Of a DNA stretch of 64,000 nucleotides, positions 1 through 64,000 are shown in pieces. The position numbers and the translations under genes were made by a program. The notes below the pieces were generated by a model. That model made no database searches and was not told the DNA's origin. It worked only from the letters and a program-made list of their open reading frames with translations. The DNA lies in contig JAGNWT010000001.1 of assembly GCA_017985935.1 (NCBI GenBank), positions 32,871-96,870 of the forward strand, given 5' to 3'. This DNA comes from Anaerolineales bacterium. GTDB lineage: Bacteria; Chloroflexota; Anaerolineae; Anaerolineales; Villigracilaceae. How positions within the stretch are numbered: position 1 is the first letter of the stretch; each line of letters opens with the position of its first letter.

Positions 1-1055
1 ATCCTTCCGTCGCTCACTGCCACCTTGGCATTCTTCAAGAAGTATTCGTAGGGCGATCCATCCAAACCCAGTTGAGAAAAATCCAGCCAGCCAAGATAGG
101 TGGCATCGGGAATCGTAACGCGGACCTCCGGCATGTATTGAGTGACATACTCCGAAATAAAGTCGCGATTGCCGGTCAGATAGCGCAGCAAATCCCTGAG
201 CCAGCCGTCACATTGACCGGAAAAAGCTGCCTCAGCAGCGTACAACCCCGAACTGCCGACATGCAGGCGCAGTTTCCCAACCTCCTGCTCATATCGCTTA
301 CGCAGGTCCTCGTTGGGGATGACCGCAAATCCGCAAAATAACCCGGGGACATTGAATGTCTTGGAAGGCGAAACAAGGGTGATCGTATGTTTCGCGATCT
401 CGGCTGAAAGTTTCGCCATCGGCGTGAACTTATTCCCATCCAAAATCAACTCTGAATGGATCTCATCTGAAACGATAAGTACATCATTCTTTATGCACAG
501 CTCCGCCATTTTCAACAGGTCTTTACGCGAGTAGATAATGCCGAGCGGGTTATGAGGGTTGCACAGCAGAAACATGCCTGCCTTCTTGACCTGTTTTTCA
601 AAAATATCCCAATCGATCTCATAGCTCAAGACATTGCCATTGACACGCCTAACCAGCGGAGCATCCAATTGCGGGACACCAAGATTGGTCTTCACTTCGT
701 GGAACTCGTTATAGACCGGCGTCTGCACCAGTACCCCGCGCTTTGGCGTGCAAGACATGCGCGCAGCGACGCTGAACCCACTGACAATGCCCGTCACCGC
801 AACCACCGATTCGGGCTTAACCTTCCAACCGTACAGCCTGTCCATGCGTGCGGCAACAGTCTCAAGCAAAGCAGGGGTTGGCATCTCGTATCCCATCACA
901 CCATGATCGATCGCCTTGTGTAGTTTCGAAAGGATCGGCTTAGGCGCAGGGAAATCCATATCTGCCACCCACATGGGTAAAACATCCTTTGGGTACCTCA
1001 GCCACTTGATAGAGTTTGAATTACGGCGGTTGGGAATATTATTGAAGTCTGTCAT
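1..1055 (-). CDS. MalY/PatB family PLP-dependent cystathionine beta-lyase/aminotransferase (3' end runs off the window)
   Basis: Not in the ORF track; translated by hand from ATG at 1055: MTDFNNIPNRRNSNSIKWLRYPKDVLPMWVADMDFPAP, PLP-lysine motif SPSKTFNVPG, and PDATYLGWLDF. Confidence 0.9.
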   Translation of the reverse strand, partial: MTDFNNIPNRRNSNSIKWLRYPKDVLPMWVADMDFPAPKPILSKLHKAIDHGVMGYEMPTPALLETVAARMDRLYGWKVKPESVVAVTGIVSGFSVAARMSCTPKRGVLVQTPVYNEFHEVKTNLGVPQLDAPLVRRVNGNVLSYEIDWDIFEKQVKKAGMFLLCNPHNPLGIIYSRKDLLKMAELCIKNDVLIVSDEIHSELILDGNKFTPMAKLSAEIAKHTITLVSPSKTFNVPGLFCGFAVIPNEDLRKRYEQEVGKLRLHVGSSGLYAAEAAFSGQCDGWLRDLLRYLTGNRDFISEYVTQYMPEVRVTIPDATYLGWLDFSQLGLDGSPYEYFLKNAKVAVSDGR

Positions 1056-1442
1056 ATTTTCCTTCTGATTTTTATAGGCTACGATCATTACCTTCCGCAT
1101 GGATGCAAGCGAAACGACCCATCTTTGTCGGCCATGACGAGGCAGATGAACCCCGCAAGCCATCGGTGGTATTGACCGTTAATTTTTCCAGCGCCAATTT
1201 TACTGCCTTCTACATATTTCACTTGCTCAAGACCGGGCAATTTTTGCATCCGTGCGGAACAGATATTAACATAATTTCTTCAAGCATCAGAACGACCAAA
1301 ACCGCAATTTACAGCATTTTATTTGAACGAACAAAACCGTTTCCCTGCCCATCCAAAACCATTATTTGCTGTTAGAATAACCGAGAAAGTCCAAAAGGGC
1401 TTTTTTGTTGCAAGTACAAAACGCAAGGATACATATTCGTAC

Positions 1443-2630
1443 ATGAAATATAACTTCAACTTATTCTGGCGCACCTTCTACCGTTCATTCTTCGCCTCAA
1501 AAAATACAACCGCCCGCCTTACCCGCAAACGCTTGACCTTTCTTACGCTCTTCTACCTGGTCTGGCCGGCTGGCATGCTCATTCACTGGTTCTTCTTCTG
1601 GTTGGATGACATTCTCTTCCCTGCATACAAAACTCATCCCGTTGAAAAGCCATTATTCATTCTTGGCAATTTACGCAGCGGATCGACCTTCCTGCACCGC
1701 CTGCTCTCGCGCGATTCTCAAACCTTTACCAGCCTCACCACTTGGGACATCTACCTGACGCCATCGGTCACCCAAAAGAAGATCACCCAATTCATCGCCC
1801 GGCTCGATACCCAATATTTCAACCGCGTACTTCATCGCCTGCTGCACAAATTTGACGATGCCACACTCGGCAAGATCAAAATTCATCCCATTTCATTTTT
1901 CCAGCCGGAAGAAGATGAGAATATTCACCTGCTGATCTGGGACGGCTACTTCGTCACATTCCTCTTCCCCTTCATGGACGAAATGCCAAACTACCAGCAA
2001 TTCGATGAGGCGCTCTCCCCGGCTCACAAGCGCCGCATCATGACCTTTTACAGGTCCATGATCCAGCGGCACATGTATGCCACGGGTAAGAAATATTTTG
2101 TGGCGAAGAATCCAGCCTTCAGTGCAAAGATCGAAACGCTGGTTGAATTTTTCCCCGATGTCCGCATCATTTATCTGGCTCGCAATCCGCTTGACATGCT
2201 TCCATCCACCATTTCGTGGATCAACTATGCCCGCCGTCAATTCACCGACCCGAAACCCGGCTATCATTACATCAACGAGATCGTGGAATTGAGCAAATAC
2301 TGGTATAGTCACCCGCTCAGCTATCTGGACGCTCATCCCTCGCCCCGCCACCTGATCCTGAAATACGACGACCTGATCCAACGCCCCGAAGCGGTCATTC
2401 GCGGATTCTATGAGCAGTTTGGCTACCCCGACAAGCCCGGTCTGCCCATCATCATCGACCAGGCAGTCAAAGAGACCATGACCTTCAACAGCGACCACAC
2501 CTACTCCTACGAAGAAATGGGCTTTACCCGCAGGCAGATCGTGGAAATGTACCCCGAGATCTTCAAACGCTTCAACTTCGAGACCCGTGAAGAGGAAGTC
2601 GCCACCAGTGTGCGGGTGGAGTACAAGTAG
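1443..2630 (+). CDS. Sulfotransferase family protein
   Basis: PAPS-binding loop PLFILGNLRSGSTFLHRLL, plus YLARNPLDMLPS and LKYDDLI motifs. Start placed at ATG 1443 (track start 1323). Confidence 0.8.
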   Translation: MKYNFNLFWRTFYRSFFASKNTTARLTRKRLTFLTLFYLVWPAGMLIHWFFFWLDDILFPAYKTHPVEKPLFILGNLRSGSTFLHRLLSRDSQTFTSLTTWDIYLTPSVTQKKITQFIARLDTQYFNRVLHRLLHKFDDATLGKIKIHPISFFQPEEDENIHLLIWDGYFVTFLFPFMDEMPNYQQFDEALSPAHKRRIMTFYRSMIQRHMYATGKKYFVAKNPAFSAKIETLVEFFPDVRIIYLARNPLDMLPSTISWINYARRQFTDPKPGYHYINEIVELSKYWYSHPLSYLDAHPSPRHLILKYDDLIQRPEAVIRGFYEQFGYPDKPGLPIIIDQAVKETMTFNSDHTYSYEEMGFTRRQIVEMYPEIFKRFNFETREEEVATSVRVEYK

Positions 2631-2645
2631 ATCACAATCAACCAT

Positions 2646-2680
2646 CAAGAGACCTGCCAACAGGTCTCTTTTTATTTACA
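2646..2680 (+). terminator. Intrinsic terminator after the sulfotransferase
   Basis: AAGAGACCTG-ccaa-CAGGTCTCTT followed by a T tract. Confidence 0.65.
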
Positions 2681-2718
2681 GTTTCTCTGATTTTCACAAG
2701 CCAGAAGTGGAGTTTGAA

Positions 2719-2727
2719 TGGTATAAT
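2719..2727 (+). promoter_or_regulatory. Extended -10 promoter element for gyrA
   Basis: TGgTATAAT about 110 bp upstream of the gyrA start. Confidence 0.5.
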
Positions 2728-2837
2728 TGCACTAACCAAATAAACTTCTTTCATCTAATGCAGACACGAAGTTTTCCCTCATCTTCGTGTCTTTTTATGC
2801 CATTTTTCGCAATTTTGACCAACTTTAAGGATATTTT

Positions 2838-5366
2838 ATGGCTGAAGAGAATATCGTCCCAAATAACTTGGGCAACATCGAGAGCATAGACATCGACCAG
2901 CAGATGCGCACTGCCTATCTCGATTACGCCATGAGCGTGATCGTAGCCCGCGCCCTGCCAGACGCCCGAGACGGCTTGAAGCCCGTCCACCGCCGCATCC
3001 TATACGCAATGCACGAATTAGGTATGCGCTCGAACTCCGCTTACAAAAAATCCGCCCGTATCGTGGGCGAAGTGCTCGGTAAATATCACCCGCACGGCGA
3101 CTCAGCGGTCTATGAATCCATGGCCCGCATGGCACAGGACTTCTCCATGCGCTACCTGTTGGTAGATGGTCAGGGCAACTTCGGCTCTGTGGATGGCGAC
3201 TCCCCGGCTGCCATGCGTTACACCGAAGCCCGCCTGCAAAAGATGGCCGAAGAGATGCTGGCAGACCTCGAAAAAGACACCGTAGATTTTGGCCCGAACT
3301 TCGATGACTCTCTACAAGAGCCGCTTGTGCTTCCGGCGCGCCTGCCGAACCTGCTGTTGAACGGCTCATCGGGCATCGCTGTGGGAATGGCAACTAACAT
3401 CCCGCCGCAAAATCTGCGCGAATTGGTCGCCGCCATCAATTACCTGATCGACAACCATGACACCATTGATGACATCACGGTCGATGACCTGATGAAGTTC
3501 GTGCAGGGACCGGACTTCCCCACCGGCGGCATGATCGTCGGCAAAGAGGGAATCCATTCTGCCTACAGCACCGGTCGTGGAAGAATTGTGATGCGCGGCA
3601 TCGCCCACATTGAAGAGACCAAAGGTGGACGATACCAGATCAATATCACCGAGATCCCCTATCAAGTCAACAAATCCTCGCTGATCGAGCGCATTGCCGA
3701 ACTCGTACGTGAAGATAAGATCGATCAGATCTCGGACCTGCGTGACGAATCAGACCAACGCGGAATGAGCATCATCATCGAGTTGAAGCGCGGAGCGCAG
3801 CCCAAGAAAGTCCTTAACCAGCTTTACAAGTACACAGCCCTTCAATCCACGTTTGGCGTGCAAATGCTCGCGCTCGTCGATGGCGAGCCCCGCACGTTGA
3901 CCCTCAAGCGCATGCTGCAGATCTTCATCGAGCATCGCCAGACGGTCATCACCCGCCGCTCCAAATTTGAGCTTGCCAAGGCTCAGGCACGCCTGCACAT
4001 CCTTGACGGTTACCTGATCGCGCTCAACAGCATCGACGCCATCATCAAAGTGATCCGCGAAGCCGAAGATGCAGATGTCGCCAAATCCAACTTAATGAAG
4101 AAATTCAAACTCAGCGAATTACAGGCACAAGCCATTCTTGACCTGCAGCTTCGTAGACTTGCCGCCCTCGAGCGGTGGAAGATCGAAGAGGAGCACAAGC
4201 AAGTCCGCTCTTTGATCGATCACCTTGAAGACCTGCTGGCACACCCAAAGAAGATCCTTGCGCTGATCCAAACTGACCTGAACGAGCTGACTGAAAAGTT
4301 CGGCGATGACCGGCGCACACAGATCTCTGCTGAAGCGAAGGAAGACATCCACGATGAAGATCTCGTGGCAGATGAAGCGGTGTTGATCAGCCTGACCGAA
4401 CGTGGATACATCAAACGGGTTGCTGCGACCGCCTTCAAAGCTCAAAGCCGCGGCGGACGCGGCGTGATGGGTCACACCACCAAGGACGAAGACGAAGTGG
4501 TGATGCTCATTCCCGCCCGCAGTTTGAATACCATGTTGTTCTTCTCTGATAAGGGCAAGGTCTATTCTGAGAAGGTGTATCAGATCCCTGATTCAGACCG
4601 CGCAACAAAGGGCATCCCATTGGTGAACGTGCTATCGCTCGAACCGAACGAAAAAGTGACAGCCGCCATGTCGGTGGGAGATTTCTCCTCTCACAGCTAC
4701 TGCATGTTGATGACCTCACGCGGCAAGATCAAACGCGTGACGATGGAAGAATTTGCCTCTGTGCGTCCCTCGGGCTTGATCGCAATGTCATTGGAAGAAG
4801 GCGACCAATTAGGCTGGGCGCGCCTGACCTCTGGCAAGGATGAGATCATCATCGTCACTGAAAATGGACAAGCCCTGCGCTTTAGCGAGACAAAGGTCCG
4901 TGCCATGGGACGCCAGGCTGCCGGAGTGCAAGGCATTCGTCTTTCAGAAGGAGATGCGGTCACCAGCATGGATGTGGTCGAGAAAGACGGCAACCTGCTG
5001 ATCGTTACGACCAAGGGATTTGGCAAGCAGACCCCGCTCAAAGATTACGCCGCAAAAGGACGCGCAACCGGCGGTATTTCCACGATCGATCAGAAAGCCA
5101 TTGCAGAGATCGGCAAGATCACGGCAGCGCGTGTGGTACAAAACGCAGACGATCTGACCATCATGACCTCCAACGGCGTGACCTTGCGCCTGAAAGTAAA
5201 GGAAGTCAAGCAGTCGGGTAGAGCAACGCGCGGCGTACACCTCATCAAGCCTCAGGAAGGCGACAGCGTAGCCTCTGTAGCGCGCATCTCTGCTGAAGAC
5301 CTCAAGAAGGTTGGAGCGCAGCTAGACAGCCCTGAAAAAGAAGAAACACAACCCAAGTTGGTGTAG
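2838..5366 (+). CDS. gyrA: DNA gyrase subunit A
   Basis: [26 protein letters not shown], catalytic AAMRYTEAR, GyrA-box-like QSRGGRG, beta-pinwheel C-terminal repeats. Confidence 0.97.
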
Positions 5367-5398
5367 AAAAAAGCCCCGGAAATTCCGGGGCTTTTTTC
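5367..5398. terminator. Bidirectional intrinsic terminator between gyrA and the GGDEF gene
   Basis: AAAAAAGCCCCGGAA-at-TTCCGGGGCTTTTTT between convergent genes. Confidence 0.85.
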
Positions 5399-5405
5399 TA
5401 CCTGC

Positions 5406-6182
5406 TCACATCATCGTGATCTGATTCTTGCCAAGATGCTTGGCTTTGTACAAGGCCTGGTCTGCGAACGAGATCAACCTTTCAAGTTTTTGCCCGGTCA
5501 CACCGTTGGCAACCCCAATACTGATCGTAAATTTGATAGCGCCTTTACTAGTCGGCACCTTCAACTGCCCCACTTTGATATTGAGCCGCTGTGCAATTTC
5601 CATCGCCTGTTCGATGCTAGTCTCAGATAAAAGGCAGATAAACTCATCTCCGCCATAACGCACAAAAACATCGGTGGACCTGAACACCGAACGGCAGGTC
5701 TCTGCCAAAAGTTTCAGAACATCATCGCCGGCACTGTGCCCATACCTGTCATTGATCTTTTTGAAATCATCCAGATCGATCAACAGGATGGAAGTATCTC
5801 CAGGCAGTACGGCGTCCTTATCATTTACGGACCGTATTTTATCCAGTAAATAATATCGATTAAATGCCTTTGTTAATTCGTCGTGAATGGACTTGTCATG
5901 CATTTCTTCGCGCATGGAATCCATCTCACCCAGCAGGCTGACCATTTGAAAAAGATGATAAGGCAAAAGTGTGGAGCAAAGAATTAAATTGATCGTCAGC
6001 CCGGTCAACACCTTCCCGCCCATGATCATATTCACGGGAACAATGACCAGCGTCCCCACAAAGAATGCTATCACGCAAGCGATCATAACGGTCCTTGCCA
6101 GTCCAACTTTTTTATAGAGGGCAAACAGATATCTTTGTTCTAAAAAATGAGGCGTGTAGGTCTGAGGATCAACTGTTTTCAT
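5406..6182 (-). CDS. Membrane-anchored diguanylate cyclase (GGDEF)
   Basis: N-terminal hydrophobic helices; IDLDDFKKIND-YGHSAGD; RSTD (RxxD I-site) before RYGGDEF. Start ATG 6182 (track 6215). Confidence 0.88.
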   Translation of the reverse strand: MKTVDPQTYTPHFLEQRYLFALYKKVGLARTVMIACVIAFFVGTLVIVPVNMIMGGKVLTGLTINLILCSTLLPYHLFQMVSLLGEMDSMREEMHDKSIHDELTKAFNRYYLLDKIRSVNDKDAVLPGDTSILLIDLDDFKKINDRYGHSAGDDVLKLLAETCRSVFRSTDVFVRYGGDEFICLLSETSIEQAMEIAQRLNIKVGQLKVPTSKGAIKFTISIGVANGVTGQKLERLISFADQALYKAKHLGKNQITMM

Positions 6183-6287
6183 AGCATCTCCCTTTCTGAA
6201 GAAAACACTGTCCATCGGTTTTGGTTGCAGCTGAGTAGCTGATCACGAATGATCGGGCTTGCACCTTTTTCTAAGACCTTTTTAAAT

Positions 6288-6318
6288 AAAAAAGTGACGG
6301 CACTTGCCGTCACTTTTT
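6288..6318 (-). terminator. Intrinsic terminator
   Basis: AAAAAAGTGACGGCA-ct-TGCCGTCACTTTTTT. Confidence 0.8.
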
Positions 6319-6333
6319 TATAAATCTGTTATT

Positions 6334-6561
6334 TTAGATCCCGATCTTACCAAGCACAAATAACGCCATTGTTCCAATAACACAGACAGCGATCATCAAC
6401 ATGAACGCGATCACGAATCGCTGGAGGGATGTCATTCCCAGAAAGCGCCCGGAACTTCTTCGGGCAGGCTCGGGAGAAATCGTGCCGGCGGCCGATTGGA
6501 ACTTCGCTTCGTCTTCATAGAACGGGGAAGATGCTGCATCATCACGGAGATTATCAAACAT
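6334..6561 (-). CDS. Small hypothetical protein with a C-terminal TM helix
   Basis: 75 aa, GAGG RBS upstream, ends just before the terminator, operonic after birA. Confidence 0.65.
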   Translation of the reverse strand: MFDNLRDDAASSPFYEDEAKFQSAAGTISPEPARRSSGRFLGMTSLQRFVIAFMLMIAVCVIGTMALFVLGKIGI

Positions 6562-6588
6562 ATTGACCTCTACTTTTCACGGAGTATA

Positions 6589-7371
6589 TCACGCACCAGG
6601 CCTCAGGCTGACATCCCCAAAGCGTACTATTACGGATTTGTCATGCGCATCACTCAGGCGCAAACTGCCGTCAGATTCGAGCCCCATTAATGTGCCGGTT
6701 ATGGGAGATTCGCCCCCGGCTTGAACCTGAACCTGCTCCCCACGAAAGGCAAGCTGTTCCTCCCAGGCATGGATCAACTCATCTGAGCCAATGCGTTCGC
6801 GCCAACGAAGGAGGGTGGTCAGGATCTGTGCAAGAAGTTCTTCGCTTGCCGGGGGCAGCGATCCCAATTCATCCTCCAGGCTGGTGGCAGGGAATTGCAA
6901 ATGTTCGGCAGGAGGCACAGATTCTCTATGAACGTTCACGCCCATGCCAATAACCAGCGAATCCACATCCGTGCCAGACCAGACCGTCTCGACCAGAATG
7001 CCAGCCATTTTTTTGCCGCCCAATAAAATATCGTTCGGCCACTTGATGCGCGGATCGAGTCCCAGCTGCGCACAAGATTCTGCAATTGAAAGCGCGGCCA
7101 ACCCAACGGTCCGCGAAAGATGCGGGCGCAGGGCGGCAGAGTGACGCAGGATCAGGCTGAAGGCAAGTCCGCTGCCTTTGGGCGTGAACCACTTTCGGTT
7201 AAGCCTGCCCCGTCCCTGCGTTTGTTCATCTGCAACCACGAGGGAGAGATCGGGAGCGCCTTCCGCCGCCCAGGCAAGCGCCGCATCGTTCGTAGAGCCG
7301 ATCGAATCATAGAAGCGCAATTCGCCGACATTTAATTTTGAGATGGCTTTTTTCAGGGATTGTTTGTTCAT
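6589..7371 (-). CDS. birA: Biotin--[acetyl-CoA-carboxylase] ligase (no N-terminal HTH)
   Basis: STN, EQTQGRGRLNRKW, IKWPNDILL, KMAGILVE motifs. Confidence 0.93.
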   Translation of the reverse strand: MNKQSLKKAISKLNVGELRFYDSIGSTNDAALAWAAEGAPDLSLVVADEQTQGRGRLNRKWFTPKGSGLAFSLILRHSAALRPHLSRTVGLAALSIAESCAQLGLDPRIKWPNDILLGGKKMAGILVETVWSGTDVDSLVIGMGVNVHRESVPPAEHLQFPATSLEDELGSLPPASEELLAQILTTLLRWRERIGSDELIHAWEEQLAFRGEQVQVQAGGESPITGTLMGLESDGSLRLSDAHDKSVIVRFGDVSLRPGA

Positions 7372-7413
7372 GGTGAAAAAAACCTGACAGACTGTGAGCC
7401 TGCCAGGTTTTAT

Positions 7414-8544
7414 TTATTGGACAATGCTGTAAGGGTTGACGTTCGAGCCGCCGATACGAACCTCAAAATGCAAGTGCGCACCGAAGGAATTACCAGTGTT
7501 GCCCGCCGCGCCAATGACGGCGCCCTGCCCCACCGGGGTACACAAGCCAACATTGATCACGCTCAAGTGGGCATAGACCGTGACATAGCCGTTGCCGTGA
7601 TCGATCTGCACTACGTTGCCGTAGCCGTAATTCCATCCGCCCTGCGCCATGGTGACCACGCCTGAGCCGGCTGCAAAGACCGGCTCGCCTTCATTGGCCT
7701 GAATGTCAATGCCGAGGTGACCAGGGCCATAGCCGTTCCCAGAAATGTTATGTGAAGATGCGGGCCAACCGAAACCGCCAGCAACCGGGCCGCCGCCGCA
7801 GGCATTTCCACTGATCTCGCCGGTGCCGGTATCCGCTCCACGCCCGTTGGTGGCAAGGTCTTGCTGCCACTGGCGCAGTTCGCGAGAACCGCCGGGGATC
7901 ATCACGCTCATTCCAGGCTTGATCTCGGGGTCGGTCAAGTCTACATTATTGCCGGGGAAATTGATGATGTCTTCCGGCACTGCATCGAACTTTTCCGCGA
8001 CCGATTCAAAAGTATCGCCATCCTGCCACTCGTAATACAGACCATCCACCGGCGGAATGGTCAACTCCATGCCGGGTTTCAGGTTATGCGGATTATCTTC
8101 CAATTGCGTGTTGACGTAGAGAATGGTTTCAGATTTCAGGTTGTAATCTTCAGCGATCGAAAGCATGGCATCACCGCGCGAAACACGATAGACCACCGAA
8201 TCATACCGGGGTCTTTCGGGGATATTGGTGATCAATTGGAGTTTGCGAGGAATCGCAGATACGGCGCCTCCATCCGCGCTGATAGCGGGTACGCCGGGGT
8301 CAGGCTGACCAACACCGGCAGCACTTGTTGGCTGCACTGAAGGAGCGATCGTGGCCGGCCGCGAGTTCTTGTAGTAAATCGTCGAGCCGATCAGACTCAC
8401 CACGAGCACGACCGTAACGATCCAACTAACGATCGAAAAGCGATCCAGTCTGCCCTTGGTCTGCGGATCAGATTCCGGGTTACGTTCTGTTTTCTTCCCG
8501 AAGGCAGAAAAGAAGGCTCTTATGTTATCTAAAAGTTTTTTCAT
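7414..8544 (-). CDS. LysM-domain M23 family peptidoglycan endopeptidase
   Basis: N-terminal TM helix, two LysM-like repeats, HLGID and HLHFE zinc motifs. Confidence 0.88.
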   Translation of the reverse strand: MKKLLDNIRAFFSAFGKKTERNPESDPQTKGRLDRFSIVSWIVTVVLVVSLIGSTIYYKNSRPATIAPSVQPTSAAGVGQPDPGVPAISADGGAVSAIPRKLQLITNIPERPRYDSVVYRVSRGDAMLSIAEDYNLKSETILYVNTQLEDNPHNLKPGMELTIPPVDGLYYEWQDGDTFESVAEKFDAVPEDIINFPGNNVDLTDPEIKPGMSVMIPGGSRELRQWQQDLATNGRGADTGTGEISGNACGGGPVAGGFGWPASSHNISGNGYGPGHLGIDIQANEGEPVFAAGSGVVTMAQGGWNYGYGNVVQIDHGNGYVTVYAHLSVINVGLCTPVGQGAVIGAAGNTGNSFGAHLHFEVRIGGSNVNPYSIVQ

Positions 8545-8604
8545 TCGTTATCCGTCTGTTGCCCGCACATTACCCGTGTGGACATTCAAGGGCGGGTTTT
8601 GTGC

Positions 8605-9882
8605 CTAAGCATCCTTTGTCAGGTTTTCCAAAAATTCAATATTGTTCTTCGCGCGTTCCATGCGGGTGATGATGGCTTCGGTGGCTACAGAGTTATCCAT
8701 GCCAGCGCCCTGCGGCGGAGGTGAGGTCATCTGAATGAACATACGGCGCATCAGCCAAACGCGTTGGAGAAGATCGGGTCCGAGCAGCAGGTCTTCGCGG
8801 CGGGTGGACGAACGTTCGATATCCACAGCGGGGAAGGTGCGGCGTTCCTGCAGTTTACGCGAGAGGTGCAACTCCATATTGCCGGTACCCTTGAATTCTT
8901 CGTACACCACATCATCAAGGCGTGAGCCGGTATCAACCAGACAGGTGGCGATGATGGTCAACGAGCCGCCTTCTTCCACGTTACGAGCCGCGCCAAAGAA
9001 ACGCTTGGGCGGGTACAACGCGGAGGGATCCATACCGCCGGAGAGTGTGCGCCCAGAAGGGTTGACTGTCAGATTGTAGGCTCGGGCGAGGCGGGTGATC
9101 GAGTCCATTAAGATTACCACGTGACGACCGATCTCCACCAATCTCTTAGCACGGTCTAAGGCAAGCTCGGCTGTGCGAACATGCGAGGTGACTGGCTCAT
9201 CAAATGTGGAAGCAACCACTTCAGCATCTACGGAGCGGTCCATATCGGTCACTTCTTCGGGGCGTTCGCCGATGAGGGCAATAATTAAATGTACGTCGGG
9301 ATATTTGGTTGAGATCGAATTTGCGATCTGCTTCAAAATCGTGGTTTTGCCCGCCTTGGGAGGAGAAACGATCAATCCGCGCTGCCCTCTGCCGATCGGT
9401 GCGATCAGGTTGATCAAACGGGGTGCTAGAGTGTCGTGATCTAATTCGAGGTCAAATCTTGTGTCTGGGAAGATCGGGGTGAGGTTTTCAAAAACGATCC
9501 TGCGTGAGCCGGTCTCTGGTTCGAGCCCATTGATCGATTCAACTTTTAGAAGACCAAAGTGCCTTTCACTTTCACGCGGCGGGCGGACCTGCCCAATGAC
9601 GAGATCTCCGGCTCGAAGGTCATACTTTCTCAACTGCGCCTGCGAAACGTACACATCCTGGTCGCTGATCCGGTAATTGGTTGCCCGCAAGAACCCGATC
9701 CCTTCGCTTAAGATCTCAAGGATACCGCCGCGCAGCTCAATGCCTTCCTTTTGAGCTTCCGCCTCGCGGATCATCATGGCGAGAGACTCTTTTTTCATGC
9801 GGTTGAAATTCGGGATGTTCAGGCTCTTCGCCATGCTGCGCAGTTTCGCCAGCGGTTGGTTCTCTAGTTCTAGTATTTTCAT
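8605..9882 (-). CDS. rho: Transcription termination factor Rho
   Basis: GRGQRGLIVSPPKAGKT, ERPEEVTD, GRTLSGG, EEFKGTGNMEL. Confidence 0.97.
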   Translation of the reverse strand: MKILELENQPLAKLRSMAKSLNIPNFNRMKKESLAMMIREAEAQKEGIELRGGILEILSEGIGFLRATNYRISDQDVYVSQAQLRKYDLRAGDLVIGQVRPPRESERHFGLLKVESINGLEPETGSRRIVFENLTPIFPDTRFDLELDHDTLAPRLINLIAPIGRGQRGLIVSPPKAGKTTILKQIANSISTKYPDVHLIIALIGERPEEVTDMDRSVDAEVVASTFDEPVTSHVRTAELALDRAKRLVEIGRHVVILMDSITRLARAYNLTVNPSGRTLSGGMDPSALYPPKRFFGAARNVEEGGSLTIIATCLVDTGSRLDDVVYEEFKGTGNMELHLSRKLQERRTFPAVDIERSSTRREDLLLGPDLLQRVWLMRRMFIQMTSPPPQGAGMDNSVATEAIITRMERAKNNIEFLENLTKDA

Positions 9883-10176
9883 GTTTTTGTTTTCTCTTGG
9901 TGGGATTGAATTATGAATGCAAAAAGACCAGCATCCCCCTGCAGGGCTGGCAAATTTCCTAGGATGTTGTTAATAAATCAGGGATTTGAGTCAAGGTTAT
10001 CGTTACAGTTCGAGACGCAACACAATTGTGTCGGATGTTTGACAAGGATCGATTGTCAAAGTCTGGGGAGATGGCGAGATTATAGCACTTCCATGCATGC
10101 CATGCAAGTTGATTATTATTTGATTTCATCGTGGAGTATACGATTTTGTAAATTCAACATTTGATTTCGGCGGCTT

Positions 10177-10211
10177 AAAAAACAGAGCCGGAAACCCCGG
10201 CTCTGTTTTTT
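10177..10211 (-). terminator. Intrinsic terminator ending the sqr transcript
   Basis: AAAAAACAGAGCCGG-aaacc-CCGGCTCTGTTTTTT. Confidence 0.8.
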
Positions 10212-10224
10212 GGGTCGACATTAT

Positions 10225-10353
10225 CTAAGACCGTTTGCTTTGATACACAGCGATCAATATCTTGACGTTCAAGACGATGAAGCGCCAGAGTTGATAAAGT
10301 TTAAAGTTCATCCAGAACTTTTCGGCTTTTGAGAATTCTTGTGAGGTATTCAT
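10225..10353 (-). CDS. 42-aa small protein immediately downstream of sqr
   Basis: Below the track threshold; hand-translated MNTSQEFSKAEKFWMNFKLYQLWRFIVLNVKILIAVYQSKRS. GGAG RBS overlaps the sqr TAG stop; ends just before the terminator. Confidence 0.7.
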   Translation of the reverse strand: MNTSQEFSKAEKFWMNFKLYQLWRFIVLNVKILIAVYQSKRS

Positions 10354-10363
10354 TTCGGTTCTC

Positions 10364-11803
10364 CTATTCGGGGATGATGGTCCAGCCGGGGCGGGCTTTG
10401 AACTTCCAGATGAAGGTGTGGTGAAGCATGAACTTCATCCATGCGCCGCTGACGCCCATTTCGAGATGAGAGGTGAACAGGTCGCGCCCAAACTCATTGG
10501 GGAATTTCTTGCGATCTGGAACCACGGGATGCATAACGATCACGACCGCATTTCCATCCCAGAGAGAATCTCCCATGGAAGCGATGCAGGCGGCGACCAT
10601 GTCGGTCATGGGTTCGCGATGGGTCATCTCCCCCTTTTCGATCAAGTCCACGATGTTGAGAGCAACGACCCGCCCGATCACGCCGCTGACCATGCCTGTG
10701 CGTGGAGGCGCTGGGGCAATAGCCAGGTTGTTCTTGTTCGTGAACGGCTTGGAGATCGGCCCGGGAGGAGCGAAGGCAATGCCCGCGGCGAACATGTTCT
10801 TGTAGGTAGGATTCTGATATTGCGCCGGCCATGCTTCGGGGGTCTGGGCAAGCTCGGGGTAAGGCAGACCGTATTTTCCATCGACCAGGAGAAATCCCGC
10901 TGGGTTGGTCAATTTGGAGGTGATGTCTTCGCCGTTCTTGTCGATATATTTGAAGGGCTGTCCTTTGAATTGCGGGATGAGCATGGAGAAGTCGAAATCG
11001 GTAGTGCCTTCTTCGCCTTCGTAGTTCTGCCAGTGGATCTTGCCTTCTTCGATCTTGGTGACACCGGTCTGCACTTGATAGCGAATGCCATGATCGTTGA
11101 AGACGGAGGTGAGGAATTCCTCGCTCTTTATCACATGCCCATTGCGTTTGATCTGCACGCCGTTAACGCCGAAGTCTCCCATGGCGGGCTCGTTCGAAAG
11201 CCAGAGAATATCGGCTTTATCGCGCAGCCCTTTTTTGACGAGGTCTTTGTGGACATTGACAATGTATTCAAATGCCGCGCCCTGACAGGTTGCGCCGGGG
11301 TGACCTGTGCCAATGACGATCTTGACCTTTTCGCCTTTGCCCATGCGGTCACACAAGGCTAGGTAGGCATCACGGGTTTTGATGGCATGCGGAAGCGAGC
11401 AGATGGAGTGTGTGAAGCCGTTCTCGGGTCCGAGACCAGGGGTGCCGGCAAAGTTGAGGAGCGGCCCGGGCGCAACGACAAGGTAATCGTAATCAAGGCG
11501 CACTTCCTTGTCGGTGCCGACTTCATTCCCAAGCACATATTGGTCGCCTGCATCCGGGTGGATCTCTTTGGCGGCGGCGTGAACGAATTTGACGTTCATC
11601 TTGTCGTACACAGGCTTGAGCTTGAAGACGGTCTTTTCAGGTTTCATGTGACCGACCCCCACCCACACCCACGAGGGGACGTACCCGAACACATCGCGAT
11701 TGCTGATGACGGTGACCTCGTGTTTCCTGCCGATCTTGCTGCCGAGATACAGAGCCGCAGTATGCCCTGCGAAGCCCGCCCCAATTACAACAACTTTAGC
11801 CAT
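10364..11803 (-). CDS. sqr: Sulfide:quinone oxidoreductase, SqrF (type VI)-like flavoprotein
   Basis: Rossmann VVIGAGFAG; HSICSLPHA; GTGHPGATCQGAAFEY; APPRTGM; AACIASMG; amphipathic C-terminus; GGAGG RBS. Confidence 0.82.
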   Translation of the reverse strand: MAKVVVIGAGFAGHTAALYLGSKIGRKHEVTVISNRDVFGYVPSWVWVGVGHMKPEKTVFKLKPVYDKMNVKFVHAAAKEIHPDAGDQYVLGNEVGTDKEVRLDYDYLVVAPGPLLNFAGTPGLGPENGFTHSICSLPHAIKTRDAYLALCDRMGKGEKVKIVIGTGHPGATCQGAAFEYIVNVHKDLVKKGLRDKADILWLSNEPAMGDFGVNGVQIKRNGHVIKSEEFLTSVFNDHGIRYQVQTGVTKIEEGKIHWQNYEGEEGTTDFDFSMLIPQFKGQPFKYIDKNGEDITSKLTNPAGFLLVDGKYGLPYPELAQTPEAWPAQYQNPTYKNMFAAGIAFAPPGPISKPFTNKNNLAIAPAPPRTGMVSGVIGRVVALNIVDLIEKGEMTHREPMTDMVAACIASMGDSLWDGNAVVIVMHPVVPDRKKFPNEFGRDLFTSHLEMGVSGAWMKFMLHHTFIWKFKARPGWTIIPE

Positions 11804-11826
11804 GGTTTCTTCCTCCTTCGGGAATT

Positions 11827-11871
11827 AAAAAAGATCAGGACAGGCAGGGGCACACGCCGCTGTCTGTCCTG
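11827..11871 (-). terminator. Terminator-like hairpin in the sqr leader
   Basis: Minus strand CAGGACAGACAG...CTGCCTGTCCTG then ATCTTTTTT, ending about 10 nt before the sqr RBS. Confidence 0.55.
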
Positions 11872-12138
11872 TTGACGACAACCCATTGCACACACGAAAA
11901 GTCACATCCCTGCAAGCGAGGGAGCGTTCCACTTTTCTGAAAGGTGAGCACACGAGGCATGGTGAATAACTCCATTCATCTGAAATGATGTGGAATTCAC
12001 GACGTCATCGATCAATAAAATAATGACGTCCCGCGTATTTGGCTATCAGATCATATTAAATTTGAGGTTGGTCCGAAACTCTGTAGCTTTCCTGCTTCGA
12101 CACATTCCGCCATTAATAGCGGAATGAAATTGGAGAAC

Positions 12139-12564
12139 TTATTTGGGGTTTGGGTAAGCTGTCTCTTCGCCGGGGACATCCATACCTTCGAGCAGGCGCG
12201 TCCCATACAGTTGTCCATCCACTGTGATCGTGTATTCGCCCGTGCCAGAGATGGCTTGATCCGCGCCGGCAATACTGACCCAGGTAAATATCAGTTTGTT
12301 GCCTTCCAAAGTTCCCGCACCTTCTTGAATGCCGCCAGAGACCAGCCACTGGAATTTGAATTCATTGGGCTGCCCGCCAGCAGAAATGGTGAGCGTGCCG
12401 CCATATTCCTCGCCATGAGGGTCTGTGGCATTAAGCGCGTAAGAGCCGAGAATATCAGGGATGTTATCGGCTGGCGCGTCCGCGCCGAGCGGACCGGGTT
12501 TGTTCCGTCCGCAAGCCGAAAGGAAAAAAGTCAGTAACAAAAACAGGATTGCAATTCTTTTCAT
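12139..12564 (-). CDS. Hypothetical lipoprotein
   Basis: Signal peptide with lipobox LSAC; beta-rich 141-aa body. Confidence 0.75.
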   Translation of the reverse strand: MKRIAILFLLLTFFLSACGRNKPGPLGADAPADNIPDILGSYALNATDPHGEEYGGTLTISAGGQPNEFKFQWLVSGGIQEGAGTLEGNKLIFTWVSIAGADQAISGTGEYTITVDGQLYGTRLLEGMDVPGEETAYPNPK

Positions 12565-12617
12565 GTTTCCTCTAGTAACGGCACAGACGGGTAAACCTCC
12601 CGTCCATTGCCCTGTAT

Positions 12618-14957
12618 TTAATCATCTTCTTCCATGGTCATCAGGAATGCGATCAGATCGTTGATCTGCTCTTCGGTCAGGATCTGCCCAAAGTTTTGGA
12701 TCATCTGTCCCGCAGGATAGCCCGGAACAACAAATGCGTTCGGCTCAACAATGGACTGCCTCAAGTAATCCTCAGCAGACATCCCGGGCACACGCTCTTC
12801 GGCTCGGTCTGCAATGCCATAAAATGACGGTCCGATGATCGTCTCACCTTTTTCCAGCGAATGGCAGATGCGGCATCCCGCATTGACCGCTGAAGTGGTC
12901 TCGTAGTAAATGCTTTCGCCCGCCTTCGGGTCTGCAATGTGGACATCCCTGAAGTTAATGGTCAGGTATTGTCTTTCAGCAAGTGAAATCGTGTTGTTAA
13001 ACAGCACCTGTTCGACATCTTCATCAGGGCGGTCATACATTTTGATGACCACATGATGAGTTCCCACCGGCAAGTGTACCTGCTCAAAGATACGCACACC
13101 TTGATTGATATGGTTATCCGTGGCGGTATAAGTTTTATCGAACTTCAGTTTTCCGTCCACTTCCAAAGTAATTCGGGTCGGGTGTTCAAGTTCTGGATCC
13201 ACTTCTGCAAGGCTGGCGGCATCATGGACGGCATACCCGCTATGGTGAGTCATTTGTATCGCAAGAGCAGCAGTATCTGCGGCATAGAACTTTGTCTGCC
13301 AATCACCAAGCCAGATGTAAAACGCGCTGATGACAGCAAGCACTCCCAAAGCCGGCAGGATAAATCGGATATGAGATCGATCGGGCGTGAATTTGAACGT
13401 GTTCGGATCTGACTTAATCTGTGACTTGATCGCCTTACCAAAGTCGGTCGGCGCCGCCCAGGCAGTATGCACCAGCGGAATGAAGTCGGGTTTCAGCTTG
13501 GGAAGCCGCTCGCCATTTGCACGATCGTTCATCCAGACATTGCCTTCACGATTGGCACAGTCTTCGGGCGGGCAGCCAATGAACTGCACATCACTGGCAC
13601 CGGCTTCAAGCGCCTGCGCCGCAAGGTTGGGATTCGCCATTGCAATACAAGTCAACGGGACAATGTGAACATTCGGGTCGTTGAAGTGTGCGCCAACTCC
13701 ATGCAAAGCATGACGCTCACAAGTGAAAACAACCTTTACATTTTTCTTTTCTGCAACCTGGCCGAGGGTGGTCTTCCAAAGCGGGTTGAGCGGAATATCG
13801 CCAAAGGTCAGGGCGTTATCGGGGCAGCTGCCGATACACACGCCGCAAGAGACACAAAGTTTGGGGTCGATCTCTGCCTGGAATTTGGGGCGTGCCCCAT
13901 CAGTGCGCGGGACCATCTTGATGGCAAGATAAGGACAATCGCGTTCGCAAAGCGTGCAGCCATCGCAATTGGACAAGTCCACTTTGACGGGTTCGAGTTT
14001 TTTTGCGCGGGGCATGATCCACGGCAATGCAAGGAAAAAGCCGAGACCAAAAAGCAGAACGCTCCAAAAAAGAGCCTGGGGTCCGCGCAGGAAAGTGGGC
14101 AGATAAAATAAATAAAATAAGTCAATGGGGGCTTCCGCAGGGAATTGAGTGGCGCTGAGAGGCGGCAGCATTCCAAGCGGAAAAAGAGCCGATGCAAGCA
14201 GCAGCACCAGCGTTGAGATGACCATCCAATATTTGGGCGGCAGCCACTTGGCACGGCTCATGCGTTTCAAGTGCAGCCAAAGGAAATATCCCGTCAATGC
14301 GGAAAGCCCCAAATGCAGGACGATCACAAGCATCATAAAGACCCAGCCTGTGCCGGCCGCGTCACCGACAATGAAGTCGACGATAAAGGCCTGTCCGCTT
14401 TGGAAATTTCCAAGAACCTGGTAAAGGCTTTGGTTTAAGATCTGCGCGCGGTTATCCCAGATCAACCAGTAGCCTGTGATGCCGATCACCCAGACCACCA
14501 CGGCCATCCCCACACCAGTCACCCACGCCAGCCAGCGCGGACCACGGAAGCGATCCTGGAAGAAGGTGCGCCATCCATGCAGCAGCCCGAAAATGACCGC
14601 CGCATCAGATGCGTAGCGGTGCATGGCACGGATCACGCGCCCGATGAAGTTCGATTCGATGCTGGAGACCGCCCGATAGGAAAAAGTGAATCCGAACGGG
14701 TAGAACATGGTGAGGTAGATCCCGGTCAACAGAATGACGACCAGCAGGAAGATGGTGATCGTCCCCGTGTGATACAGGGGATTAAAGCGCGGGTCGTTGA
14801 CCAGCCAGTTGATGGGGGCTTCGAGGCGCAGGGAGATGTTCTCGAAAAAATTGATCAGGCGTCGGCTGGGGGAATTGAGCCGCGCATTCCAATCCACGCT
14901 AGGGTTGCGCTCAGAGAGGGAATCCGTCAGTTGTTTTTTTTCAGGGGAAGAGGTCAT
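12618..14957 (-). CDS. Fusion of cytochrome b-like domain, 2x[4Fe-4S] ferredoxin, MvhD/FlpD-like Fe-S domain, TM helix and monoheme cytochrome c
   Basis: Two H-x13-H heme b pairs (HRYASDAAVIFGLLH; HLGLSALTGYFLWLH); CDGCTLCERDCP and CVSCGVCIGSCP; FTCERH..LTC..GCPPEDCANREG; CRICH...GPSF...M. Confidence 0.85.
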   Translation of the reverse strand: MTSSPEKKQLTDSLSERNPSVDWNARLNSPSRRLINFFENISLRLEAPINWLVNDPRFNPLYHTGTITIFLLVVILLTGIYLTMFYPFGFTFSYRAVSSIESNFIGRVIRAMHRYASDAAVIFGLLHGWRTFFQDRFRGPRWLAWVTGVGMAVVVWVIGITGYWLIWDNRAQILNQSLYQVLGNFQSGQAFIVDFIVGDAAGTGWVFMMLVIVLHLGLSALTGYFLWLHLKRMSRAKWLPPKYWMVISTLVLLLASALFPLGMLPPLSATQFPAEAPIDLFYLFYLPTFLRGPQALFWSVLLFGLGFFLALPWIMPRAKKLEPVKVDLSNCDGCTLCERDCPYLAIKMVPRTDGARPKFQAEIDPKLCVSCGVCIGSCPDNALTFGDIPLNPLWKTTLGQVAEKKNVKVVFTCERHALHGVGAHFNDPNVHIVPLTCIAMANPNLAAQALEAGASDVQFIGCPPEDCANREGNVWMNDRANGERLPKLKPDFIPLVHTAWAAPTDFGKAIKSQIKSDPNTFKFTPDRSHIRFILPALGVLAVISAFYIWLGDWQTKFYAADTAALAIQMTHHSGYAVHDAASLAEVDPELEHPTRITLEVDGKLKFDKTYTATDNHINQGVRIFEQVHLPVGTHHVVIKMYDRPDEDVEQVLFNNTISLAERQYLTINFRDVHIADPKAGESIYYETTSAVNAGCRICHSLEKGETIIGPSFYGIADRAEERVPGMSAEDYLRQSIVEPNAFVVPGYPAGQMIQNFGQILTEEQINDLIAFLMTMEEDD

Positions 14958-15036
14958 TGTTTATTCACGATGCAGGTAACTTCGCGTAAATGATAATAAT
15001 AAAAGTAAGCGCAATTAATAAAGGTCGCGAAATGAA

Positions 15037-15085
15037 AAAAAGAAAGGGGTGGCAGCCGCCTGCAATGCAAACGACTGCCACCCAG
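15037..15085 (-). terminator. Terminator-like hairpin after cbaA
   Basis: GGGTGGCAG...CTGCCACCC inverted repeat followed by a T-rich tract on the minus strand. Confidence 0.5.
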
Positions 15086-15093
15086 TGATAAAA

Positions 15094-16743
15094 CTACCAG
15101 ACTTTGAAGCCGGGTGAAGTGAGCGAGATGTTCTTGATCATGTCGAAGAGCTGGGGCCCATAGACGATGACGATCAAGGCGAGGGTACCGTACACCCAGG
15201 GAGCCCAGCGGTCGAGCCAATCGGGGGTGAGGGCGGGATCCTGCATGGCTTCAGCCACGGGGACTTCCACTTCTTCCTTGACAGTTTCCTTGTTCAGGGC
15301 AGTCATCAACATGACGGCGAGATAGAGGAAACCGCTGACGAAGAGGATCGCGCCACCGAGACCGACCTGGAAGAGGCGGCTGTTCCATTCCGCAGGAACG
15401 TAGGGAGCGAGGTTGAGCGGTACGCGGCGGGGAGCGCCGAGCAAGCCGAGGACATGCATGGAGTTGGAGAAGATGATCATACCAACGAACCAGGTCCAGG
15501 CTTGAGCCACAGCCCACTTGGGCTTCCAGAGTTTCTTACCGGTGAGGTAAGGCAGGAGCCAGTAGGAAATACCCATGAAGCTCAGGGTCACGCCAGTAGC
15601 CACAGTGAGGTGGAAGTGACCGGGGACAAAGGCGGTATTGTGCAAAACAAGGTTGACGTTGTAGGAAGCATTCGCCAAACCACCGATACCACCAAAGAAG
15701 AACAGGATGCCGGCGAGAAGCTGGGCGGCCACAGAGGGATCACTCCAGTTCAACTTGCCGATCCAGGCGAGAGCGCCCTTGCCACCGTTTTTGCGTCCAG
15801 CGTGCTCGAGGGAGGCGACCACGGTAAAGGCGGTCATCATGGAGGGGAAGAACACACCAAAGGTGAGCATGGCATGCAGGAACTTCCAGGCGGGGGGAAC
15901 GCCGGGATCCACATATTGGTGGTGGAAGCCAAGCGGGGTGGAGAGAACGAGGAAGATCCAGAAGGAAAGGCGGGCGAGTGTATCGCTGAACATCTTGCCA
16001 TTGCCAGCCTGCTTGGGAAGCATGGCATACCAGGAGATGTATGCAGGCAGAAGCCAGAAGTACACGAGCGGGTGACCGGTGAACCAGAAGTAGGTACGAG
16101 CCAATTGCGGGTCTACGCCTTCGAGCAGTCCGAGCGACCAGGGCAGGAGCATGGTGAGGATCTCAACAGCAACGCCGATGGTGCAGATCTGCCAGAGTAA
16201 AGCGGTAAGGATACTGGCGAACGCAATGAACGGGGAGCGTTCATTGGGATTTTCCTTGCGCCAGGCCACGTAGGTCATGAAGAGACCCCAGCCTTCAACC
16301 CAACTGCCGACGACCACCAAAGTCAAACCGAGATAAAAAGCCCAGTTCGCTTTGAGAGGCGGATAGAAGGTGAAGAGCACGGTCGCCTGATTGGCAAGGA
16401 TCGGGATCGCAGCAGCAACCACGCCAACGACCATGATCCAGAAACCAACAACATTCAAGGTCATGTTCTTCAGGGGGCGCTTCAAACCGAAAATGACATT
16501 GAAGGTCAGGAAGCCCATGATGAAGAAGGTCGTCCAGACCAGGGCGTTCAACACACCGTGAACGGTCAAACCCTGATAGTAAGACTTAATGAACGGCTTG
16601 AGATAAACATAAACATCCCAACCCGCATGTTCAAAAGCCTGCAACGGTCCAAAAAGACTGCCGACAGCAAGCGCGAGGATGGCAGTCAAAAGGTGCCAAC
16701 CGATGAATTTCTTTTCGCCAGTGGATAATTGATATTGTTTCAT
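15094..16743 (-). CDS. cbaA: ba3-type (B-family) cytochrome c oxidase subunit I
   Basis: HGVLNAL, WFTGHPLVYFW (His-Tyr crosslink motif), GFHHQY, HFHLTV; about 13 TM helices. Confidence 0.93.
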   Translation of the reverse strand: MKQYQLSTGEKKFIGWHLLTAILALAVGSLFGPLQAFEHAGWDVYVYLKPFIKSYYQGLTVHGVLNALVWTTFFIMGFLTFNVIFGLKRPLKNMTLNVVGFWIMVVGVVAAAIPILANQATVLFTFYPPLKANWAFYLGLTLVVVGSWVEGWGLFMTYVAWRKENPNERSPFIAFASILTALLWQICTIGVAVEILTMLLPWSLGLLEGVDPQLARTYFWFTGHPLVYFWLLPAYISWYAMLPKQAGNGKMFSDTLARLSFWIFLVLSTPLGFHHQYVDPGVPPAWKFLHAMLTFGVFFPSMMTAFTVVASLEHAGRKNGGKGALAWIGKLNWSDPSVAAQLLAGILFFFGGIGGLANASYNVNLVLHNTAFVPGHFHLTVATGVTLSFMGISYWLLPYLTGKKLWKPKWAVAQAWTWFVGMIIFSNSMHVLGLLGAPRRVPLNLAPYVPAEWNSRLFQVGLGGAILFVSGFLYLAVMLMTALNKETVKEEVEVPVAEAMQDPALTPDWLDRWAPWVYGTLALIVIVYGPQLFDMIKNISLTSPGFKVW

Positions 16744-16760
16744 GATGTCTCTCTTTCAGC

Positions 16761-17264
16761 CTATGGCGTAACAATGATTGCGCCGTACATGACGCCATGT
16801 CCGCTGCCGCAGTATTCGGTACAAATGAAGTTGTAGGTACCGGGCTTGTCAAACTTGACAGTCAACTTGGAGACCTGTCCGGGGATGACCATGAAGTTCG
16901 CATTTGTATCCTGGATCTTGAAGCCATGCTGAACATCAGATGAAGTCACATAGAAGGAAATGCTCGAGCCAGCAGGCACGGTGATCTCCTTGGGCAGATA
17001 TTCCCAATTGGGAATCGCACGCGCCAGGATATAGGCATCATACTTCTTGCCGGCTTCGATCTCACGCAGTCCAGGGTTGGACCAGGGGCTATTGGGATCG
17101 GTGGCAACGGTGCGGGGATCAACACGTTGTTCTGGGGCGGGAACTTGAATTCCCATACCAAAGGCCGCAACACTGACAGCCGTCGCAAATAACACAAGCA
17201 GGATGGCGCTGAAGATCATCCAGTTGCGCTCGTAGGGATCGATGTGCATTTGCTTGGTGCTCAT
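16761..17264 (-). CDS. cbaB: ba3-type cytochrome c oxidase subunit II (CuA)
   Basis: Single TM helix; DVQHGF and CTEYCGSGHGVM CuA motifs. Confidence 0.93.
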   Translation of the reverse strand: MSTKQMHIDPYERNWMIFSAILLVLFATAVSVAAFGMGIQVPAPEQRVDPRTVATDPNSPWSNPGLREIEAGKKYDAYILARAIPNWEYLPKEITVPAGSSISFYVTSSDVQHGFKIQDTNANFMVIPGQVSKLTVKFDKPGTYNFICTEYCGSGHGVMYGAIIVTP

Positions 17265-17398
17265 AGTGTGCCTCCTCTGCCGACAAGGATCATATAGATC
17301 GTTGCCCAGATTGCGATGAGTGTGACCACAAATATCGCCAAAACCGCGATCGTACCGGTCGGGCGAAACTCATCATCTTCTTTATCTTTTTTCGCCAT
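17261..17398 (-). CDS. cbaD: ba3-type oxidase subunit IIa (45 aa)
   Basis: Below the track threshold; MAKKDKEDDEFRPTGTIAVLAIFVVTLIAIWATIYMILVGRGGTL matches the P-x-G...W...Y...RG pattern of Thermus CbaD. GAGGAG RBS; ATGA overlap with cbaB. Confidence 0.85.
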   Translation of the reverse strand: MAKKDKEDDEFRPTGTIAVLAIFVVTLIAIWATIYMILVGRGGTL

Positions 17399-17508
17399 GT
17401 TACATTCTCCTCATAAAAGTGATGGATTTGGAATCTGCCGCTTCATACGGCCCGCAAACTGCGGAGGGGGAAATGGAGATTCTTCAGCGCTTTACCAGTT
17501 CCACCTCC

Positions 17509-18099
17509 TTATTGCCTTAGCATGTATTCCAGATCATCGGCGATCTCGTCAACCGTTACGCCGAATGGAAATACCAACTTTAAGTAACCCTCACGGTCAA
17601 TGACCAGCAAAGTGGCCGTGTGGTCGATCAGATAGCCCGTGGCATCTGATCCGGGCTGCACTTGATAAAAAATTCCATAAAGGGATGTCACCTGCGCAAT
17701 ATCCTGCTCAGTGCCGGTGATGCCAATAAAGGAAGGGTGAAAGTGGGTCACATACTCTGCAAGTTTCTGCGGCGTGTCCCGTTCAGGATCAAGTGAGATC
17801 ATGATGGTCTGAACTTCGCTGGCTTTATCTTCACCCAGATTTCGCAATGCCTGCCCAACATTCGCCAGTGTAGCCGGGCAAATGTCTGGGCAAAAGGTAT
17901 AACCAAAATAAATAAGTACAAGCTTGCCGCGATAGTCATTTAATGAAACGTCGCCATCTTTCCCTGTCAACTTAAAATCAAAGGAAGGCTCGGGCGATTG
18001 AATGACCGTGCCGTGGAAAGTATGCGGACGGAAGAAGTACACCCCGACGGCTAATCCGAGCATTACAACAACAATGGGAAGAACGACCTTGAGTTTCAT
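17509..18099 (-). CDS. SCO1/SenC copper chaperone
   Basis: FGYTFCPDICP (CxxxC) plus conserved IDHT histidine; N-terminal anchor. Confidence 0.92.
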   Translation of the reverse strand: MKLKVVLPIVVVMLGLAVGVYFFRPHTFHGTVIQSPEPSFDFKLTGKDGDVSLNDYRGKLVLIYFGYTFCPDICPATLANVGQALRNLGEDKASEVQTIMISLDPERDTPQKLAEYVTHFHPSFIGITGTEQDIAQVTSLYGIFYQVQPGSDATGYLIDHTATLLVIDREGYLKLVFPFGVTVDEIADDLEYMLRQ

Positions 18100-18126
18100 T
18101 GATAAATCTTTTTCCTTATTGAATGG

Positions 18127-18801
18127 TCATGGCGCATAACATAGAAATAAATGGGCAGCTTCGTAAGCCAATTTTGAAGTGCCGTCGCTATTTTGAACCT
18201 CTTCCGCTAACACTCCCAAGTGACGAAGGATGCGGTCAGCGCTGGAAACCTCGGTCTGGTAACGATATTCAGCGCGGACAATTCCCCAGCCATCTACCAG
18301 CACATAAGCGGGGTCAAAAGCAAAATCACCGTTGCCTTTATCTTCGTAATATGTTTCAAAGCCCGAACTGATAATGGTCTTAAGCAACATCTTGTTGGTG
18401 GTGCTCGCGAACTGCCAACGGCTCACATCCGCGCCCAACGACTTGGCATAAGCGTTCAAAACTTCCGGGGTATCTCGATCGGGGTCAATGGAGATGGTGA
18501 CGAAAGAAACATCAACACCGCCCAGGTCCACTTCGTTCAACCGAGCCTGCACTTCCTGCATTGTCTCGTCGATGTTATAGCAAGGCTCGGGACAATTTGT
18601 GTATGTAAAGGTATAGAGTATGAACTTTCCACGAAGTTCTTCGCTGGTAAGCTGCTCATTATCCTGATCGGTAAGGTTGAAAGCCGGAGATAACTGCATG
18701 CGCGGCAATACCTGGATCGGCTGAAAAACCTTGAAGGCGACTGCCGAAATCACGATCAGACCTAAAATGCCGTAAATGCCATTCAACAGGTATTTGTTCA
18801 T
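18127..18801 (-). CDS. Second SCO-family protein (atypical)
   Basis: FTYTNCPEPC, VTISIDPDRDT; FDPA in place of the usual His motif; C-terminal HLFLC. Confidence 0.8.
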   Translation of the reverse strand: MNKYLLNGIYGILGLIVISAVAFKVFQPIQVLPRMQLSPAFNLTDQDNEQLTSEELRGKFILYTFTYTNCPEPCYNIDETMQEVQARLNEVDLGGVDVSFVTISIDPDRDTPEVLNAYAKSLGADVSRWQFASTTNKMLLKTIISSGFETYYEDKGNGDFAFDPAYVLVDGWGIVRAEYRYQTEVSSADRILRHLGVLAEEVQNSDGTSKLAYEAAHLFLCYAP

Positions 18802-19286
18802 GCGAGTACTTTACCTGTCAAAACTGGAACCGGCGCAGAGACAAATGAAATGTTCGCATTCAGGCTGGCGTCCAATAATTCGCCCTCTTCCACCAATTGC
18901 TGAAAGGAGATTAGCGCCATTTCCTTGCGAAGCATGTTCTTGAGCCTCACCCACTGACAATGGACCGGGCACTTTAACTCAAAGGGACATTCGCCCGGTT
19001 TCAGGATGCAGTCTGAAAGATAGATTTCGCCTTCAAAATGCTCAACCACCTGAAGCAGGGATATCTCTTTGGGCGCGCGAGCAAGGGAGATTCCCCCGTC
19101 ACGACCGGCTTGAGTGTGAATAAACCCGCCGCTGGATAATTCCGCCACGATCCGTTGAAGTAACGAAGGCGGAATCAACATTTCACGCCCAATTTCCGAG
19201 GTAGGCACGCGGGCACCCCGGTCCCTTTTGGAAAGGGCCAGTATCACTCGAACGGCGTAATCGGTTTGGCGGTTGATTTTTAGCAT
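18798..19286 (-). CDS. Rrf2 family Fe-S transcriptional regulator
   Basis: RQTDYAVR wHTH start, GRDGGISLAR, C-x6-C-x5-C-x2-H. Start ATG 19286 (track 19301). Confidence 0.88.
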   Translation of the reverse strand: MLKINRQTDYAVRVILALSKRDRGARVPTSEIGREMLIPPSLLQRIVAELSSGGFIHTQAGRDGGISLARAPKEISLLQVVEHFEGEIYLSDCILKPGECPFELKCPVHCQWVRLKNMLRKEMALISFQQLVEEGELLDASLNANISFVSAPVPVLTGKVLA

Positions 19287-19331
19287 AAATTTTCCATTCA
19301 ATGTTGAGCATTATTGTCAACGTTGACTGTT

Positions 19332-19389
19332 ATTGTATGGATTTTGATAGTTTTTTTGATGTGGCTTTCGTCACGTTGTCATATGACAA
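19332..19389 (-). promoter_or_regulatory. Promoter of the rrf2-sco-cba operon with a CRP-like box and palindrome
   Basis: Minus-strand -10 TACAAT (19337-19332); CGTGA-N6-CCACA at 19375-19360; perfect palindrome TTGTCATATGACAA at 19376-19389. Confidence 0.5.
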
Positions 19390-19534
19390 ATGTCTATTCT
19401 TTTAGGTCATGATGTGCGATATTTATTACATTAGTTGTCTGATTTTTTTATTCCGATCTCCACCTCCCTGTTGAAATTTGCCCGGGAGGATGGATGATAT
19501 AATCTTCAAAAATTAATCCCCTCAGAGGTAATAA

Positions 19535-20611
19535 ATGATCGACCCAATTATTTTTCAATTCAAACTTTTCAACATTCAGGTTGTCCTGCGCTGGTATGGC
19601 GTGTTAGTGATGCTTGGCGCTGTGGCGGGAGCCTGGCTTGCCGAGCGTGAGATTCGACGCAGGGGCGAAAACGGCGAGTCCATTTGGGATGCGATGGTCT
19701 GGGTTTTGCCTGTTGGCATTATCGGCGCGCGTCTATGGTATGTTGCGAACAACATTCTTGGTGGAAGTACCTACTACACAGAAGACCCTGCCAGAATATT
19801 GAACATCCCGGAAGGTGGTTTGCATTTCTTTGGCGGACTTTTGTTCGGAGCAATTGCCTTGTTCGCTTTTTTGAAAAGCAATAAGATGGATATTTGGCTC
19901 TTTCTGGATGCCATTGCCCCAGCCGTTTTCATTGGTCAGGCACTTGCGCGCCCTGCGAATTTCATAAATCAAGAACTATACGGCCAGCCGACCAAACTTC
20001 CGTGGGGAATTCCGATCGATGCTGCGCACCGCCTCGCTCAATTTGCCGACCTGAGTCAATATCCCGTGGAAACGACCCGCTTCCACCCGACCTTTGCCTA
20101 TGAGATGATCCTGAACATCCTGCTCGCCTTGTTACTTCTTTGGGTCTCGCGCCAATACGCCGAGCAGATGAAGCCCGGCGCGACCTTCTCGCTTTGGCTG
20201 GTCTTTGCCGGGCTGGCGAGAATCTTTATTGAATTCTTCCGCCCAGATCAGCCCCGCATTGGCGACTCATTCATCAGCTACACCATGCTGGTCTCTTTCT
20301 TGATGGCGCTCGCCGGTGCGATCATGCTCCTCGTCCGTTTTGGAAAACTGCAACTGGCTTTTGCAGAAGGCTGGGAGGAAAGCTACCAGATCAAACCTGC
20401 CGAAACCGAAAAAAGATCCTCCCGCACAAGATCTTCCATCTCTGATGAAACCAGCGCTCTTGAAGATGAATCAGATAATGAGGATGTTGTTGAAGAGATG
20501 ACCCCCGAACCTGTAAAGAAGAAAGCGGTCACCCGCACGAAGACAAAGCCCCCCGTAAAAAAGGAAGCGGCGAAAAAGAAGCCAGCGACCAAACGCAAGA
20601 AAGCCGAATAA
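19535..20611 (+). CDS. lgt: Prolipoprotein diacylglyceryl transferase with an acidic then Lys-rich C-terminal tail
   Basis: VLRWYG, GGLHFFGG, ARPANFINQELYG, HPTFAYE, RIFIEFFR. Confidence 0.92.
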   Translation: MIDPIIFQFKLFNIQVVLRWYGVLVMLGAVAGAWLAEREIRRRGENGESIWDAMVWVLPVGIIGARLWYVANNILGGSTYYTEDPARILNIPEGGLHFFGGLLFGAIALFAFLKSNKMDIWLFLDAIAPAVFIGQALARPANFINQELYGQPTKLPWGIPIDAAHRLAQFADLSQYPVETTRFHPTFAYEMILNILLALLLLWVSRQYAEQMKPGATFSLWLVFAGLARIFIEFFRPDQPRIGDSFISYTMLVSFLMALAGAIMLLVRFGKLQLAFAEGWEESYQIKPAETEKRSSRTRSSISDETSALEDESDNEDVVEEMTPEPVKKKAVTRTKTKPPVKKEAAKKKPATKRKKAE

Positions 20612-20647
20612 AAAAAAGAGACCTGCTAAATAGCAGGTCTCTTTTTT
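20611..20647. terminator. Bidirectional terminator between lgt and tRNA-Glu
   Basis: AAAAAAAGAGACCTGCTA-aa-TAGCAGGTCTCTTTTTT. Confidence 0.85.
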
Positions 20648-20722
20648 GGTGCCCCCACGGGGATTCGAACCCCGGTCGTGGCCTTGAAAGGGCCGCGTCC
20701 TAGGCCTCTAGACGATGGGGGC
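20647..20722 (-). tRNA. tRNA-Glu (anticodon TTC), CCA encoded
   Basis: Reverse complement folds: GCCCCCA acceptor stem, anticodon loop CTTTCAA, T loop TTCGAAT, 3' ACCA. Confidence 0.96.
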
Positions 20723-20781
20723 CTTTTTTAGAGCGGGCGAATTCTATCACCCACTTTTGAGGCAGTCAAGCAATTTTGAAG

Positions 20782-21330
20782 TTAATTTTCAGGCTGAACT
20801 CGCTGGTTAAGCAGCGCGATCAAATCGACCAGATTGCGGTTAACGAGGATCCCTGCACTTTCCACCCGCAGAGTTGGGATGAGGATGGCAGTAACCGTTG
20901 CATTAAATACCGGGATAAAGTTCCGTGTGCCATCCGTCATGATCCCGGTGAAATCAAAACGCCCGGGCAATTCGATCACACCTTCCACTTCAAAGGTGCT
21001 GGTTGTAATGCGCACCGGGTATTCGGTTACAGAAGCAAAACCTCCGCGCACAATGGCCTGAGGACCCAGATCTTCACGGCGGGGCAGGCACACCGCATGG
21101 ACACTTTTCTTCATCATCCGCACAAGTTCAAAGTGATCGACCAGTTTGGTCGGCATATACAAGCGCGCCATCTTTGAATCATTAACTTCCATGGCAGAAT
21201 GAGTGGTGTCGTTCATCATTCCCATCACACCATTATGTGTGACCATGATCTTGCCAACCACGCGATACCCCGATGTCAACACATCACAATTTAGATAACG
21301 ATAGGTTCGCGGAGATGAATCAAGGGTCAT
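20782..21330 (-). CDS. Hypothetical protein with two internally similar halves (DUF6812-like, tentative)
   Basis: 182 aa; both halves start with a (V/I)-x-T-x3-(V/I)-x-G-x-I pattern. Confidence 0.6.
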   Translation of the reverse strand: MTLDSSPRTYRYLNCDVLTSGYRVVGKIMVTHNGVMGMMNDTTHSAMEVNDSKMARLYMPTKLVDHFELVRMMKKSVHAVCLPRREDLGPQAIVRGGFASVTEYPVRITTSTFEVEGVIELPGRFDFTGIMTDGTRNFIPVFNATVTAILIPTLRVESAGILVNRNLVDLIALLNQRVQPEN

Positions 21331-21348
21331 GGGAGCTGCCTCTTTGGG

Positions 21349-21648
21349 TTAGGAATCCAGGATCGGGCGGGTGGGACCGGTACGAGGTCGCGGGGGCGGC
21401 GGAGTACGGCGGTGATTGCTCGTGGGGTGACCCGCATTCGGATCCAGGATCATATTGAGCCACGAGATCGCCTTCTCATCATATTCTCGCTTGCCGCACA
21501 CATCGCAAACCCACGCAGGAAAATGCGGTACCGTGACCAACTCGTTACCAAGCCAGGTAAAGTAGGTAACAAATCTCGGTTGAAGAATGCCGGTGTGGCA
21601 TTCATTGCACGGAAAAGAATTCACAGGGTTATTATTTTGTTCGATCAT
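21349..21648 (-). CDS. YgiT-type zinc finger protein
   Basis: CNEC...VPHFPAWVCDVCG..EY; Pro/Arg-rich tail, no HTH. Confidence 0.8.
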   Translation of the reverse strand: MIEQNNNPVNSFPCNECHTGILQPRFVTYFTWLGNELVTVPHFPAWVCDVCGKREYDEKAISWLNMILDPNAGHPTSNHRRTPPPPRPRTGPTRPILDS

Positions 21649-21657
21649 CACAATACC

Positions 21658-22275
21658 TCATTGCACCAGTAATTCCTTATGTTGGATCACTTCCCACATG
21701 GGCGGAGGCCAATAGATCACCACAGCCTTGCCCACCACATTTTCAGCGGGCAACAGCCCCCAGGAATGTGAATCGGACGAATCATTGCGGTTATCTCCCA
21801 ACACGAACAATTGACCATCAGGCACGAACCATTGTCCCGCATAAAGCGGAGCCGATGCGATGTAGGGCTCATCCAGCACTTGACCGTTCACGGTCACCTT
21901 GCCCTCACCAATGATCACCCGATCGCCAGGCAAACCGATCACCCGTTTGATCAACTCCTGGGTGGGATCCATAGGGAAGTGAAACACAATAATATCGCCG
22001 CGTTGAATATCGCCAAACCGGTAATTCAACTTGCTGACCAAAACAAACTCGCCGTCTTCCAAGGTCGGGCGCATGCTAAACCCATCCACCCGCACACGAG
22101 CCGAAACCGCATTGATCCCCAAAAAAAGAACGACCGCCAAGACAAGAGTCTCAATAATATCCAGCGCAAAACGCCCCCAATTCATACTATCTTCCATAGG
22201 CGCAGAGACCGGAGTCACAGCCTGCTGTTCTTCGGTTTGCCCTTCTGGTTGTAAAGTCTCCAAACGTGCCTCCAT
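21658..22275 (-). CDS. lepB: Signal peptidase I
   Basis: GFSMRPTL (Ser), LIKRVIG (Lys), GDNRNDSSDS. Start set at 22275 because a minus-strand TATAAT lies in the track's first codons. Confidence 0.92.
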   Translation of the reverse strand: MEARLETLQPEGQTEEQQAVTPVSAPMEDSMNWGRFALDIIETLVLAVVLFLGINAVSARVRVDGFSMRPTLEDGEFVLVSKLNYRFGDIQRGDIIVFHFPMDPTQELIKRVIGLPGDRVIIGEGKVTVNGQVLDEPYIASAPLYAGQWFVPDGQLFVLGDNRNDSSDSHSWGLLPAENVVGKAVVIYWPPPMWEVIQHKELLVQ

Positions 22276-22331
22276 ACCTTTCTTTATTTCGATGGGATTA
22301 TACATCGCTTTTTTTCGAAGTCCACTGGGTC

Positions 22332-23045
22332 TTAGGTCTTACCCCAGGCAAAATAGGTCGGCACATGCAGGGCGCGCCTCCCGGCCTTGAAGGCATCTTC
22401 ATCCAAAACCTTCATTTTTTGGATCTCACCTTCTGGAGCAATCCCTGCCAGATCAGATTCGATCACCGCCCATTCATTCTCCCGCTCTTCGGCAGAGCGC
22501 ATCACCAACCCGCCCTGAATGGGTCCTGTTTCCATCAGTTTAATCCCCGCCTGAAAAAAAGTCTCTGCCAGCATGGACCCAAATGATGGATCAGCTCCCT
22601 GCCTGCGGAGAGACTCGGTCTGCCACTCGCCCAGCGGCTTGAGCGCGGACGGCTCATCTACACGCAAGATGTAATCAGGCTCCGCAAGTGCCAGCACGCA
22701 ACGCCCCACCCGGGCCATTTCTCGCACAACCTGCAAGGGGTCTCGCACCCACAGCAAAAGAAAATGACAATAGACAATGTCGAAAGATTGGTCGGGATAT
22801 GGCAGATGATGCGCATCACCGCATAGGAGCGAAGCACCCGGAGCGTGGATTCTGCACTCGGCGAGTGAAGCAGGCTCAAGGTCCAGACCGTGAACGGCGC
22901 AAGGAATTTCGCGCAAGATCGCACCTGTACCGCATCCCACTTCAAGCACGCGGCGCGCAGAGTTCATTCCCGCCTGCTCAAAAACATAAGCCCGCAGGTC
23001 TCGGGTCCACGCCGCCTGTTGAAGATAACGGGTGTGCCAGTTCAT
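22332..23045 (-). CDS. Class I SAM-dependent methyltransferase
   Basis: VLEVGCGTG, GDAHHLPYPDQSFDIV; ATGA overlap with the upstream phosphatase. Confidence 0.85.
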   Translation of the reverse strand: MNWHTRYLQQAAWTRDLRAYVFEQAGMNSARRVLEVGCGTGAILREIPCAVHGLDLEPASLAECRIHAPGASLLCGDAHHLPYPDQSFDIVYCHFLLLWVRDPLQVVREMARVGRCVLALAEPDYILRVDEPSALKPLGEWQTESLRRQGADPSFGSMLAETFFQAGIKLMETGPIQGGLVMRSAEERENEWAVIESDLAGIAPEGEIQKMKVLDEDAFKAGRRALHVPTYFAWGKT

Positions 23046-23593
23046 CCTTCGCAAAAAATTTTGTTGTTTTTGGGTTCGTCCCACCAGTTGAGGACGAACT
23101 GCATTTGTTCTTCGGTTTCAGGGGAAGTTGAAAGATAAGGGTTGTTCGGTCTTGTTTTGTAAAGTTGATCGACCTTTTTCAACGCCTGTTCATTCGGCAT
23201 GCCGCGCCGCACAAGGTGGCAGCCGACGACCATGCCTGTGCGCCCCACCCCGCCCCAACAGTGAACGTACACACAGCCGCCATTCCTGATGGCATCATCC
23301 ATTGTGTCGAGGATGGAGGTCATCAGGTCAGAGGAAGGGACGCCGTGGTCACGGATCGCAAAGCGATGATGAGAGGCGATCACTCCATAGAGTTTTGCCT
23401 GTTCTTTGAGAATTTTTTCATACGGAGGGAGTTCATGCTCGCGCGTCAGGTTGATGAAGGTAGTGACGCCCGCTTCGAGAAAAGCGTCAATGCGGCGGCG
23501 CGTGGTTTCGGCATCGTAACTGCCGGGGTACTCACCCGCAAGAAAACGATTCTCCTCCACCCAGTAGGATTCGACGATGGGAAGTTTTTTCAT
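23042..23593 (-). CDS. Protein-tyrosine/dual-specificity phosphatase family protein
   Basis: VHCWGGVGRTG (CX5R); IRDHGVP general-acid loop. Confidence 0.88.
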   Translation of the reverse strand: MKKLPIVESYWVEENRFLAGEYPGSYDAETTRRRIDAFLEAGVTTFINLTREHELPPYEKILKEQAKLYGVIASHHRFAIRDHGVPSSDLMTSILDTMDDAIRNGGCVYVHCWGGVGRTGMVVGCHLVRRGMPNEQALKKVDQLYKTRPNNPYLSTSPETEEQMQFVLNWWDEPKNNKIFCEG

Positions 23594-23622
23594 ATTTTCA
23601 AGGATACCATAATCGAAAAAAG

Positions 23623-24678
23623 TCACTCCGCTGTGTACGAGCACACGTTCTGAATGATCTGTTGGCGCAGAGCGACCATTTCAGGGAAGTCATAAAAGAA
23701 GCGGATCTTCTGGTCAATGACGCTATCGCCTTCGGGTTTTGGCTCCAGCACAAAGTAAGTGAAGGACTCAGCCATATCCTCATGGATGTTCGAGGCGGCG
23801 TAGTCACGCACAAATTCATTTTCGTGCCGGCTGTAAAATTCATCCACGAGAGCGAAATATTCATCATCCGTATCGGCACGTACTTTCTCAACGGTATCGC
23901 GCCATTCCTCGAAGATGTCGACCCAGAAGGCTTGGTAAAAATGATTGATGTACGAATCAGGTGTCGAGCATCCGTTGGGGTCCAAATACTGTTTACAAAA
24001 AGAAGGGTTTTGCCCCCAGCCAAAATAAAAGTCGGAAGGAGGGATCTGGTCTGTGTTCAGGGTGAGCAAATGTCCAAATTCATGGACGAGAGTGTAGGTC
24101 AGGTAAACAGGTTCCTGCGCGTCGATGATATCCACCGCCAACTGCCAGCTTGAGCGGTCTGCCTCGCCGCGCGGACTGACCCACGCCAGAACATTATCCG
24201 CGTTGTCGGTGAAGATGTAATACTCGCCGATCCATTTCAGTTCATCGGGCGGAAGAAGCGCAGAGGCGTAATCCCAAACCATTTGCTGGGTTTCTAGATC
24301 CTCTTGAAAAGATTTGAATTCCTGCGGCGCGTAAAGCATCAAAGGTTCGCCCAGTTCGCCGTCCTTCACTTTGTAAGTCACCAGATTCAAGTCTGCCTCG
24401 GTGCCGGCATAATCGCCGCCAAGGGATTCGATCTGCCCGATCGAGATCGCATCCTGGATCCTGACGAGGCAGGCGTTCAGGCAGGAATCATCCACGCAAG
24501 TGATGGGATGCGGCGTTGGGCGCGGCGTGGATGTGACCTGCGTCTCTGTTTCAACGACGAGAGTTGCCTCGCTTACAAGCGGCATTTCTGTGGCTGAAGG
24601 AGGCTCGGTCGGCATCAAAGTCTGGCAGGAGATGGAGGCAAGAATCAAAACAAAAATAGCGGCGAGGATTCGTTTCAT
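23623..24678 (-). CDS. Lipoprotein with a zinc metallopeptidase motif
   Basis: Lipobox-like LASISC, Thr/Pro linker, HEFGH and distal EDMAESF. Confidence 0.75.
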   Translation of the reverse strand: MKRILAAIFVLILASISCQTLMPTEPPSATEMPLVSEATLVVETETQVTSTPRPTPHPITCVDDSCLNACLVRIQDAISIGQIESLGGDYAGTEADLNLVTYKVKDGELGEPLMLYAPQEFKSFQEDLETQQMVWDYASALLPPDELKWIGEYYIFTDNADNVLAWVSPRGEADRSSWQLAVDIIDAQEPVYLTYTLVHEFGHLLTLNTDQIPPSDFYFGWGQNPSFCKQYLDPNGCSTPDSYINHFYQAFWVDIFEEWRDTVEKVRADTDDEYFALVDEFYSRHENEFVRDYAASNIHEDMAESFTYFVLEPKPEGDSVIDQKIRFFYDFPEMVALRQQIIQNVCSYTAE

Positions 24679-24704
24679 GTGATTACCCGTCCTTGTCTTT
24701 AATC

Positions 24705-24733
24705 CAAACAGGTCGGAAGGTCTCCGACCTGTT
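24705..24733. repeat. Inverted repeat between the radical SAM operon and the peptidase gene
   Basis: AACAGGTCGGA-aggtc-TCCGACCTGTT. Confidence 0.55.
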
Positions 24734-24750
24734 CATGGATGAATAAACTT

Positions 24751-25878
24751 TTATTTGCGGATCGTTTCCCAATCGTCGCGCAGGAAGTTACCGAGAACTT
24801 TATCTGCTTCACCCTGGGCAGGGAGCACATCTCCGTCAGGCTCCACGTACATCCACGCCTTACCGGCACCCGAGGGGATTTCATCGTCAATGGTTTCAAA
24901 AGCAACGGGATTTGCAGAAGAGTACGGCACGGGCAAATCCCAGCGGATGGTGAGTTGGAGAGTGCTGGCGGTATCCTGCAGTTCGATCAGTTCATCGGTC
25001 AGGTTATGGTCGGCGGCGCTGAGAGAAATATTTTTCACGCCCACTTCTGCCAGCTTTTGCAAAATCTCCTTTGCCTGCGCGGCGTTCTCGTTGTTGAGCG
25101 TCAGATGCACGGTGAGGAAAATATCCTGCGGGACGATGGTGGCAATGGCATTCCATGCCTGCGGGTTGGCAGGCTCAAGGATGAGCATGACATGGTCCAA
25201 CCCGGTTTGCAGGAGCATCTCAAGATAGTCCTTGTCGGCAAGTTTCAAACCGTCGGTGATCAAGCCGCAGACCTGCCCGTTCTTTTCAGCGTGGTCGATC
25301 AACATGACCAGGTCTTCACGCATGGTCGGCTCGCCGCCCGTGAAGATGATATGCGGGATCCCCGCAGACCATGCCTTGTCCATGATGATGCACCACTCGT
25401 CGGTGGAGAGTTCACGGTCCACACGTTTGACGGGAGCATGGTCAGCGTTGGAGTTTTTGGGCAGGCGGTAGGTGATGGCACAGTCGAGCCGCAGAGTGGA
25501 ATCTGCCGAGTGGGGCTGAGCCCGCTCAAAGTCCAGAAAGGATGCGGGGTCCAGGTCTGGAGTGGAGATCAGCGTGTGGATCTGGTCGGTGAAGTTGGCA
25601 AAATCCGCCAGCGCGGTCTTCCGATCCACGCGATAGCGTTTGGAGATCTGTTTGGCGGCTTCTTCGGGGTCGGTGCCTTTGATGAAGTGATAGGCGTATT
25701 CGGCGGCGGTGGGATTCAATTGCATGACGGTGGACGCGTTGAGAATGAGCAAGCCGGACCCGTCAGCGTTCAGACGCAGGTGCAGGCGATAGGGCTTATC
25801 ATCTTCAGTGGATTGCATGTGATGCGTGCCCACAGGAAGCGGCGCGGATTTGGTGAACATTTGAGTCAGGAAGTTCAT
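24751..25878 (-). CDS. Radical SAM-fold paralog lacking all cluster-ligating cysteines, with an RRE/PqqD-like N-terminus
   Basis: Collinear with the 27320-28681 protein. FTGGEP is kept, but AITYRCNNDCAHC becomes AITYRLPKNSNADH and the SPASM Cys are replaced (GAGKAWMYVEPDGDVLPAQ). GGAG RBS; start 25878 (track 25992). Confidence 0.85.
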   Translation of the reverse strand: MNFLTQMFTKSAPLPVGTHHMQSTEDDKPYRLHLRLNADGSGLLILNASTVMQLNPTAAEYAYHFIKGTDPEEAAKQISKRYRVDRKTALADFANFTDQIHTLISTPDLDPASFLDFERAQPHSADSTLRLDCAITYRLPKNSNADHAPVKRVDRELSTDEWCIIMDKAWSAGIPHIIFTGGEPTMREDLVMLIDHAEKNGQVCGLITDGLKLADKDYLEMLLQTGLDHVMLILEPANPQAWNAIATIVPQDIFLTVHLTLNNENAAQAKEILQKLAEVGVKNISLSAADHNLTDELIELQDTASTLQLTIRWDLPVPYSSANPVAFETIDDEIPSGAGKAWMYVEPDGDVLPAQGEADKVLGNFLRDDWETIRK

Positions 25879-25886
25879 AGGGTCTC

Positions 25887-26894
25887 CTATTTGCTGAGTA
25901 TCGCAAGGTCTTGAACAAAGAATAGGATGATATATCCGATGAGAAGCACCACCCAGCCGATCAGTTCGGCTCTTTCCATGATGCCCTCCCACGAAAGGGA
26001 GAAATTATCTTTGACGGTCTGGACGATGCTCTCCAGATTATCTAGTTTGGCTTTTACATTTTCCTTCCAGTCCTTGAGGTAGAACTCGCTCTGGATGGCT
26101 TCGTAAAGTTTCGCGGTGTACCAATCGCCGATGAGCAGCAGGTTCTGTTCGGCGCGTTCAAAGTCCAGCATGACCTCAAGCTTGTGTTCGGCGATCTGGC
26201 GGATGACGCCGCGTGTGGCGCGTGGTCTGCGTTTGTTCTTGAAAAAAGTTTCGCTGATCTTATCCAGCATGGTGTCGATGGATTGATCGAGCATGCGGTA
26301 GCGCAACAACTGGTAATTGCCGATCTTAAGCAGGGCAATGTCGGATTGATAATCGTCGTTGGGCGCGATGATGACCGCGCCTTCCCAATCGACAAGTGTG
26401 AGTTCCTCGGCGGAGTAGCGGGTGCGCGAGATGAGAATGTCGTCGATCTCGCTTTTGTCGAACACTTCACGCTGCGAACGGATGAACTTGGTGAGGGCAA
26501 GCGCGTTCTTCTCGATCCATTTATCGGGCGTGGGTTTTGCCTCCTGCACCAGCAGAACGGTGTACTGTTCGAACAGTCCGTTCTGGCGGTATTGGGTCGG
26601 GATGAATTTGCTCTCCAGCGCAGCCTGGATCTTTGCCCGCTCCTGCAGAACCGATGCGGCGAATGGATTCTTTAACTCGAAGTGACATTCCACCAACTGC
26701 ACACGACCATCATAACGCTGACGCATGACCAGCACCGCATGCCCTTCAATGAGGACGGTCTCTTCGCCAAGCGGGACAATGTCGATATCAATAGGCTGGA
26801 AGTATGGCGCATCCTTTAGTCCCTTAAATGGGTCAGGGACGGGGGCTGTGCCGTCGTCAGTGTCGGGGAAGGCGATGAGGTAGCAGATTTCCAT
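25887..26894 (-). CDS. Hypothetical membrane protein, RMD1/DUF155-like (tentative)
   Basis: VDWEGA..NYQLLRYRMLD..IGDWYTAKLY..FYLKDWKENVKAKL pattern plus C-terminal TM helix; start 26894 (track 27056 overlaps the PAS gene). Confidence 0.65.
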   Translation of the reverse strand: MEICYLIAFPDTDDGTAPVPDPFKGLKDAPYFQPIDIDIVPLGEETVLIEGHAVLVMRQRYDGRVQLVECHFELKNPFAASVLQERAKIQAALESKFIPTQYRQNGLFEQYTVLLVQEAKPTPDKWIEKNALALTKFIRSQREVFDKSEIDDILISRTRYSAEELTLVDWEGAVIIAPNDDYQSDIALLKIGNYQLLRYRMLDQSIDTMLDKISETFFKNKRRPRATRGVIRQIAEHKLEVMLDFERAEQNLLLIGDWYTAKLYEAIQSEFYLKDWKENVKAKLDNLESIVQTVKDNFSLSWEGIMERAELIGWVVLLIGYIILFFVQDLAILSK

Positions 26895-26931
26895 AGGAGT
26901 GGGGTAAGAAGTAAAGTTAAGCAAGAAGTGA

Positions 26932-27273
26932 TCAGGCACGGATAAAGTGCGGAAGTTCAAGCGGGATCTCCAATGAGAGTTCCACAAAGCCCGCGTAGCT
27001 GCCGTCTTTGTACCACGGCGATTGATAAATGAGCTTTTTGACTCCGTTCTTTTCAATAGTGTACACGTTCTTCTGGTGCGCGGCGAGCAATCTTTCGACC
27101 TTGTTACGGGCAGGGTCAGGGTGACAGTCTAACATGTTCGAGCCAACCAGTTTATAGCCACCGTCCTTTTCAAAGGTCCTGGCGGCTTTGTCGTTCATTT
27201 CAAGGATGATGCCTTCCTCGTCACAGACGGTGATGGCGGCGGGAAATTCTTTGATCCATTCGTGGTCAGACAT
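26932..27273 (-). CDS. Stand-alone PAS domain protein
   Basis: ITVCDEEGIILEMN..A, G-x-N-x-x-DCHP PAS pattern; 113 aa; GGAG RBS. Confidence 0.8.
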   Translation of the reverse strand: MSDHEWIKEFPAAITVCDEEGIILEMNDKAARTFEKDGGYKLVGSNMLDCHPDPARNKVERLLAAHQKNVYTIEKNGVKKLIYQSPWYKDGSYAGFVELSLEIPLELPHFIRA

Positions 27274-27319
27274 GAGATCTCCAGATCAGGTTACAAGCGG
27301 GCAGGCTGACAGTTAAAGG

Positions 27320-28681
27320 TTAACCAGCGACCTGTAAAACTTCCAAGTGCAACTGATGTCCTTCAAACTTAAGCGGGCATCCCCCGCCGCACTCGGCAAC
27401 AAGGGAACAGGTCTCGCATTTGAAGGGCAGGTTCTGGCGTTCGCGCAACTGAACAGAGAGCTTGTGATTCCAGATCGAGTCCCATGAGTCGGTAAGGAAG
27501 TTGCCTAGCGGCTGGTAATAGGATTGGCAGGGAAGCACATTGCCATTGGATTCAATGCACATGCTGTAAAGCGCGGCAGTGCAGCCTTTCACTCCCAGGT
27601 TGCTCGCTGTGGGGTCGAACTCACAGTATTGGGTCGGCGTGTACCAGATGAGCCTTTGTCCACGGGCGGCGGTCTTTTGGGTGGCGACATCCAACAGGGG
27701 CTGCAACTCGCTCTCGCGCAGCCCCGTGCCAACGGTCAGACCTTGACCGGAAAGAATAAGGGCGTTGAGCCCAATGGTGGGGACTCCGTTATCGGCGAGA
27801 AAATCCAGCGTGGCGGGAATCGTATGCGCGTTCGTTCTCAGCATGGTGGTATTGGTCATCACGTAGAGTTTGGTCGCGAGGGCATTATTCAGCCCCGTTA
27901 TCGTCTGCTTGAACGCACCCTTTGCGCGCATCATTTCGTCGTGGATCTCAGGCACGCAAGATTCGACCGTGATCTGAACATGGTCAAGCCCGGCATCAAC
28001 AAGTTGTTGGACGTAATCCATATCCATCAGACGGCGGGCGTTCGTGTTCAGACCTGTGATCTGCCCGTTGCGTTCTGCATGCCGGATCAACTCTGGAAGA
28101 TCGTTTCGCAAGGTCGCTTCGCCGCCCGTGAAAACAATGTGCGGCACGCCCAAATCCCACAGCTTATCGAGAGTGGACTTCCATTGGTCGGTGCTGAGTT
28201 CGGGAAAGTTCCGCTCGCGGGCGTTATAGCAATGAGCACAGTCGTTGTTACAGCGATATGTGATGGCAAGGTCCATGCGGTAAGGCGCGGATGGTCTCGC
28301 ACTGAAAGGCATCACCGTATCAAGATCAAGTTCGTGGACGGGACATGCGCCATCGGGGCGCAGCAATTCAGAAAGTTGAACCTGAAAATCGGACAAGTCC
28401 GTGAACGCCTGGGTTTTGCTCACACGATAATTTCTGCGGATGGCGCTCAGCGCCTGATCTTCGCTTACTTTTTCCAATGTGAGATATGCCATGAACGCCG
28501 CGGTCGGATTCAGGTGCATGACACTGCTGGCATTGACGATGAGCGTGCCCGTGCCATCGGGGTCAATGCGGAGATGAATACGTGATTTCTCGGACCCATC
28601 TTCGCGCTGGTAATGATACAAGCCCGAGCCGGGGTTTTCGATCGAGGATTTACGATTAAATAGATTACTAAATAAACTCAT
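27320..28681 (-). CDS. Radical SAM/SPASM domain protein with an N-terminal RRE (PqqD-like) domain
   Basis: CNNDCAHC, FTGGEA, SPASM CTAALYSMC..GNVLPC and CETCSLVAECGGGCP; N-terminal LNPTAA...YRVSKTQAFTDL PqqD-like segment. Confidence 0.93.
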   Translation of the reverse strand: MSLFSNLFNRKSSIENPGSGLYHYQREDGSEKSRIHLRIDPDGTGTLIVNASSVMHLNPTAAFMAYLTLEKVSEDQALSAIRRNYRVSKTQAFTDLSDFQVQLSELLRPDGACPVHELDLDTVMPFSARPSAPYRMDLAITYRCNNDCAHCYNARERNFPELSTDQWKSTLDKLWDLGVPHIVFTGGEATLRNDLPELIRHAERNGQITGLNTNARRLMDMDYVQQLVDAGLDHVQITVESCVPEIHDEMMRAKGAFKQTITGLNNALATKLYVMTNTTMLRTNAHTIPATLDFLADNGVPTIGLNALILSGQGLTVGTGLRESELQPLLDVATQKTAARGQRLIWYTPTQYCEFDPTASNLGVKGCTAALYSMCIESNGNVLPCQSYYQPLGNFLTDSWDSIWNHKLSVQLRERQNLPFKCETCSLVAECGGGCPLKFEGHQLHLEVLQVAG

Positions 28682-28723
28682 GCTGACCTTTTCTCTGATC
28701 AATAAAGATTGAACCTGTCAAAT

Positions 28724-30382
28724 TTATCTTCCGCCGCCGGCACAGGCGCAGGCGCAGCCCGCACAGGCACAAGCGCAGGCACATGAACGTCCACCGCCGC
28801 CACCGCTCCGTCCGCTGGAAGTGGGTTTGGGCGGAGGGTTCGTGGCGCCTGTGATCTTCTCGGTGAAGGTGTTGACATTGCCCACGACCTTCGAGGAGAA
28901 GGTCTGCACGCCCGTCACCACTTGCGCGGCAAAGTCTGCGCCGGGCAGGGCTGTGCGGCTCGAGGGCTGACCCATGCTCGGGGTCGGGAATCCGCTCGAA
29001 GCCTGGGTGGGACGCGGGGCATAGGTTGGGTTATATCTCCCCCACCAATGCGGAAGGAAGATCGGTCCGTTGAAGACGCGCCGCGTGCGATCGTCGTAAT
29101 CTTTGTCGAGCATGGTCCATTCGAGGGCTTCGTCAAATTTCTGGCTCTTGACCTCTGGCGTGTCGGCGGCTTCGATCTGCTGCCAAGCTTTTTCCATGAT
29201 GGACTTGTAATACGCGACGGTTTCCTTGCGGCTGAATCCGCGCATCTTTTCTGAAACACTCTTGACCAACGCGATCATCATCGCCTGCAAGTCACCCTGA
29301 CGGGTCTTTTTATCTGCGGTCTTGAAAGCCTTGAGAAAATCCTTTTCGTACTGATGCAAACCATCGGGGGTGGGGTTGGCAACATCCAACTCGAGCGGGT
29401 CGCGGGTCTTGACCGATGCCGCCTCTTTCTTAATGGCGCCAAAGAGGATCATGGTCAACACCTTGTCGAGCGGCTGCTCCATGAGGATGGCAGATTCCAC
29501 AGCGGTCAATCCGCGCTTGATGCCGTGACCTTCAATGGCGACCTTGGGCGGCATGTACTGCATCTTGCGGCGTTGATTGCCGATCGCTGTCAATGTGGGA
29601 GCGCCAATGAACATGAAGGCAAAGAAACCGCAGCATATCACGTTGAAAATGGTGTCGGTGCTGATCAGCGGCTCGGAAGCAGGGACGGTAATGCTCTCCG
29701 CAGGGACGTAGGTCTTTGGGAAGGATGCGCCGAAAAGATAATATTCCGACGCGTTGGCCGAAGGTGAATACCAGGTATAGGTCACCCGGTTCTCTGAGTC
29801 ATAGACCGATTGCGGCTCAGATGGAAACCCCGAAGGCGCCGCGTGCCAACGCGGTTCCTGCTCGTTCATATTCGGCGGCAGATGAAAGGTGAGCGTGAAA
29901 TCAGTATTCCCTGTTACATACTGCGAGCCGAAATAAGTGGGAGCAAATGCGGCGCTGGCGTAGGCTTCGTCGTTATCGTCTGGATACAGCACGCCGGTGA
30001 TCCGGCCGACATAAACATGCACGGTTGCGGTTCCGCCGGCAGGGATGGATTGACTTCCAAGCACAACAGCAAAACCCGATCCACCTCCCTGATAATCGCC
30101 GGTCGAGACCGATACAGGCACCCCGTCCACATCGGCTTGGATCGTGCCGGTATCAAAGTTGTAGTTAGGCATGCCCACATCTACAAAGTCGATCTCATGC
30201 GAGTCGGGTTGGTTGGTGAAGACCCACGTGTAATCCAAACTTTGAGAGCCGTCTGAATTCCAATAGACGTGCACCACCTGTTTGTTCACTTGAAAGTAAT
30301 ATGGAAGGTCCTGCGCAGATACATTCGCTGCGCCCCCCATCGTAAGCAAAATCACCAGTGCGAATAAAAATATTTTTTTCAT
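28724..30382 (-). CDS. DUF2207-like single-pass membrane protein with a C-terminal Cys-Ala repeat tail
   Basis: Signal peptide, beta-rich exported domain, TM helix (NVICCGFFAFMFIGAPTL), cytoplasmic domain, Gly linker, tail SCACACACAGCACACAGGGR; GGAGG RBS. Confidence 0.85.
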   Translation of the reverse strand: MKKIFLFALVILLTMGGAANVSAQDLPYYFQVNKQVVHVYWNSDGSQSLDYTWVFTNQPDSHEIDFVDVGMPNYNFDTGTIQADVDGVPVSVSTGDYQGGGSGFAVVLGSQSIPAGGTATVHVYVGRITGVLYPDDNDEAYASAAFAPTYFGSQYVTGNTDFTLTFHLPPNMNEQEPRWHAAPSGFPSEPQSVYDSENRVTYTWYSPSANASEYYLFGASFPKTYVPAESITVPASEPLISTDTIFNVICCGFFAFMFIGAPTLTAIGNQRRKMQYMPPKVAIEGHGIKRGLTAVESAILMEQPLDKVLTMILFGAIKKEAASVKTRDPLELDVANPTPDGLHQYEKDFLKAFKTADKKTRQGDLQAMMIALVKSVSEKMRGFSRKETVAYYKSIMEKAWQQIEAADTPEVKSQKFDEALEWTMLDKDYDDRTRRVFNGPIFLPHWWGRYNPTYAPRPTQASSGFPTPSMGQPSSRTALPGADFAAQVVTGVQTFSSKVVGNVNTFTEKITGATNPPPKPTSSGRSGGGGGRSCACACACAGCACACAGGGR

Positions 30383-30419
30383 ACAACCTCCAACGTTGAA
30401 CCTTGAACGTTAACCGTTC

Positions 30420-30824
30420 CTACCACTTCGGTTCTTCTGTCAGTTGATAGACCGTGCCGCAGAAGGGACATTCCACCGTAGGCGCGCCTGCGATCATCTT
30501 TACATTATCGGCCTTCAATGAGCCGCCGCAGGATCTGCACTTCATCTGCTCAACCTTGGTCTGGGCAGGCAGATCGATCTTATAGGTGATGTTATCTCCG
30601 CCGCCGCCAGCCGCCTTTTGCCTGCTCGCAAAAACGATCAGCCCAATGCCTCCTCCAAGGAAAGCCACGCCAACGCAGGAGAAAGCAATGCCAAAGGTCA
30701 GCCACGACCCGCTCCCCTGGGCGGAGGTGGAACCGATGACACTTAATACGCCATAGCCAAAGAGGCAAACTCCGATCAACAACAAAATCCCCGCTCCGAT
30801 ATACATTAATGTCTTGTTGCCCAT
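30420..30824 (-). CDS. Two-TM membrane protein with a C-terminal zinc ribbon
   Basis: Two hydrophobic helices, then CRSCGG...CPFCG; AAGGAG RBS before ATG 30824. Confidence 0.8.
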   Translation of the reverse strand: MGNKTLMYIGAGILLLIGVCLFGYGVLSVIGSTSAQGSGSWLTFGIAFSCVGVAFLGGGIGLIVFASRQKAAGGGGDNITYKIDLPAQTKVEQMKCRSCGGSLKADNVKMIAGAPTVECPFCGTVYQLTEEPKW

Positions 30825-30947
30825 ACGAATGAAACTCCTTATTGATCCGACTACCAAACTACATACGTAAAGTTTAGCATTTTCGTCTCATAAAGGCATG
30901 TGACTTTCATCCATTAATCTTCCTATGTCAGTCCAATTCAAAATCTG

Positions 30948-32129
30948 CTAAACTCTTTGCGGTAGCCGTACACGCAGGGCTGTAAAAAAGTTTATGATGG
31001 CTATTCCCATTCCTAACAGAAAAACATATTGAAAACCAAACGTGTTCCAGATAACCCCGCCCACCAGTGCAGCGGTGATCGAGAACACATGGTCAATTGT
31101 GACAGCAGCGGTCAACGCAGGCTGGATGTGATCGGGCTGTAACGCGATCTTTTTCATGTACGTGGCTCGCGCCATGCTGACCGAAAAAATCATCTGATCG
31201 ATCAGGAAGCAGACACACACCACAAGAAAAGCAACTTCTTCAGAGAAGATAAATTTTGCAAATCCATAACCTATACAAACAAAGACCAGAACGACAGCCT
31301 CTGAAGCCAGCACAACGCGTTCACCAAATTTATCGATCGCCCACCCAAGCAAAGGCTGAAATAGGATTCCGATCACCCCGCCAATGGTAAACAAGGTCGC
31401 CATGATCTGGGTTGGCTGCCCCAACACACTGACCAACACCCAGGGGGCAAAAGTAATGAAAAGCTGTTTGCGGGCACCCGAAAGTACATTCAAGGTGTAA
31501 TACAAACGATATTCCGGATGCAGTTGTAAAAATCCGCGCCGCTCAACGACCGGTTCTGGGGTCATCATGAATAATAAAACAGCAGCAATGACCAGTAAAA
31601 CAGCGGAAATGGCAAATGTGTGTTGAAAGGAAAATCCAAGATATTTGAATCCCAGCACCACACTGAAACTGCCTAAAATGGCCGCAAGATTGCGGATGGA
31701 ATTGATCTGCCCAAGGCGGCGCCCATCCTGCCCTTCTCGCGCCAGTTCCATGCCAATGGTCGAAGCGAGCGGCATAAAAAGGTGATTGCCCATGCTATAC
31801 ACAAACAACCAAAGCAACATCACAGAATAACCGGAAGAAGCAAAACCGATCAGTACTGCGCCTAATGCGCCAAGGATCATTGCCACCACACTCAGCCTGC
31901 GCGAACAAAGAAATCCCATCGCCGCTGAAACAAATACCACCAGAAAGCCGGGCAATTCGCGCGGAAATTCCAAAAAGGAACGCTGGAATCCCGTCAATGC
32001 AAATTTTTCGTTGAGAAAATTGTTGAAAGTAGAATCGAACATGCTGAATGCCATGCCAAGAGCCAGCGCGGCAGAGGCAAAAAGGATAAGTTCACGCGAA
32101 GACCGCCTGAAACGAGATATAAGATTCAT
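30948..32129 (-). CDS. MFS transporter
   Basis: About 12 TM helices; IDKFGER motif A-like loop. Confidence 0.85.
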   Translation of the reverse strand: MNLISRFRRSSRELILFASAALALGMAFSMFDSTFNNFLNEKFALTGFQRSFLEFPRELPGFLVVFVSAAMGFLCSRRLSVVAMILGALGAVLIGFASSGYSVMLLWLFVYSMGNHLFMPLASTIGMELAREGQDGRRLGQINSIRNLAAILGSFSVVLGFKYLGFSFQHTFAISAVLLVIAAVLLFMMTPEPVVERRGFLQLHPEYRLYYTLNVLSGARKQLFITFAPWVLVSVLGQPTQIMATLFTIGGVIGILFQPLLGWAIDKFGERVVLASEAVVLVFVCIGYGFAKFIFSEEVAFLVVCVCFLIDQMIFSVSMARATYMKKIALQPDHIQPALTAAVTIDHVFSITAALVGGVIWNTFGFQYVFLLGMGIAIINFFTALRVRLPQRV

Positions 32130-32338
32130 GGATAACCTCGGTGGAAGATGTAAGGAATTCTAGCACGTTCATACAGGAAAGAACGGGACATTTTTCATCG
32201 AATAGCATGCCACTTGTCCTACATCTAATTTTTGGTTGGATTTATACTTGAAGAAATTCAACTATCCACAACGAACCTCAGGTACATAAGAAATTATCTT
32301 TCTACCTTTGGACCCTTTGTGAAAATCGGTGGTGAAAA

Positions 32339-33991
32339 ATGACAATCAACGACCAATACAAAAAATGGAAAGAAACCACTCTCAAAAAATCTTTGGAAAA
32401 ATTCAAGGAGCGGAAGGAACGCTTCGAGTTTTCTTCGGGGATCGAAGTGCCGCGCCTCGCAACTCCGCCCGAGCCTGATTCGGTCTACGAAGAGAAGTTA
32501 GGCTACCCGGGAGAGTATCCCTACACCCGCGGAGTCCAGCCAACGATGTATCGTTCGCGCTTCTGGACGATGCGCCAGTATGCGGGCTTTTCGACGGCGG
32601 AAGAGTCGAACAAGCGTTACCGTTATTTGCTGGGACAAGGTCAAACGGGGCTATCGGTTGCGTTCGACCTCCCAACTCAAATTGGGTATGATGCGGACGA
32701 TCCCATCGCACAGGGAGAGGTCGGTAAAGTGGGCGTGTCCATTTCGTCGATCAAAGACATGGAGCAATTATTCGATCAGATTCCATTAGATAAAGTTTCT
32801 ACATCCATGACCATCAACGCACCGGCGGGAGTTTTGCTGGCGATGTATATCGCGGTTGCCAAACGCCAGGGCGCGGACATGCACCAACTGCGCGGCACGA
32901 TCCAGAATGACATCCTCAAAGAATATGTGGCGCGTGGAACGTATATCTTCCCCCCTGCCCCGTCGATGCGACTCATCACGGACATCTTCCAGTTCTGCGC
33001 CAGAGAAGTGCCATATTGGAACACGATCTCGATCTCGGGCTATCACATCCGTGAAGCTGGTTCGACCGCCGTGCAGGAAGTGGCGTTCACCCTCGCGAAC
33101 GGAATAGCTTACGTGGAAGCCGCGCTCAAAGCCGGACTGAACGTGGACGATTTCGCGGGTCAGCTTTCGTTCTTCTTCAACGCGCACAATAACCTGCTCG
33201 AAGAAGTTGCCAAATTCCGCGCGGCGAGACGGATGTGGGCACGCATCATGCGTGAACGCTTCAAAGCACAGAAGCCGTCTTCATGGCAGTTGCGCTTCCA
33301 CACGCAAACCGCTGGTTCGACCCTCACCGCACAACAGCCGGAAAATAACGTCGTGCGTGTTACGTTACAAGCTCTTTCCGCCGTCCTCGGCGGGACTCAG
33401 TCTCTGCACACCAATAGCATGGACGAAGCCCTCTGGCTGCCCACCGAAAAATCGGTGCGGGTTGCCTTGCGAACTCAACAGATCATCGCCTACGAATCCG
33501 GAGTCGCAGATTCGATCGATCCGCTGGCGGGTTCGTATCTCATTGAACATCTGACCGATGAAATCGAAAAAGGCGCGCTGGACTATATCTCCAAGATCGA
33601 TGAAATGGGCGGAGCCTTGCAATCCATCGAACGCGGATACATGCAGAACGAAATTCAGAATGCGGCATATTCGGCACAGCAGGAGATCGAGCACAAAGAA
33701 CAGATCGTGGTGGGCGTCAATCAATTCCATGTGGACGAAGCCCTGACACTGGAACGCTTGAAGGTGGATCCATCGATTGAGTTGGGACAGCGTGAGAAAC
33801 TGAAGAAGTTGAGAGAGGCTAGAAATCAGGAACGAGTTAATGAGTTATTAGGGCAGTTGATGAATGCCGCGAAAGGCACCGACAACCTGATGCCGCTCTT
33901 CATTGAGTGCGCTGAAAATGACATCACCCTCGGCGAGATCTGCAATACGCTCAGAGGTGTTTGGGGCGAGTACGTGGCGGAGGGATTTTAG
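32339..33991 (+). CDS. Methylmalonyl-CoA mutase family, catalytic (large) subunit, split type
   Basis: [37 protein letters not shown]; no DxHxxG B12-binding domain. Confidence 0.93.
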
Positions 33992-34189
33992 ACCACCCCA
34001 ACAATTAACCTCAAATTCAATTTGGGGCAGTGCAAGAGTCAGCGTTTATCCGCGTCCCATATTCTCATAAGAACACTTCCCCTCGAAACCTTAATTTCGG
34101 GGGGAGTTATGTTTTTGTTTTCAAATATCTTCTACTCAACAGCTTTTCATTCAACATATAATTGAAAAATCATCGGAAAGGAAAACGAT

Positions 34190-34867
34190 ATGACACCTCA
34201 AACTCCACTCAGCAAACGCGAGCGGGACGTGGTCGATCTTTTACTGGCAGGCAAAAGCAACAAGCTGATCGCCCACGCGCTCGGCATCACTGAACGCACG
34301 GTTGAATTCCACCTGAAAAACATCTACACAAAATATCAAGTCAATTCGAGAATGGAGTTGGTCTTAAACCTGAGGCAATCCACAGTTGCGGGCGAGGGCA
34401 AAGACGCAGAAAATGGAGGCACGTCCAGTCTATCGGGCTGGGCAAAATCCACTTTCAAAGAAGCCGTCTTTCGAATCGGCAAGGAGATAGAAATGAACAA
34501 GCCTGCAACACCCACCCCGCTCAACGAGGCAGACCCGGTCACCTTTCAAGAAGCGATCCGCATTTGCTTCGTCAAATATGCGGATTTTACAGGTCGCGCA
34601 TCACGCCCTGAATTCTGGTGGTTCACTCTCTTTATGCTGCTCCTCACCGCAGCGTTCACCTCCGTCAGCGAAACATTCGGCAGCATCTTCCAGATCGCCA
34701 TGCTACTCCCATTTCTGGCGGTCGGCGCGCGCCGGTTGCGCGATGGCGGCAATAATCCCTGGTGGTTATTCGGTCTGCTCATTCCGATCGGCGGCATCAT
34801 TCTGCTGGGTATCTACTGGTCCATGCCGCCCGCCAAAGCGCTGACGGAAGACTCGCTCCCGGCGTAA
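34190..34867 (+). CDS. LuxR-type HTH fused to a DUF805 membrane domain
   Basis: LSKRERDV...TVEFHLKNIYTK (GerE/LuxR); YADFTGRASRPEFWWF..VGARRLRDGG (DUF805). Confidence 0.85.
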   Translation: MTPQTPLSKRERDVVDLLLAGKSNKLIAHALGITERTVEFHLKNIYTKYQVNSRMELVLNLRQSTVAGEGKDAENGGTSSLSGWAKSTFKEAVFRIGKEIEMNKPATPTPLNEADPVTFQEAIRICFVKYADFTGRASRPEFWWFTLFMLLLTAAFTSVSETFGSIFQIAMLLPFLAVGARRLRDGGNNPWWLFGLLIPIGGIILLGIYWSMPPAKALTEDSLPA

Positions 34868-34879
34868 TGGTCACCCAAA

Positions 34880-34926
34880 AGAGACGGTCACCCTGCCTGC
34901 CCGGCAAAGTGACCGTCTCTTTTTTC
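34880..34926. terminator. Bidirectional terminator
   Basis: AAAAGAGACGGTCAC...GTGACCGTCTCTTTTTT between convergent genes. Confidence 0.75.
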
Positions 34927-34941
34927 ATGCGTGCTGTTTAT

Positions 34942-35340
34942 TTATTGCAACTCGGTTTCGCAGGTAATGAAAGTGTCAGTGCCCTGACCTCCCAAACAGA
35001 CATCGGCATCATCACCGCCGGTTATCTGATCGTCTCCATTACCGCTCAAAATGCAATCATCGCCGCCCAATCCATCGATCGTATCGACACCGGAACTTCC
35101 AAAGATCAGGTCGTTGCTTGCCGTGCCGTTGATCGTGCCCGCCCCTCTCACGATGTTCGTCAAGGTCATGCTGCAAACCGCCGGCTTGAGATCTTGGGCG
35201 CTCACTGAAAGAATAATATTATCCACGCTCGATGGTTCCGCCAGCATGCTGGAGGCGAATGCAGCCAGCACGCTGAAAAGGATCAGCATGACCCATCCAA
35301 AAACAATGACCCGAAAAAAAAAGCGGAACTTCATCGTCAA
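34942..35340 (-). CDS. Secreted protein with RTX-like Ca-binding nonapeptide repeats
   Basis: Signal peptide ending AAFA; GSSGVDTIDGLGGDD, SGNGDDQITGGDDAD, GGQGTD. Confidence 0.75.
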   Translation of the reverse strand: MTMKFRFFFRVIVFGWVMLILFSVLAAFASSMLAEPSSVDNIILSVSAQDLKPAVCSMTLTNIVRGAGTINGTASNDLIFGSSGVDTIDGLGGDDCILSGNGDDQITGGDDADVCLGGQGTDTFITCETELQ

Positions 35341-35369
35341 GTCACCCGGGCATCATGCCAACCCATCGC

Positions 35370-37091
35370 CTAATTTGAATCTTCCTGATCGTTATACGGA
35401 AGCGGTCCATCATAAGAAATTACAACTTTCTTGGGAATGAAATTCACGGGCGCATGCCCATTTCCATTTCCATTTCCGTTATTGCCATTCAAGCCTACTG
35501 GGACCTCTACTTGTGGAGCGGGTATGGTGGAAGGGATCTCGGTCCGCAAGGTCTGGGGCATCTGCCGAACGGGCGCTGAACGACTTTGATAGCGATAGGT
35601 TGTCCCTTCGCATTGAATAAAATAGCAATGCGATTGGTTATGCGTCATGTGAAGGATCATCGCGTTCTGCCGCTCTGCCAATTTCGCCAGGTCTTCAATG
35701 GACGCGACATCGATCACCGTCGCAGTATTTTCAAATCCGCGTTCAAACACATCCATCACCAAAGACCCATACCGAATGCGTATCAACGCCTCCGGGTCAC
35801 GCTGGGTCAAACTGTAAACATATAAAGCCAGGAACAGAGAAAGCAATAACGACACGCCAAATCCGCCGACCCCGATCGTTCGCAGATCCTGAACGCCCAA
35901 ATCCATGCCAAGTATTTTTACCGTGTTGGGCTGAATGCCCGGGTTGGGGATCGTTCCGCTCTGGTTGGATTGCAGCGGTCCATTCTCGCCGCTCTTGATC
36001 AAATAGAAATGAACTTTATCGAACTGAAAGATAAGGGAAGAGTCAAAAGATTCGTACATGCTTTGCCCGGCGCTCTTGCCAGAAACAGACATCTTGGAAG
36101 TGATCATCAAGGTCGTGCTCGGCTGGAAGCCGGTCTTCTCGCCGATCGTATCGACAAGGCTTTGGAATTGGCACAAGTCCACGGGAGTTGTGGATGAGAA
36201 CGAAGTTCCGTTAAAGGATGTCTCGGTCGTGAGCGGAATGGTCCGCTGCCAACCGCTTTGGGGGTCTATGATCTGCGCAATAAATTGATGCGTACCGGAA
36301 GCTTCCTGGAAGTCGCCAGCGAGGTTGTACGAAAAACCTAAAATGATCGAACAGGTAAGTTTTGTAAAGATCGGTTCCCCGGAATGAATGACCTCGGTAT
36401 CAAAAATCCCCATGGGGCTGGTCGCCGAATAATAGAAAACTCCTTCGTGTTGATACTCAATATCGTCAGCGGCACGCATGGTGGGCTGAGTGAATGAATA
36501 GATCGTTAAAACCAGAAAAGCCAGCAAAAAAAAGCCGAGTATGTAAATGGTTAACTCAACCCACCCGGTGGAAGCTCCAGCGGGTTGTTGGTTCTTCTTT
36601 TTTCCCCTTTGATTTTTTGGTTGATCTTGTCCGAGCATAAGAACACCTCCCAAACCGCCTACTATGAACGCCATGTTGATGGGTAACCGCAGCCAAAGCA
36701 CGGTCTGTCCAAGTTTAGGCAAGTGAAGCCATAATTTTCCAACCAGTTCATCCTTTGTGGGATGAAACGTATCGATCCACGCGTTGTTATCACCCTTGAT
36801 GACGAAGCGTCCCTGCTCCACATCGATGATCCGGTGAATGACATACACTTCCATTTCAGGGTCGCGATACGTGACGATATCGCCTACACGATAATCTGAT
36901 GCGGACTTTACAATGACGAGGTCGCCGCCATGGAATTTCGGTTCCATGCTGATGCCGTTCACCATGACATAAGATGCCTTGCCGCCCACCTTTAACGGGG
37001 CAAATTCGATCCACAAGATGACCATGACCGCGGCCATGATCAAGAAGAGGAATTTATTTGCGATCGATGGAAAGCGAACTACGCTGTGCAT
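35370..37091 (-). CDS. sipW: SipW-type (archaeal/ER-type) signal peptidase I fused to a DUF5305-like domain
   Basis: VNGISMEPKFHGGDLV, YVIHRII (Ser/His dyad), KGDNN..D; long C-terminal extension ending RIRYGSLV...ASIEDLAKLAER. Confidence 0.8.
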   Translation of the reverse strand: MHSVVRFPSIANKFLFLIMAAVMVILWIEFAPLKVGGKASYVMVNGISMEPKFHGGDLVIVKSASDYRVGDIVTYRDPEMEVYVIHRIIDVEQGRFVIKGDNNAWIDTFHPTKDELVGKLWLHLPKLGQTVLWLRLPINMAFIVGGLGGVLMLGQDQPKNQRGKKKNQQPAGASTGWVELTIYILGFFLLAFLVLTIYSFTQPTMRAADDIEYQHEGVFYYSATSPMGIFDTEVIHSGEPIFTKLTCSIILGFSYNLAGDFQEASGTHQFIAQIIDPQSGWQRTIPLTTETSFNGTSFSSTTPVDLCQFQSLVDTIGEKTGFQPSTTLMITSKMSVSGKSAGQSMYESFDSSLIFQFDKVHFYLIKSGENGPLQSNQSGTIPNPGIQPNTVKILGMDLGVQDLRTIGVGGFGVSLLLSLFLALYVYSLTQRDPEALIRIRYGSLVMDVFERGFENTATVIDVASIEDLAKLAERQNAMILHMTHNQSHCYFIQCEGTTYRYQSRSAPVRQMPQTLRTEIPSTIPAPQVEVPVGLNGNNGNGNGNGHAPVNFIPKKVVISYDGPLPYNDQEDSN

Positions 37092-37293
37092 GATGATGAA
37101 TACCAGGTCTCCAAGGTCCGAATCAAAAAATATGTTCGCCGATTAACGGCAATAATCCATAATCATTATACAAGGCTATCTAAATTCGAGAAAAAAACTT
37201 GCATAAATTTCGTATAAAAAACACATTAGGAACGGATTTGGGTGGTTCGGGGAAAATCCCGGTTTTTATGATTTCAACAGGGCGCGAACAAAC

Positions 37294-37328
37294 AACAGGC
37301 TTGACCAGTGGGTCAAGCCTGTTGTTTT
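37294..37328 (-). terminator. Hairpin/terminator after the pilin-like gene
   Basis: AACAGGCTTGACC-agtg-GGTCAAGCCTGTT. Confidence 0.65.
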
Positions 37329-37357
37329 GAAGGAGAGCGGAACCTCAGCCGAGAAGA

Positions 37358-37768
37358 TTACGGGTTGGCGCTGCTCGTGGCGACAATGTCAAGCTGGACC
37401 ACATTGGCTACGTCGAATGCCGCCGGGACAGCCACAGTACCGAAGGTGCAGGTGACAAGAGTTCCCGCCAGAGTCAGGACACATTCACTCGTTGTGAAGT
37501 CCTGAACGGCAGTTACGCTGATCTTCACAGTGACCGCAGCGGCAGTTCCAGTGGTCGGAGCAATATTGAAGATGATCTTATCGAGCTTGGTCGGGTTCGC
37601 CGTATTCAGATCATAAACAATGTTGCTGATCGTGTAACCAGGAACAGCGGACGCCTTGTAACCAGCAGCGCTGTCTGGGACGATGTTCGCAGCAGCAAAA
37701 GCATAGGTGCTGGCAGCGAGGACAAGTATTACGAGTACTGAAAGAAATCCCTTGAATTTTCGAGCCAT
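37358..37768 (-). CDS. Secreted pilin/TasA-like protein, putative SipW substrate
   Basis: Basic N-terminus, hydrophobic core, STYAFAA cleavage-like site; Ala/Thr/Val-rich beta body with a Cys pair; AAGGAG RBS. Confidence 0.7.
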   Translation of the reverse strand: MARKFKGFLSVLVILVLAASTYAFAAANIVPDSAAGYKASAVPGYTISNIVYDLNTANPTKLDKIIFNIAPTTGTAAAVTVKISVTAVQDFTTSECVLTLAGTLVTCTFGTVAVPAAFDVANVVQLDIVATSSANP

Positions 37769-37990
37769 TTTTTCTCCTTGCGTTGCCAGGATCGCTGGTT
37801 TCGCTATAATGATTTGAAAATGTTTGACTTACTCACTACTTTCAGTTTCGACTAACTTGACTAGAACTTAAGGCATTCTTCATTAATTCCGCATAAATAG
37901 TGCTTTCCTGCCTGCAAGGTTAAAGAGTGGATTTTTACGACCCATCACATGAATTCCTCCCGGGCAATAAACTGCTGCGCGGTTTGATAT

Positions 37991-38018
37991 TTGACAAAAC
38001 AAGCGTTTAGGATAAAAT
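37991..38018 (+). promoter_or_regulatory. Sigma70-type promoter for tRNA-Leu
   Basis: TTGACA-N16-TAAAAT. Confidence 0.7.
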
Positions 38019-38036
38019 ACAAGCCGCAATCGAAAT

Positions 38037-38120
38037 GCCGAAGTGGCGGAATTGGCAGACGCGCCACGTTCAGGGCGTGGTGAACTTACGTTCATGAGGG
38101 TTCAAGTCCCTCCTTCGGCA
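38037..38120 (+). tRNA. tRNA-Leu (anticodon CAG), CCA not encoded
   Basis: GCCGAAG/CTTCGGC acceptor stem, anticodon loop TTCAGGG, long variable arm, T loop TTCAAGT. Confidence 0.95.
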
Positions 38121-38121
38121 C

Positions 38122-38150
38122 AAGAGACCCGTTTTACGGGTCTCTTTTTT
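38122..38150 (+). terminator. Terminator after tRNA-Leu
   Basis: AAGAGACCCGT-ttt-ACGGGTCTCTTTTTT. Confidence 0.8.
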
Positions 38151-38213
38151 CATTAAAATAAAAAAGCCGGCGAATGCGGCTTTTTTAGGGGAGAATATTG
38201 GAAAGTCAAAAAA

Positions 38214-38684
38214 TTATCTGGAAGTTTTAGGTAAACGATAGGGGATTAACAAAAGAAAGCCAAGACCAATGATCGCCTGCCCGATCAGCACCCCGGCGGC
38301 TTGCAACGGTCCAAAATATGGGACATTTGGAAATGGCTGCGAACCCATGCCAAAGATATCTGCCAGCCCAGCAAAGACCGCGATCACATAGCCGGTCCAG
38401 ACCAGGCGCGACCCGATCTCTGAAATAATGGTCCGCTCCTGCCTTGCCCACAGGTCATGCAGGCTGATATAGCCCCCCAGGCAGATCAACGCCAGCCCAA
38501 AGAGAAAAACCGATATCTGCACAAAACCGACCACGAGGCTGCGATCCCAGCCGAACCAGGCAGGCTTGGCACCGATCACGAAGGTGAAAAAACCAACAAT
38601 GCTGATCACAAGCCCAATATAAATGCGGGGTGTCAGGGGTTCTTCCGTGCGAGGCAGAGGCTCTGTATTCCGGTCAATGCTCAT
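38214..38684 (-). CDS. Hypothetical membrane protein (4 TM)
   Basis: 156 aa, four hydrophobic helices; ATGA overlap with the dipeptidase. Confidence 0.7.
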   Translation of the reverse strand: MSIDRNTEPLPRTEEPLTPRIYIGLVISIVGFFTFVIGAKPAWFGWDRSLVVGFVQISVFLFGLALICLGGYISLHDLWARQERTIISEIGSRLVWTGYVIAVFAGLADIFGMGSQPFPNVPYFGPLQAAGVLIGQAIIGLGFLLLIPYRLPKTSR

Positions 38685-39772
38685 GATGAAGGTAGATTCC
38701 TTTTCAGGCGCGCAAGCCAGTTTCCGCTGAAGATATTCTCGATATCGGCATCCGAATAGCCGCGAGCACCCAATAAGGATACCAGATTTTGCAGGTCGGC
38801 GATCGTATCCATTTCAGGCGGAATGGACTGCAACCCAAAACCGCCGTCAAAATCAGAGCCAATACCTGCGTGAAGCGAGTCTCCGGCGATCTGACAAATA
38901 TGGTCAATGTGGTCGGCAAGGATGCCAAGCGGAACCTCTTCCCTCTTGCTTTTGCCCACTGCCCAGCCCACCTTGAGATAGGTATTGAAAGGAACAACAC
39001 CGATCACGCCGTCACGCTCAATGATGCCTTCGATGATGCGGTCGGAGAAGTGTCGGTTCGATTCGGAGTTTGGCAGGAGCGAGAGACAATTGCCATGCGT
39101 GCCAACGATCGGTCCGCGATAGATATCTAATGCCTCGATCGCTGATTGTTCGTCCATGTGACTGAGGTCGAGGGTGAAGTTGTAATCTGCCATCGCGGCG
39201 AGAAGTTTGCGCCCATCATCGGTCAGCGGACCCGGTTCGCGCCAGCCGCCACAATACCGAGTCCCCACCCATGCAGGACCGATCAACCGCACGCCGCGTT
39301 CGTACCATTCCTCCAATTCAGAAACCGACCGGATGCCCTCCGCGCCTTCCATGAGAACGACCATACCCACGGGGTGTCCTTCAGGGCTGGGAGTCTTCCA
39401 ATGGTCGAGGAGCGTGTTCAGGTCCCGCGCCGAACGGATGAGTCGGAATTTATCCGGCGCAGAGTCGGTCATACGGTGATAGGTCATTAATTGTTCAAAA
39501 TAGAGTGCGTGGGCTTCGTCAAATGTTTTGTAAACCTGCGCTTTGTTTGCACCGTGACCATAACGGGCGGGCGTGGCATACAAGGTTGAGAAAATGAGCG
39601 CGACTTGTCCGCGTTGATAATCGGGCCAGCCGAGGGTGGCATCCCCGTTCTCGGCAACAACGTCGCTCCCCGCTTCAAGTCTGCGAGTCTCTTCTGCAGA
39701 GCGCAAATAATCGCGCCCGTATCTGTGCATGTTAAAAGCAATATCTGCGTGTGCGTCTACAATCAGCGGCAT
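38681..39772 (-). CDS. Membrane dipeptidase (peptidase M19 family)
   Basis: IVDAHAD, LMEGAE, DLSH, GTHGN, GIGSDFDG. Confidence 0.9.
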   Translation of the reverse strand: MPLIVDAHADIAFNMHRYGRDYLRSAEETRRLEAGSDVVAENGDATLGWPDYQRGQVALIFSTLYATPARYGHGANKAQVYKTFDEAHALYFEQLMTYHRMTDSAPDKFRLIRSARDLNTLLDHWKTPSPEGHPVGMVVLMEGAEGIRSVSELEEWYERGVRLIGPAWVGTRYCGGWREPGPLTDDGRKLLAAMADYNFTLDLSHMDEQSAIEALDIYRGPIVGTHGNCLSLLPNSESNRHFSDRIIEGIIERDGVIGVVPFNTYLKVGWAVGKSKREEVPLGILADHIDHICQIAGDSLHAGIGSDFDGGFGLQSIPPEMDTIADLQNLVSLLGARGYSDADIENIFSGNWLARLKRNLPSS

Positions 39773-39816
39773 ATGGATTATCGAAGAGCGCACCTTTCGG
39801 TGCGCTCTCTGTCTTT

Positions 39817-41040
39817 TTATTCTTTGGTTTCTTCTTCGTCTTGGTCGTGGAATTCCTGCGTGAGCATCTTGAAGTCTTTGTCGGCGAAGGCTGCTGAGTC
39901 CACCTTGCGGAGACTGAGCCCCACCCGATGCTGGTCGCCGTCGATGCGGATGACGCGCAGGGTCTTGGTCTCGCCTTCCTTGAGCACTTCCTTCGGATGC
40001 TCAACGCGGTTCTCGCTCAGCTCAGAGATGTGAATCAAACCTTCGATATCACCTTCGAGGCGGGCGAACGCGCCAAACTTGGTCAGTCGGGTAATGGTGC
40101 CTTCCACCAATTGACCGACACTGAACTTCTCAACGCGGCTCTTCCAAGGATCATCCTGCAGAGCGCGCATGGAAAGTCCGATGCGTTTCTTCTCACGGTC
40201 AATGTTAATGACCTTGACTTTGACTTCCTGACCAACTTCGAGCATATCCTTGGGATGCGCGAGGCGGTCCCATGAAAGCTCGGAAAGGTGGACAAGTCCA
40301 TCAGCGCCATTGATGTTGACGAACGCGCCAAAATCAGCGAGGCTGGTGACGCGGCCGGTATAGGTCTTGCCTTCTTCCAGTTCACCGATCACACGATCTT
40401 TCATCGAAGCGCGGGACTCATTGTTGGTCGAGCGTTCGGTGAGGATCAAGCGGCGGCGTTCACGGTCCACTTCGATGATGCGGACGGAGATCGGCTGACC
40501 AACCATTTTCTGCCAGCGCTGCTCAGGTGTATCACCCGAGGACTGCGCGCGGCGGCCGGCGCTGATCTGGGAGGACGGCACAAAGCCGCGCAGATTTCCA
40601 ATCGCAACAATCAAACCGCCTTTATTGAAACCAATGATCTTGGTATCCATAACGGTTTCATCGGCAATCATCTTCTCAACATTTTCCCAGGACATCTCTT
40701 CCTGAGCACGTTTGAACGACAACACAACATTGCCGTTCTGATCTTCGGGGTTGAGAACGAAAACGTTCACTTCCTGACCCACTTGAAGAGCAGCACGTTC
40801 TTCAGCACTAAGCTGTTCCAACTCGCGGCCGGAAACAACACCTTCCGACTTCGCGCCAATGCTGATGAGAATTTGGCTTGCGCCAATACTTGCGATCATA
40901 CCTTTGCGGATCTCGCCCACTTGAGGCAATTCAACGCTTAGCGACTCTGATGCAAGCAACGACTCCATTGTCTGATTGTTCGGGGTTTCTCCCTGGGCAT
41001 ACTCTGCCCCTTGCCCGTTCTGGGCTTCTTGTTCGTCCAT
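39817..41040 (-). CDS. rpsA: 30S ribosomal protein S1 (four S1 domains)
   Basis: Repeated S1 motifs (FGAFV...DGLVHLSELSW; FGAFARL..EGLIHISELS); GGAG RBS before ATG 41040. Confidence 0.9.
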   Translation of the reverse strand: MDEQEAQNGQGAEYAQGETPNNQTMESLLASESLSVELPQVGEIRKGMIASIGASQILISIGAKSEGVVSGRELEQLSAEERAALQVGQEVNVFVLNPEDQNGNVVLSFKRAQEEMSWENVEKMIADETVMDTKIIGFNKGGLIVAIGNLRGFVPSSQISAGRRAQSSGDTPEQRWQKMVGQPISVRIIEVDRERRRLILTERSTNNESRASMKDRVIGELEEGKTYTGRVTSLADFGAFVNINGADGLVHLSELSWDRLAHPKDMLEVGQEVKVKVINIDREKKRIGLSMRALQDDPWKSRVEKFSVGQLVEGTITRLTKFGAFARLEGDIEGLIHISELSENRVEHPKEVLKEGETKTLRVIRIDGDQHRVGLSLRKVDSAAFADKDFKMLTQEFHDQDEEETKE

Positions 41041-41191
41041 CACTGGTGGCTCCAATTAACTGAAATGTAGATTGGATTATACAAGTGAAATGGGAAGTTG
41101 GCAACCCTGATATACAACAGATTCCTTTAATTGAAGCAAAGTCATCTTGAAACTGGAAACATCCGTTATAATCACGCTTCGGAGTAAACAA

Positions 41192-42292
41192 ATGCCAGCC
41201 ATCTTTCCCTTTACAGCCATCGTAGGACAGGAGCGCATGAAACGCGCTCTCATTCTCAACGCCGTCGATACCCGCATCGGCGGAGTGTTGATCCGCGGCG
41301 AACGCGGTACAGCCAAATCGACCGCTGCGCGTTCACTCGCCGCACTTCTGCCGCACGTCAAGATCGTGCAGGACTGCCGCTTCGGATGCGACCCTGAAAA
41401 ATCCAGCACATGGTGTACCGAATGCAAGGAACGCTACGCCGCCGCGAAAAAACTTCCCACCGCGGAGCGCGCCACACCGTTCATCAACCTCCCCGTTTCC
41501 GCCACCGAAGACCGCGTGGTCGGAACGCTTGACATCGAGAAAGCCATTCAAAAAGGCGAACGCCATTTTGAACCCGGTGTGCTCGCCAGTGCCAACCGCG
41601 GGTTGCTCTACATCGACGAAGTGAATTTGTTGGACGATCACGTGGTGGATATCCTTTTGGATTCTGCGGCGATGGGCGTGAACACGGTCGAACGTGAAGG
41701 CATTTCCTTTGCCCACCCGGCGCGTTTCATCCTCGTTGGAACGATGAATCCTGAAGAAGGAGATCTCCGCCCCCAATTGCTGGATCGCTTCGCCCTCTCG
41801 GTTGAGATCGTCGGCATCCGTGATGCACGCGAACGCGTCACCATCATGGAACGCAACATCTCATACGAAAGAGACGCCGACGCCTTCCGAAAGAACTGGC
41901 TTCCCAAGGAAGATGAGCTCTCCGCCAAGATCGCCCGCGGACGTGAGCTCGTGGACCAGGTCACCCACACCAGCCGCGACCTGCTCTCCATCGCCGCATT
42001 GACCTCCTCCCTCAACGTGGACGGTCACCGCGCAGACCTTGTGATCCTCAAAGCCGCGCGCGCTGAAGCCGCCTTTGAAGGACGCACCAAGATCAACGAT
42101 CACGATATCGCTCTTGCCGCAGAGCTTGCTCTGCCGCATCGCATCAAACGCACGCCTTTCCAACAGGCCGAGATGACCGCCGAGCAACTGCAGGAACGCA
42201 TCGAGCAGCTCGCGGGTCAATCGGTCCCGAGCGAAGCTGACGATGAATCCGAAAGCAAGCAGGATGGCGAAGGCGAGGAAAAAAAAACTTAA
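41192..42292 (+). CDS. Mg/Co chelatase subunit I-like AAA+ ATPase (0-frame product of a frameshifted chlD)
   Basis: FPFTAIVGQ, GERGTAKST, LYIDEVNLLDDH, NPEEG.LRPQLLDRF; stops at TAA directly after an A9 run. Confidence 0.9.
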   Translation: MPAIFPFTAIVGQERMKRALILNAVDTRIGGVLIRGERGTAKSTAARSLAALLPHVKIVQDCRFGCDPEKSSTWCTECKERYAAAKKLPTAERATPFINLPVSATEDRVVGTLDIEKAIQKGERHFEPGVLASANRGLLYIDEVNLLDDHVVDILLDSAAMGVNTVEREGISFAHPARFILVGTMNPEEGDLRPQLLDRFALSVEIVGIRDARERVTIMERNISYERDADAFRKNWLPKEDELSAKIARGRELVDQVTHTSRDLLSIAALTSSLNVDGHRADLVILKAARAEAAFEGRTKINDHDIALAAELALPHRIKRTPFQQAEMTAEQLQERIEQLAGQSVPSEADDESESKQDGEGEEKKT

Positions 42293-43254
42293 AGCTCGAA
42301 GATGAACAGCAGGAAGGTCCCCAGCAGGGAAATCCCGAGCCCATGGAACAGCAGGAAGTTTTCGCAAGCACGAATGCGAACTGGTGGGACGGCGGACAAA
42401 AAGTAAAAGCTGGTGAGACCTTCCAGCCTCGTAAACTTAATACCCCTCTCGATAAATTAACCCGCAAGCAGGCCGGTCGTCGTTCGCTCACCAAAACAGA
42501 GCGCAAACACGGACGGTATATCAAAGCGCGTCCCGCCGGCGATAAATTGAACGACATCGCTTTCGATGCCACGTTCCGCGCTGCCGCGCCTTTCCAAAAT
42601 CAACGCACAGAAGAACGCAAAACCTTGGCCTTCTCCATTAAACGCAGCGACCTTCAACGCAAGGTGCGTGTGAAGCGCGTTGCGAATCTGGTTTTGTTCC
42701 TTGTGGATGCTTCATGGTCGATGGCGGTTGCCGAGCGCATGAATGCCACGAAAGGTGCGATCCTTTCGCTGCTGACCGATGCATATCAACGCCGCGACCG
42801 CGTCGGCTTGATCGTCTTCCAAAAAGACCGCGCCACGCTGGTACTCTCCCCCACCAACTCAGTTCAACTGGCACAGCGCGCATTGATGGATATTCCCGTC
42901 GGTGGCAAGACCCCGCTTTCGGCAGGGTTGTTCATGGCGCACGATGTGCTCACGCATGAAAAGCACACCCACCCCGATGTGGAACCGTTGCTCATCGTGC
43001 TGACCGATGGTGCGGGCAATGTCTCGATCGGGACTTTACCGCCGCAGGAAGAGTCCTACAAATTCGCAGAGTTGATCGCGGGCGAAAAGACTCGCTCGGT
43101 CGTCATCAACATGGAGCACGCCGCCTTCGACCAGGGACTTGCCCAGCAACTCGCCGACCACCTCAAAGCGCCGTGTTATTCCCTGAGCGACTTGAAAGCC
43201 GAGAGCTTGTACGCCACAGTTAGAGATGAGATGGCAAAGCCTGTCAAGAAATAA
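41192..43254 (+). CDS. chlD: Full-length chelatase subunit D (AAA+, acidic linker, vWA) via a -1 frameshift at A9 (42279-42287)
   Basis: The -1 frame is open from the A run (..KNLKLEDEQQEGPQQGNPEPMEQQ..) into the 42343-43254 ORF with MIDAS motif DASWSM. Predicted about 687 aa. Confidence 0.75.
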
Positions 43255-43257
43255 ATA

Positions 43258-43294
43258 AAAAGACCTCCGGGCAAAGATGCTCGGAGGTCTTTTT
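43258..43294. terminator. Bidirectional terminator
   Basis: AAAAGACCTCCG...CGGAGGTCTTTT between convergent genes. Confidence 0.7.
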
Positions 43295-43305
43295 ATTTTA
43301 AGTTC

Positions 43306-44721
43306 CTATGAATCAAACCCCAATCCAAGGGCATCCAAAGTCTTCAACCAAAGATTTCTCTTCCCGCCGTTCTCATCTGCGCGATTGAGAGACCAGCGTG
43401 TAAAGTTGATGATCGGCGAGCGGAACGGTTCTGGCGGAAACGGGAAGGGTTTCGACTTTACCATTTGCAACTCAGTGCGCTCGGTCTTTTTTCCTTCGAG
43501 CAGATCCAACATCACTTGCGCACCAAAGCGGGACGCGCCCACTCCAAGACCGGTGTAACCCAAGGCATATGCCACTTTGCCGCCGTAGGCTTGTCCCCAA
43601 AAAGCGGTGTAACGCGAGCAGGTGTCGATCACGCCGCCCCAGGCATGGGTGAAACGCAGACCTTTCAGCGTGGGGAATGTTTGGAAGAAGTGCTCAGCCA
43701 ATCGGGCGAAAGACTCGGGGCGATTCTCCAGATGCGGAGCCACCCCATTATTGGAAAAATAGATCGCGTCGAATCCGCCCCAGAGGATCCGTCCATCTGC
43801 CGTGGTGCGATAGTAATGAAATTGATTGCCATAATCGCCGATGCCCTCGCGTCCGTGCCAGCCGATGGACGCCCGCTGTTCCGCAAAAAGCGGCTCGGTC
43901 ATCAGTACGTAATCATAAACAGGCACAACATAGAACGAGAGACGTTTCAGCAAAGGCGGGAATGCGTTCGTGGCGAGCGCAACTTTTTTAGACTCGACTT
44001 GACCATAGCTTGTTTTGACAATGACTGATGAGCGCTTCTCTTCGAGACCTGTCACCTGCGTGCCTTCGAACAAGCGGACTCCAAGCTCCAGGCAGGCACG
44101 CCTCAGTCCCCACGCCAACTGCGCGGGGTTGACCATCGCCACAGACGGGTCAAAGACCGCCGCGATGTAGGTCGGCGAATGGACTCGCGCGCGAGTCTGC
44201 TCTGCATCCAGAAACTGGATCTGCTCGCCATATTTGGCGGAGTGCTCGGCTTCTTCGCGCAATTCTTCGATCTGATATTCCTCGTTGGCAACAACCAGTT
44301 CACCCGAGCGGATGAAATCACAATCGATCTTGAATTGTTTGATGGTGTCTTCGATGCCGTCCAGATTCTTGTGCCCCATCTCCACCAGTTTGGACATTTC
44401 CTTCGGCCAGCGGTTCAATCCATTCTGGAAGGAGTGGGTCAGCGAGGAGGCGCAAAATCCGCCGTTGCGCCCACTGGCACCGCTGCCCACCTCTCCCCCT
44501 TCGAGCAAAACCACATCACACTCGGGGTCGGCCTGTTTCGCCATCAACGCCGTCCACAAGCCGGTAAACCCTGCGCCGATCACCACCAGATCAGCCGTGA
44601 TGTTTTCAGTCAACGCAGAAGCAGGCACAGGCTTGTTCGGGTCATCCAACCAGAACGGCATGTGCTTCACATCCGCAAGAGACCGCAAGGTCTCAGGGCG
44701 CGGAGTGTTCGAGAAAATCAT
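43306..44721 (-). CDS. FAD-dependent oxidoreductase (DAO/PuuB-like amine oxidase family)
   Basis: VIGAGFTGLWTA, GASGRNGG, GYTGLGVG. Confidence 0.85.
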   Translation of the reverse strand: MIFSNTPRPETLRSLADVKHMPFWLDDPNKPVPASALTENITADLVVIGAGFTGLWTALMAKQADPECDVVLLEGGEVGSGASGRNGGFCASSLTHSFQNGLNRWPKEMSKLVEMGHKNLDGIEDTIKQFKIDCDFIRSGELVVANEEYQIEELREEAEHSAKYGEQIQFLDAEQTRARVHSPTYIAAVFDPSVAMVNPAQLAWGLRRACLELGVRLFEGTQVTGLEEKRSSVIVKTSYGQVESKKVALATNAFPPLLKRLSFYVVPVYDYVLMTEPLFAEQRASIGWHGREGIGDYGNQFHYYRTTADGRILWGGFDAIYFSNNGVAPHLENRPESFARLAEHFFQTFPTLKGLRFTHAWGGVIDTCSRYTAFWGQAYGGKVAYALGYTGLGVGASRFGAQVMLDLLEGKKTERTELQMVKSKPFPFPPEPFRSPIINFTRWSLNRADENGGKRNLWLKTLDALGLGFDS

Positions 44722-44904
44722 AAAGTCTCCAGTTTCGCGGCCTGCCCGCCTTCAAGCGAACAGGTTCATAGATTTTTGCAAGTGTAACGGGAAAGCAGCA
44801 GGCTGGTCAAACCTATTCTTCCGAAAACAGCAGGCTTTCAAACTCTTGACATTTTTAGAACATGCGTTCTATAATAGAAATTAATTACTCGACAGGAGGT
44901 CGAA

Positions 44905-45753
44905 ATGTCCAATTTGCGTAATCCAATGATCGACGGTTTGAAAACGCTCTGGTACAGACTCACCCACAATCTCAAATTCAACCGGGGAGCCACCTGGGGA
45001 ATGATGATCATCGGCGCTTTGCTCGCCTTTGAGGTCTTCAACTTCAGCACCACCCAATTTGCCTTGCACGACATGCTCGGCGACCTGACCTTCGCGGGCA
45101 TGCGTTGGGCGACCATCCTCGCCATCGCTTTCTGCGGCATTGACTTTGCCGGTATTGCACGCATCTTCACCCCCGAGCAGGGACGTGACGAACCCGCAGA
45201 AGTTTATTATCTCTTTGGCGCATGGCTGTTGGCGGCAGGTTTCAATGCCACTCTCACCTGGTGGGGCGTGTCTGTTGCCATCTCCAACAACCCCAACCTG
45301 CAATCCAGCGCGGTGATGAGCGCAGCTACACTCGGCAAGGCTGTTCCGATCTTTATCGCAGCGATGGTCTGGCTGGTGCGCTTACTGATCATCGGCACAT
45401 TCTCGCTCGCCGGCGACCGTCTCTTCACAACCGATGAACACCGCCAGTCACAATACAAGCCGCAATATCAGCAAACTCAAAAATACAACTCGCAACAACA
45501 GCAGCGCACCAGCACTTCAAGCTATCAAAATCAACGCCCGGTCAATCAGCCTGTCAACCAGCCTGTCTTGCGTCCTGCGTCACAGATCGCGCGCCCGGCA
45601 AATAACATCAACACGAACAACTCAGCCACCTTCCGCCCTGCGCCCAAACCGGCAACCACCCAGCAAAGCTCGTTCATCCCGCCGGAACCAACCTATCACC
45701 CAGTCACTTACAACGCCCGCAACTCAGACAGCACCAGTCACTACGACGCATAA
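44905..45753 (+). CDS. Hypothetical multi-pass membrane protein with a Gln/Asn/Pro-rich C-terminal tail
   Basis: Four hydrophobic helices, then a low-complexity tail; GGAGG RBS. Confidence 0.75.
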   Translation: MSNLRNPMIDGLKTLWYRLTHNLKFNRGATWGMMIIGALLAFEVFNFSTTQFALHDMLGDLTFAGMRWATILAIAFCGIDFAGIARIFTPEQGRDEPAEVYYLFGAWLLAAGFNATLTWWGVSVAISNNPNLQSSAVMSAATLGKAVPIFIAAMVWLVRLLIIGTFSLAGDRLFTTDEHRQSQYKPQYQQTQKYNSQQQQRTSTSSYQNQRPVNQPVNQPVLRPASQIARPANNINTNNSATFRPAPKPATTQQSSFIPPEPTYHPVTYNARNSDSTSHYDA

Positions 45754-45818
45754 TAAAATTTAATACAACATCATTCGAGCCGGGTCCCTTATAGACCCAG
45801 AATGGAGAGACCTAACGC

Positions 45819-46499
45819 ATGTCCCGCGCTCGTCCTAAAAAAATTTACAGGCAGACAGCCGCGACCCCGCAAGAACAAGGGAGCGGCTGTTTGTCTGGTT
45901 TCGCCCTGGTACCACTGACAGTGATCGCCATCAGCATTGCACTGGGGTCTTTCGCGTGGGGGAAAAATCCATCCAAGGCGGATTTGCCGCCCGCCGCTTC
46001 GAACAGCATTTCTCCCATCTTTAGGATCGAAGTGCAATACTGGCGCGATTCCATCTCAAGGTGGGCGGCCGCATCTCAACTGGACCCGAACCTGGTGGCC
46101 ACCATCATGCAGATCGAATCCTGTGGAGATCCCCGCGCCCGATCGAGCGCGGGTGCAATGGGATTGTTCCAGGTGATGCCTTTTCATTTCCATCTGGTGG
46201 ATGATCCCTACAACCCGGATGTCAACGCAGCCCGTGGGTTGAGCTATCTTGCAAAGTCCCTTGAAACCAGCGGAGGGAATCCGCGCCTTGCAATGGCTGG
46301 CTACAATGGCGGCATCGGTTTGATCGGGCTTGCAGAGTGGAATTGGCCTGCGGAAACGAAAAGATACGTCCAGTATGGCGCGCCCATCTTTGAAGATGCG
46401 CAAAGCGGGCTGACCACCAGCGCGGCATTGAACGAATGGTATGAAAACTACGGGGTGAGTTTATGCCTGCAGGCGAGTCGAAGACTGAACCTGCCCTGA
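45819..46499 (+). CDS. Lytic transglycosylase (SLT domain)
   Basis: IMQIES catalytic Glu, GAMGLFQVMP, AGYNGG. Confidence 0.88.
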   Translation: MSRARPKKIYRQTAATPQEQGSGCLSGFALVPLTVIAISIALGSFAWGKNPSKADLPPAASNSISPIFRIEVQYWRDSISRWAAASQLDPNLVATIMQIESCGDPRARSSAGAMGLFQVMPFHFHLVDDPYNPDVNAARGLSYLAKSLETSGGNPRLAMAGYNGGIGLIGLAEWNWPAETKRYVQYGAPIFEDAQSGLTTSAALNEWYENYGVSLCLQASRRLNLP

Positions 46500-46512
46500 G
46501 CGATCAGCAGCG

Positions 46513-47880
46513 CTACGCGATAACCGTCAACCAGATCACGAAGGTCGTGCCTTTTCCCTCTTTTGATTCAACCTTGATCTGACCACCATGATGCTCCACG
46601 ATCCATTGAGTGATGGAGAGTCCCAGCCCGAAGCCGCTGGTGCTTGAGCGTGTGCGTGATTTCTCTGCGCGATAGAAACGATCGAAGATGTGAGGCAGGT
46701 CTTCGGCGGGGATTCCCGGTCCCGTATCGCGGATGATAATGCGCGCCTGTTCGCCGATCTTTGCCATGCTCAGGAACACATCGCCACCCTGAGGTGTGTA
46801 TTGAATGGCGTTGGAGATCAGGTTCAAGAAGACCTGTTTCAAACGGTCACGGTCGCCATTGACCATCACCTGATCGATCTCATTAAGATGCACCCGCACC
46901 TTGCTGCCCGCCAAAACACACATCTCGGTGAAGACCTCGGTCAGCAGCAGGTCGAGTTCCACGGGCTTGAGGTTGAGGGTCAGCTTGCCTGACTCTGCCT
47001 GTGCAAGCATCAACAGACCGCCCACCAACCTTGTTAGCCGACCGGCTTCCTGATCAATGCTGCCCAGCGATTCTTCATCCGCCTGCTTCATCCGGCGCAT
47101 GAGATCGACGTTGCCTTTAATAACGGTGAGCGGTGTGCGAAGTTCGTGGCTGACATCTGCAAGAAATCTTTGCTGAGAAGTGAAAAGGGATTCGAGACGT
47201 TCAAGGGTTTGATTAAAGGAAACCACAAGATCGCCGATCTCATCTTCGTTCTGCACATCATGGGGAATGCGGCGAGAAAGGTCATCAGCACGGTTGATCT
47301 GGTCCACGGTTTCGGTGATGGCTTCCAAAGGAGACAGAGCGCGCCCGAGGACCACCCATGAACCCAGAGCGGCAATAAGCACCGCAAAAACAGCAATGAC
47401 CGCCATGGTCGAAAGCATGTTCGTGCGGGTGGCGTCCACCACGCTCAAACTGGCGCCTACTTGCAAGGTCCCGATCGTCCGCTCTCCCAACACGAGGGGC
47501 ACACTCAGCACGCGCAGGTGGGCTCCGTCGAGATAGGAATCTTGATAGATGCTTTCCCCTGCCTGAAGTCCGTTTGGATCGAGGGGCTTGGTCAATGTGC
47601 CAATGCTGGGAGAAGTGGCGATCAATCTTCCATCCGGTCCCCACACCTGGACGTAAGCGTTCGAGGTCATATCCAATGGGGGCAGGCTGATGAGACTCAA
47701 CTCCCCCACTGAATTGACCTTGGTGACCTGTGTGATGTCGCGCACCACCCCGGCCAACATCGAGTCCACTTGATTGAGCAGGATGATATTTACGAGGAAA
47801 TAGACCACTGCGCCGAAGATGAGCAGAATACCACCCATGATGGTGGAGTACAACCAGGTAAAGCGCAGGCGCAGGGACAT
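46513..47880 (-). CDS. HAMP-domain sensor histidine kinase
   Basis: Two TM helices, HAMP, SHELRTP, N box NAIQY, DTGPG, GFGLGL; start 47880 (track 47955). Confidence 0.92.
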   Translation of the reverse strand: MSLRLRFTWLYSTIMGGILLIFGAVVYFLVNIILLNQVDSMLAGVVRDITQVTKVNSVGELSLISLPPLDMTSNAYVQVWGPDGRLIATSPSIGTLTKPLDPNGLQAGESIYQDSYLDGAHLRVLSVPLVLGERTIGTLQVGASLSVVDATRTNMLSTMAVIAVFAVLIAALGSWVVLGRALSPLEAITETVDQINRADDLSRRIPHDVQNEDEIGDLVVSFNQTLERLESLFTSQQRFLADVSHELRTPLTVIKGNVDLMRRMKQADEESLGSIDQEAGRLTRLVGGLLMLAQAESGKLTLNLKPVELDLLLTEVFTEMCVLAGSKVRVHLNEIDQVMVNGDRDRLKQVFLNLISNAIQYTPQGGDVFLSMAKIGEQARIIIRDTGPGIPAEDLPHIFDRFYRAEKSRTRSSTSGFGLGLSITQWIVEHHGGQIKVESKEGKGTTFVIWLTVIA

Positions 47881-47956
47881 GGTTACAGTGTAATGGTGTG
47901 AGTTTAGTGCAACCTGAGAAAATAAAGAAGCGGCAGAAAATTCTGCCGCTTGCAAG

Positions 47957-48634
47957 TTACGGGTTTTCCCTCATTACATACCCCACGCCGCGCACGGTGT
48001 GGATCAAACGAACCTCGCCTTCCCCTTCGAGCTTTTGACGCAGGTAGCGGATATAGACTTCGAGCACGTTGCTCTCGCCGCCAAAGTCGTACCCCCAAAC
48101 GCGGTCAAAGATCACTTCGCGGGTCAGGACTTGTTTGGGGTGGCGCAGGAATAACTCGAGCAATTCATATTCCTTGGCGGTCAGCGCCACGAGGCGGTTG
48201 CCGCGTGAAGCCTGGCGGGAACTGGTATCGAGGGAAAGGTCGGCAAATTTCAGAACGGGCACACGCTCGGGCTGGGTGCGGCGGAGCAAGGCACGCACGC
48301 GCGCCAGCAATTCATCGAGATTGAAAGGCTTGACCATGTAATCATCTGCGCCGGCATCCAACCCTTGAATGCGGTCCTGAACGGTATCCTTCGCGGTCAG
48401 CATCAGGATCGGGATCGAGCCGCCCGTGCGCAAGCGATGGCAAACTTCCAACCCATCCATGCCGGGCAGCATCCAATCCAAAATCACGAGGTCGGGAGTG
48501 TGATCGCGCGCGGCGATCAAGCCCATGCGTCCGTCTATTGCAGTATCCACGGTATAGCCTTCATAAGCCAAACCGCGCTGCAATAATTTTAGAATTGCCT
48601 GATCATCTTCAATAATTAGAATTCGTTCATTCAT
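47957..48634 (-). CDS. OmpR/PhoB family response regulator
   Basis: [18 protein letters not shown], wHTH with TVRGVGY. Confidence 0.95.
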
Positions 48635-48805
48635 GGCAGTATCTCCTGCGTATCGTTTATCTCATTGTTGGTCTTTGTTATCGAAAACTGAAAAATACTT
48701 TGAATTTTTTTCATCAAGCCATGTGATACTCCGCAAAATATACCATAAATCAATCATCTTGATTTTCGACAGCATTTCGACAACATATTAACGAGAAACG
48801 ATTTC

Positions 48806-48833
48806 TTGACACTCCGATTTGGAGGGGTATAAT
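48806..48833 (+). promoter_or_regulatory. Sigma70-type promoter for the T-box/serS transcript
   Basis: TTGACA-N16-TATAAT. Confidence 0.8.
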
Positions 48834-48854
48834 CCCGCCATTGAAAAGACCAGC

Positions 48855-49108
48855 GCGAAGACAAGTAATCACGCAACTGTTCAGAGAGTCGTCGGTCAGT
48901 GCGAGACGACCAGCCAGGTGATGAAATCCCCTTTGCTTGCCCTGAAATTTTCAGGGACAGGTCATTCTCGGAGAGGCAATTGCCATAAGAGGATCGGGTT
49001 GCACCCGTTACCGTGCAAGCCAAGATTGCGCCCTCACCGGCGGAATGAAAGCAGGTGGCACCACGAGACGCCCCCTCGTCCTGCAAATGGACCGGGGGCG
49101 TATTCTAT
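48855..49108 (+). promoter_or_regulatory. T-box riboswitch (Ser, specifier UCC)
   Basis: AG box CAGAGAG, GnTG box, specifier GAAA-TCC (48927-48929), T-box AGGTGGCACCACG (bulge UGGC matches discriminator G), downstream GC-rich terminator; directly upstream of serS. Confidence 0.9.
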
Positions 49109-49129
49109 TAATGCACTTGGAGGTGCAAC

Positions 49130-50398
49130 ATGTTGGATATCAATTTAATTCGAGAAAAGCCCGATGTCGTCCGCAAGTCATTGCAGGACCGCCAAATGGA
49201 CCCGTCTCCTGTGGATGCGATCCTGCAGTTGGATGAAAAGCGGCGCACCCTGCTCGGTCAGGTGGAAGTCCTCAAGGCGGAGCGGAACACGGTCTCAAAG
49301 GAGATCGGGCAGATGAAAGACGCGGCAGCCCGACAGTCGAAGATCGATGCGATGCGCCTGGTCGGAGATAAGATCGCAGAGATGGACAAGCAGGTCGCTG
49401 AAGTCGAAACCGAACTAAACGCGCTCACCGCTTCGCTCCCGAACATTCCTGATGCGCGCGTCCCTTACGGAAAGGATGACAGCGAGAACGTGGTCATCAA
49501 AACCGTGGGCGAGCCGCGCAAGTTCGACTTCAAGCCGCTTCCCCACTGGGACCTCGGACCTGCTCTTGGAATCCTCGACTTTGAACGCGGCACCAAGCTG
49601 ACCGGCTCACGCTTTTACGTTTTGCAAAAAGCAGGCGCGCGCCTGCAGCGCGCCCTCATCGCGTGGATGCTCGACCTGCACATCCGGCAGGGCTATCAGG
49701 AAGAATATCTGCCGTTCATGGTGAAGTCCGCCATTGTGTATGGCGCGGGTCAACTGCCCAAGTTCGCAGATAATCTCTACAAAGATCATGAAGAGGATTA
49801 CTACTTCGTGCCGACCGCTGAAGTTCCGCTGACGGGTTTGCACATGGATGAGATCCTCGATGAAGGTTCGCTGCCAAAACTTTATACTGCGTACACTCCC
49901 TGCTTCCGCCGCGAGAAGATGAGCGCCGGGCGCGATGTGCGCGGCATCAAGCGCGGACATCAATTCGACAAGGTTGAGATGTACATGTACTGCAAGCCCG
50001 AGGAATCGGAAGCCCTGCACCAAAAGATGGTCAAGGATGCAGAAGAGACTTGCGAACTGCTCGGCATTCCCTACCGTGTGAAACGTCTCTGCACTGGCGA
50101 TATCGGATTCGGCTCAACGATGACCTACGATCTTGAGTTGTGGGCGCCCGGCTGCGACGAGTGGTTGGAAGTCTCATCGATCTCAAATGTGACCGATTTC
50201 CAGGCGCGCCGCGCCAACATCAAGTACCGCCCCGCTGACGGCGGCAAGGCGAAGTTCGTCCACACCCTGAACGGCTCAGGGTTGGGCATGCCGCGTACGA
50301 TGATCGCCATCATGGAAAACTATCAACAGGCGGACGGCTCGATCGTGGTGCCTGAAGTCCTGCGCCCGTGGATGGGCGGAATCGACATCATCAAATAA
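49130..50398 (+). CDS. serS: Serine--tRNA ligase
   Basis: MLDINLIR, coiled-coil arm, PTAEVPL, FRRE, EVSSISN, HTLNGSG. Confidence 0.97.
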
Positions 50399-50459
50399 AC
50401 GATAGACCCGACAGGTAACAGGCATACAACCTGTCGGGTCTTTTGAACGTAGAGGAAGT

Positions 50460-50987
50460 ATGACCGATCCTTCTGGCTGGCAAGTATTTTTCGAATCGTT
50501 GATTGGCGCACTGACCCTGCTCGTCCTGATTACCGGCTTGCTGGGCTTATTCGTTCCCGTCTTCCCCGGGCTGACCGTGATGTGGCTTGGCACTTTGTTC
50601 TATGCCATTGTGCAGGGCTTCAGCGGAAACATGACCTGGGTTGGCTGGCTGTTGTTCTTCTTCATCACCCTGTTGATGATCGGCGGCAACATCGCGGACA
50701 ACTTCATCATCGCCAAACATGTGCGCGACAAGAACGTCCCGTGGAGTTCGATCCTCTGGGCGTTCGCGGCGGGTATCGTTCTCAGCTTATTCTTCACGCC
50801 CATCGTTGGCATTATTTCCTCGCCCATCGCTTTATATCTCGCCGAACTACGGAGACTGAAAGATAAGCCAACCGCCCTTGCCAACACCAAGGCATGGATG
50901 ACAGGCTGGGGCTGGTCCGTTGCGGCGAGATTTGGCATTGGCTTCCTCATGCTCGTGCTATGGCTTTTATGGGTTTGGGCGCAATAA
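50460..50987 (+). CDS. DUF456 family membrane protein
   Basis: GLFVPVFPG start motif, multiple TM helices. Confidence 0.78.
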   Translation: MTDPSGWQVFFESLIGALTLLVLITGLLGLFVPVFPGLTVMWLGTLFYAIVQGFSGNMTWVGWLLFFFITLLMIGGNIADNFIIAKHVRDKNVPWSSILWAFAAGIVLSLFFTPIVGIISSPIALYLAELRRLKDKPTALANTKAWMTGWGWSVAARFGIGFLMLVLWLLWVWAQ

Positions 50988-51003
50988 CCATCAAGGAGTT
51001 CAC

Positions 51004-51288
51004 ATGGGTCAATTTTCAAGTTTTCTTTCGGTCGTTGGGTTTCTCATCCGCGCGCTGGGATTTTTAGTTCTTGGATTCGCACTTGCTCGTTTCACAATGG
51101 ACGCCTACAAAAAAGCGGTCTGGCAGGTGCAGGCGGCGCTGGCACTTGGTTTCTTCGGCTTGTTGGTTGGGCTGACCAATTATTCAAGCGCAGGTTCGAT
51201 GGGCACATTTGCTCTGGGAGCAGGCGCAGCGATCTTGATGGCTGTCATGCCAAAGAAGGAAGAAGCGGAAGAGACAAAAAAAGAGTAG
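51004..51288 (+). CDS. Small three-TM hypothetical protein
   Basis: AAGGAG RBS before ATG 51004; hydrophobic; charged tail. Confidence 0.7.
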   Translation: MGQFSSFLSVVGFLIRALGFLVLGFALARFTMDAYKKAVWQVQAALALGFFGLLVGLTNYSSAGSMGTFALGAGAAILMAVMPKKEEAEETKKE

Positions 51289-51302
51289 GGATTGAAACCA
51301 TC

Positions 51303-51356
51303 GCCTAAGTTAAATCAAAAGGGTTTGGCAAAAATGCCAAACCCTTTTGATTTGAA
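51303..51356. terminator. Bidirectional terminator
   Basis: AAATCAAAAGGGTTTGGCA-aaaa-TGCCAAACCCTTTTGATTT. Confidence 0.8.
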
Positions 51357-51367
51357 AATGACAGAGA

Positions 51368-52369
51368 TCAGAAACTCACCGGCTTGCTCAGCATAACTGA
51401 AAGCAGTTTGATCGAATTGCTCAAGTCATCCACATCCACCATTTCTGAAGCCGAGTGGACGTAACGCACAGGGATGGATAACGCGCCCGTCATTACACCA
51501 GCGCGCGAGATCTGTATTTCGCTCCCGTCAGTGCCGCCCACCAAAAGCACTTCACGCTGATACGGGATCTTCGCTCTCTCCGCAGTCTTGATCATCCAAT
51601 TCACCACGCGCGGATCGGAGATCATGCTCAGATCACGGAACTTCACGCACGGTCCCTTGCCGAGTTCCATGACCATCTTCAACGAACTCGGGGTATCTCC
51701 TGTGGGAGTCACATCCACTGCGATGCCGATCTCGGGGTCAATGCCAAAAGCCGCCGTCCCAGCGCCGCGCGAGCCAACTTCTTCCTGTGTGGTGAAGACA
51801 AAATACAGATCATTGGGCGTGGATTTGATCGCACGCAGAGTCTCGATCAGCACAACCACACCCGTGCGGTCATCGAGAGATTTGGCGACGAGACGGTTTC
51901 CCATTTCAATAAAAGACCGTTCGAACGCGCCGACATCACCGACCTTGACGGGACAATCTTCCACGCTGGTCGCGCCGACATCGATGTACATCTTGTTGAG
52001 CGGAAGCCAGTTATCGATCTGTTCGAGGCGGTCATAACCGACCACACCTGTTGCGCCGTTCAAAAAGCGGACCCGCGCCCCGAGCGTGTACCTGCCGAAT
52101 GTCCCGCCTACATTGGTGAAACGCACGAATCCGTTCTTATCGACATGCGAGACAATGACACCGATCTCATCCATGTGAGCGGCAAGCATGATCTTCCTGG
52201 GATTCTTCGCGCCGGCCGCAGGTTTCTTGCGGACGATGAGATTCCCAAGCGCATCCTCGCGCACTTCATCGGCGAGCGGTTTTACTTCAGCAAGGATCAG
52301 CTTGCGGACGGCGTCTTCGTAGCCCGAGGGGCCAAATGTTTCGGTCAGTGATTTCAGTAATTGTTTCAT
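51368..52369 (-). CDS. M42 family (TET-type) metallo-aminopeptidase, paralog 3
   Basis: AAHMDEIG, KSLDDR, TTQEEVG, AVDVT, RYVHS. Confidence 0.92.
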   Translation of the reverse strand: MKQLLKSLTETFGPSGYEDAVRKLILAEVKPLADEVREDALGNLIVRKKPAAGAKNPRKIMLAAHMDEIGVIVSHVDKNGFVRFTNVGGTFGRYTLGARVRFLNGATGVVGYDRLEQIDNWLPLNKMYIDVGATSVEDCPVKVGDVGAFERSFIEMGNRLVAKSLDDRTGVVVLIETLRAIKSTPNDLYFVFTTQEEVGSRGAGTAAFGIDPEIGIAVDVTPTGDTPSSLKMVMELGKGPCVKFRDLSMISDPRVVNWMIKTAERAKIPYQREVLLVGGTDGSEIQISRAGVMTGALSIPVRYVHSASEMVDVDDLSNSIKLLSVMLSKPVSF

Positions 52370-52372
52370 CGG

Positions 52373-53092
52373 TTAATTTCCCAAATTGAATTTTTCGCCA
52401 GCGGCGTAGCTCTTATTTTCATCGCGCGTAAAAACATGCGCCTTTGCCTTGCCCATCACGGTCCAAGATTCGTTCAGCCTGCCGACAACGGCAGTATTCT
52501 CATCCACGCCGAGCATGATCTCGCCCGCCTTCAAACGTCCACGCAGGGCAGAGACCAGCGGCTTGCCAAACAATGGAATGGCATCAAAATGCGGCATGAC
52601 AAAAGCCACAGGCACGGAGCCGAAGGCAGAGACGGAGCGCATGCCCATCGTGCGAAAATCAGGGACCTCGCGCCCGAGGATCATCGCGCCTGCCGAACAA
52701 CCCGCGTAGACCGCGCCGCGCGCCCATGCTTTTTGCGCCGCCTGCCAGACGAGACTATCCTTCATGGTGCGATGCAGATATCCAGGGTCGCCGCCCGAGA
52801 AATAGACCACGTCCGCATCTTCCACCGCCGATGCATGATTCAGATCATTGGCAGATTCTACGTCCACGACAGGAACAGCCTGAACGTCCGCCCCGAGCCG
52901 AGTGAAGTGCTCCACACCCATCCGTGACCAGCGTCCCACGCTGGCATCGCCCTCACGCCCTGCGGCGGTTGGCAGGCAAACGACTCGCGGCTTGCGTCCC
53001 GCTGCTCCGCAATTGGCAAGCAGGTAGCGGTCCACATCATCCATGACCGAAAGATATTCTCCAGAACCCAGTAAAGCGATCAAGCCGTTCAT
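52373..53092 (-). CDS. Peptidase S51 / cyanophycinase-like (class I glutamine amidotransferase fold)
   Basis: LLGSGE, LPTA, YFSGGDP, GCSAGA, PHFD, GVDENT; start 53092. Confidence 0.85.
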   Translation of the reverse strand: MNGLIALLGSGEYLSVMDDVDRYLLANCGAAGRKPRVVCLPTAAGREGDASVGRWSRMGVEHFTRLGADVQAVPVVDVESANDLNHASAVEDADVVYFSGGDPGYLHRTMKDSLVWQAAQKAWARGAVYAGCSAGAMILGREVPDFRTMGMRSVSAFGSVPVAFVMPHFDAIPLFGKPLVSALRGRLKAGEIMLGVDENTAVVGRLNESWTVMGKAKAHVFTRDENKSYAAGEKFNLGN

Positions 53093-53094
53093 TT

Positions 53095-54141
53095 TTATTT
53101 TTCCAATAAAGCGGGGGTCATTTTCTGCAATGCGATGTGCAGCAAGTTCAACGTATTTTTCCAATCATCGACCCGCGAAATGCTGATCGGCGAGTGGGTG
53201 TAGCGGTGCGGCACAGAGACCGAGACCACAGGCACGCCCGCGCGGGATTGTTGAATGGCGCCCGCATCCGTGCCACCTCCGCCAGGCTGACGGAATTGAT
53301 ACTGAATGTTGTTCTTCTCGGCGGTCTCTGCCAGAAAACGCACCAGCCGCGGGTCATCCATCGTGGAGGAGTTCGCCATGTAAATGGCAGGACCAAGCCC
53401 CAACTGGGTGTTGTAGGTGTAATTTTCCCTGCCTTCATAATCGGGCAGGTCGCGCGCGGGAGTCGAATCTACGGCAATGGCGAGGTCAGGCGCGAAGTAA
53501 TGCGCCGCCACCTTTGCGCCGCGCAGACCAATCTCTTCCTGCACGCTGAAAGAGAGACACAGCTCGATATTCTTCGGCGCGTGTTTGAGCAGCTCGATCA
53601 GGATCGCCACGCCGATGCGATCGTCAATGGATTTGGACATGATGGACGGACCGACTCGTTTGAACTTCGTGGCGAAGGTGGCGCGGTCACCGACCTTTGC
53701 CCTGCCATCGGGACCGAGATCAATGCGCATCGAGTCCACGCTCACGGCATGTTCACGCTCTGAGGCAGTGGTCAGGTGGATCGGTTTCGCGCCGATCACG
53801 CCGACGGTGTGGTCCTTACCCACGATGACCTGCTTGCCAACCAGATGACGCTCGTCAATGCCGCCAACACATTCAAATTGATAGAAACCATCTTCATCAT
53901 CGCTGACGATCATGAAGCCCACTTCATCCATGTGGGCATCGAGCATCACACGCAGCGGCTTTTTTCCCGCACCCTTTTTGCGGACGAGCACACTGCCTAG
54001 CGCATCCACTTTGACTTCGTCGGCGTAAGGCTTGACCTCTTCGAGCACCATGCGGCGCACTTCGCCTTCGTCACCAGAGACCGACATGGCGTTGCACAAT
54101 TTTTCGAGCAGTTTAATTTGGGGTGTTCCAATAGAAAGCAT
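53095..54141 (-). CDS. M42 family aminopeptidase, paralog 2
   Basis: DAHMDEVG, KSIDDR, SVQEEIG, AVDST, RYTHS. Confidence 0.92.
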   Translation of the reverse strand: MLSIGTPQIKLLEKLCNAMSVSGDEGEVRRMVLEEVKPYADEVKVDALGSVLVRKKGAGKKPLRVMLDAHMDEVGFMIVSDDEDGFYQFECVGGIDERHLVGKQVIVGKDHTVGVIGAKPIHLTTASEREHAVSVDSMRIDLGPDGRAKVGDRATFATKFKRVGPSIMSKSIDDRIGVAILIELLKHAPKNIELCLSFSVQEEIGLRGAKVAAHYFAPDLAIAVDSTPARDLPDYEGRENYTYNTQLGLGPAIYMANSSTMDDPRLVRFLAETAEKNNIQYQFRQPGGGGTDAGAIQQSRAGVPVVSVSVPHRYTHSPISISRVDDWKNTLNLLHIALQKMTPALLEK

Positions 54142-54146
54142 AATGC

Positions 54147-55223
54147 CTAATCCCACTTGATCTGGTTCATAAAATCTTCTTCAAGCGAAGCGACGAATTC
54201 AGCCAGCAAACGACCCGCGCGCTGAATATCCTTGACCGCGACCAACTCCACGGGCGTGTGCATGTATCGCTGCGGAATGCTGACCACCATCGTGGGGACG
54301 CCCTCTGCCGCCAACTGCATGGCATCTGCATCGGTGGAAGAATATTGAGCCATCACCTCGTCCTTGACGGGAATCTCCACCCGCTCGGCAACTTCCTTGA
54401 AGCGCTTATGCAGGAATGGATGAATGCTCGGGCTGATGCCAAGCGTGACTCCCTTGCCGATCGGGAAGGTGGCGTATCCGCTCGAGCCTGTGCCTTTGCC
54501 AAAGGTCATATCCACCGCCACGGCAATGGTCGGGCGGATCTGAAACGCAGATGTGAGCGCGCCGCCGAGTGTCACTTCCTCCTGCACCGAAGCCAGCGCC
54601 CACACATCCCAAACATGCGAGCGGGATTGGAGTTCTTCGAGGCAGATGGTGAGCGCGGCGACGGATGCGCGGTTATCGAGCGTGTGTCCGCTCACGTATC
54701 CACCCGACATTTCAACGGGTTCTGTTCCGAAGGAGACTCTATCCCCGATGCAGACCCGCTTCGCGACTTCCTTTGGCAGCAAGCCTGTGTCGATCATCAG
54801 ATACTTCAAAGCGACCGCGCCAGAGCCTTGTCCTTCGGGAAGCAGGTTCGCAGGAGGCAGGACAACCACGCCGTACAATGCTTCTTCCCTGCTGCCGCCC
54901 GTCGCGTGGACAGTGACAGGCGAGCCAGGCAAAACACGCGAATCCACGCCGCCAATGTTGGTGACGTAGATAAAGCCGTCTGCGATGCGCGAGACCATCA
55001 AACCGATGGCGTCCATGTGGGTGGCGATCAAGACCGAAGGGCGGGAATTCTTTTTCGAAGCGGTACCCTTCTTCAGTCCATGAAGCGACCCGATCCTGCT
55101 TCGGCTGATCTCATCCACAAGTGGAGTCCACTTTTCTTCGATGAGATTCGCAACCGGGGTTTCATATCCTGAAAGCCCTGCAACAGAGATGATTGATTTA
55201 AGAAATGGCAGAATGTCACTCAT
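54147..55223 (-). CDS. M42 family aminopeptidase, paralog 1
   Basis: ATHMDAIG, HTLDNR, SVQEEVT, AVDMT, RYMHT; start 55223. Confidence 0.9.
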   Translation of the reverse strand: MSDILPFLKSIISVAGLSGYETPVANLIEEKWTPLVDEISRSRIGSLHGLKKGTASKKNSRPSVLIATHMDAIGLMVSRIADGFIYVTNIGGVDSRVLPGSPVTVHATGGSREEALYGVVVLPPANLLPEGQGSGAVALKYLMIDTGLLPKEVAKRVCIGDRVSFGTEPVEMSGGYVSGHTLDNRASVAALTICLEELQSRSHVWDVWALASVQEEVTLGGALTSAFQIRPTIAVAVDMTFGKGTGSSGYATFPIGKGVTLGISPSIHPFLHKRFKEVAERVEIPVKDEVMAQYSSTDADAMQLAAEGVPTMVVSIPQRYMHTPVELVAVKDIQRAGRLLAEFVASLEEDFMNQIKWD

Positions 55224-55260
55224 GATGGGTTCAGACCTGAATTTTGGATGGGATAATTTC

Positions 55261-55740
55261 TTACGGGGTTCCACCAAGCGCGGTCGGTGACGGGGTCACG
55301 GGCGTGGGTGTGGAAGTGGGAGGAGGCGGTAATGTGGCTGTCGGTGTGGCAGATGGCGTTAACGTCGCTGAGGGGATGGCTGTTGCCGTGAAGGTTGGCG
55401 TAGCAGTGAACGAAGCCGTCGGCGATGCGGTGTTGGTGGAGGTCGGGGTGAAGGTGTTCGGCTGGAAGGGAGTCGGAGAGATGGTGGGTGTGGCGGTAAT
55501 GGTGGGCGTATTGGTAATGGAAGGGGTGACGATCAGCGGCGTGAGGCTGAGGGTGGGAGTCACCGGAGTCCCTGTGAAAGGGAGGGTGCTGGTCATGGTG
55601 ATGGTCGGTGTGGGGGTGGCACGCTCATCCGGCGCGAGCGAAAGGGCAACAAAACCAATGCAATAGCACGGGATGGTGAGGATGATCACGGTGATGATCG
55701 TCGAGCGGCGGCGTGTGCGGATCGAAGCGGATTCAAACAT
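55261..55740 (-). CDS. Membrane-anchored Thr/Pro-rich protein
   Basis: One TM helix followed by about 110 aa of TPT/TAT repeats; start uncertain. Confidence 0.65.
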   Translation of the reverse strand: MFESASIRTRRRSTIITVIILTIPCYCIGFVALSLAPDERATPTPTITMTSTLPFTGTPVTPTLSLTPLIVTPSITNTPTITATPTISPTPFQPNTFTPTSTNTASPTASFTATPTFTATAIPSATLTPSATPTATLPPPPTSTPTPVTPSPTALGGTP

Positions 55741-55811
55741 GTTGGGTCGATTATAATCCATCAGCAATTGCAGGAAGCGCAAAACATTTATAGTCCAAAA
55801 GAGTCTCCCCC

Positions 55812-58382
55812 ATGATCCCCCTTCATCTTCGCATTTCAGGTTTCCTCTCGTACCGCGACCCCATTGATCTTGATTTCAATTCATTCAACCTTGCCTGCAT
55901 CTCAGGCCACAACGGCGCGGGAAAATCATCCCTGCTGGACGCGATGACCTGGGTGTTGTTCGGCGAAGCGCGCGGCAAAAGTTCAGATGTGATCAACCTG
56001 AACCAGGATGTGAAAGCCGCGGAAGTATCGTTGAGTTTTGCCTACGAGGGTAACACCTTCCGCGTTACCCGCACCCTGCCGCGTGGAAAAAGCACCGTGC
56101 TGGAATTTCAAATTCTGGACCGCGAGAACAGCGGGAATTGGAAACCGCTGACCGAAAAAACGACCAAGGATACACAGACGCGGATCGAACAGACCCTGCG
56201 GCTGGATTACGACACCTTTATCAACGCCTCCTTCTTTTTGCAAGGCAAGGCAGACGAGTTCACTCAGCGCAAGCCAAGCGAGCGCAAAGCGGTCTTGAGT
56301 ACGGTCCTCGGTTTGGAAATTTGGAATACTTACAAGGAACGCACCGCCGAAAAGCGGAAACTGATCGAAGCTGAAGTGCAGGAAATTGACGGGCGCGTGG
56401 CAGAGATCGACTCGGAGCTGGACGAGGAAGATGCCCGCAGGTCACGGCTGGCAGAGTTGGAAGCCAGCCTCAAGCAGCTTTCCACAGCGCGGACGGCGCA
56501 AGAGTCGGCGTTGGAGAACATCCGCAAGAACGCGGCACTGATCAAGGAACAGCGCAAACTAGCCGAGACCTTATTTGCATCTTTGGAGCGCGAACGTTTC
56601 TCGCTTGCGAATCTCGAAGCCCGCCTCGCGGGAAAAGAATCCGAGCGAGCCGCGCACGCCGACCTGGTGAACCGAGCCAAAGAGATCGAATCCGCGTACA
56701 AGGCCTGGCAGAAAGCCCGCAAAGATCTCGAAGGATTCGACAAGGTGGCATTGGAATTCCGTGAACATAACGAGCAAAGACAGCCGCTTCTGCGTGAGAT
56801 CGAAGTGGAAAAGGCAAAGCTGGAGCAGGAACGGGAAGCGCTGAGCAGACAGTGGGAAGTGATCAGTGGACAATCATCAGTCATTGGTGATCTGGAGGAA
56901 CAGATCGCTGCGGCTCAGAAGTCCCAACTGGAAGCGGAAGAAAAGGTCAAAGAACGCGAAGCAGTGGAAGGTCAAAGAAATGAAGCGCGTGAAAGGAACG
57001 CGGCGTTAAAGGTCGAGAACGAATCCCTGCGCAAGGAAATGGACGAGATCAAGAAGCGCATCGGCTCGCTAGAAAGCACGCACGATGCAAACTGCCCGTT
57101 GTGCGGGCAGGAACTGACCGAGACTCATCGCACATCCACGCTGGATGAATTGAACAAGGCTGGCAAGGAAAAAGGCGACCAGTTCCGCGCGAATAAAAAA
57201 GAACTGGAAGAGATAGAGAAACAAGTTGCGAGTTACGAGTTGCAGGTGGCGCAGCTCGCAAACGCTGAAAGGGAAGTCCTCGCCCACTCCAATACTGTAT
57301 CGCAGCTTACCGAGCGGATCGGCACTCTCAAGTCCGTGGAAAAGGAATGGGAGAAAGCCGGAAAGAAACGCCTCGCTGAAGTGAACAAGGCGCTTGAAAA
57401 AGAATCCTACGCCGCAGATGCGCGCAAGCAATTAACCAAACTCGACAAGGAACTTGCAAAGCTTGGCTACGATGCCGCCGCGCATGAAGCGGTGAAGCAG
57501 GCAGAAGCGGCGGGACGCAGCACTGAAGAAGAATACAGCAACTTAAGGTCGGCGCGCGAGGTCAGCAAGCAGATCGAAAGTGAAATCCAAAATCTGAACG
57601 CTGAAATTGCAAATCGCAAAGCTGAGATCGCAACCCTTGATTCTGAATATCAAGCCATAAAAACCAACCTCGAAGTCTCCGAGGCGCAATCTCCCAATCT
57701 GGAAAAAGTGGAGAGGGAGTTGTTCGCCCTGCGCGAGGATGAGAACGAAACCCGCTCACAGGTTGGGGCGGCGCGCCAAAAAGTGGACGCGCTCACCATT
57801 TTGCGTTCGCGCAAAGCGGACTATTCCGTCCAACGCGAAGAACTTAACCAGCAGATCATGCGTCACAAAACTTTGGAGCATGCCTTCAGCAAAGACGGCG
57901 TGCCCGCCCTGCTCATCGAGCAGGCGCTGCCGCAGATCGAGCAAAAAGCAAATGACCTACTCGAAAGGTTAAGCGATGGTCAAATGTCCATCCGCTTTGT
58001 TACCCAGGCGGAATACAAAGATAAAAAGCGAGACGACCTCAAGGAAACTCTCGACATTCAGATCAGCGACTCAGCGGGCTTGCGGAATTATGAAATGTAC
58101 TCGGGCGGCGAAGCCTTCCGAGTCAACTTTGCCATCCGACTCGCGCTCTCTGAAATTCTGTCCCAGCGCAAAGGCGCGCGATTGCAAACCCTCGTCATTG
58201 ATGAAGGCTTCGGCTCGCAGGATGCGCAAGGACGTCAGCGCTTGATCGAAGCCATCAACACGGTCAAGAACGACTTTGCCAAGATCCTGATCATCACCCA
58301 TCTCGATGAACTAAAAGATCAATTCCCCAACCGCATTGAAGTGGAAAAGACAGATCGCGGGTCATCGGTAAAAGTGATATAA
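55812..58382 (+). CDS. sbcC: SbcC/Rad50-like SMC ATPase
   Basis: Walker A GHNGAGKSS, long coiled coil, zinc hook CPLCG, signature YSGGE, Walker B IDEGFGSQD, IITH. Confidence 0.9.
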   Translation: MIPLHLRISGFLSYRDPIDLDFNSFNLACISGHNGAGKSSLLDAMTWVLFGEARGKSSDVINLNQDVKAAEVSLSFAYEGNTFRVTRTLPRGKSTVLEFQILDRENSGNWKPLTEKTTKDTQTRIEQTLRLDYDTFINASFFLQGKADEFTQRKPSERKAVLSTVLGLEIWNTYKERTAEKRKLIEAEVQEIDGRVAEIDSELDEEDARRSRLAELEASLKQLSTARTAQESALENIRKNAALIKEQRKLAETLFASLERERFSLANLEARLAGKESERAAHADLVNRAKEIESAYKAWQKARKDLEGFDKVALEFREHNEQRQPLLREIEVEKAKLEQEREALSRQWEVISGQSSVIGDLEEQIAAAQKSQLEAEEKVKEREAVEGQRNEARERNAALKVENESLRKEMDEIKKRIGSLESTHDANCPLCGQELTETHRTSTLDELNKAGKEKGDQFRANKKELEEIEKQVASYELQVAQLANAEREVLAHSNTVSQLTERIGTLKSVEKEWEKAGKKRLAEVNKALEKESYAADARKQLTKLDKELAKLGYDAAAHEAVKQAEAAGRSTEEEYSNLRSAREVSKQIESEIQNLNAEIANRKAEIATLDSEYQAIKTNLEVSEAQSPNLEKVERELFALREDENETRSQVGAARQKVDALTILRSRKADYSVQREELNQQIMRHKTLEHAFSKDGVPALLIEQALPQIEQKANDLLERLSDGQMSIRFVTQAEYKDKKRDDLKETLDIQISDSAGLRNYEMYSGGEAFRVNFAIRLALSEILSQRKGARLQTLVIDEGFGSQDAQGRQRLIEAINTVKNDFAKILIITHLDELKDQFPNRIEVEKTDRGSSVKVI
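56850..56891 (+). repeat. Degenerate heptamer tandem repeat inside sbcC
   Basis: CAGTGGG AAGTGAT CAGTGGA CAATCAT CAGTCAT TGGTGAT. Confidence 0.5.
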
Positions 58383-58396
58383 AACTTCAAACTTCG

Positions 58397-58447
58397 TCAA
58401 AGGTCAAAAGTTCGTTTTCTTGACCTTCGACTCCCGACCTTTGACTC
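58397..58447. repeat. Intergenic inverted heptamer arrays
   Basis: TCAAAGG TCAAAAG ... TTGACCT TCGACTC CCGACCT TTGACTC. Confidence 0.55.
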
Positions 58448-58458
58448 TTAAAAAAATC

Positions 58459-59622
58459 ATGCCTTATATCATCACATCTACGATCCTGTTTATCGCTGCG
58501 TTGGTCATCATCCATTGGATCCACAACCAATACCATCTCGACATCATCGTTACGCCTGCCCCACCGCCTGCTGACGCGCCGCTCATTTCCATTTGCATCC
58601 CCGCCCGCAACGAAGAGAGCAACATCCGCCGCTGTGTCGAGTCTGCGCTCGCGCAGGATTATCCCAACCTTGAAGTGATCGTGCTGGATGATCGCTCCAC
58701 TGATTCGACTCTGACCCAATTGAAAGAGATCGCATCCCGCGACTCTCGCCTCCTCCCGATCAGCGGATCAGACCTGCCCGAAGGCTGGGCAGGCAAACCC
58801 TACGCATTGTTCCAAGCCTCGGCAGTTGCCCGCGGCGAATGGTTATGCTTCGTAGATGCCGATACATTCCTCGCACCGCAAGCCATCTCCTCCTGCCATG
58901 CCAAAGCATCCGAAACCAAAGCGGACCTGTTCACCACCATGAACGAACAGGTGCTTGGCTCATTTTGGGAGAAGGTTGTCATGCCGTTGGTGATGACCGC
59001 GCTCTCGGTTGGTTTTTCGCCGCGCAAGGTCAACGACCCGAACACACGAGACGCCATCGCGAACGGACAGTTCATCTTTATCAGGCGCAGAGTCTATGAT
59101 TCGATCGGCGGACATGCAAAGGTCAAAGATCAGATCGTTGAAGATAAAGCGATCTCCGAGCAGGTCAAATGGAACGGCCACCGATTGATCGTGGCAGATG
59201 GAAGGCAGTTGATCCGCACCCGTATGTACACCTCCCTGCCCGCCATGTGGGAAGGCTGGACGAAGAACATCTACCTCGGCTTGCGTGACCATCCATCCAT
59301 GCTTTTGCTGGGCGCATTCGGCGCGCTGCTTGCCTTGTTGGCAGCGCTGTTCCTTCCTGCATGGCCGCTGCTTGGATTTGTGTGGTTCCTCAACGGCGGC
59401 GGCTGGATGGCAATCAGCGTGCTCGTTCAAGCGTTGATCGTTTGGGGATGGTTGATCCACATCCGCGGGATCGTTGCGCACGAAATGAATATCTCTCGTT
59501 GGTACGCGTTCACCACTCCCCTGGGTGCGGGTGTTTTCGCCGCCATGATGCTCACCTCTGCCTGGAAGGTTGTATCGGGACAAGGGGTCACCTGGCGTGG
59601 AAGAAAATACCATCAAAAATGA
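58459..59622 (+). CDS. Glycosyltransferase family 2 (CrtQ/CruC/HpnB-like architecture)
   Basis: ISICIPARNEE, LDDRSTD, GWAGK, FVDAD, ANGQ, VED, C-terminal TM helices and WRGR. Confidence 0.88.
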   Translation: MPYIITSTILFIAALVIIHWIHNQYHLDIIVTPAPPPADAPLISICIPARNEESNIRRCVESALAQDYPNLEVIVLDDRSTDSTLTQLKEIASRDSRLLPISGSDLPEGWAGKPYALFQASAVARGEWLCFVDADTFLAPQAISSCHAKASETKADLFTTMNEQVLGSFWEKVVMPLVMTALSVGFSPRKVNDPNTRDAIANGQFIFIRRRVYDSIGGHAKVKDQIVEDKAISEQVKWNGHRLIVADGRQLIRTRMYTSLPAMWEGWTKNIYLGLRDHPSMLLLGAFGALLALLAALFLPAWPLLGFVWFLNGGGWMAISVLVQALIVWGWLIHIRGIVAHEMNISRWYAFTTPLGAGVFAAMMLTSAWKVVSGQGVTWRGRKYHQK

Positions 59623-59653
59623 TCGCTGTTTTACCTTGACGATATTTATCAGG

Positions 59654-59699
59654 TTTGTTATATTACGTTAGTTGTCGTTAATTATAACAAAATATAACA
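59654..59699. promoter_or_regulatory. Phased operator-like array upstream of the DeoR-NosL regulator
   Basis: GTTA at 59657, 59667, 59677; TAAC at 59685, 59695; outer inverted repeat TGTTATATT/AATATAACA. Confidence 0.55.
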
Positions 59700-59702
59700 T
59701 CC

Positions 59703-60269
59703 ATGAATTCATCCATTGACCGCGAAACAAAAATTTTAGAACTGCTTCAGAAACAGGGCAGCGCCACCATCCAAGAGTTGGTGGATGTTTTTAGCGTTTC
59801 CAATATGACCATCCATCGCGACCTAAACAAACTGGCAGAGTCAGGTTGGATCCAAAAAAGGCACGGCGGGGTCACTCTCGCAAGCAAGTCCCCCATCAGT
59901 GACCCGGGACAGTGCGCCATGTGCCGCAAACCGGTTACTGATCGGTCGGTCTTCATCGTCCAAATGGATAACGGGGAACATAAACGCGCCTGTTGCGCAC
60001 ACTGCGGCTTAATGCTGCAAAGCCAATCCAGGAACACCATTCAGTCACTCACAGCCGATTACCTGCGCGGGCACATGATCAGCGCCAACCAGTGTACTTA
60101 TCTGCTGGCCAGTGAGTTGACTATTTGCTGCGGCCCGAGCATTTTGAGCTTTGGCTCGAGGCAGGATGCTGAAAAGTTCCAAATGGGATTTGGCGGCGAA
60201 CTGGCGACCATGGAAGAGACGATCCACTACCTGCACGGAATGATGCATGCGCACAAACACGGCGCCTGA
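59703..60269 (+). CDS. DeoR-type HTH plus NosL-like metal-binding domain (YcnK/CutR-like copper regulator)
   Basis: VSNMTIHRDLNKL..RHGG; CAMC, CCAHC, ICC..SFGS; His/Met-rich end. Confidence 0.8.
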   Translation: MNSSIDRETKILELLQKQGSATIQELVDVFSVSNMTIHRDLNKLAESGWIQKRHGGVTLASKSPISDPGQCAMCRKPVTDRSVFIVQMDNGEHKRACCAHCGLMLQSQSRNTIQSLTADYLRGHMISANQCTYLLASELTICCGPSILSFGSRQDAEKFQMGFGGELATMEETIHYLHGMMHAHKHGA

Positions 60270-60309
60270 TTCAGAACATATTACACTGTTAAAAAGGAAG
60301 AGAATAATT

Positions 60310-60789
60310 ATGAAACGCTTTTTTTTGGTCATGACCCTGGCAATCGTTCTGCTCGTCAGCGCCTGCGGAGCCAAAGGCACCGAAGGCACAGACATCGAAA
60401 CCCATGACGCCTGGGCTCGCTCTGCCATGAAAGATGGCAACGGCGCCGCCTATATGCTTCTCCACAACCACACTGAAGAAGGTGATGCCCTGGTCGGCGC
60501 ATCCTCCGACGTAGCCACCGCCACCGAGATCCATTTGAGCCAGATGAAGGCCGACGGCACGATGGAAATGCTCCAGCAGGAATCGATCGACATGCCGGCA
60601 GACTTTGAACTGGAACTCAAGCCGGGCAGCTATCACATCATGTTGATCGGTCTCAAACAGGACCTGAAAGTTGGCGACGAGATCCAGATCACTCTTCACT
60701 TTAAGAACCACGAAGATGTTACCGTGACCGTCCCCGTGATGGACGCCGCCAGCAATGGCGGAGCCGGCATGGACGGACACACTCCCTAA
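60310..60789 (+). CDS. Copper chaperone PCu(A)C lipoprotein
   Basis: Lipobox VSAC; EIHLSQM..GTMEM; LKPGSYHIML; start 60310. Confidence 0.9.
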   Translation: MKRFFLVMTLAIVLLVSACGAKGTEGTDIETHDAWARSAMKDGNGAAYMLLHNHTEEGDALVGASSDVATATEIHLSQMKADGTMEMLQQESIDMPADFELELKPGSYHIMLIGLKQDLKVGDEIQITLHFKNHEDVTVTVPVMDAASNGGAGMDGHTP

Positions 60790-60825
60790 TAAAGAATTTG
60801 CACTTTCGCCGGTGCATTCTCCCTC

Positions 60826-60866
60826 TAACCTCCTGTTGCTGCAAGCAACAGGAGGTTATTTTTTTT
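60826..60866 (+). terminator. Terminator after PCuAC
   Basis: TAACCTCCTGTTGCT-gca-AGCAACAGGAGGTTA followed by T8. Confidence 0.85.
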
Positions 60867-60945
60867 CAAAGGAAGGAATGTTACTGAAACAGTTTCAGTT
60901 TGAGCGGGGAAAGATACGGACGAGATTCCAAAACAAGGTTGTTTT

Positions 60946-60988
60946 TGTGACAAAAATCACAGCGCTTTATTTTTCGCTCCCTTATATT
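60946..60988 (+). promoter_or_regulatory. CRP-type box and -10 element of the nrfHA promoter
   Basis: TGTGA-CAAAAA-TCACA (60946-60961), centred 29.5 bp upstream of the first base of TATATT (60983-60988). Confidence 0.75.
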
Positions 60989-61020
60989 AAGCGTACGTTA
61001 ATCTTATCCAAGGAGAGCCA

Positions 61021-61509
61021 ATGTCCAAAACTCCATTCATCATCGCCATTGCAGCCGCAGTCTTCGCGCTGGGCTACTTTGCGTATGTGACCGACGCCGC
61101 CGCGTATGGGGGAAGCGCACCGGAAACCTGCGCAAACTGCCACGTGATGGATTCGCAGTATGAGAACTGGTATCACGGCGGACACGAAAATTTTGCAAAA
61201 TGCACCGACTGCCATTTGCCTCACGACAATCTCGCGGCGTATTACGCGGAAAAAGGCCGGCAAGGCGCGAAGGATACGTTCGCATTCGTGACCGGGCGAA
61301 TCCCCGCGGCGATCCGCGCCAGCGAGAAGACAAAGGAAATTGTCCAATCGAACTGCATTCACTGCCATGAAACCACTGCAGAGACCGTAGTGATGGGCGC
61401 CCAGCCTTTCGATCGCTATTGCTGGGACTGCCATCGCAATGTGGCGCACGGCACACGCGGCGCTTCCAGCCTCCCCTATCAAGACTCTACACTTTATCCA
61501 ACAAAATAA
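61021..61509 (+). CDS. nrfH: Cytochrome c nitrite reductase small subunit (tetraheme)
   Basis: N-terminal TM helix; CANCH, CTDCH, CIHCH, CWDCH. Confidence 0.93.
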   Translation: MSKTPFIIAIAAAVFALGYFAYVTDAAAYGGSAPETCANCHVMDSQYENWYHGGHENFAKCTDCHLPHDNLAAYYAEKGRQGAKDTFAFVTGRIPAAIRASEKTKEIVQSNCIHCHETTAETVVMGAQPFDRYCWDCHRNVAHGTRGASSLPYQDSTLYPTK

Positions 61510-61522
61510 GGAGAATGTTTCA

Positions 61523-62854
61523 ATGAAAAGTTATACCAATCTTATTCTGGCAGGCCTTGTGATCGTTCTGGCTGTTGCGCTCGTTGGCGTGCTGACCTAT
61601 GTGAAGAATCAACCCGCAGAAGAACGCGCTGTTCAACCGCTGGTCAAGATCGCACCCATGGAGCCAGATTCTTCCAAGTGGGCGGTCAACTTCCCAAACC
61701 AGTATGATTCTTTGATGAAGACCAAGACGAATGCGCTGGATACCACCTACGGCGGATCGTCCCAGTTCTCCTGGCTTACGCGTGATCCGCGCCAGGTGAT
61801 CTTGTTTGCGGGATACCCCTTCAGCAAGGACTACAACGACGACCGCGGTCATGCGAATGCGGTGGATGATGTACGGGCTACCAAGCGCCTCAACCTCGAC
61901 GACTCGAACCCCAAGCGCACACCCGGTACTTGCTATTCCTGTAAATCTTCCGACAATCCCGGCTTGTGGGCTGAACTTGGCATGGAAGCCTACGATAAGA
62001 TGTCGTTCAATGAATTGACCCCAAGCATCAACAACGCCATCGGCTGCGCGAACTGCCACGAAGCAGAAACAATGCGCTTGATCGTGACGAACCCCGCTCT
62101 CGAAGAAGCCTTTGAACGACAAGGCAAGGATTGGGAAACCTTCTCTCGTCAGGAAATGCGGACGGTAGTCTGCGCGAACTGCCACGTTGAATATTACTTC
62201 AAGGGTGACGGCAAGTATCTTACCTTCCCGTGGGATAACGGCACCACGGTCGATGAAATGATCGCCTACTACGAAGAATCCGGCTTCAAGGATTGGGAAT
62301 ATCCCGACACCCTTACCCCGATGCTCAAGGCTCAGCACCCGGAATATGAATTCTTCACAGCCGGCTCCACCCATTACAACGCGGGCGTTTCCTGCGCCGA
62401 CTGTCACATGCCCTACACCCGTGACGGCGCAACCAAGTACTCTTCACACGATGTCCACAGCCCGCTGCTGAATCCCGAAGAAGCCTGCGGTCAATGCCAC
62501 AGCGACACAGAATATGTTGTTGGGCGTGTAAGCCTCATTCAGGAACAGGTGGCTGCCACCAAGATCGAAACCGAAGATGCGATCATCGACGCGATGAATG
62601 CCATCAAGGCTGCGGTCGCCGCCGGCAATGCCGACCCCGTTCTGTTGGATGAAGCACGCAAACTTCACCGCGAAGCGCAATTTGGCTGGGATATTGTCTC
62701 TGCAGAGAACAGCACAGGGTTCCACAATCCCGAATATGCTTTGAAGACCCTAGCAGATGCCACCAACCGCGCCCGCCAAGCGCAAATGCTCGCCGCTCAA
62801 TCGGTAGGCGACACCTCTCTGCTGGCAACTGACACATACTACCCCGCCCCGTAA
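61523..62854 (+). CDS. nrfA: Ammonia-forming cytochrome c nitrite reductase, catalytic subunit (pentaheme)
   Basis: CYSCK (CxxCK), CANCH x2, CADCH, CGQCH; CHVEYYF, KAQHPEYE, ENSTGFHNP; start 61523. Confidence 0.95.
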   Translation: MKSYTNLILAGLVIVLAVALVGVLTYVKNQPAEERAVQPLVKIAPMEPDSSKWAVNFPNQYDSLMKTKTNALDTTYGGSSQFSWLTRDPRQVILFAGYPFSKDYNDDRGHANAVDDVRATKRLNLDDSNPKRTPGTCYSCKSSDNPGLWAELGMEAYDKMSFNELTPSINNAIGCANCHEAETMRLIVTNPALEEAFERQGKDWETFSRQEMRTVVCANCHVEYYFKGDGKYLTFPWDNGTTVDEMIAYYEESGFKDWEYPDTLTPMLKAQHPEYEFFTAGSTHYNAGVSCADCHMPYTRDGATKYSSHDVHSPLLNPEEACGQCHSDTEYVVGRVSLIQEQVAATKIETEDAIIDAMNAIKAAVAAGNADPVLLDEARKLHREAQFGWDIVSAENSTGFHNPEYALKTLADATNRARQAQMLAAQSVGDTSLLATDTYYPAP

Positions 62855-62867
62855 CCGAAGTGAACAC

Positions 62868-62901
62868 CAAAACACCCCGCCGGTAATGGCGGGGTGTTTT
62901 C
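62868..62901 (+). terminator. Terminator after nrfA
   Basis: AAAACACCCCGCC-ggtaat-GGCGGGGTGTTTT. Confidence 0.85.
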
Positions 62902-62946
62902 TATTGGGAACATAATCCCTAATCATCGCGTCTGATCCATGGAGAT

Positions 62947-63402
62947 ATGAAAATGAAAAAAATAATTTTACTCACACTGATCCTCACCTTAACCGCCTGC
63001 TCTTCCAGCCCAGTCAATGAGCTGAGCGAGAACCGCGCAAAATGGAACGATGCGAAGGCTTCACATTATCAATATTCGCTATCCATAGGGTGCTTCTGTC
63101 CATTCATGGAAGATATGCCGCTGACGATTGAAGTTCAGAATGGAAAAACCGTTTCGATCATGGACAAAGATGGAAATGTGATCGCCCCGGATGACCAATT
63201 TGCTGAATATTATTTGCGCTACTCAAACATGGAGAGCATTTTCGACAACCTCGAGGCAGATATCTCAGGCGAAGCAGATGAAGTCATCGTCACATACGAC
63301 CCGGCATATGGCTTCCCTTCCCAGGTTAGCATTGACTTTATCAAGGAAGCCGTGGACGACGAAACATCCTACACCATCAGCTATTTTCAACTCTTGAAGT
63401 AA
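62947..63402 (+). CDS. Lipoprotein, DUF6174-like (tentative)
   Basis: Lipobox LTAC; CFCP; YDPAYGFPSQVSID..DDE. Confidence 0.7.
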   Translation: MKMKKIILLTLILTLTACSSSPVNELSENRAKWNDAKASHYQYSLSIGCFCPFMEDMPLTIEVQNGKTVSIMDKDGNVIAPDDQFAEYYLRYSNMESIFDNLEADISGEADEVIVTYDPAYGFPSQVSIDFIKEAVDDETSYTISYFQLLK

Positions 63403-63434
63403 AAAAACTCCCTGCAATGAGCAGGGAGTTTTTG
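63402..63434. terminator. Bidirectional terminator
   Basis: AAAAAACTCCCTGC-aatga-GCAGGGAGTTTTT. Confidence 0.8.
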
Positions 63435-63440
63435 ATTCAA

Positions 63441-64000
63441 CTAGTTCAGCCACTGGGAGAAAATTTCCCGATCAGCCACCTGGATCTGGCGGTCTTCGAT
63501 GACGATCGCGCCGCTGCGCTCCATTTCCTTCAGCGACCGCGCCACCACCTCGCGCACAGTCCCCAACCGCGCCGCGATCTGCTCCTGTGTCCAATGCATT
63601 GCAGATTTTTGCTCAGACATCTCCGCGATCAACCGGGCAAGGCGGTGTGTCACCTGATAAAAAGCCATCTCGCTGACCTTGTGTACCATGCCGCGCACCA
63701 TGCGGCTGAAATTACTCAACACCTTCAACGCAAACTGCGGATGGGTCTTGATCAGCCTGCGTAGAAGCTCACTATCGATCATCCACACCCGGCATTCATC
63801 CAACGCCTCCACGTTCACGGGGTTTCCCCCACCGTCAAATGCAGGGACTTCGGCGAAGGTATCACCTTCCTGAAGGATCCGTACAATGTACTGGCGTCCC
63901 TGTGGTGAGACCCGAAAAATCTTCGCGCTCCCAGACTCAAGGATATGCAGTCCCTCGCAAGGATCCCCTTCCCAAAACAGTACTTCTCCGCGCGAATGCT
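63441..64000 (-). CDS. Crp/Fnr family transcriptional regulator (5' end outside the window)
   Basis: cNMP-binding fold (LFWEGDP..LHILESG..GDTFAE) and HTH TQEQIAARLGTVREVVARSL. Confidence 0.9.
   Translation of the reverse strand, partial: HSRGEVLFWEGDPCEGLHILESGSAKIFRVSPQGRQYIVRILQEGDTFAEVPAFDGGGNPVNVEALDECRVWMIDSELLRRLIKTHPQFALKVLSNFSRMVRGMVHKVSEMAFYQVTHRLARLIAEMSEQKSAMHWTQEQIAARLGTVREVVARSLKEMERSGAIVIEDRQIQVADREIFSQWLN

Follow-up and report, generated by a model that had tools for sequence, protein, structure and literature searches.

The near-invariant Cys–Ala tail of the membrane protein encoded immediately upstream is almost certainly the missing precursor peptide of the RRE–radical SAM–SPASM enzyme considered here, which is encoded in a 64,000-nucleotide stretch (the window) of an Anaerolineales bacterium contig (JAGNWT010000001.1). 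Overall, our observations are best explained by a RiPP-type maturase that probably acts on a precursor built into this tail. RiPP-type radical-SAM maturases are known mainly for small secreted peptides, and whole-protein cases are few (QhpD, CrpC); the maturase described here has a strict link with the tail of a large membrane protein, and both bacteria and archaea have the pair. The features are listed in Table 1.

Table 1. Features of the enzyme–tail cassette; coordinates are positions in the window.
Feature	Coordinates	Strand	Basis
RRE–radical SAM–SPASM enzyme, 453 aa	27320..28681	(-)	Pfam, AF2 model, Foldseek, ortholog distribution
RRE (PqqD-like winged helix), residues 20–107, with predicted extra N-terminal strand	28361..28624	(-)	AF2 secondary structure, PqqD matches
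CX3CX2C radical-SAM cluster motif, C144/C148/C151	28229..28252	(-)	Invariant, 65 orthologs
SPASM region, residues 353–435, eight Cys	27377..27625	(-)	Pfam SPASM, conservation
Putative substrate, 552-aa type-I membrane protein	28724..30382	(-)	Sequence, hydropathy, co-occurrence
Leader-like conserved segment LPGADFAAQVVTGVQTFSSKVVGNVNTFTEKITGATNPPP, residues 479–518	28829..28948	(-)	Column conservation
Core CACACACAGCACACAGGGR, residues 534–552, C-terminus	28727..28783	(-)	Homologs, codon variation
145-aa membrane protein, C-terminal Zn-ribbon, usual first cassette gene	30420..30857	(-)	Sequence, synteny
113-aa PAS-like protein between enzyme and paralog, clade-specific accessory	26932..27273	(-)	Weak PAS matches
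335-aa protein, C-terminal TM helix, no family, clade-specific accessory	25887..26894	(-)	Start 26894 inferred from ortholog alignment
Pseudo-radical-SAM paralog, 375 aa	24751..25878	(-)	Pfam PqqD 27 bits + Radical_SAM, synteny
Class I SAM methyltransferase	22332..23084	(-)	Methyltransf_11 73.5 bits, synteny

Architecture and relatives of the enzyme

The open reading frame of the enzyme is open from TTG at 28702; the likely start is the ATG at 28681, preceded by AAAAGG, which leaves 42 nt to the stop codon of the upstream tail gene (28724–28726), the distance reported in an earlier, sequence-only reading of this gene. The same reading had described a complete RRE–radical SAM–SPASM maturase, and this is borne out by Pfam, the invariant cysteines, and an AlphaFold2 (AF2) model: the enzyme has the complete peptide-modifying architecture of this type. 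It scores 90.6 bits against Pfam Radical_SAM and 35.4 bits against SPASM (cut-off 21.5), while the PqqD score, 21.8 bits, is just below the cut-off of 23.4 and the NCBIfam lasso-PqqD model gives 19.5 bits; PF05402 is carried by many orthologs. In the AF2 model, built from a 65-sequence alignment (pLDDT 87, pTM 0.88, compared with pLDDT 40 in a single-sequence run), strands are predicted at residues 20–27, 32–39, 45–49, and 53–57, followed by helices at 59–69, 74–85, and 89–107. According to the model, these four strands and three helices (pLDDT 85–96) form the RRE fold plus one additional N-terminal strand, in line with the PqqD-like N-terminus and short beta extension claimed before. Residues H36 and R38 of the “HLR” motif of the RRE are invariant, as is N58.

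The CX3CX2C motif noted earlier is confirmed as C144/C148/C151, and the C-terminal half contains eight more cysteines, namely, C353 (the “YCEF” Cys), C367, C375, C385, C422, C425, C431, and C435. All of these cysteines are invariant in 53–65 orthologs (39–82% identity), except C375, conserved in 91%. The SPASM motifs, C367-x12-G-x4-C385 and C422-x2-C425-x5-C431-x3-C435, conform to the expected pattern Cx9-15Gx4C plus CX2CX5CX3C. The canonical terminal SPASM Cys sits 10–11 residues after CX3C; it is missing from most Chloroflexota orthologs, the window's enzyme included, and is complementary to C375: among 53 full-length orthologs, 41 have only C375, seven have both residues, five have only the terminal Cys, and none has neither. 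Eight cysteines, by C375 or the terminal Cys, are thus present in 53 out of 53, enough for two auxiliary clusters. The count of eight given previously as seven SPASM cysteines and an extra “YCEF” Cys therefore stands, but not the assignment of the extra one, as C353 is invariant and the variable residue is C375. We also considered a seven-Cys SPASM domain leaving an open iron for a substrate Cys, and ruled it out given the eighth Cys in every ortholog; as eight cysteines fully ligate two auxiliary clusters, open-iron binding of a substrate Cys of the CteB type cannot be invoked.

The best Foldseek matches of the enzyme model are SkfB (E = 2.5e-18), SuiB, PqqE, and CteB, and by sequence SkfB is also the best PDB match (E = 1.8e-20), followed by SuiB and CteB; the RRE-bearing SuiB and CteB align with the model over 431–456 columns. 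There is a weak similarity to the lipid enzyme GDGT-MAS. In the NCBIfam search, the enzyme reached no family cut-off, its best scores being about 116–118 bits against cut-offs of 381–500. The highest scores, for the radical-SAM core alone, belong to PqqE and to two enzymes of non-peptide substrates, AhbD and NirJ2. The sequence-only reading had allowed for kinship with enzymes of non-peptide substrates, and no such family's cut-off is reached: the scores against AhbD, NirJ, NirJ2, and AhbC are 108–118 bits (cut-offs 500–650), and the AhbD, NirJ, and AhbC matches are confined to the core (residues 146–344), besides which the enzyme has the RRE, with the NirJ2 match reaching residue 440. The cut-offs of sactisynthases (SkfB TIGR04403, 87.3 vs. 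300; AlbA NF012164, 65.8 vs. 850; StsB NF045574, 87.8 vs. 625), cofactor maturases (PqqE TIGR02109, 116 vs. 381; MftC TIGR03962, 88.5 vs. 265), and the ACGX system (TIGR04340, 65 vs. 400) are likewise not reached, and the CrpC and QhpD family models are absent from the best 25 NCBIfam matches.

The tail protein and the search for a separate precursor

The tail protein comprises a signal peptide (residues 1–24), an outside domain, one TM helix (about 239–268), and a cytoplasmic portion some 285 aa long; since the single TM helix is followed by QRRK, hydropathy predicts a cytoplasmic tail, in the compartment where an Fe–S enzyme works. The family (36 members) has no Pfam match and no PDB relative by profile, and the protein matches no NCBIfam model. 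Judged by its sequence, the final stretch of about 90 residues reads like an embedded precursor, with a leader-like segment, a Gly/Ser linker, and a core. The leader-like segment, delineated from the conserved columns of an alignment of 127 tails anchored at NPxP, is a candidate recognition sequence for the RRE. In a cross-phylum alignment of 36 sequences, conservation of its residues P516 and P518 is 90% or higher; the motif is weaker in distant and archaeal forms, and NPxP is missing in 16 out of 147 unique tails.

All 20 homologs identified by whole-protein similarity end in (CA)3-5G(CA)3, the last residues being GGGR in 19 and GCGR in one, and canonical tails account for 101 out of 150 unforced phmmer matches. 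At the nucleotide level, 157 tails occur in 143 versions, in which every synonymous codon and each of the three stop codons is used, and this free variation of codons means that selection acts on the peptide. In the last block, Ala, Gly, and the terminal Arg are as fixed as Cys, both in bacteria and in archaea. The tail is more conserved than the remainder of the membrane protein, and the module is C-terminal in all 169 library clusters. The body of the protein is itself conserved, and its matrix correlation with the enzyme, r = 0.90, is as expected of any two vertically inherited genes.

The earlier claim that no small Cys-rich precursor is encoded in the operon gaps holds, as these gaps (37–46 nt) contain no independent small ORF. 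The lone Cys-rich ORF (38 aa, 28668–28784), which spans the gap, consists of tail codons read out of frame, and its cysteines rest on variable synonymous third bases. Nor was a precursor of this kind found elsewhere, a possibility raised in the sequence-only reading: beyond the tail, the 3.8-Mb genome has no further (Cys-Ala)3 coding stretches. Library matches of 47–180 aa containing the module were considered as free precursors, and the 11 inspected look like contig-edge fragments, frameshifts, or calls at internal Met; no convincing free peptide with the module was found among the 169 library clusters.

Co-occurrence of enzyme and tail and composition of the cassette

The enzyme and the tail gene are both present in the same 25 out of 41 relatives. 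Among 301 Chloroflexota genomes, the tail pattern was found in 23, each of which also has, next to the tail, an enzyme ortholog scoring 446 bits or more; in a 24th genome, the enzyme (42% identity) is accompanied by a permuted tail. No enzyme ortholog without the tail was found in these 301 genomes, where other radical-SAM/SPASM genes score below 240 bits. In a wider sample of 81 tails, drawn from 10 or more bacterial phyla and from three Asgard lineages, the next gene after the tail is a true enzyme in 67 out of the 78 assessable cases; the exceptions include five tails without an enzyme within the 8-kb locus and five with a dead paralog next to the tail. The variant tails in L160 and L161 are still accompanied by the enzyme, and the pair ranges from sludge bacteria to Asgard archaea. 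Co-occurrence and adjacency, together with selection at the peptide level and the leader–linker–core layout, support the earlier suggestion that the Cys–Ala tail takes the precursor's place. Pfam and NCBIfam contain no model for the system, and in the papers searched on Cys–Ala repeats and on radical-SAM tail systems of Anaerolineae and Asgard archaea we found no description of it; we regard the enzyme–tail pair as undescribed.

The order tail–enzyme–methyltransferase is observed in most complete loci across phyla, including three Asgard loci and Planctomycetota; the methyltransferase reaches no NCBIfam cut-off. The Zn-ribbon gene precedes the tail gene in Chloroflexota, in several further phyla, and in one Promethearchaeota locus, and is missing from this position in a Heimdallarchaeota locus. 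The pseudo-radical-SAM paralog, met in Chloroflexota loci only, retains the RRE and the GGE motif and lacks both CX3CX2C (0 out of 40 orthologs) and the SPASM cysteines; it shares the HLR/NAS-VM-LNPTAA motifs of the RRE with the enzyme. The PAS-like protein is confined to some Chloroflexota loci. PADLOC yielded merely generic similarity to viperin and methyltransferases, with no sign of a defence system. Promoter-like sites are not above chance and terminator-like sites are about twice the shuffled mean, with none between the genes of the tail protein and the enzyme.

Proposed modification and rival explanations

We propose that the RRE would grip the leader-like segment, which is followed by a Gly/Ser/Arg linker and the core (CA)4G(CA)3GGGR, so that the substrate of this maturase, in which a peptide-binding RRE is joined to a radical-SAM core and a SPASM domain holding two auxiliary clusters, would be not a free peptide but the cytoplasmic C-terminal tail of a 552-aa membrane protein. 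The enzyme would cleave SAM and take hydrogen from core residues. Covalent modification of the tail is, in our estimate, rather probable; its chemistry is more tentative, the most likely form being Cys sulfur joined to an Ala or Gly carbon in thioether cross-links (sactionine or ranthionine/lanthionine-like), and we hold thioethers to be possible, at somewhat below even chances. The co-conserved class I methyltransferase might then methylate the product. A role as scaffold or chaperone may fall to the Zn-ribbon membrane protein and to the cluster-less paralog, whose RRE motifs match those of the enzyme. On a broader level, we give about even chances to a new post-translational modification system, shared by Asgard archaea and 10 or more bacterial phyla, in which the enzyme and the methyltransferase make the tail a protein-bound, multiply cross-linked, methylated structure that stays attached for a conserved cellular function. 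On the cytoplasmic (Cys-Ala)n-GGG(R) tail of a receptor-like single-pass membrane protein, such a structure might take the form of a thioether ladder or of a redox or metal site rich in sulfur.

Known systems provide partial parallels. SkfB, CteB, and AlbA (and SuiB for the fold) share the N-terminal RRE, the CX3CX2C core, and C-terminal twitch/SPASM clusters, and the Cys-rich substrate of SkfB, CteB, and AlbA is encoded beside the enzyme, as here. However, it is a peptide of 30–60 aa rather than the C-terminus of a protein of about 550 aa, and the present system, unlike theirs, has no protease and no exporter and resembles a conserved cellular function, not a sporadic natural-product cluster. 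StsB of Streptomyces sparsogenes makes three nested Cys-to-Gly sactionines on StsA, whose core has alternating cysteines (CxCxC) followed by Gly acceptors (PMC10288494); the most constant block of the tail is CACACAGGG. In that system, by contrast, the substrate StsA occurs as a free peptide, its loop has four residues and its acceptors the pattern GxGxG, and StsB has a separate RRE protein. Haft's ACGX-repeat system (TIGR04340) is akin in combining a radical SAM/SPASM enzyme with a short Ala-Cys-Gly-rich repeat, whereas the present repeat, (Cys-Ala)n, terminates a large protein. Precedents for protein rather than peptide substrates of radical SAM enzymes are CrpC of Methanococcus voltae, shown to be an RRE–SPASM enzyme, which puts thioethers on the whole protein CrpA, likewise encoded near its enzyme (PMC13692751, 2026), and QhpD, which cross-links the whole protein QhpC, encoded nearby (PMC7876137). 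CrpA, soluble and 28 kDa in size, has an N-terminal leader and ten CxxQ/D repeats of 17 residues each, and QhpC is an enzyme subunit; both lack a Cys–Ala tail and a membrane anchor.

In weighing the proposal, we also counted in its favor that, among solved structures, the folds closest to the enzyme are those of peptide maturases with an RRE (SkfB, SuiB, CteB) and of PqqE, and against it the marginal RRE sequence scores (PqqD, lasso-PqqD), the eight cysteines of every ortholog, which leave no open iron for a substrate Cys, the weakening of the leader-like motif in distant and archaeal forms, the five out of 78 tails without an enzyme in the locus and five with a dead paralog next, and the best core-only NCBIfam scores to AhbD, NirJ2, and PqqE. 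Metals and clusters are classically bound by Cys-X-Cys repeats, and the tail might accordingly bind metal without being modified. It would then be a metal or iron–sulfur site at which the enzyme docks by its RRE, be it for anchoring at the membrane, for the transfer of electrons or sulfur, or for the assembly of clusters; the enzyme would act elsewhere or build a metallocluster on the tail. The CxCxC spacing of the seven tail cysteines, the membrane-bound state of the protein and its Zn-ribbon membrane partner, the core scores highest against the cofactor-modifying AhbD and NirJ2 and against PqqE, and the weak GDGT-MAS similarity would all suit such a site. Spacer residues usually drift in metal-binding Cys motifs, however, whereas Ala, Gly, and the C-terminal Arg of the last block are fixed like Cys across bacteria and archaea; moreover, the top fold matches are peptide maturases, aligned over 431–456 columns in the case of the RRE-bearing SuiB and CteB, and the methyltransferase that accompanies the pair in most complete loci is consistent with covalent tailoring. 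We consider an unmodified metal site rather unlikely.

The tail might also be a carrier, with the modified core cleaved from the protein to give a diffusible RiPP or redox cofactor (cf. PqqA, MftA) and the membrane protein acting as a scaffold. This would agree with the leader–linker–core layout, with the invariant C-terminal GGGR, which recalls the C-terminal cores of cofactor precursors, and with the sub-threshold PqqE and MftC matches. It is nonetheless an unlikely outcome, as the conserved core cassette includes no protease or exporter, a nearby HExxH lipoprotein and signal peptidase being conserved only in the window's genus and near relatives; no free-standing precursor was found, and the body of the membrane protein is conserved and co-varies with the enzyme. 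Finally, the enzyme might modify another cassette protein, e.g., the Zn-ribbon membrane protein, which is kept in most loci, one archaeal locus included, or an unlinked substrate, in which case a shared complex alone would account for the linkage between enzyme and tail. This appears very unlikely, given that the Heimdallarchaeota locus has no Zn-ribbon gene upstream of the tail gene, the Zn-ribbon cysteines form an ordinary CxxC…CxxC ribbon, and the strict two-way linkage of the enzyme is with the tail.

If the tail is indeed modified by a RiPP-type maturase, the modification would be new for proteins and would probably serve a cellular function of anaerobes that is new as well, and “orphan” maturases without precursor genes may have substrates embedded in proteins. 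With a core of only 19 residues, the system is directly testable, also in the cultured strain Ornatilinea apprima P3M-1, which has the full five-gene cassette.

Domain architecture and cysteine ligands of the enzyme

The sequence-only reading had described the enzyme as a complete RRE–radical SAM–SPASM maturase, and all three parts were recovered: Radical_SAM (90.6 bits) and SPASM (35.4 bits) by Pfam, and the PqqD-like RiPP recognition element (RRE) in an alignment-based AlphaFold2 model (pLDDT 87, pTM 0.88), the Pfam PqqD match at residues 55–111 being sub-threshold (21.8 vs 23.4 bits). In the model, four strands (20–27, 32–39, 45–49, 53–57) and three helices (within 59–107) come first, then the radical-SAM barrel, and then SPASM; the N-terminus is thus modelled as an RRE plus one additional N-terminal strand, in agreement with the short beta extension proposed earlier. 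The leading Foldseek matches of the model in the PDB are SkfB, SuiB (431–456 aligned columns), PqqE, and CteB, and phmmer matches SkfB to the enzyme at E = 1.8e-20. The top NCBIfam scores are 118 bits for AhbD, 116 for NirJ2, and 116 for PqqE (cut-offs 381–500), with ~88 bits for each of the RiPP maturases MftC, WgkB, StsB, and SkfB, and 65 bits for the ACGX system (cut-off 400). The enzyme comes close to the cut-off of none of the NCBIfam models, and since all scores are far below, it lies outside every named family.

The CX3CX2C motif is C144/C148/C151, as read from the sequence. The earlier count of seven SPASM Cys plus an extra one in a YCEF motif held for the number, eight in the C-terminal half, and not for the extra residue: C353 of YCEF is invariant in 53–65 orthologs (identity 39–82%), as are C367, C385, C422, C425, C431, and C435, and the variable one is C375 (kept in 91%). 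The terminal canonical SPASM Cys (10–11 residues past CX3C) is retained by orthologs outside the main Chloroflexota clade and is gone from most Chloroflexota orthologs, the window's included, in which C375 is always present. Among 53 full-length orthologs, 41 have C375 only, seven have both, five have the terminal Cys only, and none has neither; as the two are never both absent, eight Cys are found in every one. These would be enough to ligate two auxiliary clusters fully, and the alternation looks like an evolutionary swap of cluster ligand. The terminal Cys, found in archaeal and other-phylum orthologs, was noted at the C-termini of loci L081, L083, L093, L094, L098, L101, and L106.

Coordinates of features in the window and in loci of other genomes (L-numbers)
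Feature	Sequence	Position	Strand	Remarks
Tail protein gene	window	28724–30382	–	552 aa, ends ...GGGGGRSCACACACAGCACACAGGGR
Enzyme ORF	window	27320–28681	–	453 aa; likely ATG at 28681, AAAAGG ahead of it; frame open from 28702
C375 codon	window	27557–27559	–	SPASM region
Cys-rich ORF	window	28668–28784	–	38 aa, MCLRLCLCGLRLRLC...
Pseudo-radical-SAM paralog	window	24751–25878	–	375 aa
Downstream genes	window	23042–24678, 21349–22305		
Ornatilinea apprima P3M-1 cassette	L079, NZ_LGCL01000045.1	1379–6799		
Divergent sub-type	L088	2065–3747		
Divergent sub-type	L112	2906–4201		
Divergent sub-type	L156	6672–8318		
Lone paralog	L159 (G257:C35)	2598–3752		
Tail gene variants	L161	273–3571		

The Cys-Ala tail and its association with the enzyme

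The enzyme starts 42 nt after the stop of the tail protein gene, the distance given in the sequence-only reading, and the operon gaps (37–46 nt) contain no independent ORF, as that reading had also stated for small Cys-rich ORFs. The sole Cys-rich small ORF there bridges the 42-nt gap; it was rejected as a free precursor, being the Cys-Ala codons in another frame, and it cannot be conserved because the tail codons vary synonymously.

Twenty homologs of the tail protein (54–78% overall identity) all end in (CA)3-5G(CA)3, followed by GGGR in 19 and GCGR in one, and in all 20 a CX3CX2C ORF is the next gene. The 157 tails comprise 143 distinct nucleotide versions, in which every codon for Cys (two), Ala (four), Gly (four), and Arg (six) occurs, as does each of the three stops; selection acts on the tail peptide. 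When the last 91 residues were searched by phmmer, with the core not imposed, 1.84 billion representatives yielded just 169 matches, and in virtually all of these the module sits at the extreme C-terminus. The canonical core is present in 101 of the 150 matches listed, among which the invariable portion is the final block CACACAGGG, and variant cores have the middle Gly replaced by S, VS, or DS, or are built from one block, (CA)5-6GGGR, or from three; the enzyme is still present at two loci with variant tails. Eleven short matches, inspected as possible free precursors, look like fragments or miscalls. Tail genes also vary in number and length (L004, with a 255-aa ORF; L109, with two tails; L161): in some genomes two tandem tail-bearing genes precede one enzyme, and the outside domain is duplicated in some members of the tail-protein family (766–838 aa).

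When tails are aligned on the conserved NPxP motif, the 45 residues ahead of it are strongly conserved (LPGxDFAASVVxGVQxFSxxVVGNVxxFTxxVTxxTNPxP), and a Gly/Ser/Arg-rich linker leads to the core, whose onset lies 14–25 residues from the NPxP start. The C-terminus has the leader–linker–core layout typical of RiPP precursors, here attached to a large protein. By hydropathy, this protein has only a signal peptide and a single TM helix (about 239–268), with QRRK behind it; therefore the last ~285 residues, including the tail, should be cytoplasmic, within reach of the Fe-S enzyme.

Of 41 relatives, 25 carry the tail protein, and the enzyme ortholog occurs in exactly those 25. The back-translated tail was found in 23 of 301 Chloroflexota genomes (reversed control in none), and orthologs scoring at least 446 bits in those same 23, adjoining the tail every time; none of the 301 has an ortholog without a tail. 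One further genome carries a 42%-identical enzyme and a permuted tail, GGCACACAGCACACACAGGGR, in the same cassette. The dead (cluster-less) paralog scores 147–237 bits in this search, beyond which the remaining genomes have no match at E <= 1e-40. As to a precursor encoded elsewhere, named earlier as a refuting possibility, the window's genome has no (Cys-Ala)3 coding stretch other than the tail.

Candidate chemistry and alternatives

The RRE of the enzyme would bind the leader-like segment, and the enzyme would abstract hydrogen from the core and form Cys-S-to-carbon links. SkfB and CteB are known to form thioethers on Cys-rich cores. Thioethers are favoured here because these two and StsB, the nearest characterised enzymes with Cys-rich cores, make them, because Ala, Gly, Cys, and Arg are the only possible acceptors, and because the Ala and Gly positions are fixed as firmly as the Cys positions. 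The last feature also argues against a simple metal-binding motif, and so speaks against the main rival explanation, that the tail serves as a metal or cluster site without being modified. StsB makes CxCxC-to-Gly sactionines (PMC10288494), the putative substrate resembling its Cys-rich core in having alternating Cys (CxCxC) followed by Gly, and whole-protein substrates have precedents in CrpC/CrpA (PMC13692751) and QhpD/QhpC (PMC7876137).

Less likely are the release of a cleaved product from the tail and a substrate other than the tail; the proposal that the tail takes the precursor's place is supported by co-occurrence, adjacency, peptide-level selection, and the leader–linker–core layout. 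The observation of the sequence-only reading is confirmed and its interpretation supported, with the chemistry inferred. The enzyme represents a new, unnamed family of a known type of maturase, with an unconventional putative substrate, embedded in a protein.

Distribution, cassette partners, and variant loci

A breadth scan for the back-translated core (one genome per species) gave at least 120 stretches. Most of the 80 loci among the matches listed are from Chloroflexota, the others coming from Acidobacteriota, Planctomycetota, Zixibacteria, Coatesbacteria, Aminicenantes, Fermentibacterota (Sabulitectum, Hyd24-12), and Clostridia, and, among archaea, Heimdall-, Hod-, and Promethearchaeota. 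All 81 tails among these matches end in GGR-stop, which the pattern did not require. Of the 78 tails listed that could be assessed, 67 are directly followed by the true enzyme and five by the dead paralog (a diverged enzyme being nearby in two of these five); a second tail gene intervenes in one, and five have no enzyme in the 8-kb locus. Several apparent exceptions are due to frameshifted long-read assemblies: frameshifts split enzyme or tail genes in L055, L070, L082, and L096 (MFD long-read MAGs), inflating the exception count and producing short "tail-only" ORFs.

A maximum-likelihood tree built from 65 enzymes places 52 Chloroflexota-type rows, L090 among them, in one clade and two divergent Chloroflexota enzymes, L088 and L112, outside it. 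The Heimdall- and Hodarchaeota enzymes pair and branch among bacterial phyla, in a tree without resolved deep order; cross-domain transfer of the system is likely. The L090 contig, binned as Syntrophothermus (Bacillota), has an enzyme 77% identical to the window's, inside the Anaerolineales clade, and is probably mis-binned.

The gene order conserved among Chloroflexota runs from the Zn-ribbon membrane protein through the tail protein, the enzyme, and the pseudo-radical-SAM to the methyltransferase; the window's lineage has two insertions, a PAS-like protein and a membrane-anchored protein of 335 aa. Planctomycetota, Zixibacteria, Coatesbacteria, and the three Asgard loci keep tail protein, enzyme, and methyltransferase in this sequence, and the Zn-ribbon gene also occurs in one Promethearchaeota locus. 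The pseudo-radical-SAM paralog retains the GGE motif and the RRE, including HLR and NAS-VM-LNPTAA, its region of greatest similarity to the enzyme; it terminates ahead of the CX2CX5CX3C motif, and CX3CX2C is found in none of 40 orthologs. Most likely it has no catalytic role and is a partner that binds the same leader. The methyltransferase, of generic class I type (Methyltransf_11), has its best NCBIfam matches in the DVU_1556 family and BioC, both under their cut-offs.

In a divergent sub-type (L088, L112, L156), the enzyme is about 41–42% identical and not directly after the tail gene, which the dead paralog follows; in L088 and L112 it is on the opposite strand. The L088 enzyme bears its own Cys/Gly-rich C-terminal extension, GGGGCSGCSGSCG, and its neighbours are a 290-aa homolog of the cytoplasmic domain that lacks the tail, and a REP-type transposase-like ORF. 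In L159, from one genome of the window's family, the pseudo-radical-SAM paralog (57% identical) stands alone, and both the tail and the active enzyme are absent; it may be either a relic or a sign of the paralog's own function. The downstream genes of the window, none of them in the cross-phylum core, are kept only in its genus and near relatives, and comprise a dual-specificity/PTP-like phosphatase (HCWGGVGRTG), a secreted HExxH lipoprotein, signal peptidase I, a 100-aa Cys-rich zinc-finger-like protein, and a 182-aa protein with no family assigned. One cultured, named strain, Ornatilinea apprima P3M-1, has all five genes of the cassette, for the Zn-ribbon protein, the tail protein, the enzyme, the pseudo-enzyme, and the methyltransferase, and so provides a direct experimental handle.

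Follow-up and report, generated by a model that had tools for sequence, protein, structure and literature searches.

A conserved Cys-Ala tail on an Anaerolineales membrane protein as a candidate in-cis substrate of the adjacent radical SAM/SPASM enzyme

Introduction

A membrane protein encoded in an Anaerolineales genome ends in an alternating Cys-Ala tail that is nearly unchanged across phyla, and its gene is followed by that of a radical SAM/SPASM enzyme. We propose, with about even confidence, that the tail is the in-cis substrate of this enzyme and that it most likely receives several thioether cross-links. The parts of this proposal differ in strength: action of the enzyme on the tail in any form is somewhat probable, and thioether formation as the chemistry falls slightly short of an even prospect. 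The case for modification draws on genomic association and on analogy with characterised systems.

To our knowledge, peptide-recognising radical SAM/SPASM enzymes are known almost only for small secreted natural products, and we know of very few with whole-protein substrates (QhpD, and CrpC in 2026). Literature searches on the motif, on DUF2207 with radical SAM, on Anaerolineae radical SAM/SPASM, and on RRE with membrane tails found no paper, and a compendium paper on RRE-rSAM enzymes mentions neither Chloroflexi nor membrane-protein substrates. With no paper and no curated family found for the tail-enzyme pair, the system appears undescribed.

Results

An invariant tail at the C-terminus

The tail gene lies in the window, the whole 64,000-nt stretch of DNA analysed here (Table 1). 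Its minus-strand ORF, 28724-30382, reads ...GGGGGRSCACACACAGCACACAGGGR* at the C-terminal end; the last 20 codons make up the motif, and the protein end SSGRSGGGGGRSCACACACAGCACACAGGGR is followed by TAA. Seven Cys alternate with Ala in two blocks, (CA)4 and (CA)3, with a single Gly between them and GGGR at the close. This is the array that a first-pass annotation had placed at 28727-28786, and it is confirmed there on the minus strand. The tail is composed of S, C, A, G and R only, five Cys-X-Cys units can be read within 14 of its residues, and trypsin would free it as one peptide, SCACACACAGCACACAGGGR, with a computed M of 1707.554, or 2106.704 after iodoacetamide at seven alkylatable thiols. 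Among all ORFs of at least 100 aa in the 3.8-Mb genome, no other run of at least three C[A/G/S] units was found.

Table 1. Features of the tail gene and its neighbourhood (window coordinates)
Feature	Position	Strand	Remarks
Gene of the 552-aa tail-bearing type-I membrane protein	28724..30382	minus	AF2 mean pLDDT 88
Signal peptide, residues 1-24 (MKKIFLFALVILLTMGGAANVSAQ)	30311..30382	minus	hydrophobic 1-24; model helix 2-16
Extracytoplasmic beta-sandwich domain, residues 30-222	29717..30295	minus	pLDDT about 97
Single TM helix, residues 242-274, positive-inside flank (NQRRKMQYMPPK)	29561..29659	minus	model and hydrophobicity
Predicted cytoplasmic alpha/beta domain, residues 294-450	29033..29503	minus	half-model pLDDT 85.6, pTM 0.79
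Leader-like element FTEKITGATNPPP, residues 503-518	28829..28876	minus	may dock the enzyme's putative RRE
Variable Ser/Gly/Arg linker, residues 519-532	28787..28828	minus	entropy 1.49 bits; length varies
C-terminal tail S-(CA)4-G-(CA)3-GGGR	28727..28786	minus	residues 533-552; TAA at 28724-28726
Small membrane protein, two TM segments, cytoplasmic CxxC...CxxC zinc ribbon	30420..30824	minus	just upstream of the tail gene
Putative RRE(PqqD)-radical SAM-SPASM enzyme, 453 aa	27320..28681	minus	CNNDCAHC and CX2CX5CX3C motifs
Stand-alone PAS-domain protein, 113 aa, optional member	26932..27273	minus	weak PAS matches
Protein of about 335 aa, C-terminal TM segment; optional, genus-level	25887..26894	minus	orthologs L019, L020, L022
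Pseudo-radical-SAM paralog	24751..25878	minus	PqqD/RRE and TIM-barrel core; lacks CX3CX2C and SPASM Cys
HExxH lipoprotein	23623..24678	minus	weak HExxH family match; cassette membership doubtful

In the window, the tail codons run TGT GCC TGC GCT TGT GCC TGT GCG GGC TGC GCC TGC GCC TGT GCC GGC GGC GGA AGA. Over 20 distinct ortholog tails, 2 Cys, 4 Ala, 4 Gly and 6 Arg codons are used and the amino acids stay constant; synonymous sites are saturated among orthologs with the tail residues unchanged. The single within-tail strain variant is synonymous as well (28781 A>G, TGT to TGC). Constant residues with varied synonymous codons mean that the tail is under protein-level purifying selection and is not a product of slippage. 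The first-pass annotation had seen in its varied codons a motif kept at the protein level, and the codon usage of the ortholog tails agrees.

The tail is invariant in about 118 of the 120 listed database homologs (homolog identity 63-99%) and is also kept in a homolog of 26% identity and in a short paralog. In an alignment of 75 sequences, 13 of the 20 invariant columns fall within the tail. Column entropy is 0.07 bits in the tail versus 1.5-2.6 bits elsewhere in the protein. The exact motif occurs in at least 120 species genomes, and all 122 listed copies stand directly before the stop codon. Tail-bearing systems are present in Chloroflexota, Acidobacteriota, Planctomycetota, Fermentibacterota, Zixibacteria, Clostridia and Asgard archaea, and the 19-residue core, the best conserved part of the protein, is nearly unchanged from sludge bacteria and wastewater Chloroflexota to the Asgard archaea, natural variants having 6 to 8 Cys. 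Lack of conservation among orthologs would have counted against the first-pass annotation; the motif is in fact conserved well beyond them. Among the carriers is a cultured organism, Ornatilinea apprima P3M-1 (locus L066).

A motif-centred protein search returned 4,848 matches (clusters at 90% identity). The best 120 of these are 303-593 aa long, lack Pfam domains and are called "hypothetical" wherever the source names them; a second scaffold bearing the tail was not found among them. Every carrier that could be judged from its ORF belongs to one dedicated protein family, contrary to the earlier idea of a cassette grafted onto a common scaffold.

Architecture and family of the carrier

The tail protein has only two hydrophobic segments, residues 1-24 and about 243-268. 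The 20 residues before the TM helix contain one K or R, versus six in the 23 residues after its hydrophobic core, an asymmetry in support of N-out, C-in topology, which would place the tail on the cytoplasmic side. Signal peptide, single TM helix and charge bias concur on this prediction, in line with the first-pass annotation, and the Pro/Ser/Gly linker that it had described before the tail is indeed there (TNPPPKPTSSGRSGGGGGR). Upstream of the linker, F506, T514, N515, P516 and P518 of the leader-like element are at least 90% conserved in 75 sequences, and the element is recognisable in Acidobacteriota, Fermentibacterota and Asgard copies. With its conserved upstream element, variable linker and invariant Cys-rich end, the region resembles a RiPP core in sequence. 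Just two Cys lie outside the tail, both inside the TM helix, and the tail itself is disordered in AF2 models (pLDDT below 50).

A Foldseek search with the whole protein found relatives for the ectodomain only, namely ribophorin-I/OST1 and, in M1 aminopeptidases, the N-domain (E 2e-8 to 1e-6); what they share is a generic beta-sandwich, which says little on function. For the model of the cytoplasmic half, no solved structural relative was found (best PDB Foldseek E 1.7), and a fold assignment for this domain was dropped despite the confident model.

The carrier had been called DUF2207-like, a description that fails every HMM test. Neither the whole tail protein nor either half matches Pfam DUF2207 (PF09972 N-domain, PF20990 C-domain) at E<=10, and a PF09972 search of the whole genome returned nothing, with the controls (E. 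coli and two methanogens) matching. DUF2207_C is faintly present in the cytoplasmic domain of 3 of 75 homologs (best E 0.02). A cassette-less relative encodes a genuine DUF2207 protein (L143:613-2718; PF09972 2.7e-20, PF20990 2.1e-37), which ends in a plain Gly/Ser tail. Aligned with it by hhalign, the tail-protein family profile gave 389 collinear columns at E 2e-4 with a marginal probability of only 46%. Membership in DUF2207 was rejected on the empty Pfam and genome-wide searches, and this marginal likeness is what is left of it. Membership in TIGR04222 (NCBIfam, cut-off 43 bits) was also rejected, every match being under threshold: the window protein has no match, and those in 8 of 75 homologs are below the cut-off (best E 7e-6; 17.5 and 18.5 bits in two scored individually) and map just past the TM helix, in the cytoplasmic domain. 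The tail protein shares with DUF2207 and TIGR04222 proteins a signal peptide, a beta-sandwich ectodomain, a TM helix, a cytoplasmic domain and a Gly-rich low-complexity end; unlike them, it has a single TM helix, an invariant Cys-Ala end and an rSAM partner. We know of no tie between DUF2207 and an rSAM enzyme.

The adjacent radical SAM/SPASM enzyme

The enzyme gene begins 42 nt past the stop codon of the tail gene, on the same strand. Its product matches Radical_SAM at E 1.7e-25, with CNNDCAHC as the CX3CX2C motif, and C144, C148 and C151 are invariant in 80 adjacent enzymes. SPASM (PF13186) scores 35 bits in the window enzyme against a cut-off of 21.5 and is present in all 80 orthologs. Seven SPASM-region Cys are invariant (C353, C367, C385, C422, C425, C431 and C435) and C375 is kept in at least 90%; given these eight, an open iron site for a substrate thiolate is not readable from sequence. 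An extra near-invariant Cys, C113, lies outside the three cluster motifs. Radical_SAM and SPASM occur together in 80/80 adjacent enzymes, and PqqD is detected in 64 of them at E<=0.01 (best 4e-9), leaving 16 without it at that threshold; the window enzyme's PqqD score, 21.9 bits, is just below the Pfam cut-off of 23.4.

A sequence comparison with solved structures placed SkfB, a sactionine synthase, first (E 1.8e-20). No NCBIfam equivalog cut-off is reached among SkfB, StsB, AlbA, PqqE, MftC, AhbD, NirJ, ACGX-system rSAM, GeoRSP and ScmE, and the shortfall is wide. The best score is 118 bits, for AhbD (cut-off 500), with 116/381 for PqqE, 87/300 for SkfB, 65/400 for ACGX and 66/850 for AlbA; with 87.8 bits where the StsB model asks for 625, the enzyme is not a member of the StsB family. 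The top of its NCBIfam list is shared by tetrapyrrole enzymes (AhbD, NirJ), PqqE and sactisynthases alike. TIGR04463, the family assigned to CrpC (PMC13692751), is not among the listed NCBIfam matches (best 25 of 62; 16 at E<=1e-20).

Linkage, co-occurrence and the wider cassette

Adjacency was defined as a same-strand ORF with CX3CX2C starting at most 700 nt downstream, and 107 loci had enough sequence to be tested. The enzyme adjoins the tail gene in 92 of them; in the exceptions it is encoded elsewhere in the genome in 9 of 9 tested (44-73% identity). With only three enzyme-like genes in the whole 3.8-Mb genome, adjacency by chance has a probability of about 0.1%. In a set of 41 relatives, tail gene and enzyme occur together in 25 and are both absent from 16, with no discordant case, and divergence of one protein tracks that of the other (Spearman 0.82-0.85). 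This co-occurrence shows functional coupling, but not catalysis on the tail. Transcripts that run from the tail gene into the enzyme gene are seen as RNA contigs in three independent metatranscriptome studies. The first-pass annotation had put the tail forward as a candidate modification substrate, and the gene context, a putative RRE-radical SAM-SPASM enzyme close downstream with perfect co-occurrence, strongly supports it. The adjacent radical SAM partner was not cited in that annotation's finding. Its further suggestions, that the alternation puts all thiols on one face and suits serial crosslinks or polynuclear metal binding, are hypotheses.

Gaps inside the cassette are 8-72 nt. Homologs of the zinc-ribbon gene are found at most bacterial loci, and none was found at the Asgard loci. 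The PAS protein has orthologs in L022 (86%) and L015 (50%) and an N-terminal fragment in L012, and the protein of about 335 aa had no family match in profile searches. The pseudo-radical-SAM paralog is 34% identical to the enzyme and scores 27 bits for PqqD, above the cut-off; its orthologs are all Cys-less, yet 50-75% identical to the window copy. The HExxH lipoprotein has a counterpart in the nearest relative only (L022, 39% identity). A search for a separate small Cys-rich precursor ORF yielded, as its only conserved candidates, reverse- or alternative-frame shadows inside the rSAM genes, and the core cassette has no conserved protease or exporter.

Discussion

The arrangement suggests how a tail could be modified in place. 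The type-I carrier would hold it free in the cytoplasm on a flexible Pro/Gly linker, and a cytoplasmic tail is within reach of an oxygen-sensitive Fe-S enzyme. The putative PqqD-like RRE of the enzyme, that of the Cys-less paralog, or both may dock on FTxxxTxxTNPxP, 12-25 residues before the tail, after which the free C-terminal end would thread into the active site. Several bridges from Cys sulfur to carbon, of the sactionine or ranthionine type, could then form, the acceptors being Ala or Gly of the opposite half, to give a stapled hairpin around the central Gly. When the four natural tail variants are folded on the middle Gly, Cys faces Ala or Gly in 7/7, 6/6, 8/8 and 6/7 cases, a register that follows from any two alternating blocks with an odd spacer and is suggestive only. 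Against the thioether reading, the tail lacks the Asp, Glu and Gln acceptors of known protein-substrate ranthionine systems.

Other readings keep the enzyme as partner and change what happens at the tail. A serious rival, though in our judgement an unlikely one, is that the tail stays unmodified as a thiolate-rich metal or Fe-S site resembling metallothionein, the enzyme being a functional partner that the tail may dock to the membrane or regulate, or with which it may exchange clusters or electrons. Metallothioneins have Cys-X-Cys as their canonical motif, and the invariance of the seven tail Cys is equally expected of a thiolate array left unmodified. SPASM enzymes carry several Fe-S clusters of their own, metal binding is suspected in the related CrpA system (PMC13692751), and co-occurrence shows coupling without proof of catalysis on the tail. 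Simple chelation, however, needs neither the Ala nor the GGGR, which are as invariant as the Cys, and 6-8 Cys among natural variants fit a fixed cluster stoichiometry poorly; moreover, the enzyme putatively, and a dedicated dead paralog too, keeps an RRE, a peptide-substrate-binding domain, and the enzyme is present in every tail-bearing genome tested. Quite improbable in turn is modification by other radical chemistry, be it epimerisation at alternate residues, a reaction that turns Cys into formylglycine or a dehydro residue, or C-C crosslinking. The strict two-residue periodicity would suit an every-second-residue epimerase, and the polytheonamide, YydF and epipeptide systems reportedly have an alternating L/D backbone. 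SPASM-type rSAM epimerases do exist (EpeE, PMC13012085), the near-invariant C113 could serve as H-atom donor, and the family stands among diverse SPASM enzymes (PqqE, AhbD, MftC) with no equivalog of its own. Nearly all characterised RRE-SPASM enzymes on Cys-rich cores nevertheless form thioethers (PMC10288494, PMC13692751), the nearest solved structure, SkfB, is a sactisynthase, and the anSME motif C/S-x-P/A-x-R is unmatched in register.

That the real substrate is a separate small peptide, with the tail protein an accessory for immunity, export or sensing, seems very improbable. Classical RiPP maturases do use short precursors and annotation often misses small genes, but here the narrow intergenic gaps, the frame-shadow nature of the small Cys-rich ORFs and the lack of a conserved protease or exporter in the core cassette all speak against it, as does a tail that looks exactly like a RiPP core. 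An origin as a functionless by-product of slippage, or as an assembly artefact, is scarcely credible: the tail DNA has a weak, imperfect 6- and 21-nt periodicity (71-84% matches, Tandem Repeats Finder), but synonymous codons differ within and between genomes around a constant peptide, the sole strain variant within the tail is silent, and the motif recurs across many assemblies as well as RNA contigs. We regard this origin as refuted.

QhpC and QhpD, which belong to quinohemoprotein amine dehydrogenase, and CrpA and CrpC share with the present pair an rSAM (SPASM) gene next to a whole-protein substrate, here a candidate one. CrpC (PMC13692751) and QhpD (PMC7876137) form thioethers on whole proteins. 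CrpA/CrpC come from Methanococcus voltae, where CrpB, a related extra cluster protein, may be a chaperone (PMC13692751); it parallels the dead paralog. Acceptors in CrpA and QhpC are Asp, Glu or Gln, with C-X-X-Q/D motifs (PMC13692751). Unlike these soluble substrates, the carrier here is an integral membrane protein whose (CA)n array, free of acidic or amide residues, forms the very end of the chain and hardly varies between phyla.

Among peptide systems, StsB of Streptomyces sparsogenes StsA/StsB/StsC (related: BlaA/BlaB) staples Cys2/4/6 to Gly15/13/11 in a hairpin ladder (PMC10288494). StsA/StsB and the present pair have in common a radical SAM/SPASM enzyme, RRE-assisted there and putatively so here, and Cys at every second position, here in two alternating blocks around one Gly and with a Gly-rich close. 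StsA, a small free peptide, has three Cys and an N-terminal leader, and the RRE of its system is a discrete protein; the candidate core here has 6-8 Cys in alternation with Ala and ends a membrane protein of 552 aa. SkfB, AlbA, CteB and PapB have the order predicted for the enzyme here, a PqqD-like RRE, a CX3CX2C radical SAM core and a C-terminal auxiliary-cluster domain; they act on small peptides that are secreted, and genes for a protease and an exporter lie close to theirs, neither of which is conserved here, and the candidate substrate is not a short leader peptide that is cleaved and exported. Metallothioneins resemble the tail in dense Cys-X-Cys within a short intrinsically disordered segment, but they are small and soluble, with variable X and no dedicated rSAM, whereas here X is always Ala and the segment ends a membrane protein.

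Returning to the tail as enzyme substrate, a wider and more tentative claim is that of an undescribed, phylum-spanning PTM, in which the enzyme, helped by a catalytically dead paralog that retains just its peptide-binding module, might convert the tail of a receptor-like membrane protein into a new protein-bound structure. If so, the product would be a dense thioether ladder, possibly of the lanthionine type (S-C-beta to Ala), or an alternating D/L segment, and the modified tail would serve at the cytoplasmic face of the membrane, whether as an inbuilt cofactor, as a metal site or as a rigid module for signalling. Radical SAM/SPASM chemistry would thereby reach integral membrane proteins, at a tail on their cytoplasmic side. 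A modified tail would represent a new, widespread protein modification, offer a simple repetitive substrate with which to study how such enzymes choose donors and acceptors, and give a functional handle on a family of more than 4,800 clusters at 90% identity that is annotated only as hypothetical.

The Cys-Ala tail is conserved as a peptide

The Cys-Ala array that the first-pass annotation placed at 28727-28786 lies on the minus strand, where it forms the final 20 codons of a 552-aa ORF (the tail protein), ending ...TNPPPKPTSSGRSGGGGGRSCACACACAGCACACAGGGR then TAA. Its codons are indeed mixed (TGT/TGC and GCC/GCT/GCG), and Tandem Repeats Finder detects merely weak and imperfect periodicity there. 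No other ORF of at least 100 aa in the entire 3.8-Mb genome contains three or more consecutive Cys-(Ala/Gly/Ser) units, and this array is the only one in its own ORF. The tail protein has just two further cysteines, both within its transmembrane (TM) helix.

A protein database search with the tail protein returned more than 4,351 homologs, and about 118 of the best 120 (63-99% identity) terminate in exactly CACACACAGCACACAGGGR or in this sequence plus one CA unit; the Ser/Gly/Arg linker directly upstream varies freely among the same 120. A homolog of 26% identity still has the tail, with its blocks arranged 3+4, not 4+3, and the tail is kept also in a short paralog. In an alignment of 75 sequences (29-78% identity), the tail accounts for 13 of the 20 invariant columns and has a mean column entropy of 0.07 bits versus 1.5-2.6 bits in other regions. 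Across 20 distinct ortholog tails the amino acids are constant while both Cys, four Ala, four Gly and six Arg codons are used, Arg being drawn from AGR and CGN boxes alike. Such full synonymous use combined with fixed residues and low entropy shows that the peptide is under strong purifying selection and that the array is no DNA repeat, as the earlier description of a protein-level motif had proposed; for an origin of the repeat by slippage, this leaves practically no probability.

Structure, topology and affinity of the tail protein

An AF2 model based on the 75-sequence alignment is confident (mean pLDDT 88), and its ectodomain is similar to the ribophorin-I/OST1 luminal domain and the M1 aminopeptidase N-domain. 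Modeled separately (pLDDT 85.6, pTM 0.79), the cytoplasmic half has no significant match in the PDB. Two hydrophobic segments, no more, are present, and K+R residues read off the sequence number 1 before the TM helix and 6 in the 23 residues past its hydrophobic core. These features agree with the first-pass topology: the tail is predicted to be cytoplasmic and accessible to an Fe-S enzyme that lacks a signal peptide. In addition, an element 12-25 residues upstream of the tail, Phe506...Thr514-Asn515-Pro516-x-Pro518, is conserved in at least 90% of copies and still discernible in Asgard ones; it may be a leader-like docking site for a RiPP recognition element (RRE).

The scaffold had been called DUF2207-like. 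Neither the Pfam nor the NCBIfam library recognises the tail protein, and PF09972 finds nothing in the source genome while positive controls matched. DUF2207_C is faint in 3 of 75 homologs, TIGR04222 stays below threshold in 8 of 75, and hhalign yields a collinear match, at E 2e-4 and 46% probability, with a genuine DUF2207 protein from a cassette-less relative. Family membership is thus not upheld, and the library misses together with the faint signals point at most to a distant DUF2207-like relative. The contrast drawn between a plain Gly-rich and a Cys-Ala tail was apt, as that genuine DUF2207 protein ends in a plain Gly/Ser tail. Two cassette-less relatives, at loci L143 (G028:C81, 613-2718, +) and L144 (G026:C159), encode proteins of 702 and 643 aa with sub-threshold TIGR04222 matches and plain, Cys-free tails rich in Gly/Ser; the longer of the two, from L143, is a confirmed DUF2207 member. 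This pattern is consistent with a wider group of membrane proteins that have low-complexity tails, from which the Cys-Ala family may have branched off as a specialised form.

A radical SAM enzyme gene accompanies the tail gene

The neighbouring genes did not figure in this finding of the first-pass annotation. The cassette genes are spaced 8-72 nt apart, and the enzyme gene starts 42 nt past the tail gene's stop codon. The four-gene core (Zn ribbon, tail protein, enzyme, dead paralog) is found again in relatives that belong to other families of the order.

Features of the cassette, its neighbours and the tail protein
Feature	Position	Strand	Remark
550-aa ORF	32339-33991	+	Upstream of MFS transporter; presumably resembles methylmalonyl-CoA mutase large subunit
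MFS transporter	30948-32129	-	Adjoins cassette in close relatives only
Small membrane protein with Zn ribbon	30420-30824	-	Beside tail gene
Tail protein, 552 aa	28724-30382	-	
Enzyme, 453 aa	27320-28681	-	PqqD-like RRE, radical SAM core (CNNDCAHC), SPASM
Small PAS protein		-	After enzyme gene
Protein without assigned family, ~335 aa		-	Between PAS protein and dead paralog
Dead paralog	24751-25878	-	34% identical to enzyme
Signal peptide	residues 1-24		Tail protein, AF2 model
Beta-sandwich	residues 30-222		Tail protein, AF2 model
Single long TM helix	residues 242-274		Tail protein, AF2 model
Cytoplasmic alpha/beta domain	residues 294-450		Tail protein, AF2 model
Helical hairpin	residues 481-514		Tail protein, AF2 model
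Tail, disordered	residues 526-552		Tail protein, AF2 model

Each of the 80 adjacent enzymes has a Radical_SAM and a SPASM match, and 64 have a PqqD match at E<=0.01; the window enzyme scores 21.9 bits for PqqD, just below the Pfam cut-off of 23.4. Invariant cysteines are C144/C148/C151, C353, C367, C385, C422, C425, C431 and C435, with C375 and C113 retained in at least 90%. The near-invariant C113 belongs to a PDGACP motif located after the RRE and ahead of the radical SAM core, outside all three cluster motifs; were the reaction an epimerisation, this residue could donate the H atom. The enzyme approaches none of the NCBIfam equivalogs (top score 118 bits, cut-off 500); among solved structures, the sactionine synthase SkfB is nearest to it by sequence (E 1.8e-20), with PqqE, BlsE and SuiB next.

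Among the 107 listed tails followed by 1 kb or more of sequence, a same-strand CX3CX2C ORF starts within 700 nt in 92; several of the others have the dead paralog in that place, and all nine exception genomes tested encode an ortholog-grade enzyme (44-73% identity) elsewhere. Across 41 relatives, both genes occur in the identical 25 genomes and neither in the identical 16. Because the source genome has just three genes resembling the enzyme, we estimate chance adjacency at about 0.1%. The two proteins also co-diverge (Spearman 0.82-0.85), which is weak evidence since vertically inherited gene pairs in general show some co-divergence.

The dead paralog keeps its PqqD domain (27 bits, above cut-off) and has lost CX3CX2C and all SPASM cysteines. 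Because it is Cys-less in every genome and its orthologs are nevertheless 50-75% identical to the window copy, it is a conserved pseudoenzyme, not a decaying gene. By analogy with StsC, a discrete RRE, and CrpB, it is likely a chaperone or RRE-providing partner.

Other arrangements occur. At L016 (G030:C11), the Cys-less paralog takes the place of the active enzyme after the tail gene (9401-11407, -). The active enzyme lies about 4 kb off (~4222-5529, +) beside a 283-aa cytoplasmic-domain paralog that has no tail and ends ...TTFYG; the paralog copy in this genome contains one in-frame TAG. At L004 (G016:C71), a second, short tail-bearing paralog (~889-1344, -; at least 214 aa) separates the main tail gene from the enzyme gene and comprises the cytoplasmic domain, an FTKTITKATNP element and GGGGCACACACAGCACACAGGGR, so one enzyme may serve two tails.

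Distribution, variants and expression

A degenerate-codon pattern for CACACAGCACACAGGG, scanned against one genome per prokaryotic species, matched at least 120 loci. Among the matches listed, the majority are Anaerolineae/Chloroflexota; Acidobacteriota, Aminicenantes, Planctomycetota, Zixibacteria, Coatesbacteria, Fermentibacterota (Sabulitectum, Hyd24-12), Clostridia, Syntrophothermus and three Asgard lineages (Hod-, Heimdall- and Promethearchaeota) also appear, with one cultured isolate, Ornatilinea apprima P3M-1. Arg and then a stop codon follow 122 of the 122 listed copies, whose block lengths are 4+3 (95), 3+3 (15) and 5+3 (12). A protein search scored on the tail region matched 4,848 clusters, the best 120 of which are 303-593 aa long, lack Pfam domains and are called 'hypothetical protein' wherever named. 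Rare natural variants, SCACGRACAGCACACAGGGR (GR in place of one CA unit) and ...CACACAGCGR (GCGR where GGGR is usual), occur at P0057 and at L015:1107-2795 (-) and could act as natural mutants for structure-function study. Tail-bearing ORFs of just 34-52 aa in long-read MAGs (L057, L061, L083) are probably assembly frameshift errors, not true small genes; tblastn shows a full-length homolog at the same locus.

Many studies of activated sludge and wastewater have yielded metagenomes in which the locus recurs. In three independent metatranscriptome studies, contigs cover the cassette and cross the tail gene-enzyme gene junction (28521-28783, 28609-29138 and 28494-29000), these being strandless assemblies in which DNA carry-over is possible. 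Their sole variant within the tail is synonymous (28781 A>G, TGT to TGC). The strain of metatranscriptome run X28 has two changes, T>C at 28718 and loss of 1 nt at 28723, in the 42-nt spacer past the stop codon, so the tail coding sequence is intact.

A candidate substrate for radical SAM chemistry

By analogy, the locus resembles a RiPP precursor reversed and fused onto a membrane protein: a recognition element, a variable linker and an invariant Cys-rich core at the free end would be served by a dedicated RRE-rSAM-SPASM enzyme. Among precedents, the best are StsB, a hairpin-stapling enzyme that joins Cys2/4/6 to Gly15/13/11 (PMC10288494), and CrpC (PMC13692751) and QhpD (PMC7876137), which make thioethers on whole proteins. 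Folded as a hairpin about the middle Gly, four natural tail variants have Cys facing Ala/Gly at 7/7, 6/6, 8/8 and 6/7 positions and opposite another Cys at three at most, a register common to any two alternating blocks with an odd spacer. Because nearly all Cys face Ala/Gly, a multiply thioether-stapled hairpin would be geometrically natural.

On balance we favor covalent modification of the tail by the enzyme, and we hold thioethers specifically as a tentative reading, with somewhat under an even chance. It is unlikely that the tail instead works together with the enzyme as an unmodified metal or Fe-S thiolate site, and slightly more doubtful that other radical chemistry, such as epimerisation of every second residue, takes place. 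A hidden small precursor as the enzyme's true substrate is highly improbable, as the cassette offers no space for one between its genes and holds no independently conserved small Cys-rich ORF.

No paper with the motif or the tail-enzyme pairing was found in our literature search, and none of the curated families names either protein. The preferred reading, modification of the tail by the enzyme, is directly testable. While rSAM/SPASM enzymes that act on Cys-rich ribosomal substrates are already known as a type of system, the new elements are a membrane-protein C-terminal tail as the proposed substrate type with an invariant (CA)n core, a pseudoenzyme partner and a spread from Bacteria to Asgard archaea.

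Follow-up and report, generated by a model that had tools for sequence, protein, structure and literature searches.

A single gene of an uncultured Anaerolineales bacterium (Chloroflexota) very probably gives rise to two proteins, a 366-aa ChlI-like product and a 687-aa ChlD-like product, by −1 recoding on a run of nine adenines (A9). The gene lies in the window, the 64,000-nucleotide stretch of DNA analysed here, and its host is close to 'Ca. Villigracilis', the closest named record being 'Ca. Villigracilis proximus' at 94% identity. Ordinary decoding would produce the short form, a ChlI-like AAA+ ATPase that terminates one codon past A9. Some expression events would instead undergo a −1 slip on A9, so that synthesis runs on across an acidic linker to a vWA/MIDAS domain and gives the ChlD-like long form. 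Since ordinary and −1-shifted decoding would yield the short and the long form, respectively, both partners of a ChlI/ChlD-type AAA+ motor would come from one gene; no second chlI is found in the genome. Functional recoding, the central proposal of a first-pass annotation of this sequence, is strongly supported because the A-run and the stop that follows it are conserved, both halves of the gene are under constraint, no start codon of the downstream half is conserved, and the joined protein is colinear with the single-chain family model TIGR02442.

Layout of the gene and its two predicted products

The AAA+ ORF closes with the codons GAG GAA AAA AAA ACT TAA, and the −1 frame contains no stop from before the A-run until the TAA at 43252-43254 (Table 1). 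A −1 slip on the in-phase heptamer would join 365 to 322 residues, with a computed junction of ...EEKK-NLKLEDE.... The coordinates, codons, and product sizes (366 and about 687 aa) of the first-pass annotation all prove correct on direct reading, as does its description of a −1 frame that runs open through an acidic linker into the vWA domain, followed here to 43254. By its layout the locus belongs with the recoded chlD genes, having an AAA+ module, a vWA/MIDAS domain, a −1 overlap, and a conserved heptamer.

Table 1. Features of the recoded chlD locus (positions are those of the window)
Feature	Position	Strand	Remarks
Shine-Dalgarno-like GGAG	41181..41184	+	7 nt 5′ of the AAA+ ORF ATG; sequence reading
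Frame-0 ORF, ChlI/BchI-type AAA+ ATPase, ATG at 41192, 366 aa plus TAA; predicted short product	41192..42292	+	Pfam and PDB matches, conserved motifs
Walker A GERGTAKS, residues 36-43	41297..41320	+	111 homologues compared
Cys4 insert CRFGC-x8-CTEC (C62, C66, C75, C78)	41375..41425	+	alignment to 8osf
A9 slip site (candidate)	42279..42287	+	in-phase heptamer A_AAA_AAA at 42280-42286
−1-frame continuation, 322 codons plus TAA	42286..43254	+	acidic/Pro-rich linker, NWWDGG block, ChlD-type vWA
Frame-0 stop TAA	42290..42292	+	one codon past A9
+1-frame stop TGA	42303..42305	+	five codons past A9; shuts the other unproductive frame
MIDAS motif DASWS of the vWA domain	42706..42720	+	111 homologues compared
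Intrinsic terminator, 8-bp stem GACCTCCG/CGGAGGTC, 12-nt loop, then T-run	43262..43299	+	sequence reading

The 3.82-Mb genome holds 12 A/T runs of at least nine nucleotides in total, and the run at 42279-42287 is the sole one to join two long ORFs, which by the count of the genome-wide run scan span 381 codons on its 5′ side and 324 codons of the −1 frame on its 3′ side. None of the other A9/T9 runs connects two long ORFs: the small gene downstream of the run at C34:33785 has its own start, and the runs at C95:28055 and at 35314-35322 of the window both lie inside ordinary ORFs.

The 366-aa ORF carries the Pfam domains Mg_chelatase and AAA_lid_2 and shares 50-55% identity with the ChlI/BchI proteins of known structure (8osf, E = 5e-98; 1g8p, E = 2e-97; also 6l8d). 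The −1 part holds a vWA domain that matches the integrin-I domain of BchD (2x31, E = 3e-18). When joined, the 687-aa protein covers positions 1-640 of the 641 of TIGR02442 (NCBIfam "putative cobaltochelatase", the ChlI-ChlD single-chain family) with 776.8 bits, the curated cut-off being 779.45. The motifs of both modules are preserved among 111 distinct homologues. In the ATPase, Walker A reads GERGTAKS in 108 and GERGTGKS in 3, sensor 2 is kept in 109, and the arginine finger, sensor 1, and Walker B (LLYIDEVN) are conserved as well. In the MIDAS set, DASWS is identical in all 111, GGKTPL is present in 110, and the TDG motif is also kept. The Cys4 motif, which is found in 104 of the 111 and is probably a metal-binding knuckle, has no counterpart in the cyanobacterial ChlI.

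Conservation of the A-run and the route of the proposed shift

In the genus and order, 49 of the 50 loci for which both halves were recovered have a frame-0 ATPase followed by a vWA part in the −1 frame, and in the loci with this split layout the A-run lies 10-62 nt 5′ of the frame-0 stop. Nearly all of 80 further named MAG loci have the same layout. Pooling of the two sets gives 114 distinct junctions, many of which are phylogenetically close, so that counts over them overstate independence. The heptamer A_AAA_AAA is in the correct phase in every one of the 114; the run is mostly A9, in some cases A10, once A8, and twice A7 (A9/A10 in 110/114). The run is retained across more than 110 independent assemblies, and more than 70 independent assemblies share the same A9, the same CTTAA, and the identical frame relation. 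Conservation of the run and the stop in relatives, named in the first-pass annotation as a check on its claim, therefore holds across the 114 junctions.

Elsewhere in these genes, lysine is encoded by AAA in 54% and by AAG in 46% of cases, yet AAG does not occur inside the A-run at any locus examined. By this measure the slippery site is conserved at its synonymous positions, and synonymous sites are near saturation even inside the genus. Both halves have dN/dS of 0.03-0.09 (dS about 0.9-2.8), with 0.04-0.06 for the −1 continuation. These anatomical, comparative, and selective features are direct observations, whereas the slip and its efficiency are inferred. When chlD cassettes from other species were assayed in E. 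coli reporters, the shifted product made up 10% with 7 A's, 40% with 9, and 63% with 11; transcription and translation are not separable in that assay (PMC3711429).

Two routes could produce the shift. In one, RNA polymerase would add a single A on the 9-bp homopolymer; in the other, two lysyl-tRNAs would slip −1 in tandem on the in-phase A_AAA_AAA. The resulting protein would be identical, and the two may act together. The "−1 frameshift" of the first-pass annotation thus stands as regards its two products, while ribosomal programmed frameshifting (PRF) is not separable from RNA polymerase slippage by sequence. We assign RNA polymerase slippage roughly an even chance of being the main source of the shift. 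Purely or mainly ribosomal slippage of lysyl-tRNAs, leading to the same two products, is a serious contender whose probability falls somewhat short of even. The comparative signature of A9, missing hairpin, and stops in the unproductive frames leans slightly toward the polymerase.

The ribosomal route draws on the in-phase heptamer at every junction and on a literature that names the family PRF. However, the phase of the heptamer is uninformative for the window because any run of at least nine A's contains A_AAA_AAA automatically. The three shortest-run relatives obey the X_XXY_YYZ rule exactly: A7 begins at codon position 3 (L047, L127) and A8 at position 2 (L128). Two of these three (L127 and L128) also carry a canonical 10-bp hairpin beginning 7 nt past the run, which was not found in L047.

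Against a ribosomal origin at the window, no significant stimulatory RNA structure is predicted there (z of 0.18 downstream and −0.52 upstream), nor is there any overall downstream structure across 116 relatives (mean z −0.08). Runs of at least nine occur whichever codon phase they start in, although 7 or 8 A's would be enough for a ribosome, and eight phase-2 lineages keep nine or ten A's where seven would suffice. No −1 ribosomal slip leads into the +1 frame, yet this frame also shuts fast, within 8 codons in 101 of the 114 (non-independent) junctions, the background median being 18. At the window, both unproductive frames are closed within five codons of the run. In addition, the genome encodes both tRNA-Lys(UUU) and tRNA-Lys(CUU).

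These features recall dnaX, for which E. coli uses −1 PRF and Thermus thermophilus transcriptional slippage, with some species showing reversed polarity (PMC5009743). Bacterial RNA polymerase slips efficiently at nine A's or T's, and the use of polymerase slippage by T. thermophilus dnaX has been linked to its two tRNA-Lys species (Atkins et al. review, PMC5009743). In both dnaX and the gene described here, a slip on an A-run would let one gene supply a short and a long component of an AAA+ complex. The likeness to T. thermophilus extends to a 9-nt homopolymer, stops in both non-zero frames, and two tRNA-Lys species, and the length of A9 and the closed unproductive frames are as expected for dnaX-type transcriptional slippage. 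However, the protein families are unrelated, and the slip is needed for the short form in E. coli and T. thermophilus but would be needed for the long form in the window.

In-frame relatives and the remaining alternatives

Retrieval of loci with a long open frame returned 20, of which 19 are in-frame and one (L136) is split; with the addition of G053, whose family is represented by one genome, the sample comprises 20 in-frame genes. In 18 of these 20, codons 361-367 hold an A7, A9, or A10 run whose heptamer is in phase, and the −1 frame meets a stop 0-9 codons past it. Four carry the sequence A9-TGA. Thus, the in-frame genes would make the long protein by ordinary decoding and a ChlI-sized one by a slip, which is the reverse of the polarity in the window; in dnaX, too, both polarities exist. 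No mention of reversed-polarity in-frame chlD was found in the literature searched, a scope that does not take in Antonov 2020 (MBE), which reportedly also treats frameshifted chlD.

In-frame relatives, which occur in other families, formally correspond to an outcome that the first-pass annotation had listed as refuting its proposal. However, because they retain the run and meet a −1 stop close behind it, they support the two-product logic instead. Their stops also bear on the route of the shift. Of the 12 in-frame A9/A10 genes, 10 shut both alternative frames within 0-9 codons, the +1 frame within 2-5 codons, which again runs counter to purely or mainly ribosomal slippage. In contrast, only the −1 frame shuts in five of the six in-frame A7 genes, all of one family, with the +1 frame open for 49 codons; this family also has a predicted GC-rich stem lying a few nt 3′ of the run. 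A second ChlI-like gene is absent from most in-frame A9/A10 genomes, and the A7 family, G053, and G333 carry a distant ChlI paralogue (37-40% identity).

A broader reading is advanced tentatively, at rather worse than even probability: in Anaerolineae, chlD sites with nine or more A's would work by polymerase slippage and those with a bare heptamer plus hairpin by ribosomal slippage, polarity would have flipped repeatedly with the run kept, and the products would be a housekeeping pair independent of tetrapyrroles and of a large subunit.

It is improbable that the locus represents two ordinary adjacent genes, a chlI and a vWA gene initiated at ATG 42343, with an incidental A-run. This ATG does lie just 5′ of the NWWDGG block and is retained in the closer relatives, and some downstream initiation was seen in other clusters in the 2013 study (PMC3711429). 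As the first-pass annotation held in finding no convincing ribosome-binding site for the downstream ORF, however, no SD-like motif precedes ATG 42343, and such a motif occurs in only 7 of the 114 junctions. Nor is the start itself conserved across these junctions: other lineages have L, T, H, S, N, Q, or A in place of the methionine, and in 31 of the 114 the stretch from the run to the NWW[DE]GG block holds no ATG, GTG, or TTG. An independently initiated vWA gene in relatives, the alternative that the annotation had itself raised, is not borne out. The −1 frame is instead open from the domain back to the run in all loci, and in several genomes, where the ORFs overlap by 16 nt, the run is the very point at which it opens. 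The retention of the A-run at synonymous sites and the colinearity of the joined protein with TIGR02442 also speak against a separate start.

A homopolymer error in sequencing or assembly is highly improbable, as is the recent decay of an in-frame chlD into a pseudogene. A9 runs are prone to sequencing error on some platforms, and the deviant loci are mainly long-read "MFD" MAGs with stray indels that break the frame nearby (L089, L103, L123, L125). Against this, the same A9, CTTAA, and frame relation recur in the independent assemblies counted above, including the single-contig genomes G009 and G031, which show the standard A9 split form, and the downstream half is under strong purifying selection. 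Given this conservation, the selection, and the unique ORF-joining run, error, decay, and chance are excluded as far as comparison allows. Phase variation at the DNA level, in which replication slippage on A9 would toggle the long product within the population, is equally improbable: although 9-nt homopolymers are mutable, A9 is present in all but one of about 36 species of the genus, the sole A10 (L006) stems from a G-to-A change by which the frame relation is unaffected and not from an indel, and there are no in-frame alleles inside the genus.

A predicted AAA+/vWA pair in a genome with no large subunit

Recoding of this kind is already published, also for Anaerolineae, and the window is a further member. 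Frameshifted chlD genes (fs-chlD), in which a ChlI-like ORF overlaps a −1 vWA ORF at a poly-A site A_AAA_AAR, were known when the first-pass annotation drew on them (Antonov et al. 2013 NAR, PMC3711429; Kuznetsov et al. 2022, PMC9227772). Examples with no large subunit have been described in Anaerolineae, and fs-chlD has been described for further Anaerolineae, including Levilinea (Kuznetsov et al. 2022, PMC9227772); a Levilinea MAG (L122) belongs to the present homologue set. The gene resembles the published ones in its −1 ORF overlap, in a poly-A site under purifying selection, and in having no separate chlI. The host genome, having neither large subunit nor pathway, resembles the "stage 1" genotype (no ChlH/CobN or pathways) described for Brevefilum fermentans (PMC9227772). 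Unlike the fs-chlD genes usual in the literature, the window has no downstream stimulatory structure, and, unlike them, the run here reaches at least nine whatever its codon phase, with the unproductive +1 frame shut as well.

In ChlI/ChlD (BchI/BchD) of Mg-chelatase and in ChlID-CobN (TIGR02442), the products have close counterparts, their ATPase and MIDAS motifs all being intact, and they most likely form a ChlI/ChlD-type AAA+/vWA motor. The differences lie in the Cys4 insert and in the surroundings. The first-pass annotation had noted that cobN and chlH are missing from the window, and this absence extends to the whole genome, in which, at 96.6% completeness, searches for CobN/ChlH (PF02514) gave no matches and ALAD was not found. 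TP_methylase has a single match there, and multiple corrin methyltransferases were not found. Among 61 relatives, CobN/ChlH is present in 1, ALAD in 16 (it is missing from 45, closed genomes among them), and the fs-chlD gene in 53; gene presence thus does not track tetrapyrrole synthesis.

Given a genome lacking CobN/ChlH, ALAD, and the corrin methyltransferases, the two products are unlikely to be part of a functional Mg or Co chelatase, and the role of the pair is probably a different one from classical Mg/Co chelation. Of the "chelatase subunits" of the first-pass annotation, the ChlI/ChlD homology is retained and the working chelatase is not; on the gene content described, "chelatase subunit" is here a homology label only. 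Across the class, the gene is present in 266/301 genomes, in both split and in-frame forms. Of the high-quality genomes, 206/217 carry it, most of them with no tetrapyrrole synthesis.

The gene is a clean and deeply conserved case of recoding that annotation pipelines divide in two. Because such recoding is published, the window adds little on recoding itself. Its value lies in the role of a ChlI/ChlD motor in a class that has no large subunit and mostly no tetrapyrrole synthesis. Moreover, the Anaerolineae series, in which A7 plus hairpin stands beside A9/A10 with none and split genes beside in-frame ones, lends itself to a comparison of ribosome and RNA polymerase.

Gene neighbourhood at 80 loci points to no functional partner, the downstream genes being variable and nothing nearby being related to tetrapyrroles. 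Upstream in the window lie a divergent rpsA (S1) and an M19 dipeptidase, and downstream a convergent FAD oxidoreductase. The upstream neighbours are often kept (rpsA in 55/80, the M19 dipeptidase in 47/80, and a small ORF in 47/80 loci). The recoded gene looks monocistronic and ends at an intrinsic terminator (Table 1), which the automated scan missed because its loop limit of 8 nt is below the 12-nt loop. An A-run on the 5′ side of this element could make the terminator bidirectional, so that it would also serve the convergent gene.

In-frame chlD genes of other Anaerolineae families

Outside the family of the window's bacterium, other families of Anaerolineae carry chlD as a single in-frame gene (L038 of genome G053, L134–L150 with the exception of the split gene L136, and L152) encoding a product of 675–698 aa. 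An A7, A9, or A10 run is kept at codons 361–367 in 18 of 20 in-frame genes, and in these 18 a −1-frame stop lies 0–9 codons past the run; four genes read A9-TGA at this position. Therefore, slippage on these runs would yield a short ChlI-like form. The window's split gene needs a slip for its long ChlD-like product, and the polarity of the in-frame genes would thus be reversed in a dnaX-like manner, with ordinary decoding giving the long product and slippage the short one. The +1 frame is also shut, 2–5 codons on, in 10 of 12 in-frame A9/A10 genes; it is open for 49 codons in 5 of the 6 A7 genes.

Run length, hairpins, and broken reading frames

Across the chlD loci, run lengths look bimodal, being either a bare in-phase heptamer or at least nine adenines. 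L127 and L128, two of the three relatives with the shortest slip sites (A7 and A8, respectively), have a 10-bp hairpin starting 7 nt 3′ of the run, a distance that is the canonical spacing for −1 programmed ribosomal frameshifting. No corresponding hairpin is present at the A9/A10 chlD loci.

In four loci from long-read MFD MAGs (L089, L103, L123, and L125), the chlD reading frame is broken in or near the gene. These breaks look like indel or homopolymer errors; in L125, an A9 run, versus A10 in its relatives, places the vWA part in the +1 frame. Assemblies with such breaks can hide or mimic recoding sites.

Other features of the window and its genome

Features of the window discussed in this section
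Feature	Position	Strand	Remarks
ORF containing the second A9 run	34942–35340	−	small protein with Gly/Asp-rich repeats
Second A9 run	35314–35322	−	T9 on the minus strand
Cys4 motif	41375–41425	+	CRFGC-x8-CTEC; conserved in 104/111 relatives
Terminator hairpin	43258–43299		between an A-run and a T-run
FAD oxidoreductase gene	43306–44721	−	convergent with chlD

The second A9 run codes for FFF in an N-terminal hydrophobic segment, and no alternative-frame ORF continues from it. ALAD (PF00490) was not found in the window's own genome (96.6% complete) and is missing in 45 of 61 relatives, closed genomes among them.

The hairpin 3′ of chlD probably terminates both this gene and the FAD oxidoreductase gene. 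The Cys4 motif, an insert in the ChlI-like ATPase, may bind zinc or iron; in contrast, cyanobacterial ChlI has no cysteines at this place.
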